Notes under the pieces: generated by a model
Told to the model about the DNA's origin: nothing
Database searches by the model: none
The model's input: only the letters and a program-made list of their open reading frames with translations
Part shown: piece by piece, positions 1-64,000 of the stretch
Layout of the letters: every line of letters begins with the position of its first letter
How positions within the stretch are numbered: position 1 is the first letter of the stretch
Position numbers and translations under genes: made by a program
Source of the DNA: Candidatus Zhuqueibacterota bacterium
Lineage (GTDB): Bacteria > BS750m-G25
Direction: 5' to 3'
Assembly (NCBI GenBank): GCA_016783505.1
Contig: JADHWK010000003.1
Span: 1-64,000 of the forward strand
DNA: 64,000 bases

Positions 1-617
1 ATTGGCAGGAAATCTTTGCCCAAGCCGGCTTCAGCATGTCTTAAAAACTCTCCTGACTCATCCAACAAGATGATCCAGGCATTGTAGTATTCTCTATTCT
101 CGATGAGATTCTCACAGGTGCTTTTCAGCAATCTGTCGCGGTCCTTTTCTCTGATAATGAGTTGATTGACGCTGCGAATAGCTCGCAGTACAAGGTTCAA
201 GTGTTTTAATTTCTTTTCCGCTATTCTCTTTGATCGGCGAACCTCTGCCTCGTTCAGCTCTCTTTTAATTGCGGGAATGAACCTTGAGAAATTGCTCTTC
301 ATTATAAAGTCATGGGCTCCTGCTTTCAGAGAATCCACTGCTGCTTCTTCACCTATAACTCCTGATACGATTATGAATGGAAGGTCCAGACCACTATTAC
401 GTAATAATTCCAACGCTTCTGAAACAGAGAAATGAGGCATATTATAATCAGAAATAATGATATCCCATTTCTGTTGGTTAAGCGCTTCGCTCATGGCGTC
501 GCTAGTGTCAACCCGCCGAAAGGTAACATCATAGTTGTTCTTTTTAATCTCCCGAGCTAGTAATAGCGCGTCATCTTCAGAGTCTTCAATAATCAATACT
601 CGAAGAGTTGTTTTCAT
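1..617 (-). CDS. Response-regulator receiver plus downstream GAF-like sensor domain (runs off the window, 3' partial)
   Basis: Manual translation from ATG at 617: MKTTLRVLIIEDSEDDALL...DIIISDYNMPHFS...PFIIVSG..GEEAAVDSLKAGAHDFIMK, then NLVLRAIRSVNQLI; not in the ORF track because it is incomplete. Confidence 0.85.
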   Translation of the reverse strand, partial: MKTTLRVLIIEDSEDDALLLAREIKKNNYDVTFRRVDTSDAMSEALNQQKWDIIISDYNMPHFSVSEALELLRNSGLDLPFIIVSGVIGEEAAVDSLKAGAHDFIMKSNFSRFIPAIKRELNEAEVRRSKRIAEKKLKHLNLVLRAIRSVNQLIIREKDRDRLLKSTCENLIENREYYNAWIILLDESGEFLRHAEAGLGKDFLP

Positions 618-629
618 GACAATCCTCCG

Positions 630-1067
630 TTATTTTGGTGGAGATTCGTTCAAGACCAGCCAGTATAATCCTAATTGTCTTACCGCTTCACTGAACTGGA
701 TGAAGTCCACCGGTTTTTTAATATAGCTGTTTGCACCCAATTTGTAGCTTTCAACTAAGTCGCTCTCCTCGGTTGATGAAGTAAGTATGACCACAGGAAG
801 CAGTTTTGTCCGCTTGACTGCTCTGATTCGTTTCAATACTTCGAGTCCGTTAATCTTTGGCAGCTTAAGATCCAAAAGAATAACTTCAGGAAGTTCTTCG
901 ATTTCTCGATCAGCGTATTTACCAGAACAGAAAAGATAGTCTAGTGCTTCTGCTCCGTCACTTACCACAATCACCTCGTTCATTATTTGGTTTTTCTTAA
1001 GAGCCCTTAAAGTCAGATCCTGGTCGTCAGGATTATCTTCTACAAGTAAAATAGTTTTTTTATCCAT
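630..1067 (-). CDS. Single-domain response regulator (CheY/Rcp1-like)
   Basis: ILLVEDNPDD, ILLDLKLPKING, VVILTSS, ANSYIKKPVDF; likely start MDKKT at 1067 rather than 1151. Confidence 0.9.
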   Translation of the reverse strand: MDKKTILLVEDNPDDQDLTLRALKKNQIMNEVIVVSDGAEALDYLFCSGKYADREIEELPEVILLDLKLPKINGLEVLKRIRAVKRTKLLPVVILTSSTEESDLVESYKLGANSYIKKPVDFIQFSEAVRQLGLYWLVLNESPPK

Positions 1068-1086
1068 TTTATTTCTCCTTTTTAGA

Positions 1087-2574
1087 TTACAATGTGAAAT
1101 AGAAGGTTGCACCTTTTTCAACCGCGCCTTCCGCCCATACTTTTCCACCATGACGGTTGATAATGCGCTTGACAGTGGCTAAACCTATACCAGTACCTTC
1201 GAACTCCTTTGAAGAGTGCAAGCGCTGAAAAGCGTTAAATAGTTTATCAGTATATAGTGATTCGAAACCAGCACCGTCGTCACGGACAAAAAACACCTCT
1301 TTGCCATCACTCTGAGTGACACCAAATTCTATTCTTGCCTTTAGACGGTTCCCGGTGAACTTCCAGGCATTGCTCAGCAGGTTTTCCATTAGGAGACGCA
1401 AGAGATGTGTGTCACCACAAGTGGTTAATCCCGGCGCGACAACAAAGGTAACCTGACGCTCGGGTTGTGTCTTCCGAAGCTCCTCAGCGATTGACTGTGC
1501 CAGGGCACTGAGGTTAACCGTCTCGTGTCTCATTTCACTACGTGTCACGCGCGATAGACTGAGCAAATCGTCAATGAGCACTCCCATGCGCTGGGTGGCC
1601 GAACGCACCCGTTGCAGGTAGTCTTTGCCGTTTTCATCTAGCCTATCCGGGTAGTCTTCCATAAGTGCCTGGCTGAACCCATCGATACTCCTCAGCGGTG
1701 CACGCAGGTCATGTGAAACGGAGTAGGCAAAGGCCTCCAGTTCTTTGTTAACGGCAGCGAGTTCGGTGTTGGCTTTTAGAGTTTCCTCTTCGGCTCGCTT
1801 GCGCTCGGCGACTTCTCTATTCAACTCATTGCGCGAGGCAGTGATTCCTTTCAAACTTTCCGTCATTTCATTAAATGCAGCAGCCAATTGGCCAAGCTCG
1901 TCTTTGGTTTGAATCCCGACCTTATGCTCGAGATCTCCTTTACCAATTATTTTTGTACCTTTTGTCAGTTCATCCAGTGGTTTTGAAATACTTCTAGCCA
2001 CAAGTAGTGAAGAAGTTGTTACAGTAATAGCAAGAATTATCATCAAAGCTGAAGTCAAGATTGTACTTAGTCTTTGAAATGCCTTTACTTCAGCCTGTGC
2101 CCCTTCAGCAAGTATGGAAGCACCGGTGAATATTGAGTGGGATGTTATTAATAGATGAGCCACTAATCTTTCCTCTAGTGCAATAGCAGCATCAATCTTT
2201 TCCTGAGAAGCTCCCTCTTGAATAAGCTTTTGTGTTTTTTGGCTACGTTCAGTTATTTTTGTGAATAAATCACCGAGAGAGGCATAATCAGTACGTATTG
2301 ATGTCAGTTCTTCTTTTGCTGCTTCATCCAGAATCTCCGCCAAAGAATTATATTTTGAATGCCATTGCTGCTCCATTCGTTCTTCGCGGTGCAGCAAATA
2401 GTCATATGTAAGTATGTCAAGCTCTGCTACACCTCCGTGTACATTATCTAGTAGCTCATGTTTCTTGCTTCCTTCGGCTATTCTACCTGACGTCACCAAA
2501 ACCAAAGAAAGGAGGATTACAACCAGGATAATTGAAATCCCGGCACTCATATATAATTTGCTTTTGATGTTCAT
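1087..2574 (-). CDS. Membrane sensor histidine kinase (2 TM, HAMP, HisKA, HATPase)
   Basis: [18 protein letters not shown]-box [32 protein letters not shown]. Confidence 0.93.
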
Positions 2575-2587
2575 TCTAACATCCCTT

Positions 2588-3613
2588 TTAACGAATTATG
2601 GTAACCGCCTTTGGCTTAATCTCTTCCAAAATGTCAGAATAGATATAATCCAGGTAATTGGGAACTTCTGTTGCGTCGGTTAGGTTATTGTCAATTGCCC
2701 ATCGTGCTTCGTCTTCTAAAGTTATTATTATGGCTTGGTCCAGTATCAACTGAAATTCAAAGTCATTCCAGATAGAAACTACAAGCTCTTTATCTAGTTT
2801 TAACCGTTGAGAAACGATATTTATTGCTTCCTCTTTATTTTTCTGGATGAATTCCTCTCCCTTTTCAATTGCTTTCAAGAATCTCTTTAAGGTTTCTGGA
2901 TTATTATCCATAAAATTCCTGTTAGGTACAAAATAAAAATCTTCCCGAAAAATCTTTGCACCTCCTCTAGGCTGAAGACGAACAGCGTTCTCGTCCAGTA
3001 GTTTCTTGGCGTTCCAAATATGTGGTTCCCAGGTACTGATTGCATCTACTCGTCCGTCTACCAGGGCTTGAGGTAACTCTGATGCTTCTATATCAATGGT
3101 CTCAACCTCAGAAAGTTGAAGGCCACTATGAATCAAAAACAAACCTAAGAAGAAGTGTCCGGTCGAGCCCTTGGTTATTCCCACTGTTTTGCCTTTTAGA
3201 TCTGAAGGATTTTTTATCCCTCTATCCTGCCTGGTAAGTATTTTGACATCGTTATTAGAATAAACCATCGTTGCAATAATAACGTAATCATCCCTATCAA
3301 AGCTGTTGAACATAACCGGTGTCTGAGCCACGGTAACCATATCGAGGTTCCCTTCATTCAACATTGTGGCAAGAGCAGTCCTTCCAGAATCAAATTCTTT
3401 GATAGTTAAATCAAGCCCTTCCCTTTCAAAATAGCCTTTATTCTCTGCCACCCAGACTGGCGCCGTAAGCAAGCTGGTTTCCACTCCGAGGGTTACTTTT
3501 TCAATCTCCTCTGGTTTTACCGGCTGTTCTTGACAACCGCCAACTGAAATTCCAATTACAACCAAAATAATCGAGAGCCTAGCATTCATATATAATTTGT
3601 TTTTGATGTTCAT
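2588..3613 (-). CDS. NMT1/SsuA-like ABC substrate-binding protein (lipoprotein)
   Basis: [30 protein letters not shown]; lipobox-like VGGC. Confidence 0.85.
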
Positions 3614-3627
3614 CTTAAACCTCCCTT

Positions 3628-4635
3628 TTAACGTATTATTCCAATAGCTCCCGGTTTAACCTCTTCCAAAGCATCCAGGTAAATATAATCAAGATAGTTT
3701 GGAACTCGTGTGGCATCAGTTAGCTTATTATTGATTCTCCATCTTGCCTGGTCTTCAAATGAGATCAACATGGCCTGTTCAAGGGTAACGGTAAACTCCT
3801 GTTTTGGCCAACTGTAATCTATGTAATCCGATTCATAATCAAATCTATCCTTTACGAACTCTTTGGCTTCTTCAGAATTGTCTTTAATATAATCCTCTGC
3901 CTCTAATACTGATTTTATAAAGCGCTTAGCTGCTGCAGGATTGTTTTTGATCCAATCCTCTTTTGTAAGTAATACAAAGTAAAAATCCTGTCCCCCAGGC
4001 CAGCTTATTGCATTATCACCTAGTTCTTCCTTTATATCATAAACATTAGGGTCCCATGTAAAACCGGCATCTATATCTCCATTAAGCACAGCCTCAACTA
4101 TTTCACCTGGTTTTAAATCAACAAGCTCTACATCTTTGTATGAAAGAGCATTGAATATTAAAAATCTTCCAAGAGCAAACTCACCACCACTCCTTTTTGT
4201 GACTCCAATCTTTTTCCCTATTAAATCATCTATTGTTGTAATTCCTTTATCTTTTCGGGCGACTAATTCCTTAACTTCTACGGTAGCAACAGTTCCAAAT
4301 ACCCTGAGGTCTGTATAATCAAAACTATTGCTGACAAAAACAAAATCGGCCGAGGCGGCAATATCAGCTTCCCCAGCTATAAGCGCATCAGCAGCAGCTT
4401 TACCAGATTGAAAATCTTTTATTGTTACATCCAAACCATTTTCTTCAAAGTATCCCTGAACTTCAGCAACATAAACAAGGGCTCCAGTTTCTCCGGCATA
4501 AGCTGCTAAAGTAATTTTTTTCACAGGTCCCGTGTATTTTTCTGGTTGTTTCTGAATCGGCCAATAAATGCTAATTCCCAGAGTCACCACCACGACCACG
4601 ATGATAATTCCAATTATTGTTTTTATAGACAACAC
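3628..4635 (-). CDS. NMT1/SsuA-like ABC substrate-binding protein, paralog of 2588-3613
   Basis: GYFEENGLDV, DLIGKKIG, IDAGFTWDP; shares the C-terminal [17 protein letters not shown]. Confidence 0.85.
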   Translation of the reverse strand: MLSIKTIIGIIIVVVVVTLGISIYWPIQKQPEKYTGPVKKITLAAYAGETGALVYVAEVQGYFEENGLDVTIKDFQSGKAAADALIAGEADIAASADFVFVSNSFDYTDLRVFGTVATVEVKELVARKDKGITTIDDLIGKKIGVTKRSGGEFALGRFLIFNALSYKDVELVDLKPGEIVEAVLNGDIDAGFTWDPNVYDIKEELGDNAISWPGGQDFYFVLLTKEDWIKNNPAAAKRFIKSVLEAEDYIKDNSEEAKEFVKDRFDYESDYIDYSWPKQEFTVTLEQAMLISFEDQARWRINNKLTDATRVPNYLDYIYLDALEEVKPGAIGIIR

Positions 4636-4649
4636 GCCCTCCTATTAAA

Positions 4650-5768
4650 TTAAAAAAAGAGTTGTAGCTGTAAACGTACCCTATCATCATCTCTGCCTTT
4701 AGTCGCTGCATTGTTCCACAGGTGGCTATAGTCTGCTTGTAATTTTACATGATGACTATTAAAATAGTAGTTTAGAGAGGCTCCTGCCTCTTGAGGGTCA
4801 ATAGTATCTGTTCCGAGCGAGCCATTTTTAGAAATCTTTGCCCATCGTCCGGCAACTTCGAGGCGTTCGGGAAAGAGGAAAAATCCTGTCTGTCCTAAAA
4901 AACCATAATCTGTTTCACTCTTGTCATAATTATGAGCCATATTTGCTAGCGCTAAACCAGAAAACCGTAGATAACGAAACGCAATGTCACCTGTAACGCG
5001 GGTCAGTCTATTATTATCGATACTTGCGTTCCCCTCATCATAAATGGCGGCAACACCGATGGCCAAGCTGGGATCGCTCAATGCTTCAAGATCAGAAATA
5101 AAATAATTATGTTTCCCTAAAATATTCGCCACAATGCGCCCGCCAGTCATTAGCTTGTTATTGAAGTTGACTTGATTACGTCCGTCCCCATTCATTAAAA
5201 ATAAGTCATATTCCAGACGATCTGAGAATAAGGTTCCGTGAACATCCACACCCAAATCGCGCTCAAAACCGAGAACCGTATTGATAATGGAACGATCCAC
5301 ACATTGTAAAGCCCAAGATGGTTCTAAATTTTCATGGTCATAAAAGACAAAAAACTGTCCTATTTTAATCTGGAAATACTTTTTCCATTGCCAGTCTACC
5401 CACATATCCCGCAAATTGGACGTTGCTCCTCCCTGTGTCCCCGGCAATTCAAACATCACTCTAAATTTTAGGTTGGGATTGAAAAAACTACCGAAAAAGC
5501 GCATTTGTCCGCGACGTAAAATAAAAGTATTGGTATCGCTAGCCTTATTGGCTACTACATTATGGAACTGAGGTTGTATCAAAAACTGTATTTTTAACGA
5601 ATAGACACCATCCACCGTTTTAATGTATAATCCCTTTTGGTAACCGATTTCAATCTGTTCGGTCCATGGGTCCTCAGCCTCACCTGCATTGGCCATAAGG
5701 GTGTGTCCCCATAATAAAACGAGGAAGCCGACGGGAAAAAACCACATAGACATTCTTATCATTTTCAT
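4650..5768 (-). CDS. OprO/OprP-family (anion-selective) porin
   Basis: Signal peptide, FILRRGQMRFFG, IKIGQF, FERDLGV, terminal aromatic residue (RLQLQLFF). Confidence 0.75.
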   Translation of the reverse strand: MKMIRMSMWFFPVGFLVLLWGHTLMANAGEAEDPWTEQIEIGYQKGLYIKTVDGVYSLKIQFLIQPQFHNVVANKASDTNTFILRRGQMRFFGSFFNPNLKFRVMFELPGTQGGATSNLRDMWVDWQWKKYFQIKIGQFFVFYDHENLEPSWALQCVDRSIINTVLGFERDLGVDVHGTLFSDRLEYDLFLMNGDGRNQVNFNNKLMTGGRIVANILGKHNYFISDLEALSDPSLAIGVAAIYDEGNASIDNNRLTRVTGDIAFRYLRFSGLALANMAHNYDKSETDYGFLGQTGFFLFPERLEVAGRWAKISKNGSLGTDTIDPQEAGASLNYYFNSHHVKLQADYSHLWNNAATKGRDDDRVRLQLQLFF

Positions 5769-5859
5769 CCTTTCAAATCAGACCCAAAATCGTTTGAAAG
5801 CCTTCATGGTTGCCCAGACTACTCTTTCTTGATCTTGTTGCCCTCCTTCCTCAAGGAAT

Positions 5860-6125
5860 GAAAGATCAAAAGGAGGATTTTTACACAACTCTTGAGACAA
5901 TCCGTTGACTTCCTGTTTCAGTTCAATCTTTCGCTCCTCGCGTCCTACGGCGAGATGATTGAATCTGTCCAGTTTTTCTGGCCTTTGTTTAAGACCCTCC
6001 TACCGTTTACGCTCGGTTTCCGATACTTCGCCCGATGGGACACTTTCTTGCAACTCAGCAATAGTTTGACGCATTTCTACCAATTCATTTATAATTTGTT
6101 CTTTTGTTTTATCTTTACCCCTTAT
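5860..6125 (-). pseudogene. Remnant of a signalling-protein coiled-coil leader/tail with an in-frame stop
   Basis: Manual translation KDKTKEQIINELVEMRQTIAELQE...SETERKR*EGLKQR...DRFNHLAVGREERKIELKQEVNGL; resembles 11093-11254; ends approximate. Confidence 0.55.
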
Positions 6126-6165
6126 GAAAAATATGCCGTAGGGTTGCAAAGTGCCGATAACATTG

Positions 6166-6537
6166 CTAAGCACTGGTATCCTGAATCAATTGTTTTAGGA
6201 TCACAGGTATCTTCTCAAATTCGTTTGATTTATCTAAAAAGAAGTCAGCCCCCAAATCCTTACACTTCTTCCGGTAGTGGGGGTAGGGATAGTTGGTCAG
6301 CATAATTACAACCAGAGCTGGATTATTTTTCTTGACCTCTTGTAGTACTTCGATCCCATTTCCCTGGGGCATACGTATATCTAATATAAGTGCGTCTGGT
6401 TTTAACCCTTTAACTAATTCTATTGTTTGTGCCGCATCCTGGGCCTCATAGATGCCGCTGATTCCCTCTATAGATGAAATCAATTTGGTTAGACTTTTCC
6501 TCACGATTGCGGAGTCATCAGCAATTAGTACTTTCAT
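6166..6537 (-). CDS. Stand-alone receiver-domain response regulator
   Basis: MKVLIADDS, LILDIRMPQGNG, IMLTN, FFLDKS. Confidence 0.9.
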   Translation of the reverse strand: MKVLIADDSAIVRKSLTKLISSIEGISGIYEAQDAAQTIELVKGLKPDALILDIRMPQGNGIEVLQEVKKNNPALVVIMLTNYPYPHYRKKCKDLGADFFLDKSNEFEKIPVILKQLIQDTSA

Positions 6538-6944
6538 TTTGAATCTCTTTACTTAACTACTTTCTAGATTAACTATTCATTTTTTTTAATATACTATTAA
6601 ATAGTATAACATGGTATCGTAAAAAATATGATTTTTTTGTAGTATTTTTTGCTACAAAAGAATAATATGTTTTATAGTAAGAAGAGAATGGCGTGAACTA
6701 ACATACCGCTCTACTTGATAGGGGAACGAGTTTTTTATAAATTGGGATTTGAGAAAAGAGGTTGGGGGATATTAAATCCCGAGGGTAGGCCTAACGAAAA
6801 AAGAGTGGCTGGTGTTCAACGATTAGTTAGGCGGAATTAGTGCTCGCCCTGTAGTAGGGCACCTGAGCGAAAATGTGAGGGATCAGGGATGGGTAATTTA
6901 AACAATTGTTCCATAATGACCATTATGCTTCTATTGCTCTCTTT

Positions 6945-7020
6945 CACCCCCACCTTTACCCCGTTAGATTAAGTAACCTATCTAACGGGGCAAGCCCTCC
7001 TCCGTGGAGGGGGAGGGAAT
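6945..7020. repeat. Nested palindromic repeat (C-rich/G-rich arms with inner CCCCGTTAGAT..ATCTAACGGGG hairpin)
   Basis: Inverted repeats read directly from the sequence. Confidence 0.6.
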
Positions 7021-7073
7021 TTGAGCAAAATAACGTATTTTACTGTACCTTCACAATTGATTTTAACAATAGT

Positions 7074-7706
7074 TCAATCAATTAACTTGTTTTGTATTAC
7101 ATAATGTATAAGTTCAACATTGGATCGCATATTCATTTTATCTAAAATGCGGGCACGATATGTATTTATGGTACTGGGGCTGAGCGAAAGTTCATCAGCT
7201 ATGTCATGGACGGTCTTCCCCAATCCAATTAAGCGGAGAACCTGAAATTCACGGTCGGATAATGATTCGTGAAGTGCCCTACCTTTATCTGATACCAGGG
7301 CAGAAGTTAGGTCTTCAGCAACAGTCTCGCTCACATACTTTCTACCATCAGCTACTTTTCTTATCGCTTTGACTAATTCAGCGGGTGCGCTCTCTTTTGT
7401 TATGTAACCAGATGCCCCTGCCTTTAAGGCCCTGATTGCAAACCGTTCCTCAGGATGCATGCTTAAAATAAGAACATTAATTCGGGGATTTATTGCTTTT
7501 AATTCCTTCAACACATCTAAGCCGCTTCTTCCCGGCATGCTTATATCAAGAACAATAACGTCACACTCTTTTTGCTTTACAAACTCAAGTACTTCCCGAG
7601 AATTTTGGGCTTCACCAACGACACTCAAATCAATCTCTCTGTCAATGATTTTTTTAAAGCCCTCTCTGATAAGAATGTGATCATCGGCAATAAGGATTTT
7701 TATCAT
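7074..7706 (-). CDS. NarL/UvrY-type response regulator (receiver + LuxR HTH)
   Basis: ILIADDH, LDISMPGRSG, LSDREFQVL, LSPSTINTYRARILDKM. Confidence 0.93.
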   Translation of the reverse strand: MIKILIADDHILIREGFKKIIDREIDLSVVGEAQNSREVLEFVKQKECDVIVLDISMPGRSGLDVLKELKAINPRINVLILSMHPEERFAIRALKAGASGYITKESAPAELVKAIRKVADGRKYVSETVAEDLTSALVSDKGRALHESLSDREFQVLRLIGLGKTVHDIADELSLSPSTINTYRARILDKMNMRSNVELIHYVIQNKLID

Positions 7707-7868
7707 TGGTTTACTCCTATTTAAAAAGGTTTTATGCCCTGTTCCCTAATTTTTTTTACGGTCATTAAAATATTGTTAATGAGTGGTGGAGTGGTGAGTG
7801 ATAGAAAAGTGTTGTGTAGTATTTGTCGCTCGCTACTCGTAATATTTCATTATTCTCATCGTGCTTAC

Positions 7869-8266
7869 TTACGCATCTTCTGTGCCTTGTTTGCATTTTC
7901 GGAGATAAGCTATATATCCATTAATCTTCTCTATGAGAAAATAACCGTCCTTCTTGAGTTCTTCGTCATACCCTTTTTCTCCATATCCTTCGTCCAGACA
8001 AACGTTAATATCGTCAAGAATCTCTGCGACTGAACCCCTTGAAATCCTACCCCGATCCATCGGGGGATATTTTCAAGATAATGCCAACGTCCGTGACCTT
8101 CGGCTATATTGTTCGTAACAGAAACGATAGTTTTTCTCATCTGTGGGTTTAAACAATAGCGTTCTTCAGGCGGTAGTTGTTTAATGAGTTTAAAAACTTT
8201 TTGTCTAAACTTCCTCGCCAATTTATACAACTCAAAATCGTCCAACCTGTATTTTACTTTTAGCAT
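7869..8266 (-). pseudogene. Four-helix-bundle (IVS/bAvd-like) protein, frameshifted
   Basis: LPPEERYCL.PQMRK..VSV.NNIAEG.GR in one frame and RISRGSVAE..LIEKINGYIAYL in another; a palindrome at 8050-8065 marks the junction. Confidence 0.85.
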
Positions 8267-8315
8267 TTGGCAGAATTTTCCTTTATATTACCACTAACTA
8301 CTCACCAATAACCAC

Positions 8316-11096
8316 TCACTTTTCTACTTGTTCCCCTCCCATCGGAATACTCACCCTCACCGTCGTTCCTTTACCTTTCCGACCGGTAATTTCCACATCT
8401 CCGCCAAAAACATATGCACGTTCTTTCATACCTATCATACCAAAAGAATCCCGGCTTTTTAATTTTTCCTGGGGAATGCCTATACCATTATCTGATATTT
8501 CAAGCAAAAGTTTACCGTCTGTTTTACTTATGTTAATTATAACTTTTGTTGCCTTTGCATGTCGGGTAACATTGACCAGGGCTTCCTGATATATTCGAAA
8601 TATTGCGATGGAACGATCTTTGTCTAATTTGATTTCCTTTAACTTAGTTGTTAATTCACATAATATTCCGGTGCGATCCTGGATTTCGTTCGCCTGCCAT
8701 TCCAGGGCTTCAAGGAGACCAAGGTTGTCAAGCACTTCCGGTCTTAATTCTGTAATTAATTCTCTGATCCTTTTAACGGTTACTCCAATAATTTCCTGCA
8801 TCGCATCAATTTCCCCCAAAAGAACTTGTAAATCTATTGATTCTTTTTTTTCTTTAATATCACGGGACATCAACGATAAATTCATTTTCAATGCTGTTAA
8901 GACCTGCCCCAACTCATCATGGATTTCTCTGGCTATGTATTTTCTTTCTTCTTCTCTCACATATTGAATGTGTGCGGAAAGATCTCGTATTTGAGCAAAT
9001 GACATTTTTAAATCTTCTTCAGCCAGCTTGCGTCCGGTGATGTCCCTGGTTACGCCCATAAATCCTATCAGTTCTCCTTCCTTCCCTTTCATCATGGATA
9101 CGCTCATCTCGACAGGAACTTTACTACCGTCCTTAATGAGAACATGATACTCTCGATCTTTGACGTATCCCTTTTCAATCACTTCTTCCATAGCGGCAAT
9201 AGCTTTTTCTCGATCTTCAGGAGCGATAAGATCAAAGGAGCTTTTTCCAATCAAGTCTGCTTTTTCATCCGTACCGTACATTTTCAGGGTTGCTTCGTTT
9301 ACATCTATGATCTTTCCTTCCAAATCACTGATTACAATACTATCTGTAGACATCTTTACAGCATTAGATAGACATATTAATTCCTCATCCGCCCGCTTGC
9401 GCTCAGTGATGTCGCGGAATATCTCTAACTTTGAGATGCTGCCATCGGGGTTTTTCAAGGGCGTGTCAATGAGGTCGTATGTCTTCTGGTTCTTAAAGGA
9501 ATACCATTCCCAACGGACAGTTTTTCCTGCAAAGACATCCTGATTCTTGCACCACGGGCAGACATCTTTTCGGTCATGAAAATATTCATAACACTTGTGC
9601 CTCTCAAATGGACCAAAGTCTTTCTTGAGCACGGGATTTACGTATTGGATATCATATTGTTGATTGACGATGTAGACCCCGTCCTCCATAGCTTCTAGAA
9701 TGTTGATAAAATTGTCGCGCTCCAGGCGCAGCGCCTCCTCCGCCTGCTTGCGCTCGGTGATGTCGCGTGCCATACCCAGACCTATATAGTGGTCAACACC
9801 CCGTTCCAGAGGAATGCCGAACGTCTCAACCCAGATTGTTTCCCCAGATTTGGTGATGAGGCGAAGTTCAACAGGATGCTCCATAACGCCTTTGGCCCAG
9901 GCATCTGCCATGCCTTTGAATACCTTTGGAATGTCCTCCGGATTAAGCATGTCTTGCATCGAGACCTTTCCAAGATCATCCCGAGTATATCCTAGCCGCT
10001 CCAGAGCGTAATCGTTGGCGTCAAGGAAGAGCCCTTGCTCATTATGTATGTAGACCATCTGAAGTCGGTTATCAAAGATCGCCTTGTACCGTCTCTCAGC
10101 CTCTTTTACTGCTTCCTCTGCCCGCTTGCGCTCGGTGATGTCACGTACCACGGCGAGAATTGCAGGTTCCCCCTGATATTCAATCCTAAGGGCATTGACC
10201 TCTACGGGAATTAACTTTCCATCCTTGCAGCTATGTAGCGACTCAACTATGGTGGGCTCTCCAGCCCATATCCTCTCTTGGTTATCCTTCATCAGTTGGT
10301 GGAAATCTGGATGTACAAGATCGGCAGGCCTCAAGCTGAAAAATTCTTCACTACTATAACCCAGACGCTGTAATGTAACTTCATTACAATCCACGAACCT
10401 TCCTTGGGAGTTTAAGACCATCACTGAGTCGTTAATGCCCTCAAAGAGCTGCCTATAGCGCCGCTCCGATTCCCGCAGCTCCTCCTCCGCCTTCTTGCGC
10501 TCGGTGATGTCCTGCAATATACCCACTAAGCGAACAGCTTTGCCATATTCTTTCTCTGTAATGCTGATGGAAGCAAGCGTAACATAACTGCCATCTTTCT
10601 TCCTAAATCGGTACTCGGCCATAGCACGATCTAACGTCTCAATAGCCTCTTGCAGAATTGATAGAACCTTATCTCTATCCTCAGGGTGTATTCTTTCTGC
10701 CCAGTCCTCAATATCAACTTTTGCGAATTCTTTCGGTGTATATCCAGTAATCTCTTTAATGGCTCCACCCCATGTGATTTTACCAGTGGCAATATCGTAA
10801 CTAAATGTAAGTGCTCTTGCTGCTTCAATTGCAGCTGATGCTTGTTTTTCACTTTTATGGAGCGCCTCCTCCGCCTTCTTGCGCTCGGTGATGAGCCTTG
10901 ATACGACGATGCCAAATATTAGGAAACATGCAATCATGACTAATCGTATATAGAGTTCATGATTAGGCACATCAGTAATCAGCAATCCCAACAATGTCCC
11001 TTCATAGAAAATGAGGTAGTCCAAAACAGCATCAACTACCCAAACTAACAGCCCTAACATAACCGAAACAGCAATGACTTTGTGTTTAGTTTTCAT
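8316..11096 (-). CDS. Multi-PAS sensor histidine kinase (HisKA_3/NarX-type)
   Basis: Two N-terminal TM helices, about five PAS/PAC units ending DITERK.AEE, IAREIHDELGQ, QEALVNVTRHA, DNGIG. Confidence 0.93.
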   Translation of the reverse strand: MKTKHKVIAVSVMLGLLVWVVDAVLDYLIFYEGTLLGLLITDVPNHELYIRLVMIACFLIFGIVVSRLITERKKAEEALHKSEKQASAAIEAARALTFSYDIATGKITWGGAIKEITGYTPKEFAKVDIEDWAERIHPEDRDKVLSILQEAIETLDRAMAEYRFRKKDGSYVTLASISITEKEYGKAVRLVGILQDITERKKAEEELRESERRYRQLFEGINDSVMVLNSQGRFVDCNEVTLQRLGYSSEEFFSLRPADLVHPDFHQLMKDNQERIWAGEPTIVESLHSCKDGKLIPVEVNALRIEYQGEPAILAVVRDITERKRAEEAVKEAERRYKAIFDNRLQMVYIHNEQGLFLDANDYALERLGYTRDDLGKVSMQDMLNPEDIPKVFKGMADAWAKGVMEHPVELRLITKSGETIWVETFGIPLERGVDHYIGLGMARDITERKQAEEALRLERDNFINILEAMEDGVYIVNQQYDIQYVNPVLKKDFGPFERHKCYEYFHDRKDVCPWCKNQDVFAGKTVRWEWYSFKNQKTYDLIDTPLKNPDGSISKLEIFRDITERKRADEELICLSNAVKMSTDSIVISDLEGKIIDVNEATLKMYGTDEKADLIGKSSFDLIAPEDREKAIAAMEEVIEKGYVKDREYHVLIKDGSKVPVEMSVSMMKGKEGELIGFMGVTRDITGRKLAEEDLKMSFAQIRDLSAHIQYVREEERKYIAREIHDELGQVLTALKMNLSLMSRDIKEKKESIDLQVLLGEIDAMQEIIGVTVKRIRELITELRPEVLDNLGLLEALEWQANEIQDRTGILCELTTKLKEIKLDKDRSIAIFRIYQEALVNVTRHAKATKVIINISKTDGKLLLEISDNGIGIPQEKLKSRDSFGMIGMKERAYVFGGDVEITGRKGKGTTVRVSIPMGGEQVEK

Positions 11097-11254
11097 GACT
11101 CCTCCTCCATCCGCTTGCCTGCCTGTTCGCCTGCCCGGCTGTTAGACGGGGCAGACAGGCGCTGGGTTTCGGCCTTTTCCAATTCATTAATTCGTTGGCG
11201 CAATTCTACCAACTTGTTTATGAGTTGATCTTTGGTTTTGCGCTCATTCTTCAT
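11093..11254 (-). CDS. 53-aa coiled-coil peptide coupled to the PAS kinase; carries an in-frame 42-nt palindromic insert
   Basis: MKNERKTKDQLINKLVELRQRINELEKAETQR-LSAPSNSRAGEQAG-KRMEEES*; stop overlaps the kinase ATG (ATGA). Confidence 0.6.
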   Translation of the reverse strand: MKNERKTKDQLINKLVELRQRINELEKAETQRLSAPSNSRAGEQAGKRMEEES

Positions 11255-11411
11255 CTTTCATCCTGATATTTTTCTTTAATAGACAATATTTCATTCTTTA
11301 CTGAGAAAAAAGCTGCCTGTTCCTGCCCGACAGTCAGGCAGCCGGCACGGCAGATATGTCTTCATCTTTCATCAAATCATCCGTTTCTCCGAAGAACTCC
11401 TGGTTAATTTA

Positions 11412-11440
11412 ATTATACATAATTATTTTGAATTTGTCAA
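11412..11440 (-). promoter_or_regulatory. sigma70-type promoter for the signalling operon
   Basis: TTGACA-17bp-TATAAT perfect consensus on the minus strand. Confidence 0.75.
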
Positions 11441-11522
11441 TAAAAACTTTGCCTGTTTGAGAAAAATCGGCCAAATAAAAAAACCAGCATAGAAACGGGG
11501 GGCTGGTTTTCTGAGATTTTTC

Positions 11523-11551
11523 TTGATTTTTAAGTTTTTTTTCCTTATACT
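11523..11551 (+). promoter_or_regulatory. sigma70-type promoter for rpmB
   Basis: TTGATT-17bp-TATACT. Confidence 0.6.
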
Positions 11552-11578
11552 TAGCCACAACATTTATAGGAAGAAAAA

Positions 11579-11827
11579 ATGGCCCGAAGATGTGACATCT
11601 GTGGTAAAGGTCCCATAACGGGACACCGGATCAGCCATTCCCACCATCTCACCAAGCGACGTTGGCTTCCAAATTTGCAGCGCGTCAGGGTGATAGTGGA
11701 CGGTCGCCCCCAGAGATTGATGGTTTGCACCAATTGTATCAAATCCGGACGGGTTCAAAAGGTCCCCCCGAGAATAAAGATTTCTAGCGAAGCCTCTCCC
11801 CAAATCGACGAGTTGGGAACAACCTAA
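11579..11827 (+). CDS. rpmB: 50S ribosomal protein L28
   Basis: MARRCDICGKGP..GHRISHSHHLTKRRWLPNLQ...VCTNCIKSG. Confidence 0.95.
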   Translation: MARRCDICGKGPITGHRISHSHHLTKRRWLPNLQRVRVIVDGRPQRLMVCTNCIKSGRVQKVPPRIKISSEASPQIDELGTT

Positions 11828-11936
11828 ACTGAATGTCTCGGAATTTCTAAGAAAGAGTTAAGAAGTTGCACCGAACCTTCGGGGTTATTTTCAAAAAGAA
11901 GCAGAGGGGCAGAGGTGCTGAGGAGCATAGGAGAAT

Positions 11937-12331
11937 TCATTTACCGCGCACTATTAACCAAGGCTGCGGATTGTTTATCATAGTCACCAACTTGCCCAAA
12001 ATCCTATCGTAAATTTCGTAAAGTTCTTTCCCAATCTCTCTGCTCAAATACCCACACTTCACAGCAAACTCCAACCATACTTGGGTCTCTGCTGCCTCTG
12101 CTTCAGGGTCATTCAGCTTACTAACAAAAGCCGCCTCATATCGCCTCTTCCTCCAGGCCTCTGCAATATTTGTACACACTGATCTCGATGACTTACGAAT
12201 CTGATCGGTCAACGAATACGCTCCTCTGTGGCAAATTGTTTCGATAACTCAAAAATCCTCATCGCCACATCAAAGACCATCTGATATACTTCTAATTCAC
12301 GATGACTTTGGATAACTTTCCTCTTATCCAT
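11937..12331 (-). pseudogene. Four-helix-bundle (IVS/bAvd-like) protein with a 1-nt deletion
   Basis: MDKRKVIQSHRELEVYQ...FATEER then a shift near 12219 into YSLTDQIRKSSRSVCTNIAEAWRKRRY...EAAETQVWLEFA; span 395 nt (may be a sequencing error). Confidence 0.85.
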
Positions 12332-12398
12332 CGGTTCTAATCTAAATTCTTTTTCCCCTCTGCTCCTCCGCCCCCTTGCTCCCCTGTCTGCCCTTTAA

Positions 12399-13562
12399 TC
12401 AGTCCATCTGTTTTCTTAAAAAAGTAGGAATATCCAGGTTGTCGGCATCTACATCGGGTTGGGGTTCTTCGTCCGGATGAACATATTCTTTGACCTCGCC
12501 GAACTCCTCCTTGCGCAGGTAGGCCGGTCGTTCATAGGGTTGCAGGTTCTGTCCCTGGAAGTCAACAAAACGATCCTCTGAGACCAGTCTTCTCCGCTTG
12601 GATGAGTCGTTGAACCCGGTGGCGATCACGGTCACCCGGATCTCATCCTTAATGCTTTCATCAATCACCGCGCCGAAGATGACGTTGGCCTCGTCCCCGG
12701 CCGCTTCGTAAATCACCGAGGTGGCGTCGTTGACGTCGTAAAGGGTCATGTCCACCCCCCCGGTAATGTTGATCAAAAGGCCCCGGGCACCGGCGATGGA
12801 AACGTCTTCCAGCAAGGGACTGGAGATAGCCTGGTGGGCCGCTTCCATGGCTCGATTCTCGCCATTGGCAACACCCACACCCATCAGTGCATCCCCCATC
12901 TCGGCCATCACCGTACGCACATCAGCGAAGTCCAGATTGATCATCCCTGGGATGGTAATGAGATCGGATATCCCCTGGGTGGCCTGCAAAAGAACCGAAT
13001 CGGCCACCTTAAAGGAATCAATTAGCGAGGTCTCTTTGGATACCACTGATAAAAGCCTCTGATTCGGTATGATGATCAAGGTATCCACTCGGTCTTTGAT
13101 CTCACGTATGCCGGCTTCGGCTTTTTCCATCCTCCTCTTCCCCTCAAAATGAAAGGGTGTGGTAACGATGGCCACCGTTAACGCCCCCAGATCCTTGGCC
13201 ACCTCAGCGATGATGGGGGCCGCTCCCGTCCCCGTCCCCCCCCCGAATCCGGCGGTTACAAACACCATGTCAGCATCGGTCAGGGCGCTCACCACCTGAT
13301 CCTTGTCTTCCTCCATGGCTTTGCGGCCTAATTCCGGGTTGGAACCCACCCCTAATCCCTTGGTAAGATCTTTCCCGATCTGGATCTTGCGGGGCGACTG
13401 GTTGGCTTCCAAAGCCTGGGCGTCAGTGTTAATAGCGATGAAATCAACCCCCGAAAGCTGGGCTGCAATCATACCGTTGATGGCATTACCCCCGGCCCCA
13501 CCAACGCCCACCACCTTCATCTTCGCCTTCAGGTCAGCAAACTCATCCAGCTCAAAAACCAT
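12399..13562 (-). CDS. ftsZ: Cell division GTPase FtsZ
   Basis: [25 protein letters not shown]-terminal [12 protein letters not shown]. Confidence 0.98.
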
Positions 13563-13578
13563 TGTCCCCTCCTATTCT

Positions 13579-14829
13579 TTAGAAAAAATTGACAAACCAA
13601 GTTTTCATATGTTTAAAGATGCGGCCAAGAAACCGGCCCCGATCCCCCTGGAAAGGATAGCCGTTGCCCAGATGCCCTTTGCCGTACAAAACCAGACCCA
13701 CTCCGGTGGCAAAAATGGGGTTCTGCACCGCCTCCTTCAACCCCTTTATCCCTCTGGGAACACCGATTTTTACCGGTAGATTGAAAACATTCTCAGCCAC
13801 CTCGGCGGTTCCTTCCAGCAGGGCCGATCCACCGGTAATGACCACCCCCGAGGTCAGCAGGTCGAAATAGTCCGATTTTTTCAACTCCTTCAGGGCAATT
13901 TCTAAGATTTCTTCCACCCGGGGTTGGATGATGGCGGCCAAGACGTGACGGGACACCTCCCGGGTCGGCCTTCCCCCGACCCCGGCGATAGTGATGACTT
14001 CGTCTTCGTCCACTTTGGATTGCAGGGCACAGCCGTATTCCACCTTGATGGTCTCCGCCTGATCCATAGGGGTCCTGAGACCCAGAGCGATGTCCCGGGT
14101 GATATTTTCCCCACCGAAACCGACAACGACTGTATAACGAATGCTCCCACCAAAGAAGATGGCGATGTCGGTGGTTCCCCCACCTAGGTCAATGAGGGCC
14201 ACCCCTAGTTCCTTCTCATCCTCACCGAGGACGGCGTAACTTGAAGCTAAGGGTTCCAGTACCAGTTCCTTAACGTTCACCCCGGCCCGCCGGACGCACC
14301 GCAGGATATTCTGGGCCGAGGTCACCGCCCCGGTGATGATATGAACGTCCGCCTCCAGACGAACCCCGGAGAGGCCAACCGGGTCCTTGATCCCATCCTG
14401 GTCATCCACCACGTATTCCTGGGGCAGGACATGCAGGACCTCCCGATCAATGGGCAGAGCCACCGCCTTGGCCGCCTCGATGACCCGCCGCTGATCGTCG
14501 CGGCTAATCTCGTTATGGGCCGGGTCACGATCTGATCGGGAGATAGCAATCACCCCACGGGAGTTGATAGATCGGATGTGGTCACCGGCGATCCCGGCGA
14601 AGACCGAATTGATCTCCACCCCTGCCGTGCGCTCCGCCTCCTCAATGGCGGTTTCAATGGATTGAACGGTGCGATCAATGTTGACCACCACACCCCGCCT
14701 GAGACCCTTGGTGGGGCTCATCCCCACTCCCACGATGCTCACCCCATCATGGTCATCTGCCTCGCCGATAACAACCCCTACCTTCGTAGTACCGATATCC
14801 AGCCCCACAATCATCTCCTGACTGGTCAT
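13579..14829 (-). CDS. ftsA: Cell division protein FtsA
   Basis: GLDIGTTK, DLGGGTTD, VITGGSA; upstream of ftsZ. Confidence 0.97.
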   Translation of the reverse strand: MTSQEMIVGLDIGTTKVGVVIGEADDHDGVSIVGVGMSPTKGLRRGVVVNIDRTVQSIETAIEEAERTAGVEINSVFAGIAGDHIRSINSRGVIAISRSDRDPAHNEISRDDQRRVIEAAKAVALPIDREVLHVLPQEYVVDDQDGIKDPVGLSGVRLEADVHIITGAVTSAQNILRCVRRAGVNVKELVLEPLASSYAVLGEDEKELGVALIDLGGGTTDIAIFFGGSIRYTVVVGFGGENITRDIALGLRTPMDQAETIKVEYGCALQSKVDEDEVITIAGVGGRPTREVSRHVLAAIIQPRVEEILEIALKELKKSDYFDLLTSGVVITGGSALLEGTAEVAENVFNLPVKIGVPRGIKGLKEAVQNPIFATGVGLVLYGKGHLGNGYPFQGDRGRFLGRIFKHMKTWFVNFF

Positions 14830-15133
14830 TTCCCCTCTCCAGAAAAAGATGTGTTTTTCCCGAATTTTATAGGACTTCGTAACTTTTCGTAACTATCCAG
14901 CCACTTACCAACAATATTCATCAGAGGAATTTCTAAGACATTTGGTTCGGTCAGGCGCCCGACTGATAACCGTTTTACGCAACCTACCCATTTTGTTAAA
15001 GTCAATTCTTATCCCGAATATTCGGGACGAGACGTTAAAATAATTCTTTTGATACCATTTCTGATAGGGGTTTAAAACTTATATCCACTAGGCACCGGAC
15101 TGATTTCTTCTTTGTGCCTTGGTGGCTGAAACA

Positions 15134-15940
15134 TTATAACTTTTCTTTGATAACGATCTGATCCTCAAACCTCAGATCAATGTAGGCTAAATTCTCCAGA
15201 TTATAGTCCCGCAGCACACAGTCTAAGGCCGACCTTAACAGATCCACCATCGGCATCATGGAATGAGGGTTCATCCGGATGGGTACCCCACCATGGGTCG
15301 TATAGATGATAGGAGTCTGTGGGATACCCAGGTTGATTTCGGAGATTTGATAATAAAGGTCAACGTCGAGGGTTCTAAGCCCCCTTAGAAAATCCAGGGC
15401 CCATCGGAGTCTTGGCTCCCCTGTCCCCAAGATCGTTCCGATCGGGCGTCCAATCTCAGGGTGAAGGTTTTCAAGGCCAGTAATAATGGGCAGATCGTAG
15501 ACGTGCAGGGGCTTAAGACCGGGTAGAACGGTGCCATCCTCGGCCAGTGTCAGGGGTTCGGATTGGTTAATAAAGGCGATGGGTTGCCGTTCCCGCACAT
15601 GAACCTTTACCGTTGAAGGCAAATCTTTTCTGACCGAGACCCCCTGAATAAACGGATTCTGTTTGAGCTGTCTTATCACCTCTTTTGGGCTCACGATGAA
15701 GAGGTTTGTCCCCTGCTTAACCCCCAAACCCTCCAGGACGGCTTCCCTGGGAAGAATATGGTTCCCGGTGATTTTCACCTGCGACAAATGAAAACCCCGG
15801 TCCTGTTCAAACCAGACCTGGACCCATTTTAAGAACAGGAAAGCCAACGGCAAAATCAAAAGGACTTTTGAAAAACCCCATAATCCTGATGATGGACGTG
15901 GGTTATGTCTCAATCTCATGGTTCGGTTGAACAAGAACAT
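15134..15940 (-). CDS. ftsQ: Cell division protein FtsQ/DivIB
   Basis: TM helix, POTRA (VKITGN, VSVRKDLPSTVKVHVRERQPIA), C-terminal YIDLRFEDQIV. Confidence 0.88.
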   Translation of the reverse strand: MFLFNRTMRLRHNPRPSSGLWGFSKVLLILPLAFLFLKWVQVWFEQDRGFHLSQVKITGNHILPREAVLEGLGVKQGTNLFIVSPKEVIRQLKQNPFIQGVSVRKDLPSTVKVHVRERQPIAFINQSEPLTLAEDGTVLPGLKPLHVYDLPIITGLENLHPEIGRPIGTILGTGEPRLRWALDFLRGLRTLDVDLYYQISEINLGIPQTPIIYTTHGGVPIRMNPHSMMPMVDLLRSALDCVLRDYNLENLAYIDLRFEDQIVIKEKL

Positions 15941-16133
15941 ACTAAAGAAACTTTGAAGTTAAGATTCTGGTTACTGATGGAACCATGGAAGGTTGGAAGA
16001 ATGGAATGATGGATGGACCCCAACCCTCACTACGGTTTGTAGGCCAATCTTTCAAGAAACACCAACATAAATTAGTTTTAGAACTCCCGAGGCATGAAGT
16101 ATAAAAATCTGTGTAAATCAGTGTAATCTGTGG

Positions 16134-17078
16134 TTAGTCAAAGCCGATCAGTTTAATCTCCAGCTCCAGTTCCACCCCGAAACGGTTCTTCACCCGCCCT
16201 TTGACTTCCTCGATTAAGGCCAGCACATCCTCCGCCCGGGCCCGTGCCAGATTTACGATGAAGTTGGCGTGTTTTTTGGAGACCATAGCATCCCCAATCC
16301 GTATCCCCTTGAGACCTGCTTCCTCGATCAGTTGGCCCGCCGGTCGGTCGATGGGGCTTTTAAACACACTCCCGGCCGAGGGGAGGGATAGGGGCTGGCG
16401 CTGTCGCCGCTCCTTCAGTAGTTGACGCATTCGCTGATTGATCAGCTCCTTCTCCCCGGGTTCCAGTCCAAAGCACGCTTCCAGCATAATATTTTTTCTT
16501 AATGTTCCCGACTGGCGATAGCCAAATCCGATCTCATCCTTTTTAAGAACCTCAATCCTGCCATCAGGGACCATGGCGGTGACGGTCCTTAGCTTGTGGG
16601 AAATTTCCTGACCAAAAGCCCCTGCATTCATGATAATAGCTCCCCCCACTGTGCCCGGGATGCCGGCCAAAAATTCCAGCCCTTTCAGGTTCTTACGGGC
16701 GCAGAAGGAGGTTAACTTTTCCAGTCCCACCCCGGCCCCAACCCGGACCCCCTGCCCCTCCACCACAATTCGGTCCCAACCTTTTTTCAGGTCAACGACA
16801 AATCCCCGAAAGCCCCGGTCGCTGACCAAAAGGTTAGTCCCGTTTCCGATGACGAACCAAGGAATTTTCCGGCCATGGACAAACCGGAACAGGTTTTCAA
16901 GATCGGTTTCGTCCTCAGGGACAAGATAAAGGTCAGCCTTTCCGCCGATGCCGTATGAAGTGTGGTCGGCTAAGGGTTCATCAGGAAATACCAGCCCCCG
17001 GAAGAACCGCTTCACCTCAAAAAGGACATTGGAAAACATAAACTCAAATTGAAAACTAAGCTTTGGCAAAATGATCAA
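16134..17078 (-). CDS. murB: UDP-N-acetylenolpyruvoylglucosamine reductase (true start may be about 17039)
   Basis: HTSYGIGG, GNGTNLL, GIPGTVGGA..MNAGA, SAGSVFK, KHANFIVN. Confidence 0.95.
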   Translation of the reverse strand: MIILPKLSFQFEFMFSNVLFEVKRFFRGLVFPDEPLADHTSYGIGGKADLYLVPEDETDLENLFRFVHGRKIPWFVIGNGTNLLVSDRGFRGFVVDLKKGWDRIVVEGQGVRVGAGVGLEKLTSFCARKNLKGLEFLAGIPGTVGGAIIMNAGAFGQEISHKLRTVTAMVPDGRIEVLKKDEIGFGYRQSGTLRKNIMLEACFGLEPGEKELINQRMRQLLKERRQRQPLSLPSAGSVFKSPIDRPAGQLIEEAGLKGIRIGDAMVSKKHANFIVNLARARAEDVLALIEEVKGRVKNRFGVELELEIKLIGFD

Positions 17079-17329
17079 AATTTATAAATCCCCTAGCTCC
17101 AAATCCCATCCCAAAGATTCGGGACAAACAAATCGGTCAGGCGCCCAACTGATCCTAAATCTAAATTACTAAATATCCAAAACCAATTGCGTTTTGGTCC
17201 TTGGTCCCGAGTATTCGGGATTGAACATTGTTTGCCTGCCCGGCCAGGGGAATTTGGTGCTTGGAATTTGGTCCCAAGTATTCGGGATTATTGCTCAGCA
17301 TTTTAAATTTACCTAAGTTTAGTGAGAAC

Positions 17330-18484
17330 TTACCCTTTACTTTTGCGTTCAAGAAGCTTATGGAGACCATGCACGATGCGTTCGGCCGCATCGGGGACGG
17401 CCAGTCTGCGGCTGCAGTTTCCCATATTCCGCAGCCGGTCTTCATCCTCCAATAGTTCAAAAATGAGAGTTCTTGGTTTCTCCCTCCCCAGCTCTCGGTC
17501 GTAAACGATGACTCCGGCCCCAGCTTTGGCAAGCATACGGGCATTGTATTCTTGGTGGCCGGCCGCCGAGTAGGGAAAAGGGATAAGGATGGCCCCCAAA
17601 CCACTGCGGCAGAGTTCGGACACCGTTGAGGCCCCCGCCCGGCAGACTACCAGATCAGCGACTCCATAAGCCATATCCATCCGGTCCCAAAACTCTTTAA
17701 TCACCGCTTTCCCCCGGGGTCGGGGCTTAAGTTGGGACACCTTTTGGTGGGCCTGGGGCCAGAAGGCGGGGCCTGTCAGCCAGATGAGGTTGGCTCTCCC
17801 CAGCAGCTCTTCAACAAACAGCAGCACAGTCTCATTAATGTTTCGGGCCCCCTGGCTGCCCCCAAAGATCAGCACGGTCTTCATGTCAGGTCGTAAACCC
17901 ATCCCCTTGATGGCCTCTTCTTTATTCAAATCACCAATCCCCTCCCGGGTTGGATTTCCTGACAGAAACACTTCACCCTTGATTTTGAGGAATTTCTTAG
18001 TCTCTGCATAACTCAGATGAACCTGATCCACCCACCGGGCCATAATCCGGGTCACCCAGCCAGGGAAAAAATTCTGTTCTTGGATCAGGGTGGGAAAACG
18101 CAATAGAAGGGCTGCCAGCAGGACGGGGCCGCTCACGTAACCCCCGGTGCCCATCACCGCCTGGGGTCGAAAACGCTTAAGCAGAAACATTGATCGGAAC
18201 AAACTCAAAACAACCGTATAGAGCAAACCCAGATTTCCCCAGAATACCCCCCGTCGAAACCCCCGGATGGGCAAGGATTTGAAGGTAAAACCCCGGGCAG
18301 GGACAACATCTCTTTCCAGCCCCCTGGCCGAACCTAAGAAAAGAATTTTGGCCCCGGGGAAGCGTTTCTTAACCCCACGAGCTACGGCCAGGGCGGGAAA
18401 GAGATGCCCTCCCGTTCCCCCCGCCCCGAATACGAGCTTTATCTTCCTTCCCTCTTTCAAGATTTTATAGGTAACAATATTCAC
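17330..18484 (-). CDS. murG: Lipid II N-acetylglucosaminyltransferase
   Basis: GGTGGHLFP, GTGGYVS, GGSQGA, CRAGAST, HQEYNA. Confidence 0.96.
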   Translation of the reverse strand: MNIVTYKILKEGRKIKLVFGAGGTGGHLFPALAVARGVKKRFPGAKILFLGSARGLERDVVPARGFTFKSLPIRGFRRGVFWGNLGLLYTVVLSLFRSMFLLKRFRPQAVMGTGGYVSGPVLLAALLLRFPTLIQEQNFFPGWVTRIMARWVDQVHLSYAETKKFLKIKGEVFLSGNPTREGIGDLNKEEAIKGMGLRPDMKTVLIFGGSQGARNINETVLLFVEELLGRANLIWLTGPAFWPQAHQKVSQLKPRPRGKAVIKEFWDRMDMAYGVADLVVCRAGASTVSELCRSGLGAILIPFPYSAAGHQEYNARMLAKAGAGVIVYDRELGREKPRTLIFELLEDEDRLRNMGNCSRRLAVPDAAERIVHGLHKLLERKSKG

Positions 18485-18659
18485 TTTTGTTCAATGTGGT
18501 ACGGAAACCTCAACCAATATCGACTTTCTTTAGGCTATAAATCGTATTGTTTTGGATTTTGAATTTTTATCATCCGTCAGGTTAGTCAGGTGCTTAACTG
18601 ACGCCGGACTGATTTAGATTTGTTTCGTCCCGAGTATTCGGGATCGTATTTCGGTTTTT

Positions 18660-19805
18660 TTAATTGGATCCCTTCTTCCCTGACTTCCTCCGGATGGGGA
18701 CCCCCTGGGGATCCCCCTGTTGTGAGATGTTAAGCAGCACCCCTACCGCCCCCAAAGTTAGGCTTAGCGAACTGCCCCCGTAGCTGAGAAAGGGTAGGGG
18801 AAGACCTGTTGTAGGGAGTAAGCCCACCACCACCCCCATATTTACAAAAGCGTACAGGGATATAGCTGTCAGGAGGCCCAATGCCAGGAAAAAACCGAAC
18901 TCTTCCGGCGCCCGGCGCACAATTCTTACCCCCTTCACCATGATGAATACAAAAGCTGAAAGGACCAGCAGGGCCCCCACAAATCCCCATTCCTCCCCGA
19001 TGATGGCAAAGATAAAATCCGTGTGGGGCTCCGGCAGGAAGAAAAGCTTTTGTTTACTTCCCCCCAATCCCAACCCCCACCATCCCCCGTTGCCCAGGCT
19101 GATCAGGGATTGGGCAGTCTGATAGGGGGGGGCTTCCGCCCCCTGGGTGGAATTGAAGAAAGCCAGCAAACGCTCCCGTCGATAGGGGGCAAAAAAGATC
19201 ACCCCATATAGCACCGGCAAAGACACCAGGGCAGTAATGATCAGGTGGGAAAGCTTAACCCCGGCCACATAAAGCATCAGGATCAACACCAGGGAAATAA
19301 GGAGGGCAGTGGAAAAATCGGGTTGCTGAATGATCAAAAACCCAGCGATAGCCAGAATAACAAGATGGGGGAAGAAACCCCCGAAAAAGCTTTCCAACCG
19401 ATCCCGATTCCGGACCAGCGAGTCGGCAAAAAACAAAATAAGGGTGAACTTAGCGATCTCCGATGGTTGAATGCTCAATCCCCAGATGGCCATCCAGCGG
19501 CTGGTTCCCCGCCCCCCACCCCCAGCCTTAAGCAACAGAGTGGCCACCAAGAGGAGAAAGGAAAACAACAGGATGATTTTCGCATAGCGCTGATAAATTC
19601 GGTAATCAATATGAATGGCCAGAAACAAAAGGAGAAGACCCACGGCCACCCTGATCAGTTGTCTTTTCAAGAAAAAATGGCTGTCCCCAAACTTTTCTTC
19701 AGCCAAAACATTGCTGGCGCTGTAAACCATTACCATCCCCAGCACCACCAGCGCCAGTATTACCAGTAAAAATGACCGGTCTACCCTATTTTTTTTAATC
19801 AGCAT
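18660..19805 (-). CDS. ftsW: SEDS peptidoglycan polymerase FtsW
   Basis: MVYSAS, IQPSE, QPDFST, LPEPHTDFIF, GLPLPFLSYGGSS. Confidence 0.95.
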   Translation of the reverse strand: MLIKKNRVDRSFLLVILALVVLGMVMVYSASNVLAEEKFGDSHFFLKRQLIRVAVGLLLLFLAIHIDYRIYQRYAKIILLFSFLLLVATLLLKAGGGGRGTSRWMAIWGLSIQPSEIAKFTLILFFADSLVRNRDRLESFFGGFFPHLVILAIAGFLIIQQPDFSTALLISLVLILMLYVAGVKLSHLIITALVSLPVLYGVIFFAPYRRERLLAFFNSTQGAEAPPYQTAQSLISLGNGGWWGLGLGGSKQKLFFLPEPHTDFIFAIIGEEWGFVGALLVLSAFVFIMVKGVRIVRRAPEEFGFFLALGLLTAISLYAFVNMGVVVGLLPTTGLPLPFLSYGGSSLSLTLGAVGVLLNISQQGDPQGVPIRRKSGKKGSN

Positions 19806-19812
19806 TCCCTAA

Positions 19813-20916
19813 CTAACGAATTTTAAAGGTGCTCAAACTGAACAGGGCGAACAGGATCCCCAGAATCCAGAAACGGACTACCACCCGGGATTCCGGCCAG
19901 CCCTTGAGTTCAAAATGATGGTGCAGGGGGGCCATCCGAAACAGCCTCCGCCCCTGACCGGATTTTCGCTTGGTGTATTTAAAATAACCCCGCTGTAGGA
20001 TGACGGACAAAACCTCCATTACGAACACCCCACCCACGATGAGCAACAGGAACTCCTTTTTTATTAGAACCGCCAGGGCTCCCAGGGCTCCCCCCAGGGC
20101 CAAAGAGCCGGTATCCCCCATAAACACCTGGGCCGGGGGACAGTTATACCAGAGGAAACCCAGGGCCGCCCCTACTAAGGCGGCGCAGTAAACGGTCAAC
20201 TCTCCGCTGCCCGGCAGATAGATAATGTTGAGATAATCACTGAACAGGGAATGGCCGCTGACATAACTCATTCCGGCGAAGGCCAGTGCGGCGATGCCAA
20301 CCGTTCCGATGGCCAGCCCGTCCAGCCCGTCGGTGAGGTTGACGGCGTTTGATGTGGCGGTGATGACCAGGATGACCATGGGAATATAAAACCAGCCAAA
20401 ATCAATTTCGTAATTTTTGAAGAAAGGCACAGAAGTGATGGAGTTAATGCCCTCAAACTTTGGGGAGAAATAAATAATGGCCCCAATGGAAAACCCCAAA
20501 AGGATTTGCCCCGCCAATTTATACTTTGCCACTAGGCCCCTGGGTTTTTTCTTGACCACCTTTAAATAATCATCCCAAAAGCCCACCAGCCCCATCCACA
20601 GGGTGGTGAAGAGGATAAGATAGGTATAAGGGCTGTTGAAATTCGCAAACAGGATCATGGGAACGAAGATAGAGATCAACAGGATAAACCCGCCCATAGT
20701 GGGGGTGCCCGCTTTTTTCAGATGGCTGGGGGGACCATTCCCGCGAATCTCCTCCCCGATCTGCCTGCGCTTGAGAACCCGGATGATATAGGGACCCACG
20801 ATCAGGCTCAATAAAAGGGCGGTGATGGCCGCCATAGCGGACCTGAAGGTGATGTACCGGAGAATATTCAAACCCGATACGTAAGTCTTCAATGGGTAAA
20901 GGAGATGATAAAGCAT
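19813..20916 (-). CDS. mraY: Phospho-MurNAc-pentapeptide transferase
   Basis: GTPTMGG, DDYLK, NAVNLTDGLDG, FMGDTG, MAPLHHHFE. Confidence 0.97.
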   Translation of the reverse strand: MLYHLLYPLKTYVSGLNILRYITFRSAMAAITALLLSLIVGPYIIRVLKRRQIGEEIRGNGPPSHLKKAGTPTMGGFILLISIFVPMILFANFNSPYTYLILFTTLWMGLVGFWDDYLKVVKKKPRGLVAKYKLAGQILLGFSIGAIIYFSPKFEGINSITSVPFFKNYEIDFGWFYIPMVILVITATSNAVNLTDGLDGLAIGTVGIAALAFAGMSYVSGHSLFSDYLNIIYLPGSGELTVYCAALVGAALGFLWYNCPPAQVFMGDTGSLALGGALGALAVLIKKEFLLLIVGGVFVMEVLSVILQRGYFKYTKRKSGQGRRLFRMAPLHHHFELKGWPESRVVVRFWILGILFALFSLSTFKIR

Positions 20917-21063
20917 AACGAAACTAATTTAGAACTCAGTATTTCTTCAAAATGGAGTAGTGGAATGTTGGAATATTGGAAGGTTGGCCGACAGCCCGCA
21001 GGGAATGCTGGAAGGTTGGGTGTGCCCATTCTTCCATTCTTCCATTCTTCCACTCTTCCATTC

Positions 21064-22464
21064 TTATATTTTTTCCACCACTTCTTCCATAGCCATACCC
21101 CGGGAGCCCTTAACTAGTACCAAATCCCCCGGTTTTATGATGCTTTTTACGAAATCTATTAAACCCTGTTTCGATTCAAAATGATGGTAATGCAGAAGTC
21201 CCGCCTCCCGGGCGGTCTCGCAGGTAAATCGAGACCAAGGGCCGTAGGTTACCAGCTCGTCAATATCCAACTCAGCCGCCAAACGCCCCACCTTTTCATG
21301 CTCCCGTAGTGACTCTCCCCCCAGCTCTAACATATCCCCCAGAACGGCAATTCTACGCCCCCCCGTTTTCATGGCCCTGATTAACTGCAGGGCGGCTTGG
21401 GTGGAATCGAAGTTGGCATTGTAGGTATCATTGATGATAGTGATACCCTTTTTAATCCCCAATGAGGTCCGTTGACTTAAAGGTTGATAACCCTCCAGCG
21501 CCGCTTTGATCCCATCCAAATGGATGCCGAAATGTAACCCGATGGCGGCCGCAGCTAAGGCGTTGTGGACATTATGACCACCCAAGATTCCCAATTTGAT
21601 CCTCACCCCATCAATTTGCAAAGAAGGAAATCCCCGCTCATCTAAGCCTAAAAACCTCCCTGCTACCCAGCCTTTAACCTCAACGCCAGAGGCAGGCTCC
21701 GGCAATTTTTTTCCTGGACGGCCCAAACCGTACAGGAAGACTGCCCTGGCATAATGGCAATTTTTTAGGATCCGGGGATCATCGGTATTCACAAACGCCA
21801 GCCCTTTCCGTTCCCCTAAATAGGAGAACAATTCGGCTTTGGCCCGAGCAACCCCTTCGATGGAGTCGAAGAATTGAAGGTGGGCGCCCCCCACATTGGT
21901 GATCAGACCGTATTGAGGATCGGCGATCCGGCAGAGCTCTTCGATCTCACCCGGACAACACGCCCCTATCTCCACCACCCCTATCTGATGGTCTTTCTCG
22001 AGGCGACATAGGGTCAACGGCATTCCCAGGCAGTTGTTATAGTTACCCGGTGTTTTGAGAACCCGATACCCTCGGGATAACACCGCCGCCACCATTTCCT
22101 TGGTGGTTGTCTTGCCGTTGGTTCCGGTAATGGCGATCACCTCCAGGGAAAATTTGGACCGGTAATAACGGGCCAGGGTCTGCAGGGCCGTCAAGGGATC
22201 CTGTACGGGCAGACAGGGATGACTATTGTCCATCCCCTCCCTTTTCTTCAACCATAATACAGATACCACCGCCGCCAGCGCCCCCTTTTCAAAAGCCTGG
22301 GGGATGAAATCATGGCCATCAGCCCGCTCCCCTTTGAGGGCAAAGAACAACTGGCCAGGGGAGAGGGTTCTGGAATCAACACCCACCCCCTTCACTATCC
22401 TATCCGGCTCATTCCTGACAGGACAGGAAAAGAGGGATCCCAGTTCTTTCAGAGTCAGATCCAT
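21064..22464 (-). CDS. murF: UDP-MurNAc-tripeptide--D-Ala-D-Ala ligase
   Basis: GTNGKTTTKEM, NYNNCLGMPLTL, INDTYNAN, GDMLELG, VLVKGSRGM. Confidence 0.93.
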   Translation of the reverse strand: MDLTLKELGSLFSCPVRNEPDRIVKGVGVDSRTLSPGQLFFALKGERADGHDFIPQAFEKGALAAVVSVLWLKKREGMDNSHPCLPVQDPLTALQTLARYYRSKFSLEVIAITGTNGKTTTKEMVAAVLSRGYRVLKTPGNYNNCLGMPLTLCRLEKDHQIGVVEIGACCPGEIEELCRIADPQYGLITNVGGAHLQFFDSIEGVARAKAELFSYLGERKGLAFVNTDDPRILKNCHYARAVFLYGLGRPGKKLPEPASGVEVKGWVAGRFLGLDERGFPSLQIDGVRIKLGILGGHNVHNALAAAAIGLHFGIHLDGIKAALEGYQPLSQRTSLGIKKGITIINDTYNANFDSTQAALQLIRAMKTGGRRIAVLGDMLELGGESLREHEKVGRLAAELDIDELVTYGPWSRFTCETAREAGLLHYHHFESKQGLIDFVKSIIKPGDLVLVKGSRGMAMEEVVEKI

Positions 22465-22656
22465 CTGTTCTTTAGCTCACCCCCTCTTCCCGGGTTTTCA
22501 TGGCATAAATCCTAAATTCGATCCCGAACATCCGGGACGAAACAAATTTAGAAATCAAATATTCCGCCGCTGCGGATTCAAAACGTTATCCACTTTTAAG
22601 CAAAATGGAACCGAAAATATTTATGAATTCAATCGTAAAATTCGGGAAAAACCGGC

Positions 22657-24810
22657 TCACTGACCATCTGATCGGCAGATCAGCCTACAGGTTGCCCCAG
22701 CCAGGACCCTGGTCCCCGGAGGGGGGACCTGTCCCACCACCACCCCGCTGCCGGTCAGTCGGAAATCGAGGCGGTCCACCGCTAACCGGTTGATGGCCGC
22801 CCTGATGCTTAAACCCTTCAGGTTGGGGACCCTGCGGAGCCCCTCTATGAAGGAAGAAGCCGGTCTAATTGTCAGGGCCAGTTCTTCCCCAGGGCCCAGG
22901 CTACATCCAGGCTGAGGAAGCTGGTAGACCACCCAATCCCCCTGTCCTTCCATCCGGTAGGGAATCCCCCCCTCTTCTAATATTCTGATGACCTCTTTCA
23001 ACGGGAGATCCTGCACCGCTAACGCCTTCCCCCCGTGCCTCTCACCACCGTAATCTTCACCCCCGGCCAACTCCTCCCCTTGATAGGGTTGAAAAGAAGG
23101 GGTTCGCCAGATGCGTTCAGCAATCCTCCGGAAGACCGGAGCCGCCACTTTACTCCCCAGATGCTCCCCACGGGGGGATTCCACCACAACCTCAATGAGA
23201 ATCGTAGGTTCTTCCACGGGGAAAAAACCCACAAACGAGGCCACAAATTCGGTCTCAGAATAACCCCCCTGTAGGGGGTCGACCTTCTGGGCGGTTCCCG
23301 TTTTTCCGGCTATCCTCAGTCCCGGAACCTGAGCGGATTTTCCCGTCCCTTCCAGGATGGCCCCCTCCAGAAATTTGGTGAGCTGGGCCGCCACCTGGCG
23401 GGGAATAACCCGCCTCACCACCTCCGGGCCCTCGAACGTCTGAGGGATTCCGTGGTCATCCCGGATGGCCTTGATCAACCTCGGCTTCAGCAAGAATCCC
23501 CCGTTAGCCACCGCTCCGTAGGCCATAGCCAGTTGTAGGGCGGTGACCGAAACCCCCTGGCCGATGGCAACCTGGGCCAGGGTGAGGGGGGTCCATTGAT
23601 TAGGTTCAAGTAGAATGCCCCTCACCTCCCCCACTAGATCGAGGTCCGTCTTACTCCCAAACCCAAACCGTCGGCTGTACTGGTATAGGGTGGCCCGGCC
23701 TAACCCCTGGGCCATCTTGATCACCCCGATATTGCTCGAGTAACCCAAAATCCTCCCCAGGGTCAACCAGCCGTAGCCCCCCCGATGGGCGTCCCGGATG
23801 ACAGCCTCACCCACCCGATAGCGGCCGTTTTCGCAGAAGAAAATATCCTTCTCTGTAACCCGGCTCTCGGCCAGTGCCGCAGCAATGGTGACAATTTTAA
23901 AGGTAGATCCCGGTTCGAAGATGTCGGTGATGACCTTGTTCTTACGGGCTTGGGGGGGGAAATCCCCGGGACGGTTGGGATCAAAGGTCGGCCCACTGGC
24001 CATGGCCAGTATCTCACCGGTTTGCGGATTAGTGACCAGTCCCATACATTTTGGGGCCCCAAACTTCTTCACCACCCACTTTAATTCTTCCTCAAGTATG
24101 GTCTGGATAACCACATCCAGGGTAAGGGCAACATGCCCACCGTCTGTGGCCTTCTTCTGGGGAAAGTCGGGGCGGGGATTCTGCCTGCCCAAGCCATCGC
24201 TTTGCAGGATCATCCAGCCCGGGCTGCCCTGAAGCAACCGATCGTATGTCACTTCAATTCCGCTCAGCCCCCTACTGTCCACATCGGTAAATCCGACCAC
24301 TTGTGCCCCGATTTTTCCGTATGGATAGGTGCGTTGCGCCTCTCGGAACAGGGAGAGACCTTCCTCACCCCAACTGGCGATCTCCTCACCCTGGGCTTGA
24401 TCAGCTCGTCGGGTAATCCAGACGAAGGGACTGGGGGAACTCAATCGGGCCAACACGTATCCGGGAGAGGAACCCAACAATTGGGCCAGTTTTTGTGAAA
24501 GGAGCTTGGGATCTTTTATCTTTGGTGGATGGGCCCCCACAGCATAACAATCGGGCAGGTTGAGGGCCAGTCGTTCCCCATTACGGTCGCTAATTATCCC
24601 CCGATGGGGCTTAAGGTCAATCCGGTTCTGATACTGCCGCTCGGCCCTCTCCCGGTAGCTTTCCCGGTGAATGATCTGAATGGAAACCAACCGGTAGGCA
24701 ACTGCCCCGTAGGAAACCAGGCCTAAACAGAAAACCACCCACACCCGAAAAAGACTTCGGATCAGATAGGATCTTTTAGAGTTAATTGCCATAATTTCAA
24801 AAATTGCCAA
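22657..24810 (-). CDS. ftsI: Class B penicillin-binding protein with PASTA domains (start may be 24792)
   Basis: EPGSTFK, SSN, KTGTAQK; dcw position. Confidence 0.92.
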   Translation of the reverse strand: MAIFEIMAINSKRSYLIRSLFRVWVVFCLGLVSYGAVAYRLVSIQIIHRESYRERAERQYQNRIDLKPHRGIISDRNGERLALNLPDCYAVGAHPPKIKDPKLLSQKLAQLLGSSPGYVLARLSSPSPFVWITRRADQAQGEEIASWGEEGLSLFREAQRTYPYGKIGAQVVGFTDVDSRGLSGIEVTYDRLLQGSPGWMILQSDGLGRQNPRPDFPQKKATDGGHVALTLDVVIQTILEEELKWVVKKFGAPKCMGLVTNPQTGEILAMASGPTFDPNRPGDFPPQARKNKVITDIFEPGSTFKIVTIAAALAESRVTEKDIFFCENGRYRVGEAVIRDAHRGGYGWLTLGRILGYSSNIGVIKMAQGLGRATLYQYSRRFGFGSKTDLDLVGEVRGILLEPNQWTPLTLAQVAIGQGVSVTALQLAMAYGAVANGGFLLKPRLIKAIRDDHGIPQTFEGPEVVRRVIPRQVAAQLTKFLEGAILEGTGKSAQVPGLRIAGKTGTAQKVDPLQGGYSETEFVASFVGFFPVEEPTILIEVVVESPRGEHLGSKVAAPVFRRIAERIWRTPSFQPYQGEELAGGEDYGGERHGGKALAVQDLPLKEVIRILEEGGIPYRMEGQGDWVVYQLPQPGCSLGPGEELALTIRPASSFIEGLRRVPNLKGLSIRAAINRLAVDRLDFRLTGSGVVVGQVPPPGTRVLAGATCRLICRSDGQ

Positions 24811-24884
24811 AAGTTCAAAGATTGTTGTAATTAGTATAATTTCTTATTAAATAATTTTTGAAATTTAGACAATCTTTGAACTTT

Positions 24885-25235
24885 TTAAAATTCTTTATCC
24901 ATAGGGACCCTTACCACCGGCACTTTGCCCTCCGGTAAGGTCATACCCAGTTGGCTGCGTGCCAGTTTTTCAATACGATCAAAACTGCTCAGACGGTCCA
25001 GGTGCACGCTTAAGATCTGGACCCGATTTTCCAATTTGGTCTTGGTAACCCGAAGTTCGCCTACCTCTCTAACCAGTTTTCCTGTTTGAATCCCTTCCCA
25101 TACATAGAAAACCAGAAGCAGGGTCAGAAGGAGGGAAGGCCCTGCCCATTTTTTCAACGAAAACCCGGGCGAAGGGACAACACCATTTGAATCGAAACGC
25201 CGGAATTGTCCTCTTCTATTTTCAGATTTTACCAT
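24885..25235 (-). CDS. ftsL: Cell division protein FtsL-like
   Basis: Single TM, coiled coil, RIEKLARSQLGM; lies between rsmH and ftsI. Confidence 0.8.
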   Translation of the reverse strand: MVKSENRRGQFRRFDSNGVVPSPGFSLKKWAGPSLLLTLLLVFYVWEGIQTGKLVREVGELRVTKTKLENRVQILSVHLDRLSSFDRIEKLARSQLGMTLPEGKVPVVRVPMDKEF

Positions 25236-25246
25236 TATCCGAAATG

Positions 25247-26212
25247 TTAAGTTTTAACCCTTTCAGCCACCCGGAGGGCTCCGCTGCGGCATCGGGGGTT
25301 AGCGCTCACCTCTTCGGTGCTAGGTCGGACGGGCTTTGGGGTCAAGACTTTTAAAATTGGTTCAGCCCCGCATCGGCATTCAGGAAAGTTGGGAGGACAG
25401 CGGCAATCCTTAGCCTGATCACGGAAAAAGGTCTTTACCAGCCGATCCTCTAAGGAATGATAGGAGATAACAGCGATGCGGCCTCCGAGTCGGAGGGCCT
25501 TCACCGCCATGGGCAGGAATGCCTCTAAATTTTCAAGCTCATGGTTGACTTCAATCCTGATGGCCTGAAACAATCGGGACAGGCGTTTGGTCACCGGGCC
25601 CCCACCCAACCCCCTACGAACAATGGCCGCCAGTTCGGCCGTAGTGGTGATGGGTTGAGTCCTCCTCCGGTTAACAATATTCCTGGCGATGAAACGGGCT
25701 CTTTTCCTCCCTCCGTAGTAAAAAAAAATGTCGGCTAATTTGGATTCAGAATAAGAATTAATCACACCCCAGGCGGTAAGGGCAGAGTCAGGATCCATTC
25801 TCATGTCCAGCTTTCCGGCGAAGCGGTAGCTAAAACCCCTCCCGGGGGTATCCAGGTGATGGGAAGAAACGCCCAAATCCAGCAGGATGCCGTCTAGCTC
25901 CCTAAAACCCGTAGCGGCAAGGATTTCCTCAAGGGCAGTATAATTAGCCCGGATCAAGATAACATTGTTGAAATTTTTCAACCGTTCCCGGGCATAAAAG
26001 ATCGCCTCGGGGTCCCAATCCAGCCCGATGAGTCGTCCCTCGGGCTTAAGCTTGACCAGAATAGCCAGGGCGTGGCCACCGCCGCCCACCGTACCGTCCA
26101 GATAGAACCCATCCCCCCGGGTGATTAAAAGATTTGACACCTCCTCAACCATTACCGGTACGTGAAAAGATGGATCCCCCGGGGAAGGATTTTGCTGACA
26201 CCGATTGGACAA
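25247..26212 (-). CDS. rsmH: 16S rRNA m4C1402 methyltransferase
   Basis: HVPVM, DGTVGGGGH, DLGVSS, LDMRM, FQAIRIEVN, SYHSLEDR. Confidence 0.96.
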   Translation of the reverse strand: MSNRCQQNPSPGDPSFHVPVMVEEVSNLLITRGDGFYLDGTVGGGGHALAILVKLKPEGRLIGLDWDPEAIFYARERLKNFNNVILIRANYTALEEILAATGFRELDGILLDLGVSSHHLDTPGRGFSYRFAGKLDMRMDPDSALTAWGVINSYSESKLADIFFYYGGRKRARFIARNIVNRRRTQPITTTAELAAIVRRGLGGGPVTKRLSRLFQAIRIEVNHELENLEAFLPMAVKALRLGGRIAVISYHSLEDRLVKTFFRDQAKDCRCPPNFPECRCGAEPILKVLTPKPVRPSTEEVSANPRCRSGALRVAERVKT

Positions 26213-26225
26213 AATGATTCCTTTT

Positions 26226-26258
26226 AATCTTGCGAAGGTTCAAAACCTTCGCAAGATT
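26226..26258. repeat. Perfect 15-bp-stem palindrome (REP-like) inside the dcw operon
   Basis: AATCTTGCGAAGGTT-CAA-AACCTTCGCAAGATT. Confidence 0.75.
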
Positions 26259-26594
26259 TTATTTGAAACTCTGGACCGCCTCTCCTTCATCCCGACAGAT
26301 GTCGAACAGGCGCTTGAGGAACGAGGTCTTTAAAAACCCACCATTTTCCCCATTCAGATGGGTAATTTTCAATTGTCCCCCCGATTCACGAATACGGGAG
26401 TAGGCGGAGACCAAAATCCCCAGGCTTCTGTGGGATGTAATGGATACTCCGGCTAGATTAAGGACAATATGAAGTTTGTCCTTCTCGATCAGCCAGGAAA
26501 TGATATGGTCCAACTGAACCATTCCCACCGGGTTCAAATCCCCCCTCAAACGGAGGATGGCGACACCCCTCCGTTCCCTGAGAATCATCTCCAT
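26259..26594 (-). CDS. STAS-domain protein (anti-sigma antagonist-like)
   Basis: VAILRLRGDL, HIVLNLAGVS.....LGILV, GGQLKI, EAVQSF. Confidence 0.8.
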   Translation of the reverse strand: MEMILRERRGVAILRLRGDLNPVGMVQLDHIISWLIEKDKLHIVLNLAGVSITSHRSLGILVSAYSRIRESGGQLKITHLNGENGGFLKTSFLKRLFDICRDEGEAVQSFK

Positions 26595-26682
26595 GGAAGG
26601 TACACCTTTGACTATTTTGGGTTAGGCGAGAATTATATAAATGAAGGGATACTGTCTAAAACTGGAAAGATCGCCAAGGAAG

Positions 26683-27123
26683 CTAAAACATAATAGTCTC
26701 GGCAATTTGTTCGTAGGACTCGGAAGATTTTTCTATGTAGTCTTTAAAAATATGGGTAGCCCAGATCTCAATGTGATCCAGGGCACCGATGATTATCACC
26801 TCCTTCTGAATACCGGCTGTCTGTAGCAAAGGGGCTGGGATAGGAATACGGCCCTGCTTGTCGAATTGGCCTTCTGAAGCATGGGCGGTCATCATCCTGA
26901 CGAAGAGCCGGTGATTTTTTTGGGTCATAGAAAGACCCCTCAGTTTATCCTCTATCTTTTTCCACTCGTCTAAGGGATAGACAAAGAGACACTGTTCAAG
27001 ACCCCGGGTAACCACGAAGGTTTCATTAGCTTCAGGGGGCAAGGCCTTCCGGAATTTTGCCGGGATGTTCACCCGACCCTTATCGTCGAGGGAATATTGA
27101 TACTGCCCTTTAAAAGAAGACAT
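26683..27123 (-). CDS. mraZ: Division/cell wall cluster repressor MraZ
   Basis: LDDKGRVNIPAKFR, RGLEQCLFVYP, DKQGRIPIP, DHIEIW. Confidence 0.96.
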   Translation of the reverse strand: MSSFKGQYQYSLDDKGRVNIPAKFRKALPPEANETFVVTRGLEQCLFVYPLDEWKKIEDKLRGLSMTQKNHRLFVRMMTAHASEGQFDKQGRIPIPAPLLQTAGIQKEVIIIGALDHIEIWATHIFKDYIEKSSESYEQIAETIMF

Positions 27124-27136
27124 AAGAAAATAGATT

Positions 27137-27200
27137 CCCCATTTCTACCCACTATTACCCACTTAGTTAGAATAATAAGACATTTTTCTCAAAAAGTCAA
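27137..27200 (-). promoter_or_regulatory. dcw promoter with three MraZ boxes
   Basis: TTGACT-17bp-TATTAT (27200-27172) followed by GTGGG/GTGGG/ATGGG at 10-bp spacing (27162-27137). Confidence 0.75.
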
Positions 27201-27754
27201 GAGAAAAATAAAAAAAATAGCCCTATGGGCTATTTTAAAGGGGTCAAAACCCCGGTTCCCCCCTTTTTTGGGGAGGAACATTTAAAAGCGACTGATCTTC
27301 CGGGAAGTTAGGTCATCTAATCTTTCCCCCTGCCCGGATTATAGTGAAGCTTCGCCTCCCTGGGCCATGCGGCGTCTAGCCCCGGGTAGGCAAACCGATA
27401 AGACAAGAATTAAGAAAATCCGAAATCCGAATATCGAAATCCGAAACATCCCGAATAATCGGGACAAATATCAAATGCTCAAAAAGTTTTTCACTTATAC
27501 GCAATATGGCTCTCGCCTTTTTAGCGAACGAAAGAGGTGCGATATTCCAAATCATGTTGTTTAGGATTTTGAATTTTAGTCATTGGTCAGGCGCCCAACT
27601 GATTTGTATTTGTTTCGAGCTTCGTCCCGAAGGTTCGGGATCGTGCTTCCGTCAGGCGCCGGACTGATCGGATTATTTAAGGTATTTTGTTCTGCAATAA
27701 AGTTGCATCGCTGACTAACCACTAAAATTCGGGAAAACTCTATCTTCTCCCCAT

Positions 27755-28492
27755 TTATCCCCTTCTCGATGAATAGAAATTGGGTTCGTCATCCGCCAGC
27801 TCATTGGCCAATTTCAGCGACTCGAAGGTGCCCGCGTCAGTCCACCATCCCCGCATGAGGTTAAAGGTCATCTCTCCCCTCCTGATGTAATCGTTGTTCA
27901 CGTCCGTTATCTCCAGTTCGCCCCGCCCCGAGGGCTTTAGGGTACGGATAATATCGAACACCCGGGGATCATACATGTAAATGCCAGTAACGGCCAGCTT
28001 GCTCTTTGGTTCTTTGGGCTTTTCATCGATAGACAAAATCTTATTCCCCCTGACTTCCGCCACTCCGAAGCGCTGCGGATGGGGAACCTCCTTCAATAAA
28101 ACTTTAGCCCCCTTTCCTTGGTTTCGATATTCTTCAACGTAGGTAGTAATATCATCGGCAAAGATGTTGTCCCCCAAGATAACCACCATCAGCTCTTCCC
28201 CCACAAACACCTCGGCCAATCCTAAGGCCTCGGCTATCCCCCTCGCTTCATCCTGGACCTTGTAGGTAAACTGGCATTTAAAATCCCTCCCGCTGCCCAA
28301 AAGGTTGACCACATCCCCCATATGTTCCACCCCGGTGACTACCAGAATATCTTTTACACCCGCCCTGAGTAGTTTCTTAATCGGATGAAAAATCATCGGT
28401 TCGTGACCCACAGGAAGCAGGTGTTTGTTGGTCACCTTGGTCAAGGGATAAAGCCTCGACCCCGTTCCCCCCGCCAGAATAATCCCTTTCAT
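27755..28492 (-). CDS. Sugar-1-phosphate nucleotidyltransferase (glucose-1-P thymidylyltransferase, short form)
   Basis: MKGIILAGGTGSRLYPLT, RGELEITD, WTDAGT. Confidence 0.9.
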   Translation of the reverse strand: MKGIILAGGTGSRLYPLTKVTNKHLLPVGHEPMIFHPIKKLLRAGVKDILVVTGVEHMGDVVNLLGSGRDFKCQFTYKVQDEARGIAEALGLAEVFVGEELMVVILGDNIFADDITTYVEEYRNQGKGAKVLLKEVPHPQRFGVAEVRGNKILSIDEKPKEPKSKLAVTGIYMYDPRVFDIIRTLKPSGRGELEITDVNNDYIRRGEMTFNLMRGWWTDAGTFESLKLANELADDEPNFYSSRRG

Positions 28493-28503
28493 CGTCCCTC
28501 CGA

Positions 28504-30081
28504 TCAGTCAAAAAAACGGTCAACGTTTAAGTATAGGCTGATCTTTCCATTGATCTCTTTATCATTTTCCCCAAGTTGGTTTTCTCTGTTTTTGATTGCC
28601 GAATGATCAAGCTGGAAGGAAACGTTTAGGTTGGCCGATGGTTGATATAAAGCCATGACCCGAATGGTCCAGGTTCTTTCTACTATCCCGAAAGGGAAGT
28701 CCTCATGATAGCCTTCAGCTACGGTATAATCCAACCAAGGGGTGTCCCAATCGGCCTCCACCCGCCCCTCACCTCGCCGGGTTTTGACAACTTCCACCGA
28801 AGTTTTAAACAAAGGAGACATCCATTTCCCCACCCGCACCTGCCAGCGGTCAAAATCGTTGCCCAGGAAATAGCCAATAGGACGATTTCGATGGAGGAAT
28901 TTTTCCCAGCGGTTGGGGGTGTTATACGTCCGATTAGTAACACCGGTGTATTCGATCCCAAGATTGCTTCCACCCACGCCTAAAAAATCTGCCCACTGAA
29001 ATCCCACCAGCCAGCCGAGCTCGTTGGGCTCCAGGTCACCGGGTTCCTTTTTATCCACCTGGAAGTCGTCCACTAAAAATTCCCCATAGAATTCAAAATT
29101 TGGTCGGGGGAAGAAGTCAAAATCAATACAACCAAGGGTATTGCCCGCCGCCCCGGGGTCGTTGTTCTGCACCCCATGGAAGAGGAGAAACGGGTTAAGG
29201 TACCGCAATTCCAGGGTGCGGTTATCCCCCCCATAAAGAATCACCTCGGTGAAACCCAGATTGAGTTTCGGACTCAGCGCCAGGTCCAACCGATGGGCGG
29301 CCAGATAGCGCCTGGCCCCGTCCCGGGTGTCCAGTTCGGCGGTGAAAAACGTAAACCCCATCAGTCGGGTTCTGCCCTGCAAGAGCAGTAGGTCAAAGGG
29401 CCGGGAGTGATCCGATATGAGCAGGTTTCCGCTCCGCCCTGAACCCCACTTTAAAAAATCCCGGCCCAGCTTTATCCCCACGTATTTCCCCCGATAGAAA
29501 AGATAGGCCTGTTCGGTATAGGCGGCCATATCCCGCCACCGTTTGCCAATATAGGTGGCATCGTCCGCCAGATAGGGATCCAGGATCATCCCATTAAAGA
29601 CCACTAGATGTTCTCCGGCCATGACCCCAATTTTGCTGCGGGCCCTACTCCGAAAAGTGGTGCCGCCCTCCCGAATTACATTTCCATCTCCCTCAATCAA
29701 GGCTCCCAATTTAACGGTCACCCCCTCATCGGATTTAAGCTCCTCAATTTCGGGGCGAAACTCCTCCTGTAGCCGATCAATAAGCCACTGTTCCTCCCGG
29801 GTCGGGAAATGCCTGGAAAGATCAATAGCTTCCTGAATCTCCAATAACCCCAGGGCCACTTCCCCCCGGGTATACGGCTTATTGAGGACAAAAAGGTCAC
29901 TGAAATACCCTCGGGTCCGGAGCTCATCCAGATGACCATAAGCCCAATGATAGGTGGGCAGGGTCTCCAGAATACCTGCTAATAATCTAGCTCCAAATAG
30001 GCCGAACCAAAACAAAAGAAACAAAAATTTTGTTTTAGAGGGGATAAATTTTATTATTCTTTTACCTTTCCAAAAACTCAT
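28504..30081 (-). CDS. Wzi-like capsule assembly outer-membrane protein
   Basis: KPYTRGEV N-terminus, GRDFLKWGSGRSGNLLIS, GFTEVILYGG, YGEFLVDD. Confidence 0.7.
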   Translation of the reverse strand: MSFWKGKRIIKFIPSKTKFLFLLFWFGLFGARLLAGILETLPTYHWAYGHLDELRTRGYFSDLFVLNKPYTRGEVALGLLEIQEAIDLSRHFPTREEQWLIDRLQEEFRPEIEELKSDEGVTVKLGALIEGDGNVIREGGTTFRSRARSKIGVMAGEHLVVFNGMILDPYLADDATYIGKRWRDMAAYTEQAYLFYRGKYVGIKLGRDFLKWGSGRSGNLLISDHSRPFDLLLLQGRTRLMGFTFFTAELDTRDGARRYLAAHRLDLALSPKLNLGFTEVILYGGDNRTLELRYLNPFLLFHGVQNNDPGAAGNTLGCIDFDFFPRPNFEFYGEFLVDDFQVDKKEPGDLEPNELGWLVGFQWADFLGVGGSNLGIEYTGVTNRTYNTPNRWEKFLHRNRPIGYFLGNDFDRWQVRVGKWMSPLFKTSVEVVKTRRGEGRVEADWDTPWLDYTVAEGYHEDFPFGIVERTWTIRVMALYQPSANLNVSFQLDHSAIKNRENQLGENDKEINGKISLYLNVDRFFD

Positions 30082-30281
30082 AGCCTTTCAAAGCCAGTAA
30101 TTGGTTTGTACTGATGTTCTGATCCACTGATATTCTTCACACTGATATCCTGATTGTCTGATATACTTATTTCCATAGGATACTTCCGAACTTCTTAATC
30201 CTCAAAGACCGCCGGTTACTATTACGCTTTTACTATACAAAAATCATATGCCGAAGCATCGGGATTCACGATTTTTCAAGC

Positions 30282-31163
30282 TTAGAAGTTTACTTCGCTA
30301 GCGCTTAATTTATACTTCGCTAAGTGGACTTTCTTCATTTTCTCCAGCAAACTATAGGGAATCTGTAAATTCCCTTTGCCCACCCCCAGTTGCACATGGG
30401 GTTTCCATTCACCATGAAAGTCGGTGCCCCCGGTGACCAACAGGTTAAAGTTATTGGCCAATCGGAGGTAAAGCTCGGTCTGTTCCTCCAAATGGGGGCT
30501 GCAGAAGACCTCGATACCCCCCAGACCCATCCGTTTTAAATGCTCAACGATGGTAGAAAGTTCAGCCTCTGATTCCGCTCCCAGGGAAAAGGGATGGGCC
30601 AGGACGGCAAGTCCTCCCGCCCGCCTGATCACTTCGATCCCCTGCTGGGCAGAAAACCTCTGTTTTTGCACGTAGGCCGGGGCCCCATTGCCCAGGTATT
30701 TTTCGAACGCCTGAGCAGTGGAATGAACATACCCCCGGTCCACCAGCGCCTGGGCGATATGGGGCCTACCAATGTAGTTCCCACCTGAGATCTCCTTTAC
30801 CTCCTGCTCGGTTACCATCAGCCCTAGTTGATGAAGCCGACGAAAAATCTGGGGGTTTCGCTTTCGGCGATACCCCTGGAGTAGCCTTATGCTGGCGATT
30901 AACTCCGGATTTCGATAATCAATGAAATAACCCAGCATGTGGGCGGGGCGGCCGTCCAAATCCACGCTGATCTCCATCCCCGGGATTACTTCCATTCCCA
31001 ATCGTTCCCCCTCCAGCACGGCTGGTTCATTCCCAGCAATTTCATCATGGTCGGTAATTGCGATAGCCGCCAGCCCGATTTTCTTGGCCTCTTTTACTAC
31101 CCTGACTGGCGACAGAAATCCGTCGGATAGATTGGTGTGAATGTGAAGATCAATAGTTTTCAT
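30282..31163 (-). CDS. PHP-domain phosphoesterase
   Basis: DLHIHTNLSDG, AITDHD, GRPHIA, AHP, GGTDFHG. Confidence 0.92.
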   Translation of the reverse strand: MKTIDLHIHTNLSDGFLSPVRVVKEAKKIGLAAIAITDHDEIAGNEPAVLEGERLGMEVIPGMEISVDLDGRPAHMLGYFIDYRNPELIASIRLLQGYRRKRNPQIFRRLHQLGLMVTEQEVKEISGGNYIGRPHIAQALVDRGYVHSTAQAFEKYLGNGAPAYVQKQRFSAQQGIEVIRRAGGLAVLAHPFSLGAESEAELSTIVEHLKRMGLGGIEVFCSPHLEEQTELYLRLANNFNLLVTGGTDFHGEWKPHVQLGVGKGNLQIPYSLLEKMKKVHLAKYKLSASEVNF

Positions 31164-32613
31164 TTATAGGCAGATAATCCATCCCGAACTTCTGGAGCTC
31201 ACGGGTCATCAGATCGGTCAACTCCTTCTCCACTCCTTCTGGTAACGGGCACTCCTGCCGGGTGGTTAAAAGGTCTGAAACCCGTTGATGGGCCCTTTCC
31301 CAGGCAGAACTTTTCCCACCCGCGGTCCCCCGGTCGAGCAGGCGGCTGGGAAAGTGAAATTCTTTGCGGAACCATTTAAGCGTATGGGGATGGGAGAGGA
31401 AATCACCCCTTTCACAAAGCTCCGCCAAAAGGTCCAGTGCCATTGGTGTCTCCCGCTGGGTGATGCCTTGAACCAGACGATATGCTGATCCGCAGATCTC
31501 GTTATCCAGCACCAGTTTTTCCAGGCTCTGGGCGCTTTCAAAATTCAGCATTCCCGCCCCGGAGACCACGTTAACCCCGGCTAATGAGGCCAACAGCGTC
31601 CCCATGCCCGACTCCAGCCCCGCCTGGTAGTCCCCCAGCTTGGCGTCCGAAAGCCCCATGTATGCGTGGGTGGGAAGGCCCAGAAATTTTCCGATCTGCG
31701 TATAAGCGCAGTCAATGAGCCACGTCTCCATAGCCCCCATGGGGGTTGTGCCTTGACTCATGTCTAAGATCGCCGGGGATCCCCCGTAAATAATGGGGGC
31801 ACCAGGATGGGCCAGTTGGGAGATCACAATCCCGGCCAGATTTTCGGCCGTGTGCTGTACCAGGGTACCGGTCAGTGTAACGGGGGCGTTTCCCCCGGCA
31901 AGGGGCATGGCCACCAGCTCCGCCGGAACGCCATAGCGACCGCAATCCAGCAGGGCCTGACAGGTGAGATCGCTCCATTTCAAAGGTGGTGAGGGACAGA
32001 CATCGAAAATCGCCAGGGGTTTATTCCTCAGCTCTTCTTCGCTTCCCCTTACCACCACCAGCATATTCTTCATGACCCCGAAGCTCTCCTTGGCGAAGGT
32101 GCCCGTCACCACAGGTTTACGGCAGTGCTTTAAGGCCAGATAAAGCCGATAGCTGTCGGCGGCTCCCTTGGGCACGTCAGCGCAGATCAAAGCGGTGCTC
32201 TGGGCTTGGATATGGCTTAGACCTTCCACTACCCGACAGAGGTTCAGGAAATCCCGGGTAACCGGTTCCCTCATAGATCCCTTTTCATAGTCTAGAATTT
32301 TCAGGGCCGCCGATCCGGGATTAAAATAAACGTTATCCTTCTCCAAGAATAGTTTCGCTTCCCCATCACGATCATATATCGTAATTGATTTAGGCACCGT
32401 TCTAAGCGCCCCCTCAACGACTGAACGGGAAAAAAATGCCCTGTGATCTGACTTTCGAACCTTTTGTCCATGATCACGCAGAATACCCCGAGCCTGGGCA
32501 TTTTCGATCCGCACCCCCACCTTTTCCAACACTTGAGTCGCCTCATCAACGATGGAAGAGGCCAACTTTTCGGAAAGAAGTTTTAGCTTAGGCCGTAGGA
32601 TTTGGGTTTTCAT
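31150..32613 (-). CDS. Trimethylamine methyltransferase MttB superfamily (no pyrrolysine codon)
   Basis: SPPLKW, APVTLTGTLVQHTAENLAG, PGAPIIYGG, DAKLGDYQAGLES; start overlaps the upstream stop (TGATG). Confidence 0.88.
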   Translation of the reverse strand: MKTQILRPKLKLLSEKLASSIVDEATQVLEKVGVRIENAQARGILRDHGQKVRKSDHRAFFSRSVVEGALRTVPKSITIYDRDGEAKLFLEKDNVYFNPGSAALKILDYEKGSMREPVTRDFLNLCRVVEGLSHIQAQSTALICADVPKGAADSYRLYLALKHCRKPVVTGTFAKESFGVMKNMLVVVRGSEEELRNKPLAIFDVCPSPPLKWSDLTCQALLDCGRYGVPAELVAMPLAGGNAPVTLTGTLVQHTAENLAGIVISQLAHPGAPIIYGGSPAILDMSQGTTPMGAMETWLIDCAYTQIGKFLGLPTHAYMGLSDAKLGDYQAGLESGMGTLLASLAGVNVVSGAGMLNFESAQSLEKLVLDNEICGSAYRLVQGITQRETPMALDLLAELCERGDFLSHPHTLKWFRKEFHFPSRLLDRGTAGGKSSAWERAHQRVSDLLTTRQECPLPEGVEKELTDLMTRELQKFGMDYLPINENY

Positions 32614-33266
32614 CAATCTTCCTTTCGGTAGGAACAATTGGTCAAAGTACATTCCCGGCACAGGGATTGATAGCTCGTAGCATCGGGCTGGGCATAAAGC
32701 CGCACCGCAAATGAGACCGACTTTCTAGGGATCATCACACAGTCCGGGGTCAGTTTCACCCCGGCGGTATTCCCGTTGAAATTGGAGAAGAGCTCATGCT
32801 GTTCGGTCAGCGCCCACTTGCCGTAGCCCGGGCTGATGCGGCAGCTGGGAGAAAACCCTTTTACAAGGACTTCCTGACATATTTCGCTGTTGAGCACATC
32901 GGCAGCGTATTCGGCAGCAGCGGAGCCGATGGCATCGTAGATCATCCCCAGGGAAGTCTCCCCCCGCCCAAAAAGGTTGTTGATCTGCCCCTCCAAACCT
33001 TCCCCGATGGTGCAGATAGCCAGTCCGATCTGTCGGCATTTACCGAAGACGGCGCCGTTCCCCATTCGCTCCACAAAGGTATAAACGCCCCTGGGGCGGA
33101 TGAAGGATGGGGCTTCTCCCAATCCCCTTTCAATCAGCACCGCTATCTGGGAGGTTAACCGGGTGTGGCCAGGTTTGTATCCTAAATACCTAAGAACTTC
33201 TTCCCGGTTAATCTCTATCCCAAAATCGTCCAATGTCTTAATTTTATTCGTCAATATTTCTCTCAT
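32613..33266 (-). CDS. B12-dependent methionine synthase reactivation-domain-like protein
   Basis: AICTIG, DAIGSAAAE, RISPGYG, MIPRKSVS, C-terminal CxxCxxxxCxYR. Confidence 0.8.
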   Translation of the reverse strand: MREILTNKIKTLDDFGIEINREEVLRYLGYKPGHTRLTSQIAVLIERGLGEAPSFIRPRGVYTFVERMGNGAVFGKCRQIGLAICTIGEGLEGQINNLFGRGETSLGMIYDAIGSAAAEYAADVLNSEICQEVLVKGFSPSCRISPGYGKWALTEQHELFSNFNGNTAGVKLTPDCVMIPRKSVSFAVRLYAQPDATSYQSLCRECTLTNCSYRKED

Positions 33267-33310
33267 ACGAAACCTACGCCACTTTCTTAGATGCCTTTGT
33301 TAACCTAGAC

Positions 33311-33572
33311 GTATCGGAATTTATAAGAAAGAGCCATAAAGTTACACCGAACCTTCGAGATTATGTTCAAAAAAAAAGAGGGGCTAAGATGCATCCTGCC
33401 CGTAGCCGGGTTACGACCACGGCGGAACATGGGAGAATTCATTTACCTCCCAACATCAAAGGACAACTGATACACTTCTAATTCATAATGACTCTTGATA
33501 ACTTTCCTCTTATCCCCTCTGCTCCCTTGCTCCCATGCTCTTTTAAGTCTCGAGATTTCTAAGAAAGGTCTA
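33311..33572 (-). mobile_element. Internally deleted derivative of the four-helix-bundle element at 11835-12398
   Basis: Co-linear identity with 11835-11945 and 12265-12329; retains DKRKVIKSHYELEVYQLSFDV. Confidence 0.8.
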
Positions 33573-33591
33573 AGATGTTGCCCAAAAGGGG

Positions 33592-34470
33592 CTAATTTCT
33601 TAATTTTCGGGCCACCGCCCCGATAAATTCCGGCGTGGTGCCGCAGCATCCCCCCACCATTCGCACCCCTGATTGCACCATCCGATATATATCCTCGGCG
33701 AAGGCCTCGGGGGATTGGTCGTAAACAGGCTGTCCGTTCCGAAGGCCGGGCTGGCCGGCGTTGGGTTCCATAAGAGCGGGCAGATCTGTGCCGGTCAGAA
33801 ATTCTGAGGCCAAAAGAAGCATATCCGAACTTCCCAGGGTGCAGTTGGCCCCCACTCCGTCGGCCCCTGCTTCACCCAGAACACGGATGGAATCGGGGAC
33901 CCCGTTACCCATGATTGTAAAAAAACCCCGGGGGGTCTTCTGAAAGGTCATACAGACAAAGACGGGAAGCCTCCCAGCCCGTTTCGCCCCCCGGACGGCG
34001 GCCACCGCTTCCCGTAGGTCAGATAAGGTTTCTATGGTAATTAAATCCACCCCCTCATCAACCAAAATCCCGGCCTGTTCAAAGAAAATCCCCTCAATTT
34101 CTTCAGCATTAAACTTTTCGTCTGGATCCCAAAATTTTCCCGTCGGCCCTAGGTTTCCGGCCACAAATTTATCCGGCGGACAAACCGACAGGACCAACTG
34201 CACGGCTTTTCTGTTGATCATGTCCAATCTATCCTCCAGATGGTGTTTTTGAAGATAGTGCAGGTTGGCCCCAAAGGTATTCGTTTGCCCCACGTCGCAT
34301 CCGGCGTCAAAATAGGACCGGTGGAGGGCCTTGACTTCATGGGGACGGTCCAGATTCCAGACTTCGGGGATAACCCCAAGGGGAAGCCCCTTCTGTTGCA
34401 GCATGGTCCCCTTGGCCCCGTCAATAAGAACCACCCTTTCTTTAATCAAATTTAGGATGTCTTTTTTCAA
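33592..34470 (-). CDS. Homocysteine S-methyltransferase domain protein
   Basis: LIDGAKGTML, TNTFGAN, GVDLITIET, GANC, PNAG, GGCCGTTP. Confidence 0.92.
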   Translation of the reverse strand: MKKDILNLIKERVVLIDGAKGTMLQQKGLPLGVIPEVWNLDRPHEVKALHRSYFDAGCDVGQTNTFGANLHYLQKHHLEDRLDMINRKAVQLVLSVCPPDKFVAGNLGPTGKFWDPDEKFNAEEIEGIFFEQAGILVDEGVDLITIETLSDLREAVAAVRGAKRAGRLPVFVCMTFQKTPRGFFTIMGNGVPDSIRVLGEAGADGVGANCTLGSSDMLLLASEFLTGTDLPALMEPNAGQPGLRNGQPVYDQSPEAFAEDIYRMVQSGVRMVGGCCGTTPEFIGAVARKLRN

Positions 34471-34689
34471 AAGAATCCTGTTTAAGCCCTATGAAGATAC
34501 GGATTTTAAACCAAATTTTCAAGAGAAAACTAAAAACGCAGGCTCAAAGCCTGCGCCTCGGAAACCTCATCATAGATAATGCCGAAGAGTTTAACTTATC
34601 GAATAAAAAAACACTTTTTCGATGCTGGTCTTTATTTTTCTTTTGAACTAACAATATTAAATAATTTTATCAAACAGAATCAGGAAAAA

Positions 34690-34842
34690 CTATAGGTCAC
34701 TATCGGGGTTAAAATCACCTCTGGCATACGAGCCAAACAGAATAATTTTTTCTGTTTGAATTTCTCGAACAATTTTTTTTACTATATAGTTTATTAACTC
34801 GAGTGTTATCTTCTATGTATTTAATCTTTGGTCTATGGACAT
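34690..34842 (-). pseudogene. Minimal nucleotidyltransferase (MNT) remnant
   Basis: MSIDQRLNT*KITLELINYIVKKIVREIQTEKIILFGSYARGDFNPDSDL*; GS..DxD motif with two stops. Confidence 0.75.
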
Positions 34843-35048
34843 TTCTATTTCCTTCAAAATTGGAGTAATTAATTTCGTTTCAATGCGCTTAAGGCTATGG
34901 CAGATAACTACTAGATCTTCTACATAAAGTATAGCCAATCCCCCTTTGCTGCGACATTATGGATCATGAAGACAAGGCTTGTCCCAAACCTTGGAACAGC
35001 ATCTTTACGAACAGAATGAAAATCTACTCTCCTAATAGCGAAGAACCA

Positions 35049-35669
35049 TTAAAATTCCACCTTAGGGGCTTTCTCGGCTCCGGCGACCGCCTCGAAAAAA
35101 ACGGCCCTCTCAAAGCCCAGCATGCCGGCATAAAGAACGGTGGGAAAACTTCTGATTTTCACATTATAGCCCCGAACAGCCTCATTGAACCTGCGCCTTT
35201 CAGTGGCGATCCGGTTTTCCGTCCCCGCCAGTTCGTCCTGAAGGCGGATGAAATTCTGGTTGGCCTTCAGTTCCGGATAGCGTTCCATTACCACCATTAG
35301 ACGGGACAGGGCCGCGCCCAATCCGTCCTGGGCCTGTTGGAACATGGCAAAGGCTTGAGGGTTCTTTAAAATTTCAGGGGTAATCGTCATCTGGCCAACC
35401 TTAGCCCGGGCTTCAGTTACGGCGGTAAAGGTCTCACGCTCGTGTTCCGCATACCCCTTCACCGTCTCTACATAATTAGGGATGAGGTCGAACCGACGCT
35501 GGTATTGGTTCTCCACCTGAGCCCAGGCGCTCTTGACCCCTTCATCCAGGCCCACCAGCCGGTTATAAGTCCCTCTGATTGAGGAGTAGATGATCAGGAT
35601 CAAAAAAATTACAACGATGATCCATACCCATCCCCTTCGCTTTTTTGCCATGATTCTTCCCTCCGACAA
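35049..35669 (-). CDS. lemA: LemA family protein
   Basis: AWAQVENQYQRRFDLIPN, ERYPELKA, ELAGTENRIA. Confidence 0.93.
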   Translation of the reverse strand: MSEGRIMAKKRRGWVWIIVVIFLILIIYSSIRGTYNRLVGLDEGVKSAWAQVENQYQRRFDLIPNYVETVKGYAEHERETFTAVTEARAKVGQMTITPEILKNPQAFAMFQQAQDGLGAALSRLMVVMERYPELKANQNFIRLQDELAGTENRIATERRRFNEAVRGYNVKIRSFPTVLYAGMLGFERAVFFEAVAGAEKAPKVEF

Positions 35670-35696
35670 TTCTTACCATTAACTTAACCAAATCAT

Positions 35697-35835
35697 AGCC
35701 ACAAAGTCACTAAGACACAAAGTATTGATGAAATTTAGATTAAGAAAATATTTGCAGAACCATTTTGAAAAACTCGGTTTGTAAAACAAATTTTTTTTAC
35801 TTAGATATTCTTAGTGACTTAGTGTCTTCGTGGCT
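35697..35835. repeat. Inverted-repeat element with octamer-like arms
   Basis: AGCCACAAAGTCACTAAGACACAAAG ... CTTAGTGACTTAGTGTCTTCGTGGCT; related half-sites near 15110 and 54817. Confidence 0.7.
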
Positions 35836-35865
35836 GATCTTTATGAATAATTCAGGTTAATCAAG

Positions 35866-36591
35866 TTAATCAAGTTTATCCACCTCAAAGGTCAATTTCC
35901 TGATCTCTTCAAGATACCGATCCAGTAATCTCTCCAACCCATAGCGGTTCATCTTCTTTCCCATCTTCACCGCCAAAAGTTCTTCGAACAGGGAAGCATC
36001 GAGACCAAAATGCTCCGCCACTTTCGTAAGCGTCCCCTCAGTGGTTTCAGGAATTTCTTCGTTCATATAATAGAGCAGGGCTTTAAAAAGGGAGATAAAG
36101 GGACTCACTGAGACGGAAATCAGCTGCAAAAACCCCCGTTTTAGCCCCTTAGTATCCAAAAAAGCCTGCCGGAGTTGGAGCAATTTCCCCTTCATCTCCC
36201 GCTCCAGTTGCAGGCGGATGTGTTCCCGTTTGAAGGCAAGGTCTTTCAAAACGTCTTCACCGTAGACAATTCTGTAAAAACGCTTCATGTTCAAAAATTC
36301 GATGGGATAGCTGTCCATTGAGGATTGGATGTATTCGAGGGTAAGGAAGAGCGGGGTGCTCACCCGGGCACGCTTCCACTTGGCCACCGCTTTGAAGCTT
36401 TTCTCCAGGTCCAGGATACCGGCCTCCGATAGCACGATCAGGAAGTTCAGGTCGGATTTTTTGGGCACGTATTCCCCGCTAGCCCCGCTACCGTGCAGAA
36501 TGATGGACACCAAATCATCCCGGTAAATCTTCTGGAAATCCTTGATGAACTCCTCAAAAATGTCCTCGGGTTTTTTGGGTATTTTTGGCAT
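35866..36591 (-). CDS. Nucleotidyltransferase-domain protein
   Basis: SIILHGSGASGEY...SDLNFL; upstream of lemA. Confidence 0.7.
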   Translation of the reverse strand: MPKIPKKPEDIFEEFIKDFQKIYRDDLVSIILHGSGASGEYVPKKSDLNFLIVLSEAGILDLEKSFKAVAKWKRARVSTPLFLTLEYIQSSMDSYPIEFLNMKRFYRIVYGEDVLKDLAFKREHIRLQLEREMKGKLLQLRQAFLDTKGLKRGFLQLISVSVSPFISLFKALLYYMNEEIPETTEGTLTKVAEHFGLDASLFEELLAVKMGKKMNRYGLERLLDRYLEEIRKLTFEVDKLD

Positions 36592-36899
36592 TTATATTCC
36601 TCCTGAAAATCTGTTTCCTCCGAAAATAGACCACAGATTAAACGGATAACACCGATTTACACAAATTTTTTACAAAAGGCTGACGCTCCGATGGAGTCCG
36701 ATACTTCGGACTCATACGGAGTTATCGGACCTTAACTCCTATAATTTCTGACTAATGGAGTTAATCCATAAGGATTTTATTTTCTTTCCCTTGAAAATAT
36801 TTTCACCGCAGTAGATCGGAAATGTTCCGAAACCTCGGGACTTTCCGATATATACAGTTCTATTCAATTTGTCTTAAATACCCGAAGACCATTTCGGAT

Positions 36900-37526
36900 C
36901 TACATTTTAATCCCCATTTGCCATAATTGATTAAGGGTATCCTCATAGTTTAAATGATGCAAAACGGAGAAACCAATTTCGCTGGCCGCTTCCACGTTCT
37001 TCTTCTTGTCGTCAATAAAAAGACCCCGCTCCGGCTTCACTTTAAATTTATTCAAACATTTAGCATAAATCCGCCTTTCCGGTTTGCAATATCCCACTTC
37101 AAAAGACAACATCAAATCACTTAAAAAAGAAAGTTTGGGGAAATATTTTTCCTTCAAATAAAGATAATGAATTTCATCAACGTTGGTCAACAAAAAGGTC
37201 TGATAATTCTTCGATAATTTTCCTCCCAGATCAACCATATTTTCGTCGAGGCTGAAGATTTGATTCCACCAATCAAAAAAGGTATCCATGCCTATGGGCA
37301 AATGCAACTTCTGTCTTATATTATCATAAAAAGTCTCTTTTGGAATCTGTCCTTTATCGAAGAGAATTTTTTCAGGTGACATCACCCGTGCGATTTCATC
37401 GGCTGGGGGATCGCTAACCCGCTGAATTTTTTTAAAGAAAATATCGTAATGCACGTTTATAAAAACGTTCCCCAGATCAAAAATAATGGCATTTATATCG
37501 GCTTTGGGTTTTGGATTATGGGTCAT
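36900..37526 (-). CDS. HAD-family phosphatase
   Basis: IIFDLGNV, LLTN, CKPE, FIDD. Confidence 0.88.
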   Translation of the reverse strand: MTHNPKPKADINAIIFDLGNVFINVHYDIFFKKIQRVSDPPADEIARVMSPEKILFDKGQIPKETFYDNIRQKLHLPIGMDTFFDWWNQIFSLDENMVDLGGKLSKNYQTFLLTNVDEIHYLYLKEKYFPKLSFLSDLMLSFEVGYCKPERRIYAKCLNKFKVKPERGLFIDDKKKNVEAASEIGFSVLHHLNYEDTLNQLWQMGIKM

Positions 37527-37711
37527 CGGATCTTAAATCTTAATTTTATCAACTTTTTTAGAACAACACATAACCTTTCGTCTTTTATCCTAAATCCGGA
37601 AATTTAACACTGAAAACCACTGAATTGTTGATTGTTAATTGCTAATTGTTAAAACCTAGGCTCCAGCATCAATCAGCGATCAAAAATCAGCAATCAGCAA
37701 TCATTACGGTG

Positions 37712-38113
37712 TCATTCGGTGCTTTCCGAGTCTGGGCTATTTATTTTCTTAACTGATACCGTAGTCCCTATTTTTTCAAAGGAAAGTCCGGCTGCTTTGG
37801 TGATCAAGTAGAGGGTATCATCAAAGATAACCTTCTTGACGTGAATGGTTATCTTGCCCGCCTTTTTCACATCCTCACCAAAAACGATACCCTGCTGGCT
37901 CTTCCGGGCCAGGGCGAGAAGAAGTTCGGGAACCGATACGTCATCGGCGTTGATGGTAACATATTCTATCCCATTTTCAACTTCAATCACAACCTGGAGC
38001 GTATCTTTGGATTTTTCAGTTAGGGATAGTTTAGCCTGGGATTCTGAAAAAACCGAAAATGCCAGAATTGATGGGATAATAATTATCCAGATTGTCTTTG
38101 CCATTTCCTGCAC
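37712..38113 (-). CDS. Secreted protein with a STN/secretin N-domain-like fold
   Basis: Signal peptide; VTINADDVSVPELLLALAR...KITIHVKKVIFDDTL. Confidence 0.55.
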   Translation of the reverse strand: MQEMAKTIWIIIIPSILAFSVFSESQAKLSLTEKSKDTLQVVIEVENGIEYVTINADDVSVPELLLALARKSQQGIVFGEDVKKAGKITIHVKKVIFDDTLYLITKAAGLSFEKIGTTVSVKKINSPDSESTE

Positions 38114-38120
38114 TCAGCGA

Positions 38121-38891
38121 TCAAAAACTCCCACTGGCCCCGCCCCCGCCGGACATCCCCCCACCGAAGCCGCCGAAGCCGCCGCCAAAACCGCCACCCC
38201 CGAAGCCTCCACCAAAACCACCACCCCGGGGCCCACCACCCAGAAACATTCCTAAGAGCAACCATCCGAAAGGGGACCGGGAACGGGTCAAAAGGAAGAT
38301 GAGAAAGATAAAAAACAAAAGTCCGAACAGCCCCTTACCCCTCCCGCCGGGCCGGCTGGCCCGGGGGACGGCCTTTGGTTTTCCTGTCAATGTAACCCTG
38401 GCATCGTCAGCGATAACCTGGGCCAGCGCCAGCATCCCATTATAAAGGCCTTCCCCATAGTGACCATTTCTAAGGAAGGGTAACATATATTCATCCCTGA
38501 TTCCCCCCACCTTGCCGTCCGGGAGGATACCCTCCACACCATAGCCCGTCTCAATGCGAACTTTTCGCTCCTTAAGGGTTAGAAAGATCAAAACCCCCTT
38601 ATCTTCCCCCTTTTTGCCGATCCCCCAGGCCTGATAAAGTTCAGTAGCATACGTGAAGTGATCTAGATCTCCGGTAGTTTCCACCGTGACGAGGACGATA
38701 GTGGTCCCCGTTTTCTGGAGCACCTCTCGGGACAGGCGATCCATCTTTAGTTCAAAGGCAGCCGGAATGATCCCGGCGAAGTCGTTGACCAGTCCTTTAG
38801 GTTTGGGAAATTTCTGTCCCTGGCCGAATCCTACCCGGGTTCCGATAAAAATCAGGAACAAAAGCAGCGCTTTATTGGAAAATTTCATCAT
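38121..38891 (-). CDS. TPM-domain (YgcG-like) membrane protein
   Basis: VNDFAGII, WGIGKKG.DKGVL, RIETGYGVEG, Gly-rich tail. Confidence 0.9.
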   Translation of the reverse strand: MMKFSNKALLLFLIFIGTRVGFGQGQKFPKPKGLVNDFAGIIPAAFELKMDRLSREVLQKTGTTIVLVTVETTGDLDHFTYATELYQAWGIGKKGEDKGVLIFLTLKERKVRIETGYGVEGILPDGKVGGIRDEYMLPFLRNGHYGEGLYNGMLALAQVIADDARVTLTGKPKAVPRASRPGGRGKGLFGLLFFIFLIFLLTRSRSPFGWLLLGMFLGGGPRGGGFGGGFGGGGFGGGFGGFGGGMSGGGGASGSF

Positions 38892-38998
38892 AGCATAAAT
38901 ATAATATTTTTTCTTTTAAAGTCAATGTTTTTCTTTAAAAAAAGCCATAGCAGTATTGCCCACTATGGCTTTGAATGTGAAGGTTATAATAGGCCCGT

Positions 38999-40000
38999 TC
39001 AGTTCTGCTTATTTTCTGACAATCTTTCCCTCCTGGTTCTTTTCACCTCCTGGATGACGTGTTGCACCACCTTCTTGGTGGGGACAAAGATATTGAAACT
39101 GAGCCTTATCTCCAGGTCGGCTATCCCCTTAAAGCTGCTTTGATACCGGATGCCCGTATCCGTGGACAACCAATCGGTGATAAAATAGCGGATCCCGCCC
39201 AGACCCAGGTAAATCTGTTTGACATCCACCAGGGTATCTTCAACATTGTACTGCAAGTGGGGAACCAACGTCACCTCAAACATATATCGGGTGGTGGGAT
39301 TGGCATCAATGGTGAGGCCGGCAAACCCGCCTATCAGATTTTGCTGCCTTTCGGTGGGTTCCTCTTTGGTTGACCAATCATAAAATTGGGTATTTACCCC
39401 CTTGACCCTGACATCAGTAAGGCTTACCCCACCGTGAAAGCCCACCGGACCCAGATATTCACTCACAACCCCATACAGGGTGGTAAAACGGGTATCGTAG
39501 CCGATATGGATGATTCCATTTTTTGCAAATTCGTCATTAGCCCTCAGATAGTCCCCCGCAGCCACAATTCCATTCCAACCCCCTTTCCAGCCATTGGTGT
39601 TAAATCCCCCGGTAGTCTGCAGAAACACAGCAGCGATAGGAAACCATTCCCAGCCGAATAGCTCCTCGGGCAAGAGCTGCATCTTAAACCCCGAGGTTGG
39701 GATAGAGGTTGAGCCGGCGGTGATGTTGTTGGCCAACCTGCTGGTAGTGATCTGAACCTCGGCCACGTTCCCCAGACCGATGCCGATGTTATGCAGAAAT
39801 GAGCCGTCCATATTCACCCCGAAGGCGCTGCCGGCGGTCAGATCAACGTCCATGGCCCGCAACACCTTAGCGGTGGGGCTGATGAAAAGCCGGGACGGAC
39901 CGCTCAATTCCTGGGCGTAGGCCGCCAGACCATAAAAACACAGGCAACCCAAGATCACCCATCTCCATCTTTTGGAATTCTTAATCATTTTTCCCTCCAT
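38999..40000 (-). CDS. Hypothetical outer-membrane beta-rich protein
   Basis: Signal peptide, PTAKVL motif, amphipathic beta strands. Confidence 0.55.
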   Translation of the reverse strand: MEGKMIKNSKRWRWVILGCLCFYGLAAYAQELSGPSRLFISPTAKVLRAMDVDLTAGSAFGVNMDGSFLHNIGIGLGNVAEVQITTSRLANNITAGSTSIPTSGFKMQLLPEELFGWEWFPIAAVFLQTTGGFNTNGWKGGWNGIVAAGDYLRANDEFAKNGIIHIGYDTRFTTLYGVVSEYLGPVGFHGGVSLTDVRVKGVNTQFYDWSTKEEPTERQQNLIGGFAGLTIDANPTTRYMFEVTLVPHLQYNVEDTLVDVKQIYLGLGGIRYFITDWLSTDTGIRYQSSFKGIADLEIRLSFNIFVPTKKVVQHVIQEVKRTRRERLSENKQN

Positions 40001-40047
40001 TTTTAGTTATTCATTACAGACTTTTTACAGTTGGCGCTCCACTCCAA

Positions 40048-40980
40048 TTATTCCCCCAGAATAACCCCCCATTCTACCACAGTAAATCCCTGACGGATAA
40101 AAGAATCTGTGGGGGGCTCAGGCATTTCAACTGGAATGTCCTTCGTTTCAATATAAAACCAATATCGTAAAATCGAATCTGGGTTTGGTGTGATGTCCAG
40201 GGCGATGATACTATCCAGAACCGATCTGTTTTGGGGATAAACGAGATAAAAGTCAGCTTCGGGCAGATTAGGCATCCAATACTCAATAAAGTCGTTACTT
40301 TCCCCTTCATTGAAACCCAACTCAATAAGCTTCTCATCAAACCAGGGACCGAGATCCTCCCGTGCAACACACCATCCTTCTTCAGTGTGGGGAACTGCGG
40401 CCATCTGGGCTTCGTAGAAAAGGTAATCGTATTGACCGTCAATCTTTCCTCCTGGTTGAACCCAAATGGACCAACTACCTGCATAGTGCGGTTCTGATTG
40501 TATGACCGCACCGGGGACCTTAAAGTCCAGCCTTACAGTAATCCGCATCGTCACAGAAGGATAAAGATAAATATTTGGTTTTCTAATATTTCCCTCCACC
40601 TGAATATTAGGGACACAAGTAACTTCTCCACTTTTTACTTGTACATTCCTGAGAGTATCTGCCCAAATTAACGGTGTGGATATCATCACATCATAGCTTC
40701 CTGGGTATAATTCCTCAATGACGTAATTTCCCAAGCTATCCGTGGAATCGGAGGCGATTCTTTGCCCTTCTTGCCAGGCATCTACCTGAATGTCTCTTAA
40801 TCCCTGTGTAGAATCAGCGGCGGAGACGACCCGACCTTGAATAGAACCCGTCTCGTCCCCTTCAGTTGGTTGCTTTTCCCCGCAACCCATCCAAAGAATA
40901 AGACCGATCCCTAACAGAACAGAAAAAAACTTTAACATTCCCCTTCCTTTTCTGACTTTTGACCTTGTTCTCTTTCTCAC
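40048..40980 (-). CDS. Hypothetical lipoprotein (carboxypeptidase-regulatory-like domain + KPNIYLYP domain)
   Basis: Lipobox WMGC, GSIQGRV, KPNIYLYP, FIEYW, VVEWGV. Confidence 0.6.
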   Translation of the reverse strand: MRKRTRSKVRKGRGMLKFFSVLLGIGLILWMGCGEKQPTEGDETGSIQGRVVSAADSTQGLRDIQVDAWQEGQRIASDSTDSLGNYVIEELYPGSYDVMISTPLIWADTLRNVQVKSGEVTCVPNIQVEGNIRKPNIYLYPSVTMRITVRLDFKVPGAVIQSEPHYAGSWSIWVQPGGKIDGQYDYLFYEAQMAAVPHTEEGWCVAREDLGPWFDEKLIELGFNEGESNDFIEYWMPNLPEADFYLVYPQNRSVLDSIIALDITPNPDSILRYWFYIETKDIPVEMPEPPTDSFIRQGFTVVEWGVILGE

Positions 40981-42215
40981 CCTACATTCGGCTCCACAAT
41001 TTTCCCTATAAATAGTAATGTTTGGGAATGATTTTCTCGGATCACAAATACAAAGGGGCGATCTACGCGCATGAAAATAATATTTCTCGGCCCAACAGAC
41101 GTTCTCTCTATCGCAACAACAGTAACTGCAGCAGCTTCGGTTCCTTCTTCGTTTACTTCTACAAATGTTTTATGCTTCACGTAGCTAATAAATAAACCAC
41201 CTGGTTTATACATTTTTGTAAAATCCGCTTGATTGGGATTGAAGGCGATTTCCATTCCCAATGTCTCCAACACGTCATTCAAAGTCAATTCATATTCGAG
41301 TGTGAACTTTGGAAAGAACAAGTTTACTGACCGCATAGAGAAACTATTTATCCAATAATCCCAATTCTCCTGACTGAACTTCGCTATCATTGAATCTATA
41401 TCAGTTTGCGGGTTTGGAAGAAAAATCATCATACTAAACCCGGCATCACCATAAGGTAAATCAATAGCTCGAAAATCAGCATTTGAGAAATAGTTAAAAT
41501 CACCCTCCAGCGTCATTATTTTGCACGACTTTTGGGAACCATCGGGCAAAGTAAACCAATCATCTTGCGTCAGGTCTTCATCAAATTCGTAAGTCCAGGT
41601 GCCTTTAAAATAAATAGCATTAATCAGAAACATAACTGTTAAAGGATCAATATGATCAACGATTTCTTCAATCTTTCCATTGGTCTTTTCATCAACCCAC
41701 TGATTAATGATGTCGGAAGCATTGGGATCGTTAAAATTCAAGCCTCTTACTTCTGCATTGAAATAGGTTCTATTGAGGTTGATGAATTCCTCTTCAAAAG
41801 CCATTTCCTGACGGTACCAGATGGAATTGGCAATTTGAAATGTTACTTCGGGATCGAGCTGAGTTAATAATTCGATCAAACTTTTGTAGGATTGATTGAT
41901 TTCTTCTGTTGTCATACCACCCAGCTCAAGGGTTTCTTCCATCGCTTCTTTAGTTGTACCATTGGCCCCGTTGTAAGTCATTCCCAACGCCATCGAAACA
42001 CTTAACGGAGAGATAAAAACATTTTTATCCTCTTCCTCTTTAATAATCTCCTTGAAAAGTTTGAGCCCGAATTTGTTGTCCGATTCCACCAAACGCTTTT
42101 CGGCTACAGTTAATTCATGTGGAGTTCTGTCGGTAGGTGAAACGGGATGCTTTGTGCATCGCATAAACCCAATGCAGATACAAAGTACAAGGGAGAAATT
42201 CAATGTTTTAATCAT
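40977..42215 (-). CDS. Serpin (probable lipoprotein)
   Basis: NVFISPLS, LINAIYFKGTW, hinge EEGTEAAAVT, VDRPFVFVI. Confidence 0.95.
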   Translation of the reverse strand: MIKTLNFSLVLCICIGFMRCTKHPVSPTDRTPHELTVAEKRLVESDNKFGLKLFKEIIKEEEDKNVFISPLSVSMALGMTYNGANGTTKEAMEETLELGGMTTEEINQSYKSLIELLTQLDPEVTFQIANSIWYRQEMAFEEEFINLNRTYFNAEVRGLNFNDPNASDIINQWVDEKTNGKIEEIVDHIDPLTVMFLINAIYFKGTWTYEFDEDLTQDDWFTLPDGSQKSCKIMTLEGDFNYFSNADFRAIDLPYGDAGFSMMIFLPNPQTDIDSMIAKFSQENWDYWINSFSMRSVNLFFPKFTLEYELTLNDVLETLGMEIAFNPNQADFTKMYKPGGLFISYVKHKTFVEVNEEGTEAAAVTVVAIERTSVGPRNIIFMRVDRPFVFVIRENHSQTLLFIGKIVEPNVG

Positions 42216-42317
42216 AATGCAACTCCTATCGCTAGCTACCAGTTTATTTCAAATCCCAATGCCCATTTGTCAGTGTGGAAGATATCTCCCAGGGATCGGC
42301 ATTTTATAATTAACTTT

Positions 42318-42334
42318 TGCCAAAATTATGCCAA
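42318..42334 (-). promoter_or_regulatory. sigma54 -24/-12 promoter upstream of the serpin
   Basis: TTGGCATAATTTTGGCA (GG-N10-GC). Confidence 0.55.
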
Positions 42335-42440
42335 ATTTCGAATTACAGAAAAGGGTTGAAGGAAAAGATTAAGGAAGGTAACAGTTCACCACAATATCCT
42401 ATTTCTGAATCTTTTGGTCTTTGTCAAAGTTCCCCTTTTG

Positions 42441-42487
42441 AATCCCCCCTTACTCCCCCCTTTAATAAAGGGGGGCTGGGGGGGATT
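42441..42487. repeat. C-rich/G-rich palindrome
   Basis: AATCCCCCCTTACTCCCCCCTTTAATAAAGGGGGGCTGGGGGGGATT. Confidence 0.65.
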
Positions 42488-42657
42488 TAGTGGGGAAACG
42501 AAATAGAGCCAAATTTACAAATCATCATATTCGTTCTTCTTTGGGCCTGGTTGACTTGTTGTGAAGGGATCCCGATATTTCGGGAGTGGCTGAACTGTTA
42601 CTAAGGGGGGAAATCTATCAGATTTCTGAGGGGGGTTATCAAATATCTGAGGGGCGG

Positions 42658-43710
42658 TTAGAAATGATATTCCATACCGATGAAAGCGAGCCTTTTCTCA
42701 TAAAACCTATTTCGGTATAGGGATTCATTTCGCAACCATCGTATCCGTAGCAGGGCTGATAGTTTTTGGGAAAGGTCTTGTGACAACTCGAGGACAAAGA
42801 TATTATCCTCCCTGCTTTCAGTATCCAGGTTAAGGAGCAGAAGTTGGTCAATGGGATCGAGGTAGGTCTTTAATTGCATGGCGGAATAGAACCTGATCAT
42901 CAAATTAGGGGTTAGGTTTTTGGCAAATAGGAGAAAAACATGGTGCCTTTGGTATGAATACCCAAGACTGTTAGAACGGTCGTTCTCAAAGGAATAACTC
43001 AATCTTAAAAGAAGTCCCCGGTAGTACTCCAGGGAAAAAGATGCAAGATAGATCTTGTCAACCTGGTGCCTGCCGGAACCCAAAGCATTCCGCTGAAAAA
43101 ATGGTCTGTCCAAATCCATCTTAACTCCAAACGTCAACTTTTTGAAAAGCCTTTTGGTCAATGAAAATCCCATGGCAGTTGAGGAGTAGTTGAAGAATTC
43201 ATTAGCAGGACAGGAGAGGAAAGAATAGCGGGCGGTCACCTCCCCCCGAATGCCCTTGAGAAGTAAAAATCCCCAAAACAGCTCCCCGTGACCCAGCCAG
43301 TAGTCCCTTTGGTCATCGCCGTAGTTCTTATTTCGCAACCTACCCCCCGCCCCCAGGACCCCCCCCTGTCTTAACCGGTGCACTCCCATTCCTTCCATTT
43401 CGTGGACAAACCGCGTTTCAAGGGGATTTCCCATATAAAGACGGTAGCCGCCCCGATAGTTCAAATTTAAAGATAGATCACTCTTGATCGCCGTTTTCTT
43501 ACCAAGGCTAACTAATAACCCAGCAACCCCATCACTAGTGGTCATGTCAGGATCCTCAAAGATATTATTGTCATATCCAGCAATCACTTGCAACTTAGCC
43601 TTGAGCTTGGCATCCTGTCCAAGGGCCATAGGGAAATATAGGGATAAAAAAATGGGTGCACTCAGCAAGGGCATCCACAAGGCAAATCCCTTTCGCCGTA
43701 GATTTTCCAT
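42658..43710 (-). CDS. Hypothetical outer-membrane beta-barrel protein
   Basis: Signal peptide, GYDNNIF, C-terminal GMEYHF. Confidence 0.65.
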   Translation of the reverse strand: MENLRRKGFALWMPLLSAPIFLSLYFPMALGQDAKLKAKLQVIAGYDNNIFEDPDMTTSDGVAGLLVSLGKKTAIKSDLSLNLNYRGGYRLYMGNPLETRFVHEMEGMGVHRLRQGGVLGAGGRLRNKNYGDDQRDYWLGHGELFWGFLLLKGIRGEVTARYSFLSCPANEFFNYSSTAMGFSLTKRLFKKLTFGVKMDLDRPFFQRNALGSGRHQVDKIYLASFSLEYYRGLLLRLSYSFENDRSNSLGYSYQRHHVFLLFAKNLTPNLMIRFYSAMQLKTYLDPIDQLLLLNLDTESREDNIFVLELSQDLSQKLSALLRIRWLRNESLYRNRFYEKRLAFIGMEYHF

Positions 43711-43974
43711 ATAATTTCTGTTTTACTTTTTAGTCAGCTAAAAACGAATGGGACAAATTAACAGATTCTATCTAAAAAACTGTAACTGTTTGGCCATCTG
43801 AAGTTAAAAGACGGCAGAGGGGCTGCGGAGCAGAGGGGAAAAATCCCTTTTTACTCTTCACTCTTGCTCCTCTGCTCCCCTGCACCCTTGCCCTTCCATT
43901 TTGATCAGTCGGGCGCCTGACCGATACTTTCCCATTCGTTACTAACTTCACATAACTAAACTGGTATAAAGAAG

Positions 43975-45030
43975 TTATTTTCCTCCGGACTTTTGCCTTT
44001 CAGCCTCCTGATAAAATCGCTCCGCTTTCTGGGACAATTCAGCCGCCTTCTTGACCAGTTCTTCCCTTTCCCGACTTAAGACATCCAACAGGGCGGCCAT
44101 ATCATTAGGTGAGTATAGCTCATCTATGACTATTTGTTCCCATAGTTGTTTCCAGGAATCAACTTCATAGGGTACCAATCCGGTTGCCCTGGCTTTAATG
44201 GCTAGCCAGTTTCCAGCCGAAAGATCTCTAACTTCTTCTGCGTAATCAGCGGTCATTGGAGCTGCAGCCTTACCCGATGATCGCAAGCCGCTGGTCGTCG
44301 GACCCCCCCTCTCGTCAAACAGGGCCGCTTCCTTCATAAATTGATCGATCTTCTCCCGTAAAATTCCTTCCTCAGTCACGTCCAATATGCATTGGTCAAG
44401 AAGAACACTCCTTGCTCGGAGCCGGTCTTCCATATCCTTGATCAGATCTGCCTTTTCCCGGATCTCCTCCGGGCCATCCAGGGGGCCGATGGTAACATCA
44501 GGGATGGCATCCTCGTCTATCTCTGTTCTTCCTGTTCTGCCCTCTAGCGCATTCTTCTCCCCCCGCAATTCCATTAATATAAAAAGGATTGCTATCTCCG
44601 TTTCCCGGTCTTTATTGAACCTGGCATCTTTCAGCGCTCGTCGGTTATAATCAATTTCAATATCATAAAGTTTCTTCAGACTATCTACCGTTGTACGGTG
44701 TACCTCTTGGACCCTGGCAATCTGGCTGCCTACCTGATCGAGCTGGGCCGATAGCTGCTGGGACTTTTTCAAAGCCCGATCGAGATTAAATCTCCCTACG
44801 AATCCCAGGTTTTCCTTTTCCTTTAAATCCGATATTTTCTGGGCCAGATGGCCAGCTTTCTTGGTTAACTCCTGCTGCTTTTCCTTCAAGGTTAACAATT
44901 CCGCTTCGATCTTCTCCACCTCCGCCCTCTTCCCCTCCAGGTCGCTCCCCTGGCTCTGGACCTTCCCAGTTATAAAAATAAGGATGAGAAAGAGGAACAG
45001 GACCGATCTTTTCTTTAACAAGGTCATCAT
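43975..45030 (-). CDS. Hypothetical secreted coiled-coil protein
   Basis: Signal peptide, long heptad-rich helices; overlaps the regulator stop. Confidence 0.6.
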   Translation of the reverse strand: MMTLLKKRSVLFLFLILIFITGKVQSQGSDLEGKRAEVEKIEAELLTLKEKQQELTKKAGHLAQKISDLKEKENLGFVGRFNLDRALKKSQQLSAQLDQVGSQIARVQEVHRTTVDSLKKLYDIEIDYNRRALKDARFNKDRETEIAILFILMELRGEKNALEGRTGRTEIDEDAIPDVTIGPLDGPEEIREKADLIKDMEDRLRARSVLLDQCILDVTEEGILREKIDQFMKEAALFDERGGPTTSGLRSSGKAAAPMTADYAEEVRDLSAGNWLAIKARATGLVPYEVDSWKQLWEQIVIDELYSPNDMAALLDVLSREREELVKKAAELSQKAERFYQEAERQKSGGK

Positions 45031-46415
45031 TTTATCAAACCATATTTTTGCAATTTGTAGTAAAGGGCACTGGTTCTGATCCCCAACAATCGAGCGGCCT
45101 CGGTTTTCACCCCTCCGGCCCGAGCCAGGGCTTTTTTGATCAATTGCATCTCCGTGGCTCCCAAGGTATCGTTAAGCTTCAGGGTTTCCCCACGGATGGT
45201 TGACCAGCCCTGGCCGGGGCCCCACCGGACCAGCAGCGGCAGATCTTCGGGGTCGATACTATCCCCATCACACAGCACCAGGGCCCGCTCCACCAGGTTT
45301 TCCAGCTCCCGAACGTTCCCCGGCCAATCATAATCCATCAGCACCCTGATGGCATCCTCCTCCATACGAACGCCCCGCTTGTTAGTCTCCTCACCAATTT
45401 TGTTAAGAAAATGCTCCACCAGTAGGGGGATATCTTCCTTCCGCTCCCTTAAGGGGGGCACCTCAATGGGGATTATGTGCAGCCGGTAATAGAGGTCTTC
45501 CCGAAAGTGTCCTTTTTCCACCCGCTCCAGCAGATCTTTGTTGGTGGCAGCGATTATCCTTACGTCAACCGAGATGGTTACCTCCCCCCCGACCCGTTCA
45601 AACTCCTTTTCCTGCAATACCCGGATTAGTCTAATCTGGGTATTAGGGGGAATGTCCCCAATCTCATCCAAGAACAAGGTTCCCTTGTCGGCAAGTTCAA
45701 AGCGTCCCATCTTACGTTTAATAGCCCCGGTGAAGGCTCCTTTCTCATGGCCGAAGAGCTCGCTTTCCAACAGCCCCTCGGCCAGGGCTCCGCAGTTGAC
45801 CCGGATGAAGGGGTTCTGGGCTCGGCGGCTGGTGAAGTGGATGGCCCGGGCCACCAGCTCCTTTCCCGTGCCGCTTTCTCCGTAAATGAGGACCGAGGAG
45901 TCGCTATCGGCAACCTTCTCGATGGTCCGGTAGACCCCCTGCATTCGGTCCGAACTCCCAACAATTTCCCCGTAGTTGAACCTGACCCCGATCTCCTGGC
46001 GAAGGTATTCGTTCTCCCGCCTCAGCCGCTTCATCCTTTCCCTTTCATCCCGGAGGTCCAGGACTTTCTGAACCTTAACCTCAAGTTCGTGGGGCGAAAA
46101 GGGCTTGGTGATAAAGTCGGCCGCCCCCAGTTTCATAGCCTCAACCGCTAAGTCAATGGTCCCGTAGGCAGTAATCACGATCACATCTACCCTATCCTCC
46201 CCGGACTCAGGCTTCAAGTTCCTCAGAACCTCAATCCCATCTACCTCATCCATCCGATAGTCGGTGATCACCAACTGGGGATTTATCCGTGAAAACAACC
46301 GCAGACCTTCGGGACCGCTGGGAGCCTCGAAGACCTCCTGACCCATACGCTTCAGGATCTGGCAGATCCCCTCCCTCATGGTATCGTTGTCCTCAATGAC
46401 TAAAATTTTAGCCAA
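45027..46415 (-). CDS. sigma54-dependent NtrC-family response regulator
   Basis: Receiver, GESGTGKE, GAFTGA, FLDEIG, FREDLYYRL, Fis HTH. Confidence 0.95.
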   Translation of the reverse strand: MAKILVIEDNDTMREGICQILKRMGQEVFEAPSGPEGLRLFSRINPQLVITDYRMDEVDGIEVLRNLKPESGEDRVDVIVITAYGTIDLAVEAMKLGAADFITKPFSPHELEVKVQKVLDLRDERERMKRLRRENEYLRQEIGVRFNYGEIVGSSDRMQGVYRTIEKVADSDSSVLIYGESGTGKELVARAIHFTSRRAQNPFIRVNCGALAEGLLESELFGHEKGAFTGAIKRKMGRFELADKGTLFLDEIGDIPPNTQIRLIRVLQEKEFERVGGEVTISVDVRIIAATNKDLLERVEKGHFREDLYYRLHIIPIEVPPLRERKEDIPLLVEHFLNKIGEETNKRGVRMEEDAIRVLMDYDWPGNVRELENLVERALVLCDGDSIDPEDLPLLVRWGPGQGWSTIRGETLKLNDTLGATEMQLIKKALARAGGVKTEAARLLGIRTSALYYKLQKYGLIK

Positions 46416-46691
46416 AACACCACCCTAATTATAAATCCGAAATTCGAATACCTGCCCGCCACCCACAGGGTTGGACAGACGGGTCGAAATCTCTCAGGGC
46501 CGTTGGCTCTACGAGCCAGAGACCGAAACAAACTCAAATCCCAACTGTTCGGGACAATATCAAAACTCAAGAAATAGGGAATATCATTTTGCCAACCGGA
46601 GTTACCCCGAAGCTTCGGGGTAACTCCAGTTATTGTTTTTATTTTGTTTTAAATTTTGGTCCTCGGTCAGGCGCCGGACTGATCGGATTTT

Positions 46692-48122
46692 TCAACGTAT
46701 TTTATTATTACGGGGTAACCAGATACTAAATTTCAACCCCCCACTTTTAAGCCTTTGCGCTCCTATTCTTCCGCCGTTGTCCTCCACCAGCTTCTTGACC
46801 ATAGCCAGTCCCAGCCCGGTCCCCTGCTCATGGGTAGTGAAAAAGGGATCGAACAGCTTATGCATCAAATCGTCGGAAATCCCCTTCCCCGTGTCTTCAA
46901 AATCAATCACCATCCATTCCCTGTTGGGGACGGTCCTAATCGTAATCAAGCCACCATCGGGCATGGCCTGTATTGAATTCTTAATTAAGTTCAGGAAAAC
47001 CTGTTGCAGTTGCCGAGGGTCAACGAAGATAGTACTGTTCCCCCCCAGTTCTTGTAAATCTATTTTTACCCGGGTTTTTTCCAGGTCGTGGGAAATCACG
47101 GCCCGGACTTCTGCCATCACATCGGACATCACACAGTGTTTGGGATCAGGTTTGCTGGGCCGGGCGTAGTCCAGAAATTCGTTGATGATACCCTTCAAAT
47201 TTTTCACCTCCTTCAATATTTTCTGGGCCCGTTCTCGCTGCTCTTGATCCTCTCCCGATTCATCGGAAATTAGATTGGCGAAAATTTCAATCCCCCCCAG
47301 CGGATTTCTGATCTCGTGGGCTACCCCGGCCAGCATAGTCTTCTGCTGGTGATCCCGGCGGAGGATGTTATCCTTCATGTCGTCCAGGGTCTCAGCCAGG
47401 AAGCCTATCTCACCCCCGCTTTTCACTGAGATAGGCTTTTGATAGTTGCCGGCGCCGATTTCTTTGGCGGCGACCACCAGTCTTTTGATGGGATTAACAA
47501 TAGTTTTGGAAAAAAGAACGGCGATTAAAACAGCTGCTAGAACGCTTATTATCCCGATTATAAATAGGTTTCTCCTGATTGACCGAATTGATGCCAGAAA
47601 GGTGGCACTGGCATCCACCCCCAGCACCGCCATAACTTCCCCGTTGACAAAAACCGGCCAGTATCCCGACTTATAAAATAAACCGTCAACCCCTTTGAAA
47701 AGGACAGAGGCAGCAGGGATACCTTTGCGAACGGCCCTGAGTTCTACTTCATCGAACCTAAGCTTTGGGTAGTCTATCCCTATGGGAACTCCCTCATCCG
47801 TTTCCACTAAACTAAGCAAATTCAGATCAAAAAAGTAGATTCTTTTTACGTCGGTATTGAACCTTATACGCATTAGCTTCTGTCTAATGTTTCGATAGGT
47901 TCGACTCCCCTCATCCCCTGGTCGTAGTTGGATTACCCCCTCCCCATCAATCTGGGCGGTTACGGCGCCGGCCACAGCAATCAGCTTCTTACCCAGCTCG
48001 TCGTCCAAACTATCCCGGGCTGCGGTATAGAGCAAAAATCCGCAGAACCCCACCACGAGGACAACCATAGCAGATAGGACAAAAACCAATCGGCTTAGAA
48101 TCCTGTTCTTAAGAATTACCAT
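46692..48122 (-). CDS. HAMP sensor histidine kinase (NtrB/ZraS-like)
   Basis: Two TM, AHEIRNPL, NLIKNSIQA, DTGKGI, GTGLGL. Confidence 0.93.
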   Translation of the reverse strand: MVILKNRILSRLVFVLSAMVVLVVGFCGFLLYTAARDSLDDELGKKLIAVAGAVTAQIDGEGVIQLRPGDEGSRTYRNIRQKLMRIRFNTDVKRIYFFDLNLLSLVETDEGVPIGIDYPKLRFDEVELRAVRKGIPAASVLFKGVDGLFYKSGYWPVFVNGEVMAVLGVDASATFLASIRSIRRNLFIIGIISVLAAVLIAVLFSKTIVNPIKRLVVAAKEIGAGNYQKPISVKSGGEIGFLAETLDDMKDNILRRDHQQKTMLAGVAHEIRNPLGGIEIFANLISDESGEDQEQRERAQKILKEVKNLKGIINEFLDYARPSKPDPKHCVMSDVMAEVRAVISHDLEKTRVKIDLQELGGNSTIFVDPRQLQQVFLNLIKNSIQAMPDGGLITIRTVPNREWMVIDFEDTGKGISDDLMHKLFDPFFTTHEQGTGLGLAMVKKLVEDNGGRIGAQRLKSGGLKFSIWLPRNNKIR

Positions 48123-48154
48123 GGAATATTTTTTTATTTCTATAATTTTTTAAA

Positions 48155-48215
48155 TGCAATTATAATGCCAGAGTCGTTACACTTTAATTATAAAGAATAT
48201 TCTTTTATAAATCAA
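48155..48215 (-). promoter_or_regulatory. Tandem sigma70 and sigma54 promoters for the two-component operon
   Basis: TTGATT-17bp-TATAAT (48215-48187) and TGGCATTATAATTGCA (48170-48155). Confidence 0.65.
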
Positions 48216-48301
48216 GGATTTTTTGAAAATAATAATAAAAAAAAGCCCATGGATATAAATCCAATGGGTTTTGCATGGTAACAAATTTTAACAAGAAAAA
48301 T

Positions 48302-48425
48302 GCTCCAGAGGAGGGATCCTTCAAAAGCCGGACTTCCACATCGTTCTAGCTCGAACCCCCATCCCGAACCTTCGGGATAACCCGTCTGCCACTCATAAAG
48401 TGAGGCGGGCAGGCAGCCACCCGCT
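48302..48425 (-). repeat. Degenerate tRNA-Asn copy 1 (3' two-thirds) with two inserts and one replacement
   Basis: GCTCCAGAGGAGGGA..CTCGAACCCCC..AAC..AGCCACCCGCT matches 50843-50894. Confidence 0.85.
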
Positions 48426-48523
48426 AAATTAAACTACGCAGGAAGTCTCGTCCCCCATGAGATTTAAGTTCCCTCTCACGCCGCAATGCTGCGCATGGGG
48501 ATTTACCTTCTTTTTTGTAAAAT

Positions 48524-50278
48524 TTATCTATTCTTCCAATATCCCGCATTTACTTCTTCATAAGCTATTCTCTTTTTGTTAATCCAACCTATAAATATTG
48601 AACGATTGCCTTCAAATCTACCTGCAAATCTGGTAGTTGAAATTAAATAACATTTTTTAATAGTACGAGCAAGTGCAACAATCAATTGACATATCTCGAT
48701 ATCAGAAGGATTTTTATTACTTCTAGGTAAATTCCCTTCATTTAAACCAACTATAAATACATAACCTGCAGAAAGTCCTTTACAACCCACATATGTAGTT
48801 AAAGCTACTGATATATAATCGAGAGAAAAACTTTCCCCCCCATCTCTCTTTTCACCATCTTCATCTTTACTAAATTCTGCCTTTAAATCCTCAAGTTTAA
48901 CTCTAAAAAAATCCTCTAATATCTCTCTTTCCTCTCGATTAAGTTCCATATCATTTTTCAATTTTTCAAAAATCCCCAGATTGACTTCGTGTTTCTTAAT
49001 ATAACTTTTTGGTAAATAATCGTATAATCGTTTCTCACCATCTTTGAGTGTCTTCTTCAACAAGTTTCCAATATTTTTAATGGGATCGTGTTCTAATAAT
49101 ATCCTCCAACCTAGATTTGAAAATTTGTCTTCATCTAACAATATCTTATAGCCATCATTAATTGAAATCTTTTTTTGTTCTATCTCTATCTTTCTAAAAT
49201 GTAGAATGTATTTTTCATCTCGTTTCAAATAAGAATTTATCTGTTTCAGATATTGCTTAGGACCGGTTATCAAAACCGTATAATCGCCTTTACTATTTGA
49301 TTCTTTAATTTCATCTAAAGTTAGCTTATCAATTTCCTGCTCGATAAATTTGGCTACATAAGGAGCATTTTTTTGTTGAACACTACAGTAAGCGTGAATA
49401 ATTTTAGGATATTTTTTACTATCCTGTAATTTCTCTGGTAAATAGCAGATATACTCTTTATTAACTCGGTTCATAAGTTTTCCTATTTGTTTGGCTTTAT
49501 TAATAACATCATCTATAGCTTTAATCATCACATAAGGACATCTACTACAAAAGGGTAACATAAATCTTTTGTATTTAGGGTCTTTGAATTTTTCTCTTAT
49601 ATATTGGGGTGAAGCATATTTCAATCGAGTATAAAGTGCTTGGTCATCGTCTCCAACAATTAAAATAGGACTTTTTGTTTCTAAAATATTTATAAACTCA
49701 ACTTCCAATTTGTTAAAATCCTGATACTCATCAACTACAATCTGGTCGTATTTTGGAACTTCATCTGGTTTTTCTCTAAAATACTCAAGTACTCTAAAAA
49801 CGGAATCGTCAAAAGATACAGCATTATAGTAGTTAGAACGTCTCAAAAAGAAAGAAATATTTTTGCTTTCATAATCAAGCTGTTTAAAACTACGACTAAA
49901 ATTTGGGTCTTTATTATAACTTATTCGAGCATCTGATTTTATAATTAACTCTAATTTGGGAAAGAGAATGAAATCATCATCGATACCTTCATGATTAATC
50001 TTATGCAATAATTCTTTACAAAAGCTATGAAATGTACGTGACTTTGCTATATCTTTTAAATCTTTTTTTAATTTTTCTGCTAAATTATTAATAAAAGTCA
50101 AGGCGAGATAATTCCCTTGTTTTCTCTTCAATAATTCATAAAAGGTATATGTTTTCCCTGTACCAGGACCAGAAACGATAACTTTCTTGGGACACGTAGA
50201 CTCAAGTATTCTTCTAGTAAATTTATTTCTTTCTTCCTCTTGTTTTTTGAGATATGACCTTAATTCTTCTTCATTCAT
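48524..50278 (-). CDS. UvrD/SF1-like helicase/ATPase, AT-rich
   Basis: GPGTGKT, TFHSF, VVDEYQD, VGDDDQALY, KGL, VALAR. Confidence 0.85.
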   Translation of the reverse strand: MNEEELRSYLKKQEEERNKFTRRILESTCPKKVIVSGPGTGKTYTFYELLKRKQGNYLALTFINNLAEKLKKDLKDIAKSRTFHSFCKELLHKINHEGIDDDFILFPKLELIIKSDARISYNKDPNFSRSFKQLDYESKNISFFLRRSNYYNAVSFDDSVFRVLEYFREKPDEVPKYDQIVVDEYQDFNKLEVEFINILETKSPILIVGDDDQALYTRLKYASPQYIREKFKDPKYKRFMLPFCSRCPYVMIKAIDDVINKAKQIGKLMNRVNKEYICYLPEKLQDSKKYPKIIHAYCSVQQKNAPYVAKFIEQEIDKLTLDEIKESNSKGDYTVLITGPKQYLKQINSYLKRDEKYILHFRKIEIEQKKISINDGYKILLDEDKFSNLGWRILLEHDPIKNIGNLLKKTLKDGEKRLYDYLPKSYIKKHEVNLGIFEKLKNDMELNREEREILEDFFRVKLEDLKAEFSKDEDGEKRDGGESFSLDYISVALTTYVGCKGLSAGYVFIVGLNEGNLPRSNKNPSDIEICQLIVALARTIKKCYLISTTRFAGRFEGNRSIFIGWINKKRIAYEEVNAGYWKNR

Positions 50279-50282
50279 CTCT

Positions 50283-50455
50283 CTAATCTTCTATTACAGG
50301 GTCATCAATTGAAATTCCTAAAGCCTTAGCTGCTTTAATCAAAGTAGAAACTCTCGGGTCTTTTATGCCGCCTGTTGCTAGTTTAATGATGGTATTGTAT
50401 GAGATATCCGCCTTTCAAGCCAAAGCTTCTTGAGTCAATCCAATTTTTTTGCTTT
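50283..50455 (-). pseudogene. XRE-family HTH regulator remnant
   Basis: KKIGLTQEALA*KADISYNTIIKLATGGIKDPRVSTLIKAAKALGISIDD; no start codon found. Confidence 0.75.
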
Positions 50456-50494
50456 TTGCTATAAAAAAAGGGGCTTAAATCCCTTTTCTATTAA

Positions 50495-50552
50495 GCTCCG
50501 GAGGAGGGACTCGAACCCCCATCCCGAACCTTCGGGATAACAGCCACCCGCT
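50495..50552 (-). repeat. Degenerate tRNA-Asn copy 2
   Basis: GCTCCGGAGGAGGGACTCGAACCCCC[palindrome]AACAGCCACCCGCT. Confidence 0.9.
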
Positions 50553-50833
50553 TAAGTCTGAATATGATACTCTCCGGAAATCAACTTCTTAATGAACCCC
50601 TTACTCTTCTGGAATTTTACAAACCGTTCCGCCCTTTGAGCAGAAATACGATCAGAAAATTCCAAAGTGAAAATCAGTTTCCAAGGGCGTCCTCGCTTAG
50701 TCCATCCCTTTTGACTGGTATTATGATATAAAAGTCTCTCTTCCGGGTCACGAGATATACCAGTGTAGTATTTTTCCAGTTTATCAGAATAAAGAATGTA
50801 TAAATAACAGGGATCTCGATTAGAGTATTGCAT
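50552..50833 (-). CDS. Small GIY-YIG endonuclease
   Basis: YLYILYS...YYTGIS.DPEERL..HN, TKRGRPWKL, AQRAERFVK. Confidence 0.9.
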   Translation of the reverse strand: MQYSNRDPCYLYILYSDKLEKYYTGISRDPEERLLYHNTSQKGWTKRGRPWKLIFTLEFSDRISAQRAERFVKFQKSKGFIKKLISGEYHIQT

Positions 50834-50843
50834 AAATTAAAAG

Positions 50844-50915
50844 CTCCGGAGGAGGGACTTGAACCCCCAACCTAGTGGTTAACAGCCACCCGCTCTCCCA
50901 TTGAGCTACTCCGGA
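50844..50915 (-). tRNA. tRNA-Asn (GTT), CCA not encoded
   Basis: TCCGGAG TAGCTCAATGGGAGAGC G GGTGG CTGTTAA CCACT AGGTT GGGGG TTCAAGT CCCTC CTCCGGA G folds as a cloverleaf. Confidence 0.95.
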
Positions 50916-50985
50916 ACAGAACATCAAAAATCACTTGAACATAAAATCCAAAATTCTATCCTAAAATCCGTAGTAACAAAAAAAT

Positions 50986-51055
50986 GGACTCGAACCCCCA
51001 TCCCGAATCTTCGGGATAACAGCCACCCGTCCCGATCCTTCGGGACTACTCCGGA
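50986..51055 (-). repeat. Degenerate tRNA-Asn copy 3 (two hairpins replaced)
   Basis: GGACTCGAACCCCC[pal]AACAGCCACCCG[pal]CTACTCCGGA. Confidence 0.9.
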
Positions 51056-51180
51056 TTTTTTACAACAAACTATTATTTCTACCCCCATCCCGAAACTTCA
51101 GAATCAGGTACAGATGGGTCTTAGGTTTTCTATTATACTGTTATTGCCAGTTTTAGTTAGTTCATTTAAAATTTACCGAC

Positions 51181-51381
51181 TTATCCTGCTGCAACTTGTT
51201 GGTATGAGAAATTAAGAATATTGGCGCGTTGCTTGGCGTGTTCGATTGTCATACTAACCAAGTTTCCATCTTTATCAAGTTCGACTAGAATATTTTCGTT
51301 TAGATCTCGAGTGTCGACAATTTCCTTATCAGTAAAATTGACAAGAACAGTGTCCGTATCCTGAAAATATTTGATTTCCAT
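51181..51381 (-). CDS. DUF2283-like small protein (putative antitoxin)
   Basis: MEIKYFQDTDTVLV, ILVELDKDGNLVSMTIEHA. Confidence 0.75.
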   Translation of the reverse strand: MEIKYFQDTDTVLVNFTDKEIVDTRDLNENILVELDKDGNLVSMTIEHAKQRANILNFSYQQVAAG

Positions 51382-51623
51382 TAGATGTCCTCCTTAAAAG
51401 AACTGTCAAAGAAAGCATTGTGAATAGTTTCCCCATCTTCCAACAGAATAATACGAAGATATTTGTCATTAGCTTCTGAAATTTTTGCCCATCTTTTGAT
51501 CCGACCATCAGATTGAATCTCTTCTTTAACAGGATTGTTATAGATATACTCAATCCATTCCATTTTTATATCTCTCCTATCGTTACGTTGTAGAGTGTAA
51601 AGAAAGTATTGAGTAAATTTCAT
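51381..51623 (-). CDS. Putative RelE-like/DUF4258-type toxin
   Basis: 80 aa, QSDGRIKRW...YLRIILLEDGETIHNAFFD; overlaps the DUF2283 start. Confidence 0.6.
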   Translation of the reverse strand: MKFTQYFLYTLQRNDRRDIKMEWIEYIYNNPVKEEIQSDGRIKRWAKISEANDKYLRIILLEDGETIHNAFFDSSFKEDI

Positions 51624-51649
51624 TTTCAGTAAACCTATAACATTTCTGT

Positions 51650-51762
51650 TTCGGGGAGGAATCCGTCAAGAGCCGGACTCACACTTCGTTCTAGCTCGAA
51701 CCCCCATCCCGAACCTTCGGGATAACAGTCACCCGTCCCGATCCTTCGGGACTACTCCGGAA
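51650..51762 (-). repeat. Degenerate tRNA-Asn copy 4 (near full length; two hairpins replaced, one insert)
   Basis: Same 33-nt insert as copy 1 and the same palindromes as copy 3. Confidence 0.88.
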
Positions 51763-51770
51763 TATATTAT

Positions 51771-52610
51771 TCAAAGAACCACACTTTTATGCCTGGCGGC
51801 GTGGCATTGGATGTTCACCGCCGCCGGCAGGCTGGCGATATGGCAGGGATAGACCTCGATGAAGACGGCCAGGGCGGTGGTTCTACCACCCAAGCCCTGG
51901 GGGCCGATGCCCAGTTTGTTTACATCCTCCAGCCATTCCTTTTCCAGCTTTTCGTAATAAGGATCGGGATGAACGGATCCGATCTCCCTTAAAAGGGCCT
52001 TCTTGGCGATCTGTGTGCATTTGTCGAACGTCCCCCCGATGCCCACCCCCACCACGATGGGGGGACAGGGGTTGGCCCCCGACCGACTGACCCGGTCGAG
52101 CACAAACTGCCGGACGCCCTCAACCCCGTCGGCGGGCTTCAGCATCCACACTTCACTCATGTTTTCGCTGCCACCGCCCTTGGGGGCCATGACAATTCTG
52201 AGCTTATCCCCGGGAACCATTTCTGTCCAGATAACCGCCGGCGTGTTATCGTCGGTGTTCTTTCTCTCCAGAGGATCAGAAAGAATGGATTTCCGCAGAT
52301 ATCCCTCGGTATATCCCTGCCGTACCCCTTCGTTGATAGCTTCTTTCAAGTCCCCGTTCAAGTGGACATCCTGACCTAGCTCCACAAAAAAGACGGCAAA
52401 GCCGGTGTCCTGACAAATGGGCACCCTCTCTTCAGAGGCAATCTTAGCATTTTCCAGAAGCTGGTCCAGAATATTCCTACCGGTAAGGGATTCCTCCCGG
52501 GCCTTGAATGTCTTAAAAGCCTCCACCACATCCTGACCCAGATAGTAATTCGACTCCATACACAGGTTTTTCACCGCTTCGGTAACGGTCTTAACGTCCA
52601 ATTCTCGCAT
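51771..52610 (-). CDS. Fe-S fumarate hydratase/tartrate dehydratase alpha subunit
   Basis: PICQDTG, GYLRKS, KGGGSEN, NPCPP, GPQGLGG, CHAARH. Confidence 0.92.
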   Translation of the reverse strand: MRELDVKTVTEAVKNLCMESNYYLGQDVVEAFKTFKAREESLTGRNILDQLLENAKIASEERVPICQDTGFAVFFVELGQDVHLNGDLKEAINEGVRQGYTEGYLRKSILSDPLERKNTDDNTPAVIWTEMVPGDKLRIVMAPKGGGSENMSEVWMLKPADGVEGVRQFVLDRVSRSGANPCPPIVVGVGIGGTFDKCTQIAKKALLREIGSVHPDPYYEKLEKEWLEDVNKLGIGPQGLGGRTTALAVFIEVYPCHIASLPAAVNIQCHAARHKSVVL

Positions 52611-52659
52611 TTTGTCCCCGTCAAAATTACCCTGTCAATCGTCTTCAGCAGTTGACCTT

Positions 52660-53316
52660 TTACAACTTATGCTCCAGAACAACAATCTTTCTTTCACCAG
52701 GCAAGGTCTCCTTGGTGATCGAAAATTCTGATGTCCCCGGACGTTCCACATCCTTCTGCCCTTTCAAAAATGGATCGACGGGGGCGATAGGAAATCCCAA
52801 TACCTCGGTCTTGAAGTGCATGGGGATCACCACCCTGGGATTAAGCTGATCCACTACCCGTTTGGCCTCGTCAGCGTTAATGGTGTAAAAGCCCCCCACC
52901 GGGATGAATAGCACATCTACCGTACCGATGGAGGCCACCTCATTTGCGCTGAGAACATGCCCGAGATCACCTAAGTGACACACCCGGAAGCCGTCTACAT
53001 CAAAGCTGAAGATGGTGTTTCCTCCCCGCTCCCTTCCTCTGCTTTGATCGTGATAAGTGGCCACCCCATTGAACACAAATCCCCCAACTTTATAGGTCCC
53101 CACCCCCTTAACCACAGTGGGGCTCCCCTTGAGGCTTTTAACATCGAAGTGGTCGGGGTGCTCGTGGCTCACGATCACCACATCCACCACATCCTCGATC
53201 TTTCCATACCCAACGGCTCCGTCATAGCTTCCTGCTTCATAAGGATCGGTGAGAACCTTGCGACCGTCTTCCGCTTTAATCAAAAAGGCAGAATGGCCCA
53301 ACCAAGTAATTATCAT
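52660..53316 (-). CDS. MBL-fold metallohydrolase
   Basis: WLGHSAF, SHEHPDH, HLGDLGH, IPMHF. Confidence 0.88.
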   Translation of the reverse strand: MIITWLGHSAFLIKAEDGRKVLTDPYEAGSYDGAVGYGKIEDVVDVVIVSHEHPDHFDVKSLKGSPTVVKGVGTYKVGGFVFNGVATYHDQSRGRERGGNTIFSFDVDGFRVCHLGDLGHVLSANEVASIGTVDVLFIPVGGFYTINADEAKRVVDQLNPRVVIPMHFKTEVLGFPIAPVDPFLKGQKDVERPGTSEFSITKETLPGERKIVVLEHKL

Positions 53317-53387
53317 GGTTTCCTCCTTAATTCTTGCCCATTAAAGATACGGAAATGAGGGAATAATATCAAGTATTTTTTTAATTA

Positions 53388-53418
53388 AAAGGGAGGATCC
53401 TAACTGAGATCCTCCCTG
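53388..53418 (-). terminator. Rho-independent terminator after mdh
   Basis: AGGGAGGATC..GATCCTCCCT stem followed by a T-run on the minus strand. Confidence 0.65.
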
Positions 53419-53446
53419 GTTTAGACCCTTGATATTAACTTACCAA

Positions 53447-54382
53447 TTATAGCTTTGTTTCAGCCGCTGTTTTCTTGACGGCCTCAAGGGTATTGGCCAA
53501 CAAAGCCTTTTCATCCTCGGTCAGCTTAATTTCAATGACCTTCTCCACCCCACCGGCCCCGATGATCACAGGGACACCGATGAAATAGCCATCAATTCCG
53601 TATTCCCCCTCACACAGAGCGGCGCAGGGAAGAACCCGTTTCTTGTCCTTCAGGTAGGCCTCGGCCATCTCGGTCGCGCTGCCGGCCGGGCTAAAATAGG
53701 CACTGCCATTGGCCAGTAGTTTTACAATCTCAGTACCGGCTTTTCTTGTCCGGTCCACGATGGCGTCAATCTTTTCCTGGGACAGGAAGTGATCCAGGGG
53801 AACCCCGCCGATGGAAGCCAGCCGGGGCAGGGGAACCATGGTAGGGCCGTGCCCACCCATGACGGTAGCGGAAATATCCTGGACGGAAAGCCCGGTCTCC
53901 ATGGCCACAAACGCCCGGAAGCGAGCGGTGTCCAAGGCTCCCGCCATCCCCACGACGCGGTTCTTAGGAAATCCGGTGATCTTATAGAAAGCGTAAACCA
54001 TGGCATCTAAGGGATTGGTCAGAATAATGTTGAAGGCATCCTGGCAGTAGCGCTTCACGTTCTCCGCTACCTTGGTGATAATCTTGATGTTCACATCAAG
54101 CAGGTCTTCCCGGCTCATCCCCGGCTTTCGGGGAACCCCGGCCGTCACGATGATAACGTCCGATCCGGCGATCTCCTCCCAGTTACTGGTCCCGGTTATC
54201 GCACAATCGTATCCATCGTGGGGGGTAGTCTGGGAGATGTCCAGAGCCTTGCCCTTTACAAAACCTTCCTTTTTAGGAATGTCCACTATCACAGCATCGC
54301 CCAGTTCCTTTTGGGCGATGAGCAGGGCTAAGATACCCCCAATCTGACCCCCACCGATAACCGTGATCTTCTTTCTCGCCAT
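53447..54382 (-). CDS. mdh: Malate dehydrogenase (LDH-like)
   Basis: IGGGQIG, TAGVPRKPGMSREDL, TNPLDAM, LDTARF, GGHG. Confidence 0.93.
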   Translation of the reverse strand: MARKKITVIGGGQIGGILALLIAQKELGDAVIVDIPKKEGFVKGKALDISQTTPHDGYDCAITGTSNWEEIAGSDVIIVTAGVPRKPGMSREDLLDVNIKIITKVAENVKRYCQDAFNIILTNPLDAMVYAFYKITGFPKNRVVGMAGALDTARFRAFVAMETGLSVQDISATVMGGHGPTMVPLPRLASIGGVPLDHFLSQEKIDAIVDRTRKAGTEIVKLLANGSAYFSPAGSATEMAEAYLKDKKRVLPCAALCEGEYGIDGYFIGVPVIIGAGGVEKVIEIKLTEDEKALLANTLEAVKKTAAETKL

Positions 54383-54403
54383 ACCTTTCTCCTTTCCCGC
54401 TTT

Positions 54404-54655
54404 TTAACTATATACACTGACGACTTTCTTTCTTCCCCCCCTTTTTTCAAACTTCACCACCCCATCGCTGAGGGCAAACAGGGTGTCATCACCGCCCCGT
54501 CTGACGTTGACACCGGGGTGAAACTTAGTCCCCCGCTGGCGCACCAGAATGTGGCCCGCTCGTACCCGCTGGCCGCCAAAACGCTTCACCCCCAGCATCT
54601 TGGGCTGTGAGTCCCGGCCATTGCGGGAACTTCCCATACCTTTTTTATGAGCCAT
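54404..54655 (-). CDS. rpmA: 50S ribosomal protein L27
   Basis: [16 protein letters not shown]. Confidence 0.97.
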
Positions 54656-54832
54656 TTCTCTACCTAACTTTACACATAAATTTTATGCAACAATTCAGCC
54701 ACTTCAGTTGGGCACCTGACCGATATTCTTCCCACTGATATTCAGATATAATGATAAACTTTTCCTCACTAATCTATTATTCCAATTGCCCCGAACCGCC
54801 GGGGATAAGTTATTTCCTTAGTGTCTTTGTGG

Positions 54833-55147
54833 CTAAATTGATGCTATTTTGTCAATTTTCAAAACAGAATATCCCTGCCGGTGCCCCTTTTTGACCCGAT
54901 ACCCCTTCCGCCGTTTCTTCTTGAAGACGATCACCTTCTTGTCGCGGCCGTGTTCTAGGATAGTAGCTTCCACCCGGGCCTTGGGGAGGGTGGGGCTGCC
55001 TATCTTAACCCCATTCTCCGAAGACAGAAGCATCACCCGGTCAAAGGTTACCTTTTCCCCCACTTCCCCCGGCAACCGAGGGACCTTAACCTGTTCTTCC
55101 TCGGAAATCTTAAACTGTTTTCCGGCGATCTCTACAATAGAATACAT
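54833..55147 (-). CDS. rplU: 50S ribosomal protein L21
   Basis: MYSIVEIAGKQFK, KKKRRKGYRVKKGHRQ. Confidence 0.96.
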   Translation of the reverse strand: MYSIVEIAGKQFKISEEEQVKVPRLPGEVGEKVTFDRVMLLSSENGVKIGSPTLPKARVEATILEHGRDKKVIVFKKKRRKGYRVKKGHRQGYSVLKIDKIASI

Positions 55148-55174
55148 AAGAACCACTTCAACATTTCCGGGCTA

Positions 55175-55203
55175 AATATACGGATTTTTAGACTTTTTGT
55201 CAA
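55175..55203 (-). promoter_or_regulatory. sigma70-type promoter for rplU-rpmA
   Basis: TTGACA-17bp-TATATT. Confidence 0.65.
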
Positions 55204-55213
55204 GCTCTAAATA

Positions 55214-56719
55214 TCAGGTTTGTTCCTTTTCTGGGCTCTTAGAGAGGGTTTGGAATTCCTCCATCTTCAAGGATTCATCGGTTACGATCCTAATCCTCAT
55301 CCGGTATTTCCACATCCATCCCATAGCCCGACTGCGAATCCCTTCCTTGAGGTATTCGGCCAATTCCGGATGGACGTGGATTTCCACCGATCGCCCCTTG
55401 GATTTCGACCTGAAACTTTGAATCCAACGTTCGATCTTGGTGGTCACCGTCTCCTTGGAGACCACCATGCCGCTGCCCTGACAGGTGGGACAGGGTTCAT
55501 TAAAGGTATGGATCAGGCTGGGGCGCACCCGCTCCCGGGTGATCTCCAAAAGCCCAAACTTATTGATGGGTAATATCTCATGTTGCGAACGGTCCTTCTT
55601 CAGTTCCTTGACCACTTCATTGTAGACCTTCTTCCGGTTCTTCTCCGCCATCATATCAATAAAATCCACTACGATGATACCACCCAGATCACGCAGCCTG
55701 ATCTGGCGACAGACCTCCCTGGCCGCTTTAAGATTAACCCGAAGGGCGTTGGTTTCATAGCCCTCTTTGCCCGAATACTTACCACTGTTGACGTCAATGG
55801 TCACCAAAGCCTCGGTCTGTTCGATGACGAGATACCCACCCCCCCGCAGCCATACCTTTCTCTCCAGGCTTTTTTCAATATCCCTTTCAATCTTGAAGGC
55901 GTCGAAAAGCGGAAGGGCATTTTTATAATATTCAATTTTTTCCAGAAGATGGGATCCCACCGATTTAAGGTAGCTTTTAATCTCCCTTAGGAGTTTTTTA
56001 TCGTCAACCACCGTCCGGTCTACGTCGGTGGTGAACAGATCCCTGATGATGCTGGAGGCCATTCCCATATCCTTATGGATTAGTGCCGGGGTCTCAGTCC
56101 TCCCGATCTTTCGTTTAATTTTGTTCCATGTTTTAAGCAGAGCTTCCAGATCCTTGAACAGCACATCCTTCTGCTGACTTTCGGAAACAGTGCGGGCGAT
56201 TAAGCCAAAACCGTCCGGTCTAATCTTCTGGATCAATCGCTTCAACCTGGTCTTTTCGGCATAATCGCCGATCTTCCTGGATACCCCAACGTGTTTGGCA
56301 TTGGGCATCAGCACCAGGAAACGACCGGGTATGGAAATCTGAGCGGTGAGGCGGGGGCCCTTTCCCCCCAAGGGCTCCTTAATGATCTGCACCACCATAT
56401 CCTGTCCGCGCCGAATCGGGGGGCTTCCGACCTCAGCCCGTCCTTCAGCACCCGTCACCTCGGCATCGGCCAAGAAGCTGAGCTCACGTCCAAACCTTCC
56501 CATCTCAGAAAAGGGTAAAAAAGCTTCCTGTTCCAGGCCGATGTCCACAAAGGCGGCCTTGATTCCACCTAAAACCCGGGTCGCTTTACCCTTATAAATA
56601 TCCCCTAAAATGCGCTCTTTTTCCGGTCTTTCCACAAAGAGCTCCACCAGTCTGTCGTCCTCGAGGATAGCGATACGCGTCTCACTGGCGGTCACATTGA
56701 TTACAATCTCTTTTTTCAT
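55214..56719 (-). CDS. rng: Ribonuclease G/E family
   Basis: GDIYKG, AAFVDIG, TEALVTIDVNSG, IRLRDLGGIIVVDFIDM, CPTCQGSG. Confidence 0.92.
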   Translation of the reverse strand: MKKEIVINVTASETRIAILEDDRLVELFVERPEKERILGDIYKGKATRVLGGIKAAFVDIGLEQEAFLPFSEMGRFGRELSFLADAEVTGAEGRAEVGSPPIRRGQDMVVQIIKEPLGGKGPRLTAQISIPGRFLVLMPNAKHVGVSRKIGDYAEKTRLKRLIQKIRPDGFGLIARTVSESQQKDVLFKDLEALLKTWNKIKRKIGRTETPALIHKDMGMASSIIRDLFTTDVDRTVVDDKKLLREIKSYLKSVGSHLLEKIEYYKNALPLFDAFKIERDIEKSLERKVWLRGGGYLVIEQTEALVTIDVNSGKYSGKEGYETNALRVNLKAAREVCRQIRLRDLGGIIVVDFIDMMAEKNRKKVYNEVVKELKKDRSQHEILPINKFGLLEITRERVRPSLIHTFNEPCPTCQGSGMVVSKETVTTKIERWIQSFRSKSKGRSVEIHVHPELAEYLKEGIRSRAMGWMWKYRMRIRIVTDESLKMEEFQTLSKSPEKEQT

Positions 56720-56765
56720 CAGCAGTCCACTTTCTTAGCTATAGGAATATTGCAATTTCTAAATA

Positions 56766-57057
56766 GATGTAGCCGTACCCTTTATGGGTGCGAAGTTACA
56801 AATTCACTCAGGCGCCTGGGCCTGTGGCAGAACTATCGCGATTGATAATTTAGGGGTTATGTTTAGAACCGCTCTAAAGAGCGGTTCTGGTTAAATACTT
56901 GTTAAAGAAAGCCTTAACCAGAACTTTATCCCGATGCTTCGGGATAGGTTTTGGCCCTTGCCGAGCAGGCAAGATCTTCAGACGGAAAATCAATGATCTC
57001 TAAGTTGTGCCACAGATCCGCCTGACTGACCGCAGGTATAAAGCCTGCGACTACATC
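56766..57057. repeat. Inverted pair of GTAG-type REP-like palindromes (REPIN-like)
   Basis: GATGTAGCCGTACCCTTTATGGGTGCG and CGCAGGTATAAAGCCTGCGACTACATC; related CGCAGGCTCAAAGCCTGCG at about 34537. Confidence 0.65.
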
Positions 57058-57139
57058 CATTATGATAAAAAATGAAGAAACAAGAATTTTGAACACTTAG
57101 GTTTACTCAGAATTTAGTTTTTTAAACTTAGCAATTTTC

Positions 57140-57436
57140 AATGCTCGTCGGGGAAGTTGTCTTCCCCGACAAAACCGTTGCCATAGATTTCCGATGGGTT
57201 TTGGAGTGCATCCCGAACCTTCGGGATGCATACAATCGGATTTTGAGCTCTGCTCCGATGTTGTCATTCTGACCCCGATTTATCGGGGTGAAGGGTCTCA
57301 GAGATTCTCAGAATGACAGTGCCGAAGGGCCAGAATAATACTCCCATTGGCTCGTTTTGGAGTGCAACCTGTCAGTGACCCGTTTTGGGATCGGTCAGGA
57401 AAGCTTGCTTTTGCCAGTAAAAATTCCAAATAGTGA
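57140..57436. repeat. Composite repeat copy A (about 300 bp)
   Basis: Co-linear with 60379-60621 from AATGCTCGTCGG to AATTCCAA.T.GTGA. Confidence 0.85.
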
Positions 57437-57696
57437 CCTAACCCGTTACGGGCTTCCAAAACCAACCTAAGCTTCGAAAAATTTTATACTATTCCACAGA
57501 CACCGTTACAAACGGTGTCTGATCAATTGCGCTGGAATAATGGATGAATGAATAGATAAATGGATAAACGGATAGATGGATAAACAATTATCCAATTATC
57601 CAACTATCCAATCCTCTCTTCCAACCATCCAACCTTCCATCATTCCCTACGGGCTGTAGGCCATTATTCCATTGCTCCATTACTCCATTCGGAACA

Positions 57697-60276
57697 CTAA
57701 ACCCCATCCATGGGGTCGAGCAGTTGTCCCCCCTTTAGAATTAAGAACTTTGTTCTGGTGATGGAAAAATTTAAAAAAGTATCGGGGTCCAGATCGGGAA
57801 ACAGCCCGGCCAGCACCCCTTCCACCCTCGCTGACCGACCATCAACCGATACCATTTTCAATCCCAGGGTGTGATCCTTCAGGTTAATGGTGATATCCCG
57901 GACAAAAGGTCGAACATCATTGAATTGATCTTGGGCCTTCCTCCATTTGGGAACCCAAACCTGGGTCTTACCCAAAAACGTATTTATACGTTTGGGACAC
58001 TCCCCTTCTTTTACCCCCCCATCAAGACCGGAAAGTATCACCCCATACTCCGCATAATTTAAGGTCTGGGATAAGGAGGGGGTCTTAAGATCAATGGGTT
58101 CTAAGTCCAAGACCTTTAAGCCCTCAGGCAGGATCAAATTAAGGCAAGCTATGATATCTACTGAGGTTGCCTCCTTCAGCAGAACGTCCAAATATTCGTT
58201 ATCCGAGGTGTATCCCAATGGCAAAGGGGGCCCGAACGAGAGCCGGGGACGGGGGTGAAATCCCCGGGAAGTGGCTACCGGAATGCGGGCCCTTCGCAGC
58301 GCCCTTTCTATGATGCGCACCATATCCAAATGGGGGATGAATCGCATCAACCCCTTTTTATGAAACTTAATCCTAATCTTCTGTGGAGCCCTAACTTTCC
58401 TGTCTTCTGCCAAGGGGATCTGCCCTCGGGGCCGTTCCCAGTCTTTCTTCCCCTGGATGACCCTTTTCCCGGCCCCCTCCATCAGTCCACAACAGTGGCA
58501 CCCCAAGCGACAGTCTTCGGTTACCCGGCCTTCCCGGGCCCTCATCCTCTCCTGCCATAGAAAGTCCCTGGTCACCCCTTTTACGATATGCTCCCAGGGG
58601 AGTGTTTCTTTCTCCCCAATCTCCCTGGTATAGGTAATTGAATCAACGCCGGATCGGTTGAACGCCCCCTGCCACCGATCAAATTTAAACTGATCGCTCC
58701 AGGCCTCCAATCGGGCCCCTTGTTGCCACACCAAATAGATCACCTTGGATAGCTTTCGGTCCCCCCGGGCCAGCACCGCCTCAATGAAGGAAAGCTCCGG
58801 GCTCCGCCATTTGAGCTTAATCTTCCTCGACCTGATTTTTTCTTTTAGATAATTTATCTTTTCCCGAAGTTTAGCCATCGAATCCTGTCTTTCCCAGCCA
58901 AAGGGGGTGTTGGGTTTGGGGACAAAGGGGGAAATGGACAGGTGAACCTTATCACCACCAAAGTTCCGACCCAGCCGGGTCACCTTAACCAACAACCCCA
59001 CGATAGCATTCAGGTCATCCTGGGTTTCCTCTGGAAGTCCGATCATGAAATAGAGCTTCACCCCATTCCAGCCGTGCTGGAAGGCCAGTGTCACCGCCGA
59101 TAACAGCTCTTCTTCGGTATTGTTTTTATTTATGGAGTCCCGCATCCGCTGGCTGCCCGCCTCGGGGGCGAAGGTGAGGCCGGATTTCTTCCCCCCGGTG
59201 GCCAGGCCCGCCATTTCTTCGGTAAAGGTATCCGGCCTAAGGGAAGGGAAAGACAGGGTCACATTTTTACCCTTAAGAGTTTCCGCCAATCCCGGGAGCA
59301 AACGGCCCAAGTCGCTGTAATCCGAAGTGGATAGTGAGACTAAGGAAACCTCTTCATACCCCGTATTTTCGATAGTAGCTATGGTCTGTCTGATCAGATC
59401 CTCCACCGACCGTTCCCTTAAGGGGCGATAGAGAAAACCGGCGTTGCAGAAGCGGCAGCCCCGGGTGCAGCCCCGCATGATCTCCAGTGATAACCGGTCG
59501 TGAACGGCCCCGATCAGGGGAACGACAGGTCTGTCAGGATAATTTTCAGCCTTCAAGGGTTCGGCTCTGCGGGCCTGAATTAGGCCCAGACGGGGGCGCA
59601 GAGGTTTAATCCCCACAGATTTCCCCTCACTCCCATACTTTGGCCGGTAAAATTTGGGCACGTAAACCCCTGGAATTTGGGACAGAGCCAGCAGGGTGCC
59701 TTCACGGTCCCGCTTTTTAGATTTTACCCCCTTCAAAACTTGAACGATCTCCAGAACGGCGCTTTCCCCCTCCCCGATCAGAAATCCGTCGAAAAAATCG
59801 GCCATCGGCTCCGGGTTATAGGCGCAGGGTCCCCCACCGATGACCATTGGGTCATCTTCCCCCCGATCTTTGGCCCATACGGGAATATCCCCCAGGTCCA
59901 GCATGTTCAGGATGTCGGGATAATGCAATTCATATTGCAGGGTAAAGCCGATGAGATCAAATCTCTTCAAAGGGGTCTTCGTTTCTAAACTAAACAAGGG
60001 GATTTTCCTTTTTCGGAGCTTCTCCTCCATATCGGCCCATGGGGCGTAGACCCGTTCGCAGGCGAGGTCTTTTTCCTTGTTCAAAATGTGATAGAGAATT
60101 TGAAATCCCAGATATGACATCCCGATCTCATACACATCGGGAAAGGCTAGTGCTATCCTGAGGGTCACCCTGCGGGGGTCCTTGATGATGACGTTCATCT
60201 CGTTTCCGATGTAACGCCCTGGCTTCTGCACCCGGGGCAGGATCTCCCTTTCAACGATATCCCATAATTCAGACAT
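57697..60276 (-). CDS. B12-binding radical SAM protein (TIGR03960-like) fused to a DUF2344-like domain
   Basis: KPGRYIGNE, FPDVYEIGMS, RGCTRGCRFCNAG, FAPEAG; C-terminal HLDMVR..ERALRRA..GFHPRP. Confidence 0.88.
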   Translation of the reverse strand: MSELWDIVEREILPRVQKPGRYIGNEMNVIIKDPRRVTLRIALAFPDVYEIGMSYLGFQILYHILNKEKDLACERVYAPWADMEEKLRKRKIPLFSLETKTPLKRFDLIGFTLQYELHYPDILNMLDLGDIPVWAKDRGEDDPMVIGGGPCAYNPEPMADFFDGFLIGEGESAVLEIVQVLKGVKSKKRDREGTLLALSQIPGVYVPKFYRPKYGSEGKSVGIKPLRPRLGLIQARRAEPLKAENYPDRPVVPLIGAVHDRLSLEIMRGCTRGCRFCNAGFLYRPLRERSVEDLIRQTIATIENTGYEEVSLVSLSTSDYSDLGRLLPGLAETLKGKNVTLSFPSLRPDTFTEEMAGLATGGKKSGLTFAPEAGSQRMRDSINKNNTEEELLSAVTLAFQHGWNGVKLYFMIGLPEETQDDLNAIVGLLVKVTRLGRNFGGDKVHLSISPFVPKPNTPFGWERQDSMAKLREKINYLKEKIRSRKIKLKWRSPELSFIEAVLARGDRKLSKVIYLVWQQGARLEAWSDQFKFDRWQGAFNRSGVDSITYTREIGEKETLPWEHIVKGVTRDFLWQERMRAREGRVTEDCRLGCHCCGLMEGAGKRVIQGKKDWERPRGQIPLAEDRKVRAPQKIRIKFHKKGLMRFIPHLDMVRIIERALRRARIPVATSRGFHPRPRLSFGPPLPLGYTSDNEYLDVLLKEATSVDIIACLNLILPEGLKVLDLEPIDLKTPSLSQTLNYAEYGVILSGLDGGVKEGECPKRINTFLGKTQVWVPKWRKAQDQFNDVRPFVRDITINLKDHTLGLKMVSVDGRSARVEGVLAGLFPDLDPDTFLNFSITRTKFLILKGGQLLDPMDGV

Positions 60277-60378
60277 TTATCAACGATAACGTTAGTGTTA
60301 ATTTTAACACTTATGTAAAGATAACAAAATTTTGAAAAATAATCAACAAAAAAGGGGCGGATAATTTATCCAGCCCTT

Positions 60379-60621
60379 AATGCTCGTCGGAGTAGTCGTC
60401 TTCCCCGACAAAAACGCTTCAATAGATTCCGATGGATCTTGGAGGGCATCCCGAACCTTCGAGATGCATGCAATCGGGTTTTGGAATGCAACCCAGAGGA
60501 GATTCTTCCCCCGAATACTCGGGGTCAGAATTGCAGTGCCAGAGGGTCAGAATAATACTTCCCGTTGGGTGGTTTCGGAGTGTAAGAGCCTGCTTTTGCC
60601 AGTATAAATTCCAAGTGGTGA
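60379..60621. repeat. Composite repeat copy B (about 245 bp)
   Basis: Direct repeat of 57140-57436. Confidence 0.85.
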
Positions 60622-60639
60622 TTCAACGACGGGGTTAGC

Positions 60640-61188
60640 TCAGCCCAGATATTTAAGTATAGTCTGATATTTTTTTTGTAAATCGTTTTTGGGATTAATC
60701 CTGACGATAAAATTGAAGAATAAGCCGCAATGTTTTTTCTCAAGGCTGGCCCGAAGCTTGGCCCCGCTGAACCCGCAGAGAAAGGAATTTTCCCAGTTGA
60801 AATCGGGATGACAGTCAACGGCCAGGTCACACCCAACCGCACGCAAGCGGCGTCGAAGGATCCTTTTCGGGAAAAAAAAGAAACCAAAATCTCCCCGATC
60901 TGCCAGGAAGAAATCCCCCCAGAAAAGATTCTCTTGGCGAAGCCGAAAACCATTGGCCCCATGAATGATGAATTTCGCCCCGGCGAATTTTTCTTTTAGC
61001 TGATAAAGAAATCCCTCCCCAATTTGAAAGAGCTGGGGATCCTTCGGCAAACAGATTAAGATCTTCTTTACGTTTAAAAGTACTTCCCGGGGATTATAAG
61101 GATCGCTTTTAACTTTCCACTTAAAGTAAATCCTGGCCCAGCGCAGGCCCAGCTTCTTCCGCAAACCCTCTAGCATCAATAAAACCAC
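60640..61188 (-). CDS. Hypothetical protein (resembles a GT9 N-terminal domain)
   Basis: KKILICLP, CDLAVD, SGAKLR; co-oriented in the operon. Confidence 0.5.
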   Translation of the reverse strand: MVLLMLEGLRKKLGLRWARIYFKWKVKSDPYNPREVLLNVKKILICLPKDPQLFQIGEGFLYQLKEKFAGAKFIIHGANGFRLRQENLFWGDFFLADRGDFGFFFFPKRILRRRLRAVGCDLAVDCHPDFNWENSFLCGFSGAKLRASLEKKHCGLFFNFIVRINPKNDLQKKYQTILKYLG

Positions 61189-61195
61189 CCAGTGA

Positions 61196-62497
61196 TTAAT
61201 CTTCCATCCCTCTGTTCGATTCTTTGCCCTGTTTCTTGTGGACGATGCGCACCTTCTCGATGCGGCGCCCGGAGACCTTTTCGACTAAAAACCCTAAATC
61301 CCCGTGCTCAATTGAGGTCCCCTCTTCGGGCACCGAACCCGTCAAACTGCAGATAAACCCCCCCAAGCTTTCGTAGTCTCCACTTTCTGGAATGTTAAAA
61401 TCAAGTTCCTCGTTCAACTCGTGAACGCTCACTTTAGCATCGGCGAGGACCGTATGTTCGTCAATCCGTCTGAAAGGGGGCAGTTCCTGATCATATTCGT
61501 CCTGGATCTCCCCTACGATCTCCTCAATGATGTCCTCGAGGGTTACCAGACCCAACGTCCCCCCGTATTCGTCCACCACCACGGCCATATGGATCTTCCT
61601 CTGCTGAAACTCACGCAGAAGCTCATCTATCTTTTTGCTCTCCGGAATGAAATAGGCTTCCCTCAATAATGCCCGCAAGTTGAATTTGTCCCCGCTGTCC
61701 CCCAGATAAGGGAGAAGATCCTTGGCGTAGATTAATCCCTTAATGTTATCAATCTTCCCTTCGTAAACAGGAATTCGGGAATGTCCCTCCTGACGAAAGA
61801 TCTCCAGCAGCTCCTGCAGTTTAATGTTTACATTCACACACACCATATCCATCCGGGGAACCATAATCTCCCTGACCATGGTTTCACCGAATTCAAAGAT
61901 GGAATGAATCATCTCCCTTTCATCTTCTTCAAGCACTCCTTCCGCCTCGCCAAGCTCCACCAATGACCTTAGCTCCTCCTCGCTCAGAACCCCACCCCGG
62001 TGTCTGGAAACGACCCCTTTTGAGACAAGCTGGGCCAGCCCGGTGAGGATAATAGAAATGGGGAACAGGAGAACATGCATCACCCGCAAAGGATAAACAA
62101 CCCTCCGGGAAAACCCCTGGGGATTTTTGATGGCTACGGTTTTGGGGGTAATCTCCGATAGGATGAGGATGATAAATGTCACCACTACCACCTCAAAAAA
62201 TATGGCCCAGCCCCTGGAAAAATGATAACGGTGACTTAGGTCAGCCGCCATCAACGCCGCCAGGGAAGCAATAGCGATGTTAACAATGGTATTCCCGGTA
62301 AGGATGGTAATAAGGAGCCGACGGGGTTTCCCTAAAAGCTTCAGGATTAGACTAGAGCTCCGTTTCTTTTCCTCCTTCATCCCCTGGAGGAGGGGCTCAG
62401 ACAGGGAAAAAAGCGCTGTCTCTGATCCTGAAAAGAAAGCGGAAAGAACGAGTAGAAGAATCAAAAGGGCAAATTCAGTCCATAGATTAATTTCCAA
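61196..62497 (-). CDS. CNNM/CBS/CorC-domain (hemolysin/GldE-like) membrane protein
   Basis: SAFFSGSETALFSL, EITPK, REIMVPR, HSRIPVY, VVDEYGGT.GLVTLEDIIEEIVGEI. Confidence 0.92.
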   Translation of the reverse strand: MEINLWTEFALLILLLVLSAFFSGSETALFSLSEPLLQGMKEEKKRSSSLILKLLGKPRRLLITILTGNTIVNIAIASLAALMAADLSHRYHFSRGWAIFFEVVVVTFIILILSEITPKTVAIKNPQGFSRRVVYPLRVMHVLLFPISIILTGLAQLVSKGVVSRHRGGVLSEEELRSLVELGEAEGVLEEDEREMIHSIFEFGETMVREIMVPRMDMVCVNVNIKLQELLEIFRQEGHSRIPVYEGKIDNIKGLIYAKDLLPYLGDSGDKFNLRALLREAYFIPESKKIDELLREFQQRKIHMAVVVDEYGGTLGLVTLEDIIEEIVGEIQDEYDQELPPFRRIDEHTVLADAKVSVHELNEELDFNIPESGDYESLGGFICSLTGSVPEEGTSIEHGDLGFLVEKVSGRRIEKVRIVHKKQGKESNRGMED

Positions 62498-62520
62498 TTA
62501 GAACCTACCTCCATTTATAC

Positions 62521-62970
62521 CTACATACATTTTCTATCCCCCATTTTCTTCCTTAAACCTAGATAATAATCCTCCCGTCCGGTCATTGTTAAACGGCCGC
62601 GGCTGGTGCGGTCCGAATACCCTGAAAGATGCAGGAGGCCGTGAACGGCCAGTCTTAAAATCTCATCCTTCAGGGAGACCCCATACTGGGCAGCTTGTTT
62701 CTTGGCCTGTTCCACCGATATGTAGATCTCCCCTGAAATTTTTTCATCATCGGGTTCGGTCAAATCAAAAGCCAGTACATCGGTGGTGTTTTCCCGTTTC
62801 AGAAAATCCCGATTTAGTCGGACTATGGTGGGGTCATCGGTTAATATTACCGTTAGCTCTCCAAACTTTTTGCCCTCAAGTTGTATAACTTTCCGGATCA
62901 AGTCTCTAAAGGAAGTTTTTGCAGCCCCTGGAGGAAAAACGGGATAGGTTGTCTCAATCCTTAGGTTCAC
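62521..62970 (-). CDS. ybeY: rRNA maturation endoribonuclease YbeY
   Basis: TDVLAF, GEIYIS, HGLLHLSGYSD (third His appears replaced). Confidence 0.88.
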   Translation of the reverse strand: MNLRIETTYPVFPPGAAKTSFRDLIRKVIQLEGKKFGELTVILTDDPTIVRLNRDFLKRENTTDVLAFDLTEPDDEKISGEIYISVEQAKKQAAQYGVSLKDEILRLAVHGLLHLSGYSDRTSRGRLTMTGREDYYLGLRKKMGDRKCM

Positions 62971-63247
62971 CTTCAGCCGCTAAGTTTTAATGTAACAGTT
63001 CACCTATTCCTTTCTAATCTTTTAGCGACAAGATTCACAAAATTTAAAGTAAATCAGAATATCAGTAAATCAGTAGGGAGGGAATCAGATTACCAGAGTA
63101 TCAGGTTTTATCCTGTCCCAAGATCGTTCCGAATGTTCTAATCTACTGATATTCGTCCCACTGATATCCTAATTGCCTGATATACTCGTCCCGAAACATC
63201 TGGATGTTTACAATTCCTCAAGCATAGAAGTTTATGTGGATGAACTG

Positions 63248-64000
63248 TTACGTTTTAATTTTAGCCGGTTTCGACCTGACCTTCTTGACACCCCCCACCT
63301 CTTCAGCCTTGGGGTATTCGACGCGGCCGTGATAGATCCCCGTCAAAATGCGGACAAAGCTCTGTTTAATAAGATCCAGATCCTTCAGGGTTAGCCAACA
63401 TTCGTCGAGCTGCCCATCTTCAAATCTATCCTTTACGATGTCATTCACTACCCCCTTAATTCGGCTGGGTGTAGGGGTCTGAAGTGACCGGGCAGCCGCC
63501 TCGATCCCGTCGGCCAGCATGACGATGCCCGCCTCCTTGGATTGGGGTTTGGGTCCCGGATACCGGAAATTCTCCAGGTTCAGTTTGGCCCGGGGGGTGC
63601 TCTGCAACGCTTTTTGATAAAAATAGGTCATGATGGAGGTGCCATGATGCTGCTCGATAAAGGCCGTTAGGGCCTTGGGCAACCGGTTCTCCTCCGCCAG
63701 CTTAAGCCCATCCTTGATATGGGCGGCTAAGATCAGGCAGCTCATGCTGGGCTGCAGTTTATCGTGTTTGTTCTCCCCACCGGTCTGATTTTCAATAAAA
63801 TATTCAGGCTTTTCCATTTTGCCGATGTCATGGTAGTATGACCCCACCCGGGCCAGCAGGGAATTGGCCTGGCATGCCTCGGCCGCCGCCTCGGATAAAT
63901 TTCCGATCAGGATAGAATGATTATATGTCCCCGGGGTCTCGGTGGCCAACTGGCGCAGCAGGGGCCGGTTCAGATCTGAAAGCTCCAGCAGGCGCACATC
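63248..64000 (-). CDS. HD-domain phosphohydrolase (7TM-HD/PgpH-like), 5' partial
   Basis: PGTYNHS, YHDIGK, FIENQ, QHHGT, FRYPGPKPQ, MLAD. Confidence 0.88.
   Translation of the reverse strand, partial: DVRLLELSDLNRPLLRQLATETPGTYNHSILIGNLSEAAAEACQANSLLARVGSYYHDIGKMEKPEYFIENQTGGENKHDKLQPSMSCLILAAHIKDGLKLAEENRLPKALTAFIEQHHGTSIMTYFYQKALQSTPRAKLNLENFRYPGPKPQSKEAGIVMLADGIEAAARSLQTPTPSRIKGVVNDIVKDRFEDGQLDECWLTLKDLDLIKQSFVRILTGIYHGRVEYPKAEEVGGVKKVRSKPAKIKT

Follow-up and report, generated by a model that had tools for sequence, protein, structure and literature searches.

A pile-up of what looks like selfish DNA at a bacterial tRNA-Asn gene, read as nested cassettes of a predicted GIY-YIG nuclease

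The closest known system to the locus described in this study is the Ssn family, as presented in the main text of Chenal (2025, PMC11893778). According to that text, the Ssn nucleases are single-domain GIY-YIG proteins of approximately 94 aa that bind dispersed hairpin repeats in single-stranded DNA and cut upstream of them, and their own genes are flanked by the repeats. tRNA is absent from the main text of the paper and occurs only in gene descriptions in the 12 of its 14 supplementary files that were searched; its Discussion brings up the REP/BIME elements with RAYT transposases. A further precedent is SegB of phages T4 and T6, which the available text of two papers describes as a free-standing GIY-YIG homing endonuclease that is encoded in a tRNA gene cluster and associated with many tRNA isotypes (PMC2330249, PMC13096335). 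According to the available text of the latter, SegB action leads to tandem tRNA-plus-nuclease repeats, with homologous recombination and microhomology at the 5′ end of the tRNA as the route (PMC13096335). The UPF0213 and bacterial Slx1-like proteins are described as vertically inherited repair enzymes in the survey of Dunin-Horkawicz et al. (2006, PMC1564403), the available text of which reports no association with tRNAs or repeats; its table entry 'Slx1 non-Eukaryota' reads 'no C-terminal Asn'.

In this study, the window is the whole stretch of DNA that was analysed (64,000 nucleotides). The locus within it has the appearance of selfish DNA piled up at a tRNA gene and not of an integron-like gene-capture machine, and we read it as at least two nested nuclease cassettes together with unrelated insertions. 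On balance, we consider it probable that it holds the scars and the live parts of at least two small selfish cassette insertions, made into or beside the tRNA-Asn gene. The GC content of the island is 0.347, compared with 0.464 for the genome, and this low value is a foreign character.

The tRNA-Asn gene, its pseudo-copies and the genes between them

The features of the locus are as follows.

48302-48425, minus strand: Psi1 (copy 1), from the 3′ strand of the D stem to the 3′ end
48424-48549, minus strand: GIY-a, C-terminal remnant of an older GIY-YIG gene, 41 codons plus stop
48524-50278, minus strand: UvrD-like SF1 helicase gene, 584 aa (Pfam UvrD-helicase, E 3.3e-19, and AAA_19)
50283-50459, minus strand: startless XRE-type HTH pseudogene (HTH_3, E 3.2e-12, the stop being entered as X)
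50495-50552, minus strand: Psi2 (copy 2), from the 3′ strand of the D stem to the 3′ end, with the common hairpin and no inserts
50552-50833, minus strand: GIY-b, intact single-domain GIY-YIG gene, 93 aa (Pfam GIY-YIG, E 5.7e-14)
50843-50915, minus strand: intact tRNA-Asn(GTT) (ARAGORN)
50916-50985, minus strand: AT-rich spacer of 70 nt between Psi3 and the tRNA
50986-51055, minus strand: Psi3 (copy 3), extending from the 5′ end as far as the T loop
51080-51104, minus strand: decayed fragment, part of a pseudo-copy hairpin and T stem
51181-51381, minus strand: gene for a DUF2283 protein, 66 aa, a putative antitoxin (Pfam, E 3.4e-15)
51381-51623, minus strand: ORF of 80 aa with a one-base overlap with the DUF2283 start
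51650-51762, minus strand: Psi4 (copy 4), full length, with both hairpins

The first-pass annotation had described one intact tRNA-Asn, four same-strand pseudo-copies and one fragment, and ARAGORN, Rfam, blastn and MAFFT upheld these features together with their coordinates. The tRNA-Asn is the sole tRNA called by ARAGORN in the window, no second tRNA-Asn was called in the whole assembly, and the Rfam tRNA match at 50844-50915 (69 bits) is the only RNA-family match with E ≤ 1 in 47500-52500. In the pseudo-copies, tRNA arms are swapped for hairpins of the form RTCCCGA-N4-TCGGGAY. All four copies have in common the hairpin and an A>G change in the T loop, both of which are absent from the tRNA; this supports the earlier claims that the repeats are tRNA-derived and that copies were made from copies. 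The blastn identities are 97.0% over 67 nt between copies 3 and 4, 97.7% over 44 nt between copies 2 and 3, 91.7% over 72 nt between copies 1 and 4, and 96.3% over 27 nt between copy 2 and the tRNA-Asn. Psi1 and Psi2 begin alike, at the 3′ strand of the D stem (AGCGGGTGG), and Psi1 carries the hairpin, a 33-nt insert in the T loop and a private 33-nt insert in the anticodon loop. The tRNA 5′ end is retained in Psi3 and Psi4, again as annotated. Hairpins replace the D arm and the anticodon-3′/variable region of Psi3, and Psi4 has a decayed 3′ acceptor strand and the 33-nt insert already recognised as common to copies 1 and 4, which we place in the T loop. The pseudo-copies fold no better than shuffled sequences (z 0 to -1.8). 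The full length of Psi4 is a misfit to a simple model in which a resident tRNA was split in two.

GIY-b starts with an ATG (at 50833) 9-10 nt beyond the 3′ end of the tRNA and finishes with a stop codon (50552-50554) that abuts Psi2, in agreement with the earlier description. Its sequence suggests that the protein is Ssn-like or bacterial Slx1-like and predicts a nuclease; the nearest solved structures are those of the UPF0213 proteins 1zg2 (E 4.7e-17) and 1ywl (E 1.7e-13), followed by SLX1. The Tyr, Tyr, Arg, His and Glu columns, which we take to be the catalytic residues, are invariant in the four GIY paralogues of the genome. The 41-codon remnant GIY-a, which abuts Psi1, had been overlooked; it aligns with columns 51-79 of the GIY alignment (hhalign, probability 67%, E 5.2e-5). 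Its stop codon overlaps the first bases of Psi1, which is the same junction as that of GIY-b with Psi2, and the helicase gene overlaps with its end the 5′ part of the remnant. GIY-a and GIY-b join a Psi copy at the identical tRNA position despite their unrelated DNA, in which no similarity was found before the common AGCGGGTGG. The near identity of Psi1 and Psi2 beside such unrelated genes needs gene conversion or local copying.

Pfam bore out the gene content that had been described between the copies, namely a GIY-YIG gene, a broken HTH gene with an SF1 helicase, and a DUF2283 pair. However, two of the cargo genes are broken: the HTH gene is cut at its 5′ side and contains an in-frame TGA (50415-50417), and the second GIY-YIG gene is down to approximately 40 codons. 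The helicase is low-GC cargo with partial matches to GajB profiles and a match to phrog_1967 (E 3.2e-30). A relative occurs in only one of the 300 other genomes searched, the stretch of approximately 4.2 kb around this sole relative contains no tRNA, and no link of the helicase to tRNA cassettes was found elsewhere; its description as cassette cargo was not supported. The same applies to defence cargo, because no complete defence system was found at the locus and the GajB-like helicase has no GajA partner. In the supposed toxin-DUF2283 pair, the DUF2283 protein stands and the toxin is a lead only. The 80-aa ORF is possibly a DUF4258-like toxin, judging from a match with E 0.15, which is below the cut-off, and its nearest protein-atlas clusters are unnamed 80-aa proteins (score 0.96).

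Recurrence of the layout and the dispersed hairpin family

A causal tie between the GIY-YIG gene and the repeats is supported by recurrence of the layout beyond this locus. The genome has four genes that match the GIY alignment, and each adjoins a tRNA (Asn, Asp, Ala and Pro) that has pseudo-copies of itself alongside; at three of the four loci, the gene has CCCGA-type hairpins on either side. The GIY reading frames end inside a tRNA or at the first base of a pseudo-copy. A fifth short GIY-YIG frame (23.6 bits) is on a contig without a called tRNA (C84), and two more tRNA loci, Glu (C35) and Val (C63), have pseudo-copies without any GIY gene. At the Pro locus, the repeats take in 15 nt of non-tRNA flank, which is a misfit to the simple model of a split resident tRNA. 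The GIY family is present in 125 of 301 sampled genomes, and the number of matches per genome differs within genera (2 vs. 6, 1 vs. 5, and 1 vs. 4). Among 29 loci from other bacterial families, a same-strand tRNA lies within 150 nt at 18 (upstream of the gene at nine and downstream at nine) and is absent from this distance at 11; a partial copy of the tRNA lies beyond the nuclease gene at 14. Foreign cargo was found between the repeats at none of the 29, where the nuclease gene stands alone, with or without a tRNA. Copies on both sides of the tRNA had been thought odd, but they belong to the usual construction of this type of cassette. No clustering by tRNA isotype was detected on a poorly resolved GIY tree (16 changes, with 16 or fewer in 69 of 300 shuffles).

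Filled and empty sites occur in two congeneric genomes, G003 and G173. The tRNA-Phe site of G003 is filled by Psi-left, tRNA-Phe, a terminator, a GIY gene and Psi-right, which is the build of the inner Asn unit, and both Psi copies have a zipped-up anticodon hairpin. G173 has a single tRNA-Phe with the same flanks (94% and 87% identity) and a difference of 451 nt. Which tRNA copy of this pair is the resident one is ambiguous. At the tRNA-Ser(GGA) site the roles are swapped, with G173 filled and G003 without a GIY gene. For the Asn locus itself, the genome collection contains no relative nearer than the same domain, and no synteny with the locus was found at 80 metagenome loci with a 59-71% identical fumarase. 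The arrangement is not fixed: a single 931-nt contig of run X6, from a strain that is approximately 99% identical (11 differences over 892 nt), joins 50905 to 51046 with a short side of 39 nt and is the basis of this structural polymorphism. Psi3 and the 70-nt spacer are missing from it, so the intact tRNA sits at the place of Psi3.

The RTCCCGA-N4-TCGGGAY hairpin is a genome-wide, mostly intergenic family, and the membership of the pseudo-copy hairpins in it had also been overlooked. The genome contains 293 copies; the next 5-mer stem has 47, and the mean is 4. Long open frames make up 86% of the genome and hold 56 of the 293, and 278 lie more than 300 nt from any tRNA. The pseudo-copy hairpin is dispersed in two of three other genomes tested (62 vs. 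1 control, 15 vs. 0, and 1 vs. 0), and a 45-nt hairpin piece of one pseudo-copy (locus L008) occurs at approximately 15 further places in a congener. Directional GTCATTC..GAATC elements are more frequent in the genome than in the control, which has 5; some are near the Neisseria NTS core, and 11 have a CCCGA tip. The published SRM search pattern finds 21 places, compared with 8-18 in shuffles, and none overlaps the CCCGA hairpins. No conserved one-sided tag was found at these hairpins, with GTC before the stem in 172 of 586 oriented flanks.

Proposed mechanism and alternative explanations

We propose that the cassette comprises a single-domain Ssn-like GIY-YIG gene, a working tRNA copy and outer partial tRNA copies, the arms of which would have been converted to the hairpin that is dispersed in this same genome. 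The inner, young unit would consist of Psi3 as the left repeat, the 70-nt spacer, the tRNA-Asn, GIY-b, and Psi2 as the right repeat. The outer, old unit would run from Psi4 to the GIY-a remnant and Psi1, the same T-loop insert marking both repeats. The toxin-antitoxin-like pair and the broken-HTH/helicase block, both low in GC, would be later arrivals in the dispensable space between dead copies, and the 5′ part of GIY-a may have been removed by the helicase block. By analogy with SsnA and SegB, the nuclease would bind its hairpin in single-stranded DNA and cut alongside it. Breaks at the tRNA gene would then be repaired via recombination between tRNA-like repeats, a process that would duplicate tRNA segments while one functional copy is kept, and the tRNA sequence could act as portable homology for the spread of the cassette. 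Growth by cleavage and recombination between tRNA repeats, as already suggested in the first-pass annotation, is plausible by analogy, with an experimental precedent in phage SegB according to the available text (PMC13096335).

That annotation went further and saw an active, integrase-free, integron-like platform. In this view, defence or selfish cassettes are captured and reordered when the GIY-YIG protein cleaves at tRNA-like repeats, and the repeats delimit the helicase and toxin-antitoxin units as mobile cassettes. All three intervals between repeats hold a co-oriented gene module, the toxin-antitoxin-like pair is flanked by Psi4 and the Psi fragment, and near-identical strains differ in arrangement. 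Moreover, the available text of the SegB work includes experimental amplification of tandem tRNA-plus-nuclease units via recombination in phage T6 (PMC13096335), and that of the Ssn work includes non-nuclease genes bracketed by NTS hairpins in Neisseria (PMC11893778). However, we consider such a platform unlikely: it has no recombinase, no excised or reordered cassette was seen in the metagenome-run contigs, two of the modules are pseudogenes, and the solitary helicase relative, the 29 cargo-free loci and the incomplete defence system all speak against it. It is quite unlikely, too, that the GIY-YIG protein serves as a housekeeping or domesticated factor (e.g., in repair or transformation control) co-transcribed with tRNAs by chance, the pseudo-tRNAs being by-products of ordinary tRNA duplication and decay that an independent hairpin repeat colonised later. 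The available texts on vertically inherited repair nucleases in the 2006 survey (PMC1564403) and on a host-level role of SsnA in Neisseria transformation (PMC11893778) are in its favour, as are the Glu and Val pseudo-copies without a GIY gene and the hairpins remote from tRNAs. Against it are the variation in copy number within genera, the filled and empty orthologous sites, the partial tRNA copies precisely at the far side of the gene at 14 of 29 loci, and the frames that end inside a tRNA or at the first base of a pseudo-copy.

tRNA genes are classic integration sites, and islands carried by integrases duplicate the 3′ part of the tRNA as attL/attR. Ordinary tandem integrative islands, with the copies as attL/attR of tyrosine-integrase elements whose integrases were lost or are elsewhere, would agree with the use of a tRNA gene, with the low GC content, and with the position of copies 1 and 2 on the 3′ side of the tRNA, the 3′ end of which they contain. 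In addition, eight tyrosine recombinases are encoded elsewhere in the assembly, and two integrase genes lie beside tRNA-Ser on contig C59. We regard this explanation as very unlikely, because copies 3 and 4 are located on the 5′ side of the tRNA and retain its 5′ end, the copies have derived hairpins and inserts and not the exact tRNA sequence, and the layout goes with the GIY-YIG gene at 4 of 4 loci in this genome and at 14-18 of 29 elsewhere. The reported lack of an integrase was also confirmed: the 90-kb contig encodes no tyrosine recombinase, and the assembly (60% complete) encodes no serine recombinase. An assembly artefact, in which the repeats made the metagenome assembler chain unrelated pieces, is extremely improbable. 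In its favour, the genome comes from a bin that is 60% complete and consists of 89 contigs, and hairpins interrupt the Logan contigs of runs X7 and X8. However, 0.94-0.98 of the sampled words of 48100-52000 are present in runs from two studies, error-free contigs of run X5 span GIY-b, the tRNA, Psi3 and the fragment (50602-51093) as well as Psi1 with the GIY-a remnant (48292-48520), and the same architecture is found in complete genomes.

Comparison with known systems

The nested cassettes that we favour resemble integrase-borne islands in that low-GC DNA lies beside a tRNA gene and is bounded by direct repeats of tRNA sequence; they differ in the absence of an integrase and in having modified repeats on both sides, with the 5′ end included. 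REP/BIME elements are dispersed intergenic hairpins linked to RAYT, a Y1 HUH transposase. They have in common with the present case dispersed intergenic hairpins tied to a small nuclease gene that they flank, whereas the enzyme here is a GIY-YIG protein and the elements are nested in tRNA genes. The UPF0213 and bacterial Slx1-like proteins (1zg2, BH0048; 1ywl, EF2693) are likewise minimal GIY-YIG domains and provide the best solved-structure matches.

As in the available descriptions of SegB, a GIY-YIG nuclease gene is wedged among tRNA genes. However, SegB is described there as a phage protein that cleaves double-stranded DNA, and it presumably belongs to the I-TevI/Seg clade, with extra DNA-binding modules, whereas the protein here is a bare domain of 93 aa from the Slx1-like/UPF0213 branch on a bacterial chromosome. 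Hairpin-converted pseudo-tRNAs are present here and do not figure in those descriptions of SegB loci. The likeness to SsnA of Neisseria meningitidis with its NTS/SRM repeats includes a single-domain GIY-YIG protein of approximately 90 aa, here as read from sequence, a gene flanked on both sides by a short hairpin with hundreds of mostly intergenic copies, and a genome in which 47 directional GTCATTC..GAATC elements come near the NTS core. Unlike in the Ssn system, the one-sided CGTC tag is absent from the CCCGA hairpins, which the published pattern does not find; the flanking hairpins sit within dead tRNA copies, and a working tRNA is either part of the cassette or adjoins it.

Anatomy of the tRNA-Asn locus

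The window is positions 1-64000 of contig C85, and its source genome (hereafter G000) is a bin of 2.5 Mb in 89 contigs that is 60% complete. The sole tRNA gene in the window, tRNA-Asn(GTT) at 50843-50915 on the minus strand, was called by both ARAGORN and Rfam, and Rfam reported no other RNA family at E≤1 within 47500-52500. The gene sits inside a 3.6-kb block with a GC content of 0.347, compared with 0.464 for G000 overall, and the block lies between a histidine-kinase gene and a class-I fumarase gene. The first-pass annotation had placed four degenerate copies of the tRNA and a fragment around this gene, and the tRNA, the copies and the fragment were all confirmed (ARAGORN, Rfam, blastn and MAFFT); the blastn and MAFFT alignments put the copies and the fragment on the same strand as tRNA-Asn. 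According to the alignment, the boundaries of the cassettes are direct tRNA-derived repeats. The elements are listed below in the 5′ to 3′ direction of the tRNA.

Class-I fumarase gene, block border
51650-51762, minus strand, pseudo-copy Psi4, full length
80-aa ORF, then DUF2283 gene (toxin-antitoxin-like pair)
51080-51104, minus strand, tRNA-derived fragment
50986-51055, minus strand, pseudo-copy Psi3, 5′ end to T loop
70-nt spacer
50843-50915, minus strand, intact tRNA-Asn(GTT)
50552-50833, minus strand, GIY-b, intact GIY-YIG gene
50495-50552, minus strand, pseudo-copy Psi2, D-stem 3′ strand to 3′ end
Broken HTH gene, then helicase gene
48424-48549, minus strand, GIY-a, C-terminal remnant of an older GIY-YIG gene
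48302-48425, minus strand, pseudo-copy Psi1, D-stem 3′ strand to 3′ end
Histidine-kinase gene, block border

The GIY-b protein has 93 aa, of which residues 9-78 are spanned by the Pfam GIY-YIG domain. Among solved structures, the closest to it are the UPF0213 proteins 1zg2 and 1ywl, with SLX1 next, and a PHROG search returned a single, weak match (E 7.5e-4). A GGAG in the 3′ acceptor strand of tRNA-Asn (..CCGGAGC; 50834-50849) lies approximately 10 nt upstream of the GIY-b start codon. GIY-b may thus take its ribosome-binding site, and probably its promoter too, from the tRNA-Asn gene. GIY-a, which the first-pass annotation missed, is a 41-codon ORF that hhalign matches (probability 67%, E 5.2e-5) to the C-terminal third of the GIY-YIG alignment. 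Its stop codon overlaps the first bases of Psi1, and the stop codon of GIY-b meets Psi2 at the same tRNA position. No DNA similarity between GIY-a and GIY-b was found upstream of AGCGGGTGG; Psi1 and Psi2 are nearly identical, yet the two nuclease genes that they adjoin are unrelated.

The interval 48100-52000 was also sought in metagenome runs (X1-X14). Whole or in part, it was found in nine studies (marine, aquatic, subsurface and vent metagenomes), and only four runs, from two studies, contain most of it, with 0.94-0.98 of its sampled words. None of the RNA runs holds the stretch. In run X5, the part from GIY-b through the tRNA and Psi3 to the fragment is covered by error-free contigs, as are Psi1 and GIY-a, which argues against an assembly artefact. 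Another X5 contig departs from the window sequence at 50547, just where GIY-b ends, and could either reflect a different gene at this junction or come from another organism. One 931-nt contig of run X6 joins 50905 to 51046 through 10 shared bases, with a short side of 39 nt and 11 differences over 51046-51937. The X6 strain lacks 140 nt (the rest of Psi3 and the spacer), and therefore its intact tRNA sits where Psi3 sits in the window. The change may have been either an insertion or a deletion. X6 has no contig cover over GIY-b (50539-50805), and X7 and X8 have almost none over the helicase; this does not imply absence of either gene.

The cargo of the block had previously been described as defence genes, which overreaches. 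The helicase has partial GajB and PcrA/UvrD profile matches and a match to a phage helicase family, and no GajA-like partner is present. A relative of the helicase was found in only 1 of 300 other genomes, at 40% identity, and the stretch of approximately 4.2 kb around that relative contains no tRNA. The HTH gene upstream of the helicase has no start codon and carries an internal TGA. The DUF2283 protein is clear, and its upstream 80-aa partner is a lead only.

GIY-YIG genes beside tRNA genes in this and other genomes

PF01541 matches six places in G000, namely UvrC, a weak 127-codon frame on contig C84 and four small genes, and only the four small genes match the family alignment that was built from them. 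The columns of Tyr, Tyr, Arg, His and Glu are invariant across these four paralogues, and we take them to be the catalytic residues. All four small genes adjoin a tRNA gene (Asn, Asp, Ala and Pro); ARAGORN calls no tRNA on the contig of the 127-codon frame. Three of the four frames begin right after the T arm of a pseudo-copy, and two extend into the 5′ end of an intact tRNA. Apart from the tRNA-Asn locus, the cassettes with pseudo-copies are the following.

C5:38478-39091, GIY-YIG cassette at tRNA-Asp
C81:27002-27409, GIY-YIG cassette at tRNA-Ala
C81:39240-39715, GIY-YIG cassette at tRNA-Pro

Pseudo-copies flank the Asp and Pro loci on both outer sides, and in these copies one tRNA arm has been swapped for TCCCGA-N4-TCGGGA; the Ala copy carries a 7-bp variant. 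The full-length Asp pseudo-copy (39013-39091 on C5) is called a second tRNA-Asp by ARAGORN. A partial tRNA copy occurs within 1 kb of 8 of the 35 ARAGORN calls in G000. Partial copies of tRNA-Glu at C35:19061-19394, one of which is the ARAGORN call "tRNA-???", and of tRNA-Val(GAC) at C63:36091-36117 lie near no nuclease gene and may be what is left of such cassettes after loss of the gene.

The family profile matches 125 of 301 sampled genomes, G000 included; all the others belong to families other than that of G000, and the collection contains no relative of G000 closer than "same domain". Among the 29 best loci outside G000, a same-strand tRNA lies within 150 nt of the GIY gene in 18 (upstream in 9 and downstream in 9), compared with a chance expectation of less than one locus, which is a rough estimate from the tRNA density of G000. 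The remaining 11 loci have no such tRNA within 150 nt. A partial copy of the adjoining tRNA is present on the far side of the GIY gene in 14 of the 29, and several loci (L008 and L009) carry arrays of partial copies.

The clearest comparison comes from the congeners G003 and G173. In G003, the tRNA-Phe locus consists of a left pseudo-copy, 15 nt, the intact tRNA-Phe with its terminator, the GIY gene and a right pseudo-copy. In the left copy, a zipped-up anticodon hairpin lies between 12 nt from the 5′ end of the tRNA and the 5′ strand of the T stem, and the right copy comprises the D-loop end, the zipped hairpin and the 3′ end. At the same site, G173 has a single intact tRNA-Phe with its terminator; the flanks are 94% and 87% identical, and the sites differ by 451 nt. 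At the tRNA-Ser(GGA) site, the filled and empty roles of the two genomes are swapped. Presence and absence at orthologous sites were thus found in close relatives, and at the window locus one contig lacks Psi3. The resident tRNA copy of a filled site is ambiguous and may be either one. Further comparisons of filled and empty sites (L013 in G176 and L008 in G134) run into contig breaks. Judged from its sequence, the inner unit of the window locus (Psi3, spacer, tRNA-Asn, GIY-b and Psi2) has exactly the build of the tRNA-Phe locus of G003, and this build explains why pseudo-copies occur on both sides of the tRNA and why those on the left keep the 5′ end.

A tree of 35 GIY proteins was poorly resolved, with 3 of 32 inner branches well supported. 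The isotype of the adjoining tRNA gave no signal on this tree; the 23 labelled rows, from which L015 was left out because it is the same locus as L007, required 16 changes, and 69 of 300 shuffles required 16 or fewer. The GIY proteins of L018, L021 and L028 (in G231, G106 and G171) have no tRNA in their 3.2-kb loci and form a supported clade (SH-aLRT 95) on this otherwise unresolved tree; one of them lies within a 343-codon frame. They may represent a branch of the family without a link to tRNA genes. Among 80 metagenome loci with a fumarase of 59-71% identity, no tRNA was found within 6 kb downstream (the room available ranged from 0 to 8000 nt), nor was there a histidine kinase homologue.

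A hairpin shared by the pseudo-copies and the intergenic regions

A T-loop A>G change is common to all four pseudo-copies of tRNA-Asn, and in all four the anticodon-stem 3′ strand and the variable-loop region have become the hairpin TCCCGA-AGGT-TCGGGA; tRNA-Asn has neither change. In Psi3 and Psi4, the D arm has also been replaced, by GTCCCGA-AGGA-TCGGGAC, and a 33-nt T-loop insert is common to Psi1 and Psi4. As we read the alignment, the loop letters of both converted arms resemble the original tRNA loop, and the stems are the canonical CCCGA/TCGGG. The pattern of changes argues that the pseudo-copies are a lineage of their own rather than separately decayed products of the tRNA. Rfam recognises no pseudo-copy as a tRNA. 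The predicted folding of the pseudo-copies is no better than that of shuffled sequences (z from 0 to -1.8), which gives no reason to propose that an RNA structure has been selected in them.

The hairpin is not confined to the tRNA-derived copies. CCCGA-N4-TCGGG (consensus RTCCCGA-N4-TCGGGAY) occurs 293 times in G000, compared with 47 for the next commonest 5-mer stem and a mean of 4. Most copies are intergenic: long open frames make up 86% of the genome but contain 56 of the 293. The family has stems of 6-10 bp as a rule and includes several sub-families whose flanks are conserved. Examples in the window are found at 8051, 15013, 17206, 18629, 27450, 27626, 42571, 46606, 56930, 57212, 57274 and 60510. 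Only 15 copies lie within 300 nt of a tRNA, against approximately 2.8 expected. At the Asn, Asp and Pro loci (three of the four), the hairpin is found on both sides of the GIY gene within approximately 240 nt, and at the Ala locus a variant of it occurs on just one side. The pseudo-copy hairpin beside the GIY gene was examined in three other genomes and in two of them likewise belongs to a dispersed family. A 45-nt hairpin piece in a pseudo-tRNA-Val (L008, 1785-1830) occurs at approximately 15 places in the congener G134 with 83-100% identity.

The published SRM pattern (an HGTC tag and a stem) is not enriched in G000, with 21 matches compared with 8-18 in shuffled sequences, and none of the matches falls on a CCCGA hairpin. 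Furthermore, no one-sided tag is conserved among the 586 oriented flanks of these hairpins. A candidate "TGTCAT" tag contributed by the anticodon loop of the Asp pseudo-copy was rejected as not general, as GTCAT precedes the stem in 4 of the 586 flanks. Directional GTCATTC..GAATC elements number 47 in G000 compared with 5 in the control (for example C24:12406, C26:7041, C50:7566, C34:525 and C84:1886). Eleven of them have a CCCGA tip, and some are nearly identical to the core of the Neisseria NTS.

Proposed origin of the locus and comparison with known systems

Starting from the observed anatomy, common junctions, recurrence, gain or loss between congeners and dispersed hairpin family, we can propose how the locus arose. 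Given the T-loop insert common to Psi4 and Psi1 and the position of GIY-a next to Psi1, these three elements would represent an older cassette, and a younger one would have been inserted into its tRNA. By analogy with SsnA and SegB, the nuclease would act at tRNA genes or close to them, on its hairpin in DNA that is single-stranded, and the breaks would be mended by recombination between tRNA-like repeats. One tRNA copy would stay functional, and the others would decay as their stems were converted to the hairpin. According to PMC13096335, SegB drives tandem amplification of tRNA-plus-nuclease units. The helicase/HTH and toxin-antitoxin-like modules are read as later insertions into dispensable DNA, because no foreign cargo was found between the repeats in the 29 other loci. 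Alternatively, the tRNA-like, hairpin-bearing repeats between which these modules lie may have helped them in.

Small GIY-YIG proteins of this kind are annotated as hypothetical proteins or repair nucleases in thousands of genomes, and Ssn, the only family to be characterised, is noted for dispersed hairpins and transformation control, not for tRNA genes. Many such genes appear to be lodged within tRNA genes or right beside them, to have duplicated portions of these and to have left dead copies marked by hairpins. If this holds, integrases would not be needed to explain many "att-like" tRNA fragments and pseudo-tRNAs, nature would offer a set of hairpin/nuclease pairs in which to look for single-strand cleavage, and tRNA genes would prove to attract a second, integrase-free class of mobile DNA. 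A far wider reading, which we consider improbable, is that Ssn-like nucleases use tRNA genes as universal landing pads, that the hairpin-converted pseudo-copies are at once cleavage sites and portable arms of homology, and that the cassette and its hitch-hiking cargo (toxin-antitoxin-like pair and helicase) move between genomes without an integrase or a transposase. Such a locus would be a tRNA-anchored, nuclease-driven platform for gene capture and a route by which dispersed hairpins are seeded.

The earlier reading of the locus as an integron-like array holds in that the array is tRNA-derived, integrase-free and linked to a nuclease. The likeness to integrons is not supported, as Phage_integrase, the family expected for an intI next to the array, has no match on contig C85. 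An island inserted at a tRNA by an integrase would have an integrase gene at its edge and an exact duplicate of the tRNA 3′ part at its far end only; on this contig no integrase was found, pseudo-copies flank the tRNA on either side, two of them keep the 5′ end and all are modified. G000 has a locus that looks like an ordinary integrase-borne element, with two tyrosine-integrase matches (C59:27532-29395) directly upstream of tRNA-Ser(GCT) at 29519-29610. The SegB type also differs, in that GIY-b is a bare domain without the DNA-binding modules of the I-TevI/Seg clade. No description of GIY-YIG cassettes in bacterial tRNA genes was found in the literature searched.

Chenal et al. (2025, PMC11893778) describe the Ssn proteins as GIY-YIG nucleases of a single domain (94 aa in SsnA) that bind a dispersed NTS/SRM hairpin repeat as single-stranded DNA only and cut a few nucleotides upstream of the hairpin. 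The ssn genes are typically flanked by the repeat (NTS-ssnA-NTS), and Neisseria Ssn modulates transformation. The word tRNA is absent from the main text of that paper and, in the 12 of 14 supplement files searched, occurs in gene descriptions only. GIY-b is similarly a single-domain protein of less than 150 aa, its gene is flanked by hairpins, and the hairpin is dispersed and mostly intergenic. The CCCGA hairpins differ in that they miss the published oriented SRM pattern, whereas the 47 GTCATTC..GAATC elements do look canonical. A further point against plain membership of the Ssn family is that UPF0213 proteins, and then SLX1, are the closest solved structures. We read the locus as a probable variant of the Ssn kind of hairpin/nuclease system, nested in tRNA genes.

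What the first reader, a model, noticed from the sequence alone, without database searches (positions are those of the whole stretch)
50986..51055. A 16-18 nt palindrome that replaces existing mini-hairpins instead of inserting
Seen: aligned to the intact tRNA (plus strand GAACCCCC-AACCTAGTGGTT-AACAGCCACCCG-CTCTCCCATTGAG-CTACTCCGGA), copy 3 reads GAACCCCC-ATCCCGAATCTTCGGGAT-AACAGCCACCCG-TCCCGATCCTTCGGGA-CTACTCCGGA. Both lost segments are themselves short inverted repeats (AACC/GGTT, and the D-arm CTC/GAG). Flanks are conserved to the base and there is no target duplication. The first swap is in all four copies, the second in copies 3 and 4. Inference: a structure-directed 'hairpin swap', for example HUH/RAYT-type ssDNA strand transfer or templated repair after a hairpin-specific nuclease. 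The first swap destroys the anticodon stem, so the copies cannot be functional tRNAs.
Basis: partly seen in the sequence, partly recalled or inferred. Interest (0 to 1): 0.87.

Follow-up and report, generated by a model that had tools for sequence, protein, structure and literature searches.

The report
Tiny palindrome that overwrites DNA hairpins
A 16-18 base palindrome present about 300 times in this uncultured bacterium's genome sits exactly where older hairpins used to be (tRNA arms in spare tRNA copies, helix tips of RNase P RNA, tips of other repeats), which points to a way of spreading by replacing hairpins rather than by plain insertion.

Summary
At 50986-51055 a truncated tRNA-Asn copy has the palindrome (R)TCCCGA-N4-TCGGGA(Y) in place of the D arm and of a second mini-hairpin. 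Flanks match to the base and there is no target duplication. The core occurs 19 times in the window (0.57 expected) and 293 times in the 2.5 Mb, 60%-complete genome, mostly outside genes.

Elsewhere, spare copies of tRNA-Asp, Glu, Pro and Val carry it instead of an anticodon arm, a T arm or the anticodon-3'/variable stretch. In 5 of 7 tRNA events (one involving a different hairpin) the lost piece is a canonical arm to within 1 base (P about 3e-6). Two in-frame coding copies replace 12-15 bases. In 14 of 18 repeat families with both states, another short segment, usually itself an inverted repeat, occupies the homologous place.

RNase P RNA and two long-arm tRNAs carry it in tolerated helices. 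The agent is not shown. An IS200-type transposase gene is flanked by the palindrome, but there it looks nested in that gene's own hairpins. A second genome has 77 copies and no such link.

Verdict: a REP-like family with a replacement mode of spread, a new variant of a known kind.

The parts
50843..50915 (-). Intact tRNA-Asn(GTT), the unswapped reference state
   Evidence: ARAGORN; Rfam RF00005 69 bits
50986..51055 (-). tRNA-Asn copy 3 (the finding): 5' acceptor strand to T loop, with two arms overwritten and the 3' part missing
51000..51017 (.). Palindrome ATCCCGAATCTTCGGGAT in place of the 3' anticodon-stem strand plus variable loop (12 bases lost, 18 gained)
51030..51045 (.). Palindrome TCCCGATCCTTCGGGA in place of the D arm minus its closing pair (13 bases lost, 16 gained)
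51694..51761 (-). tRNA-Asn copy 4 with both swaps (palindromes at 51706-51723 and 51736-51751). It is cut in the T loop and shares about 30 bases of non-tRNA flank with the copy at 48349
   Evidence: kept in two roughly 1%-divergent strains' contigs (records 17 and 25)
50495..50578 (-). tRNA-Asn copy 1: the 3' two thirds are intact apart from the first swap (palindrome at 50521-50538). The D-arm region is replaced by the last codons of the GIY-YIG ORF
48349..48423 (-). tRNA-Asn copy 0 at the far end of the low-GC island: first swap (palindrome at 48361-48378) plus a 32-base insertion of another hairpin (48382-48413) in the anticodon loop
51081..51104 (-). Decayed fragment: the T-stem C-run followed by a palindrome with two G-to-A changes in one arm
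50552..50833 (-). 93-aa GIY-YIG ORF between the intact tRNA-Asn and copy 1
   Evidence: Pfam PF01541, E 5.7e-14
56929..56944 (.). Palindrome at the tip of the long hairpin of a roughly 227-base repeat (56804-57030). Two paralogues elsewhere have TCTTTAGA at this place instead
8051..60523 (.). Span holding the other 12 core copies in the window, starting at 8051, 15013, 17206, 18629, 22062 (N5), 27450, 27626, 42571, 46606, 57212, 57274 and 60510

Best explanation
The palindrome is a REP-like selfish repeat family of an uncultured bacterium. Its consensus is R-TCCCGA-(A)NN(T)-TCGGGA-Y, and it has about 300 copies.

It spreads by overwriting hairpins that DNA can already form. The stem-loop between two points at the foot of a hairpin is removed and the palindrome is put there. 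The flanks are untouched, nothing is duplicated, and length changes little (12-19 bases out, 16-18 in). Copies survive where the old hairpin was dispensable (spare tRNA copies, tips of other repeats, intergenic DNA) or where only the shape matters (peripheral helices of RNase P RNA, variable arms of long-arm tRNAs, two tolerant protein loops).

The chemistry I think most likely is strand cleavage and rejoining on single-stranded DNA by a hairpin-recognising HUH (Y1) enzyme of the IS200/IS605 kind. It would cut at both feet of donor and target hairpins and exchange them.

Shown: the family, its distribution, the replacement pattern and its coincidence with hairpins. Inferred: that the process reads structure. 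Conjecture: which enzyme does it.

My odds: structure-directed replacement about 0.85; a Y1/HUH enzyme as the agent about 0.35.
For: **Family**
- 293 core copies, against 4-19 for other spacings.
- Sharp 16-18 base logo with no conserved flanks.
- By far the commonest 6-N4-6 hairpin: 226 copies against 52 and 23 for the next two.
- Only 9.2% of copies lie in ORFs of 600 bases or more, against 77% of genome positions.

**Replacement in tRNA copies**
- Asn D arm and Asn anticodon-3'/variable stretch.
- Asp, the same stretch, in 3 copies.
- Glu, whole anticodon arm, in 2 copies.
- Pro, T arm, in 2 copies.
- Val, anticodon arm.
- In 5 of 7 events (4 of 6 with this palindrome) both borders fall within 1 base of a canonical arm. 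The null is 0.044 per event, giving P 3.2e-6 and 5.2e-5.
- 13 palindromes lie in 1,075 bases of 17 tRNA pseudo-copies, against 0.13 per kb genome-wide.

**Coding copies**
- IPKLRD in a PpiD-like protein sits where 14 homologues have [IF][KR]P[LF][DE][DE], a net gain of 1 residue.
- IPKFRD in an NTP_transf_5 protein replaces QSY of a 77%-identical orthologue, a net gain of 2 residues.

**Paralogous repeats**
- 14 of 18 mixed families have another segment at the site: 4-14 bases in 11 families, 36-51 bases in 3.
- 8 of the 14 tested segments are inverted repeats, and 0 of 5000 simulations reach 8.

**Functional RNAs**
- RNase P RNA carries the palindrome at the tips of two helices, plus a looser relative in a third.
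- The tRNA-Sec variable arm has its arms, and tRNA-Ser(CGA) has a version with 2 mismatches.

**Enzyme candidates**
- Three Y1 transposase genes have intact HUH and Tyr motifs. Each is flanked on both sides by palindromes.
- The one on contig C80 is flanked by this palindrome. The chance of that for a random interval is 0.0005.
Against: - No empty orthologous sites could be obtained. The genome has no close relative among those searched, so every comparison is with paralogues or protein homologues.
- Several copies are duplicates of one event, for example the shared TTCGAG in all Asn copies. I count about 6 independent tRNA events, not 13.
- The transposase link is weak. On C80 the palindrome sits inside AACCGAT...ATCGGTT-type stems that resemble the hairpins next to the other two transposase genes. 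It may simply have overwritten that element's own hairpins.
- All three proteins score as IS200 (71.5, 68.6 and 52.9 bits; cut-off 55) and not as REP-associated transposases (22-27 bits; cut-off 80).
- The C80 element is single copy.
- Genome G374 has 77 copies of the same palindrome, but 0 of its 7 Y1 hits has a TCCCGA-armed copy within about 1.5 kb; one has a CCCCGA-armed relative 1.3 kb away. No homologue of the C80 protein was found there.
- Loop orientation shows no link to GC skew.
- 2 of 18 mixed families look like plain insertion.
- In the Val copy the new loop TTGCCA(T) matches the old anticodon loop TTGACAT at 6 of 7 bases. The Ala copy got a unique hairpin but kept TGGCA. A whole-cassette exchange does not predict either result.
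Confidence: 0.55

Rival explanations
1. Replication-based template switching or short-patch gene conversion, with no transposase. A polymerase stalled at the foot of a hairpin copies one of the roughly 300 palindromes instead and returns. Within-hairpin (quasi-palindrome) correction then makes the arms perfect.
For: - Borders lie at hairpin feet, with no duplication and complex multi-base replacement.
- Palindromes often lie close together: 29 of 254 neighbour gaps are 100 bases or less, and the two in copies 3 and 4 are 12 bases apart.
- The old loop is apparently retained in the Val and Ala copies.
- Arm pairs occur around N5-N7 loops.
- A unique perfect hairpin sits in the Ala copy.
- That templated quasi-palindrome mutations exist is recalled knowledge, not seen in a call.
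Against: - Donor and target share no flanking homology (logo), so switching out and back has nothing to anneal to.
- There is no excess of half-converted hairpins with one perfect arm.
- The in-register centre match for the five N4 events is not significant overall (Fisher P 0.09).
Confidence: 0.25
2. Break repair after a structure-specific nuclease. The small GIY-YIG proteins encoded next to tRNA genes cut tRNA-like or hairpin DNA, and repair patches the gap with the commonest hairpin.
For: - 4 of 4 small GIY-YIG ORFs in the genome lie directly beside a tRNA gene and a partial tRNA copy. 3 of these copies carry the palindrome in an arm and 1 carries another new hairpin.
- The same layout (tRNA-Leu, GIY-YIG ORF, partial tRNA-Leu with the palindrome) is seen in genome G374.
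- Phage T4 SegB is a GIY-YIG endonuclease sited in a tRNA gene cluster (abstract of PMC2330249, seen in the listing).
Against: - The swapped Glu and Val copies have no GIY-YIG gene or remnant nearby.
- About 290 palindromes lie far from any GIY-YIG gene.
- This model explains how tRNA duplicates arise better than it explains why this palindrome fills hairpins.
Confidence: 0.08
3. Ordinary insertion followed by independent deletion, or selection for any stable hairpin. The palindrome inserts anywhere, and only copies that happen to delete or stand in for an old hairpin are kept.
For: - In functional RNAs (RNase P RNA, tRNA variable arms) and in the two proteins, selection would indeed keep only shape- and frame-preserving outcomes.
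- One repeat family shows plain presence or absence.
Against: - Spare, truncated tRNA copies are under no visible selection, yet they show base-exact borders at arm feet with flanks identical to the parent gene.
- No site shows an old hairpin with the palindrome merely added beside it among the tRNA events. Nested copies replace the loop.
Confidence: 0.07

Closest known systems
REP sequences / REPINs with REP-associated tyrosine transposases (RAYTs)
   Same: Both are short palindromes in hundreds of copies and mostly extragenic. Both occur in genomes encoding Y1 HUH transposases whose genes are flanked by palindromes, and both often lie in close pairs (Bertels and Rainey 2011, PMC3116915, abstract and passages seen; Di Nocera 2013, PMC3733652, passages seen).
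   Different: This one is shorter (16-18 bases against 20-40). It has no GTAG or CGTC tag in the flank logo. The transposases fail the RAYT model. The repeats flanking the C80 gene are direct. I saw replacement of target hairpins described for REPs in none of the passages read.
IS200/IS605 family (ISDra2, IS608)
   Same: The protein family, the HUH and Tyr motifs, hairpins near both gene ends and the absence of target duplication all match.
   Different: As I recall, canonical elements insert whole next to a 4-5 base target without loss of target bases. Here an 18-base symmetric hairpin with no conserved cleavage or guide sequence replaces target DNA, and the gene-bearing element is single copy.
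Cyanobacterial small dispersed repeats (SDR; Elhai et al. 2008)
   Same: Both are very small (21-27 bases) dispersed repeat modules with precise placement.
   Different: SDR5 is described as inserting precisely between bases 3 and 4 of the HIP1 octamer, which is insertion into a sequence and not replacement of a hairpin (passage in Elhai 2015, PMC4390886). The 2008 paper itself is not held, so it may contain closer parallels that I could not see.
Rickettsia palindromic elements and repeats inside structural RNA genes
   Same: Both are palindromic repeats tolerated in frame in proteins and in RNA genes. RPE is mentioned in a PMC3733652 passage. The presence of STRR repeats in helix P12 of cyanobacterial RNase P RNA is recalled, not seen.
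   Different: Those are insertions that add tens of residues or bases. Here the net change is +1 and +2 residues or a like-for-like helix tip.

Membership tests
IS200/IS605 transposase (the three Y1 genes) | Y1_Tnp domain and family model above cut-off | tested here: met
   Pfam PF01797 E 1.1e-20. NCBIfam NF033573 gives 71.5 and 68.6 bits (cut-off 55) for the C80 and C89 genes, and 52.9 bits, just under, for C32.
IS200/IS605 transposase (the three Y1 genes) | HUH motif and catalytic tyrosine | tested here: met
   HxH and GY are invariant in alignment A4. They align to the ISDra2-type structures 2XM3 and 2FYX.
IS200/IS605 insertion sequence (element on C80) | Hairpins near both ends on one strand | tested here: met
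   The same palindrome within 44-base direct repeats lies on both sides of the gene.
IS200/IS605 insertion sequence (element on C80) | Several copies, with a defined target and cleavage tetranucleotide | tested here: not met
   Single copy in the genome, and only the same locus in metagenome contigs. No conserved bases beyond +-2 of the palindrome.
REP / RAYT system | RAYT-specific protein model | tested here: not met
   NF047646 gives 26.7, 24.4 and 22.6 bits against a cut-off of 80.
REP / RAYT system | Hundreds of extragenic palindromic copies | tested here: met
   293 copies, of which 9.2% lie in long ORFs.
REP / RAYT system | Conserved GTAG or CGTC tag at one foot | tested here: not met
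   The flank logo is symmetric (R...Y) with no tetranucleotide.
REP / RAYT system | Transposase gene flanked by its own REPs | tested here: inconclusive
   Met on C80 (P 0.0005). However, the palindrome is nested in AACCGAT-type stems shared with the other two genes' hairpins, and 0 of 7 Y1 hits in G374 are flanked by it.
tRNA (the swapped copies) | Cloverleaf recognised by tRNA finders | tested here: not met
   Only the intact gene is found in the window. One Glu copy is called 'tRNA-???' with a 2-base anticodon, and one Asp copy is called with a 3-pair anticodon stem.
MITE | Terminal inverted repeats plus target-site duplication | tested here: not met
   The whole unit is one 16-18 base hairpin. 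No duplication is seen at any compared site.

The most novel reading that the evidence does not exclude
A selfish DNA hairpin propagates by a reaction not yet described. A structure-reading enzyme, perhaps a Y1 HUH transposase acting in trans, exchanges any DNA stem-loop for the element's own, at the feet of the stem. The change is nearly length-neutral and leaves no footprint. The element can therefore rewrite helices even inside functional RNA genes (RNase P RNA, tRNA variable arms) and protein loops. In some events it may install only the two arms around the resident loop.
Probability: 0.3. Interest if true: 0.9.

Novelty: new variant of a known kind. Interest (0 to 1): 0.74.

Why it matters
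How REP-type palindromes reach hundreds of sites has been open since their discovery. The known models (RAYT-mediated REPIN movement, IS200-type peel-and-paste) insert DNA.

This genome offers many internally controlled before-and-after pairs, each an intact tRNA beside its overwritten copy. They show like-for-like hairpin replacement with base-exact borders, which makes a concrete reaction testable with a few oligonucleotides and three small proteins.

If the process reads structure, there are three consequences:
- It would explain how such repeats enter structured RNA genes and coding regions without destroying them.
- It would be a source of rapid, concerted change in RNA helices.
- It could confound tRNA and RNA gene annotation in uncultured lineages.

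Tried and rejected
- **Orthologous empty sites.** None could be had. All 30 and then 400 'relatives' are only 'same domain'. The best fumarase neighbours are 70% identical at protein level, and none of the 80 fetched loci has a tRNA-Asn or the palindrome.
- **Metagenome scan.** The scan with the C80 transposase returned only the same locus (99.7% identical).
- **Public runs.** Logan contigs end at the palindromes, so no presence/absence allele could be read. No RNA holder was listed.
- **Stem extension.** A test of 226 copies showed no general extension of the stem into the flanks (44% against 41.5% complementary at the first flanking pair). Most present copies are therefore not tips of longer hairpins.
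- **Loop orientation against GC skew.** No link.
- **Half-converted hairpins.** No excess.
- **Centre retention, five N4 events.** Not significant (P 0.09).
- **tmRNA.** No copy.
- **Reverse transcriptase.** None found in a 60%-complete genome.
- **Literature.** Elhai 2008 is not held. Searches turned up no description of hairpin replacement by small repeats. They cover only the open-access library, and supplements were not consulted.
- **Rejected explanations.** Assembly artefact is rejected because the same pattern appears on six contigs and in other assemblies. Gradual convergence is rejected because the flanks are identical to the parent genes.

Full report
**The locus**

The window is contig C85 of a 2.51 Mb, 89-contig, 60%-complete metagenome-assembled genome with 46% GC. 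It has no close relative among the genomes searched. The best fumarase neighbours are 70% identical proteins from FCB-type uncultured bacteria, and every 'relative' offered is only 'same domain'.

The single tRNA gene of the window, tRNA-Asn(GTT), lies at 50843-50915 on the minus strand. Around it, inside a low-GC stretch (about 33% GC at 48-50 kb), lie four partial copies and one decayed fragment:
- 48349-48423
- 50495-50578
- 50986-51055 (the finding)
- 51694-51761
- 51081-51104 (fragment)

These were located. In all of them the 12 bases AACCACTAGGTT (RNA sense: the last anticodon-loop bases, the 3' strand of the anticodon stem and the variable loop) are replaced by ATCCCGAAG(G/A)TTCGGGAT. 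In two of them the D arm minus its closing pair (CTCAATGGGAGAG) is replaced by TCCCGAAGGATCGGGA.

The flanks, and the 12 bases between the two swaps, match the intact gene base for base. The one exception is a shared A-to-G change in the T loop. There is no target duplication (alignment A3). That shared change suggests the first swap happened once and was then copied.

**The palindrome is a genome-wide family**

- CCCGA-N4-TCGGG occurs 19 times in the window against 0.57 expected.
- It occurs 293 times in the genome. Other spacings give 4-19 copies.
- The logo is R-T-CCCGA-(A)NN(T)-TCGGG-A-Y, with T at -1 in 238 of 293 and A at +14 in 227 of 293. Nothing is conserved beyond that.
- It is by far the commonest 6-N4-6 hairpin: TCCCGA 226, CCCCGA 52, next 23.
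- Only 9.2% of copies lie in stop-to-stop ORFs of 600 bases or more, against 77% of genome positions.
- 29 of 254 neighbour distances are 100 bases or less.
- Present copies are not in general tips of longer stems.

**Independent tRNA events elsewhere in the genome**

A scan of all 35 ARAGORN tRNAs for partial copies and reading of the hits gave the following.
- **tRNA-Asp(GTC), contig C5.** Three variants have CGCCGGAGGTCG replaced by TCCCGATGGTTCGGGA. This is the same region as in tRNA-Asn.
- **tRNA-Glu(CTC), C35.** Two copies have the whole anticodon arm GCCGGCCTCTCACGCCGGT replaced by ATCCCGATACTTCGGGAT.
- **tRNA-Pro(GGG), C81.** Two 3'-half copies have the T arm GCTGGTTCGAATCCAGT replaced by GTCCCGA-AGCT/AAGT-TCGGGAT.
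- **tRNA-Val(GAC), C63.** One copy has the anticodon arm replaced by TCCCGA-TTGCCA-TCGGGA.
- **tRNA-Ala(GGC), C81.** One copy has the anticodon arm replaced by a hairpin found nowhere else in the genome.
- **No swap.** Three further partial copies (Phe, Arg, Ser) have none.

In 5 of 7 events (4 of 6 with this palindrome) both borders fall within one base of a canonical arm. With a null of 0.044 per event this gives P = 3.2e-6 and 5.2e-5. The 17 pseudo-copies hold 13 palindromes in 1,075 bases, about 90 times the genome density. Because of duplication these amount to about six independent events.

**Other before-and-after comparisons**

*Coding copies.* Only two full-consensus copies lie truly inside genes, and both are read as I-P-K-[LF]-R-D.
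- In a PpiD-like protein the hexapeptide aligns with [IF][KR]P[LF][DE][DE] of 14 homologues, a net gain of one residue.
- In an NTP_transf_5 protein it replaces QSY of a 77%-identical orthologue, a net gain of two residues.

*Paralogous repeats.* The flanks of 292 copies (one mismatch allowed) were blasted against the genome. I kept only paralogous places where both flanks align to within 6-7 bases of the junction and lie -5 to 80 bases apart. This gave 31 families, of which 18 contain members without the palindrome.
- 14 of the 18 have a different segment at the site: 4-14 bases in 11 families and 36-51 bases in 3.
- 2 of the 18, both from one (CAATCAG)n repeat family, are compatible with plain insertion.
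- 1 has both states and 1 is ambiguous.

I then tested 14 alternative segments for end-to-end complementarity, one per distinct type. I dropped the zero-length and heptamer-unit cases, one mis-registered partial palindrome, one 51-base segment that itself holds a palindrome, and duplicate variants. Of the 14, 8 have at least two nested complementary pairs from their ends. The null means are 0.92 (random genome segments) and 2.03 (shuffles), and 0 of 5000 simulations reached 8. Examples are TCTTTAGA, TCCATTTTAATGGA, CCAAGTCTTGG and the 36-base loop of a long stem. Nested cases replace the loop of a resident copy. Which state is ancestral is clear for the tRNAs, the two proteins and the families where the unfilled state is the majority. 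It is not clear for all families.

**Functional RNAs**

- The RNase P RNA gene (contig C71, cut by the contig end, 121 bits) has TCCCGATTATTCGGGA at the tip of the P12-like helix. It has TCCCGAGATTAATCGGGA in a 30-base expansion of the next helix, and CCCCGAC-N6-GTCGGGG in an 18-base expansion of an earlier one.
- The variable arm of tRNA-Sec is TCCCGA-TGTGAAG-TCGGGA. That of tRNA-Ser(CGA) differs from the palindrome at two bases.
- tmRNA has none.

Here selection alone could explain why only helix tips are occupied. The neutral tRNA copies are the stronger evidence for targeting.

**A second genome**

Among 400 other genomes, the strict 18-mer is found 10 times in G374, once in G311 and in none of the other 398. 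G374 has 77 copies of the 16-mer, mostly with a GTAC centre and inside a longer repeat. Its tRNA-Leu(CAG) has exactly TCCCGATTACTCGGGA as its variable arm. That gene is followed by a GIY-YIG ORF and a partial tRNA-Leu copy with the same arm.

**Candidate agents**

*Y1 transposases.* The genome encodes three Y1 (IS200/IS605-type) transposases, about 30% identical to each other, with HUH and Tyr intact. Each gene is flanked on both sides by palindromes. The gene on C80 is flanked by this palindrome within 44-base direct repeats, and the chance of that for a random interval is 0.0005.

Several points weigh against a causal link:
- On C80 the palindrome is embedded in AACCGAT...ATCGGTT-type stems like those beside the other two genes. 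It may have overwritten that element's own hairpins.
- The element is single copy.
- All three proteins fail the RAYT model.
- In G374, none of 7 Y1 hits has a TCCCGA-armed copy within about 1.5 kb; one has a CCCCGA-armed relative 1.3 kb away.

*GIY-YIG ORFs.* Four small GIY-YIG ORFs (30-52% identical) each lie between a tRNA gene and a partial tRNA copy. They probably explain why spare tRNA copies exist. The swapped Glu and Val copies have none nearby.

*Reverse transcriptase.* None was found.

**Interpretation**

The replacement pattern and its tie to hairpins are shown. That the process reads DNA structure is the simplest inference. I favour cleavage and rejoining at hairpin feet on single-stranded DNA by an HUH-type enzyme, because such enzymes recognise hairpins and both cut and join without cofactors (established for IS200/IS605 and RAYTs; passages). 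A reciprocal exchange would also account for non-palindrome hairpins appearing in minority members of repeat families.

Template switching is the main rival. It is favoured by the apparent retention of the old loop in the Val copy (6 of 7 bases) and the Ala copy. It is disfavoured by the lack of any flanking homology and of half-converted intermediates. The in-register centre match in the five N4 events is not significant (P 0.09).

**Comparison with known systems**

The family works like REPs and IS200-derived hairpins but fails several membership tests for both; these are listed in the membership table. The cyanobacterial SDR5 module is described by its author as a precise insertion into HIP1, not a replacement. 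The original 2008 paper could not be read. I therefore rate this a new variant of a known kind, of high interest, resting on one incomplete genome plus hints from a second.

Noticed in passing
window 50552-50833 (-); G000 C5:38558-38770, C81:27079-27288, C81:39314-39517; L121 about 1587-1830 (G374): Small GIY-YIG ORFs (93-131 aa open frames, 30-52% identical) sit in every case between a tRNA gene and a partial copy of that same tRNA: 4 of 4 in this genome and one in G374. This looks like a tRNA-targeting mobile cassette. Phage T4 SegB is a precedent for a GIY-YIG nuclease in a tRNA cluster.
   Followed up: partly
window 48349-51761: Low-GC island bounded by two tRNA-Asn copies that share about 30 bases of non-tRNA flank. 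It carries a 584-aa UvrD-like helicase (48524-50278), the GIY-YIG ORF, the intact tRNA and a DUF2283 gene with an 80-aa partner (51181-51623). No integrase was seen. Contigs of runs X2 and X5 leave the sequence at 50881, inside the anticodon region, so other junctions exist in the population.
   Followed up: partly
window 56804-57030: A repeat of about 227 bases has at least 9 further copies in the genome at 85-93% identity. Its long hairpin tip is the palindrome in most copies and TCTTTAGA in two.
   Followed up: partly
window 48382-48413: A 32-base insertion of a different hairpin (CCGTCTGCC...GGCGGGCAGG type) lies in the anticodon loop of tRNA-Asn copy 0. It is related to the stems of another repeat family (CCTGCCCG...CAGGCGG).
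   Followed up: no
G000 C89:1068-1875 and C32:19816-20389 (L099, L100): The other two Y1 transposase genes are flanked by their own palindromes (CACCACGAT, CACCCGAAT, AACCGTT, CCCACGAAT types). The pair CCCACGAAT-hairpin plus AACCGTT-hairpin recurs about 40 bases apart on C40, C51 and C71, forming a second, low-copy hairpin family.
   Followed up: partly
G000 C71:14152-14398 (L116 1482-1728): The RNase P RNA gene carries two copies of the palindrome and one looser relative at helix tips. The gene is cut by the contig end.
   Followed up: yes
G000 C37:24662-24759 and C35:18344-18433; L121 1457-1543 (G374): The variable arms of tRNA-Sec and tRNA-Ser(CGA), and of tRNA-Leu(CAG) in G374, are built from the palindrome's arms. 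Either functional tRNAs are overwritten where tolerated, or the family began from such an arm.
   Followed up: partly
window about 37677 and about 10 other loci: A repeat family built on tandem CAATCAG heptamers. It is the only family in which the palindrome looks simply inserted.
   Followed up: no
G000 contigs C42, C49, C89, C10: Four contigs of 34-61 kb hold no copy of the palindrome while others hold 1-2.4 per 10 kb. They may be islands or mis-binned DNA. C89 carries one of the Y1 genes.
   Followed up: no
G000 C81:27028-27048: In the tRNA-Ala copy the anticodon arm is replaced by a perfect 7-base-pair hairpin that is unique in the genome, while the TGGCA of the old loop is kept. This is unexplained.
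   Followed up: partly
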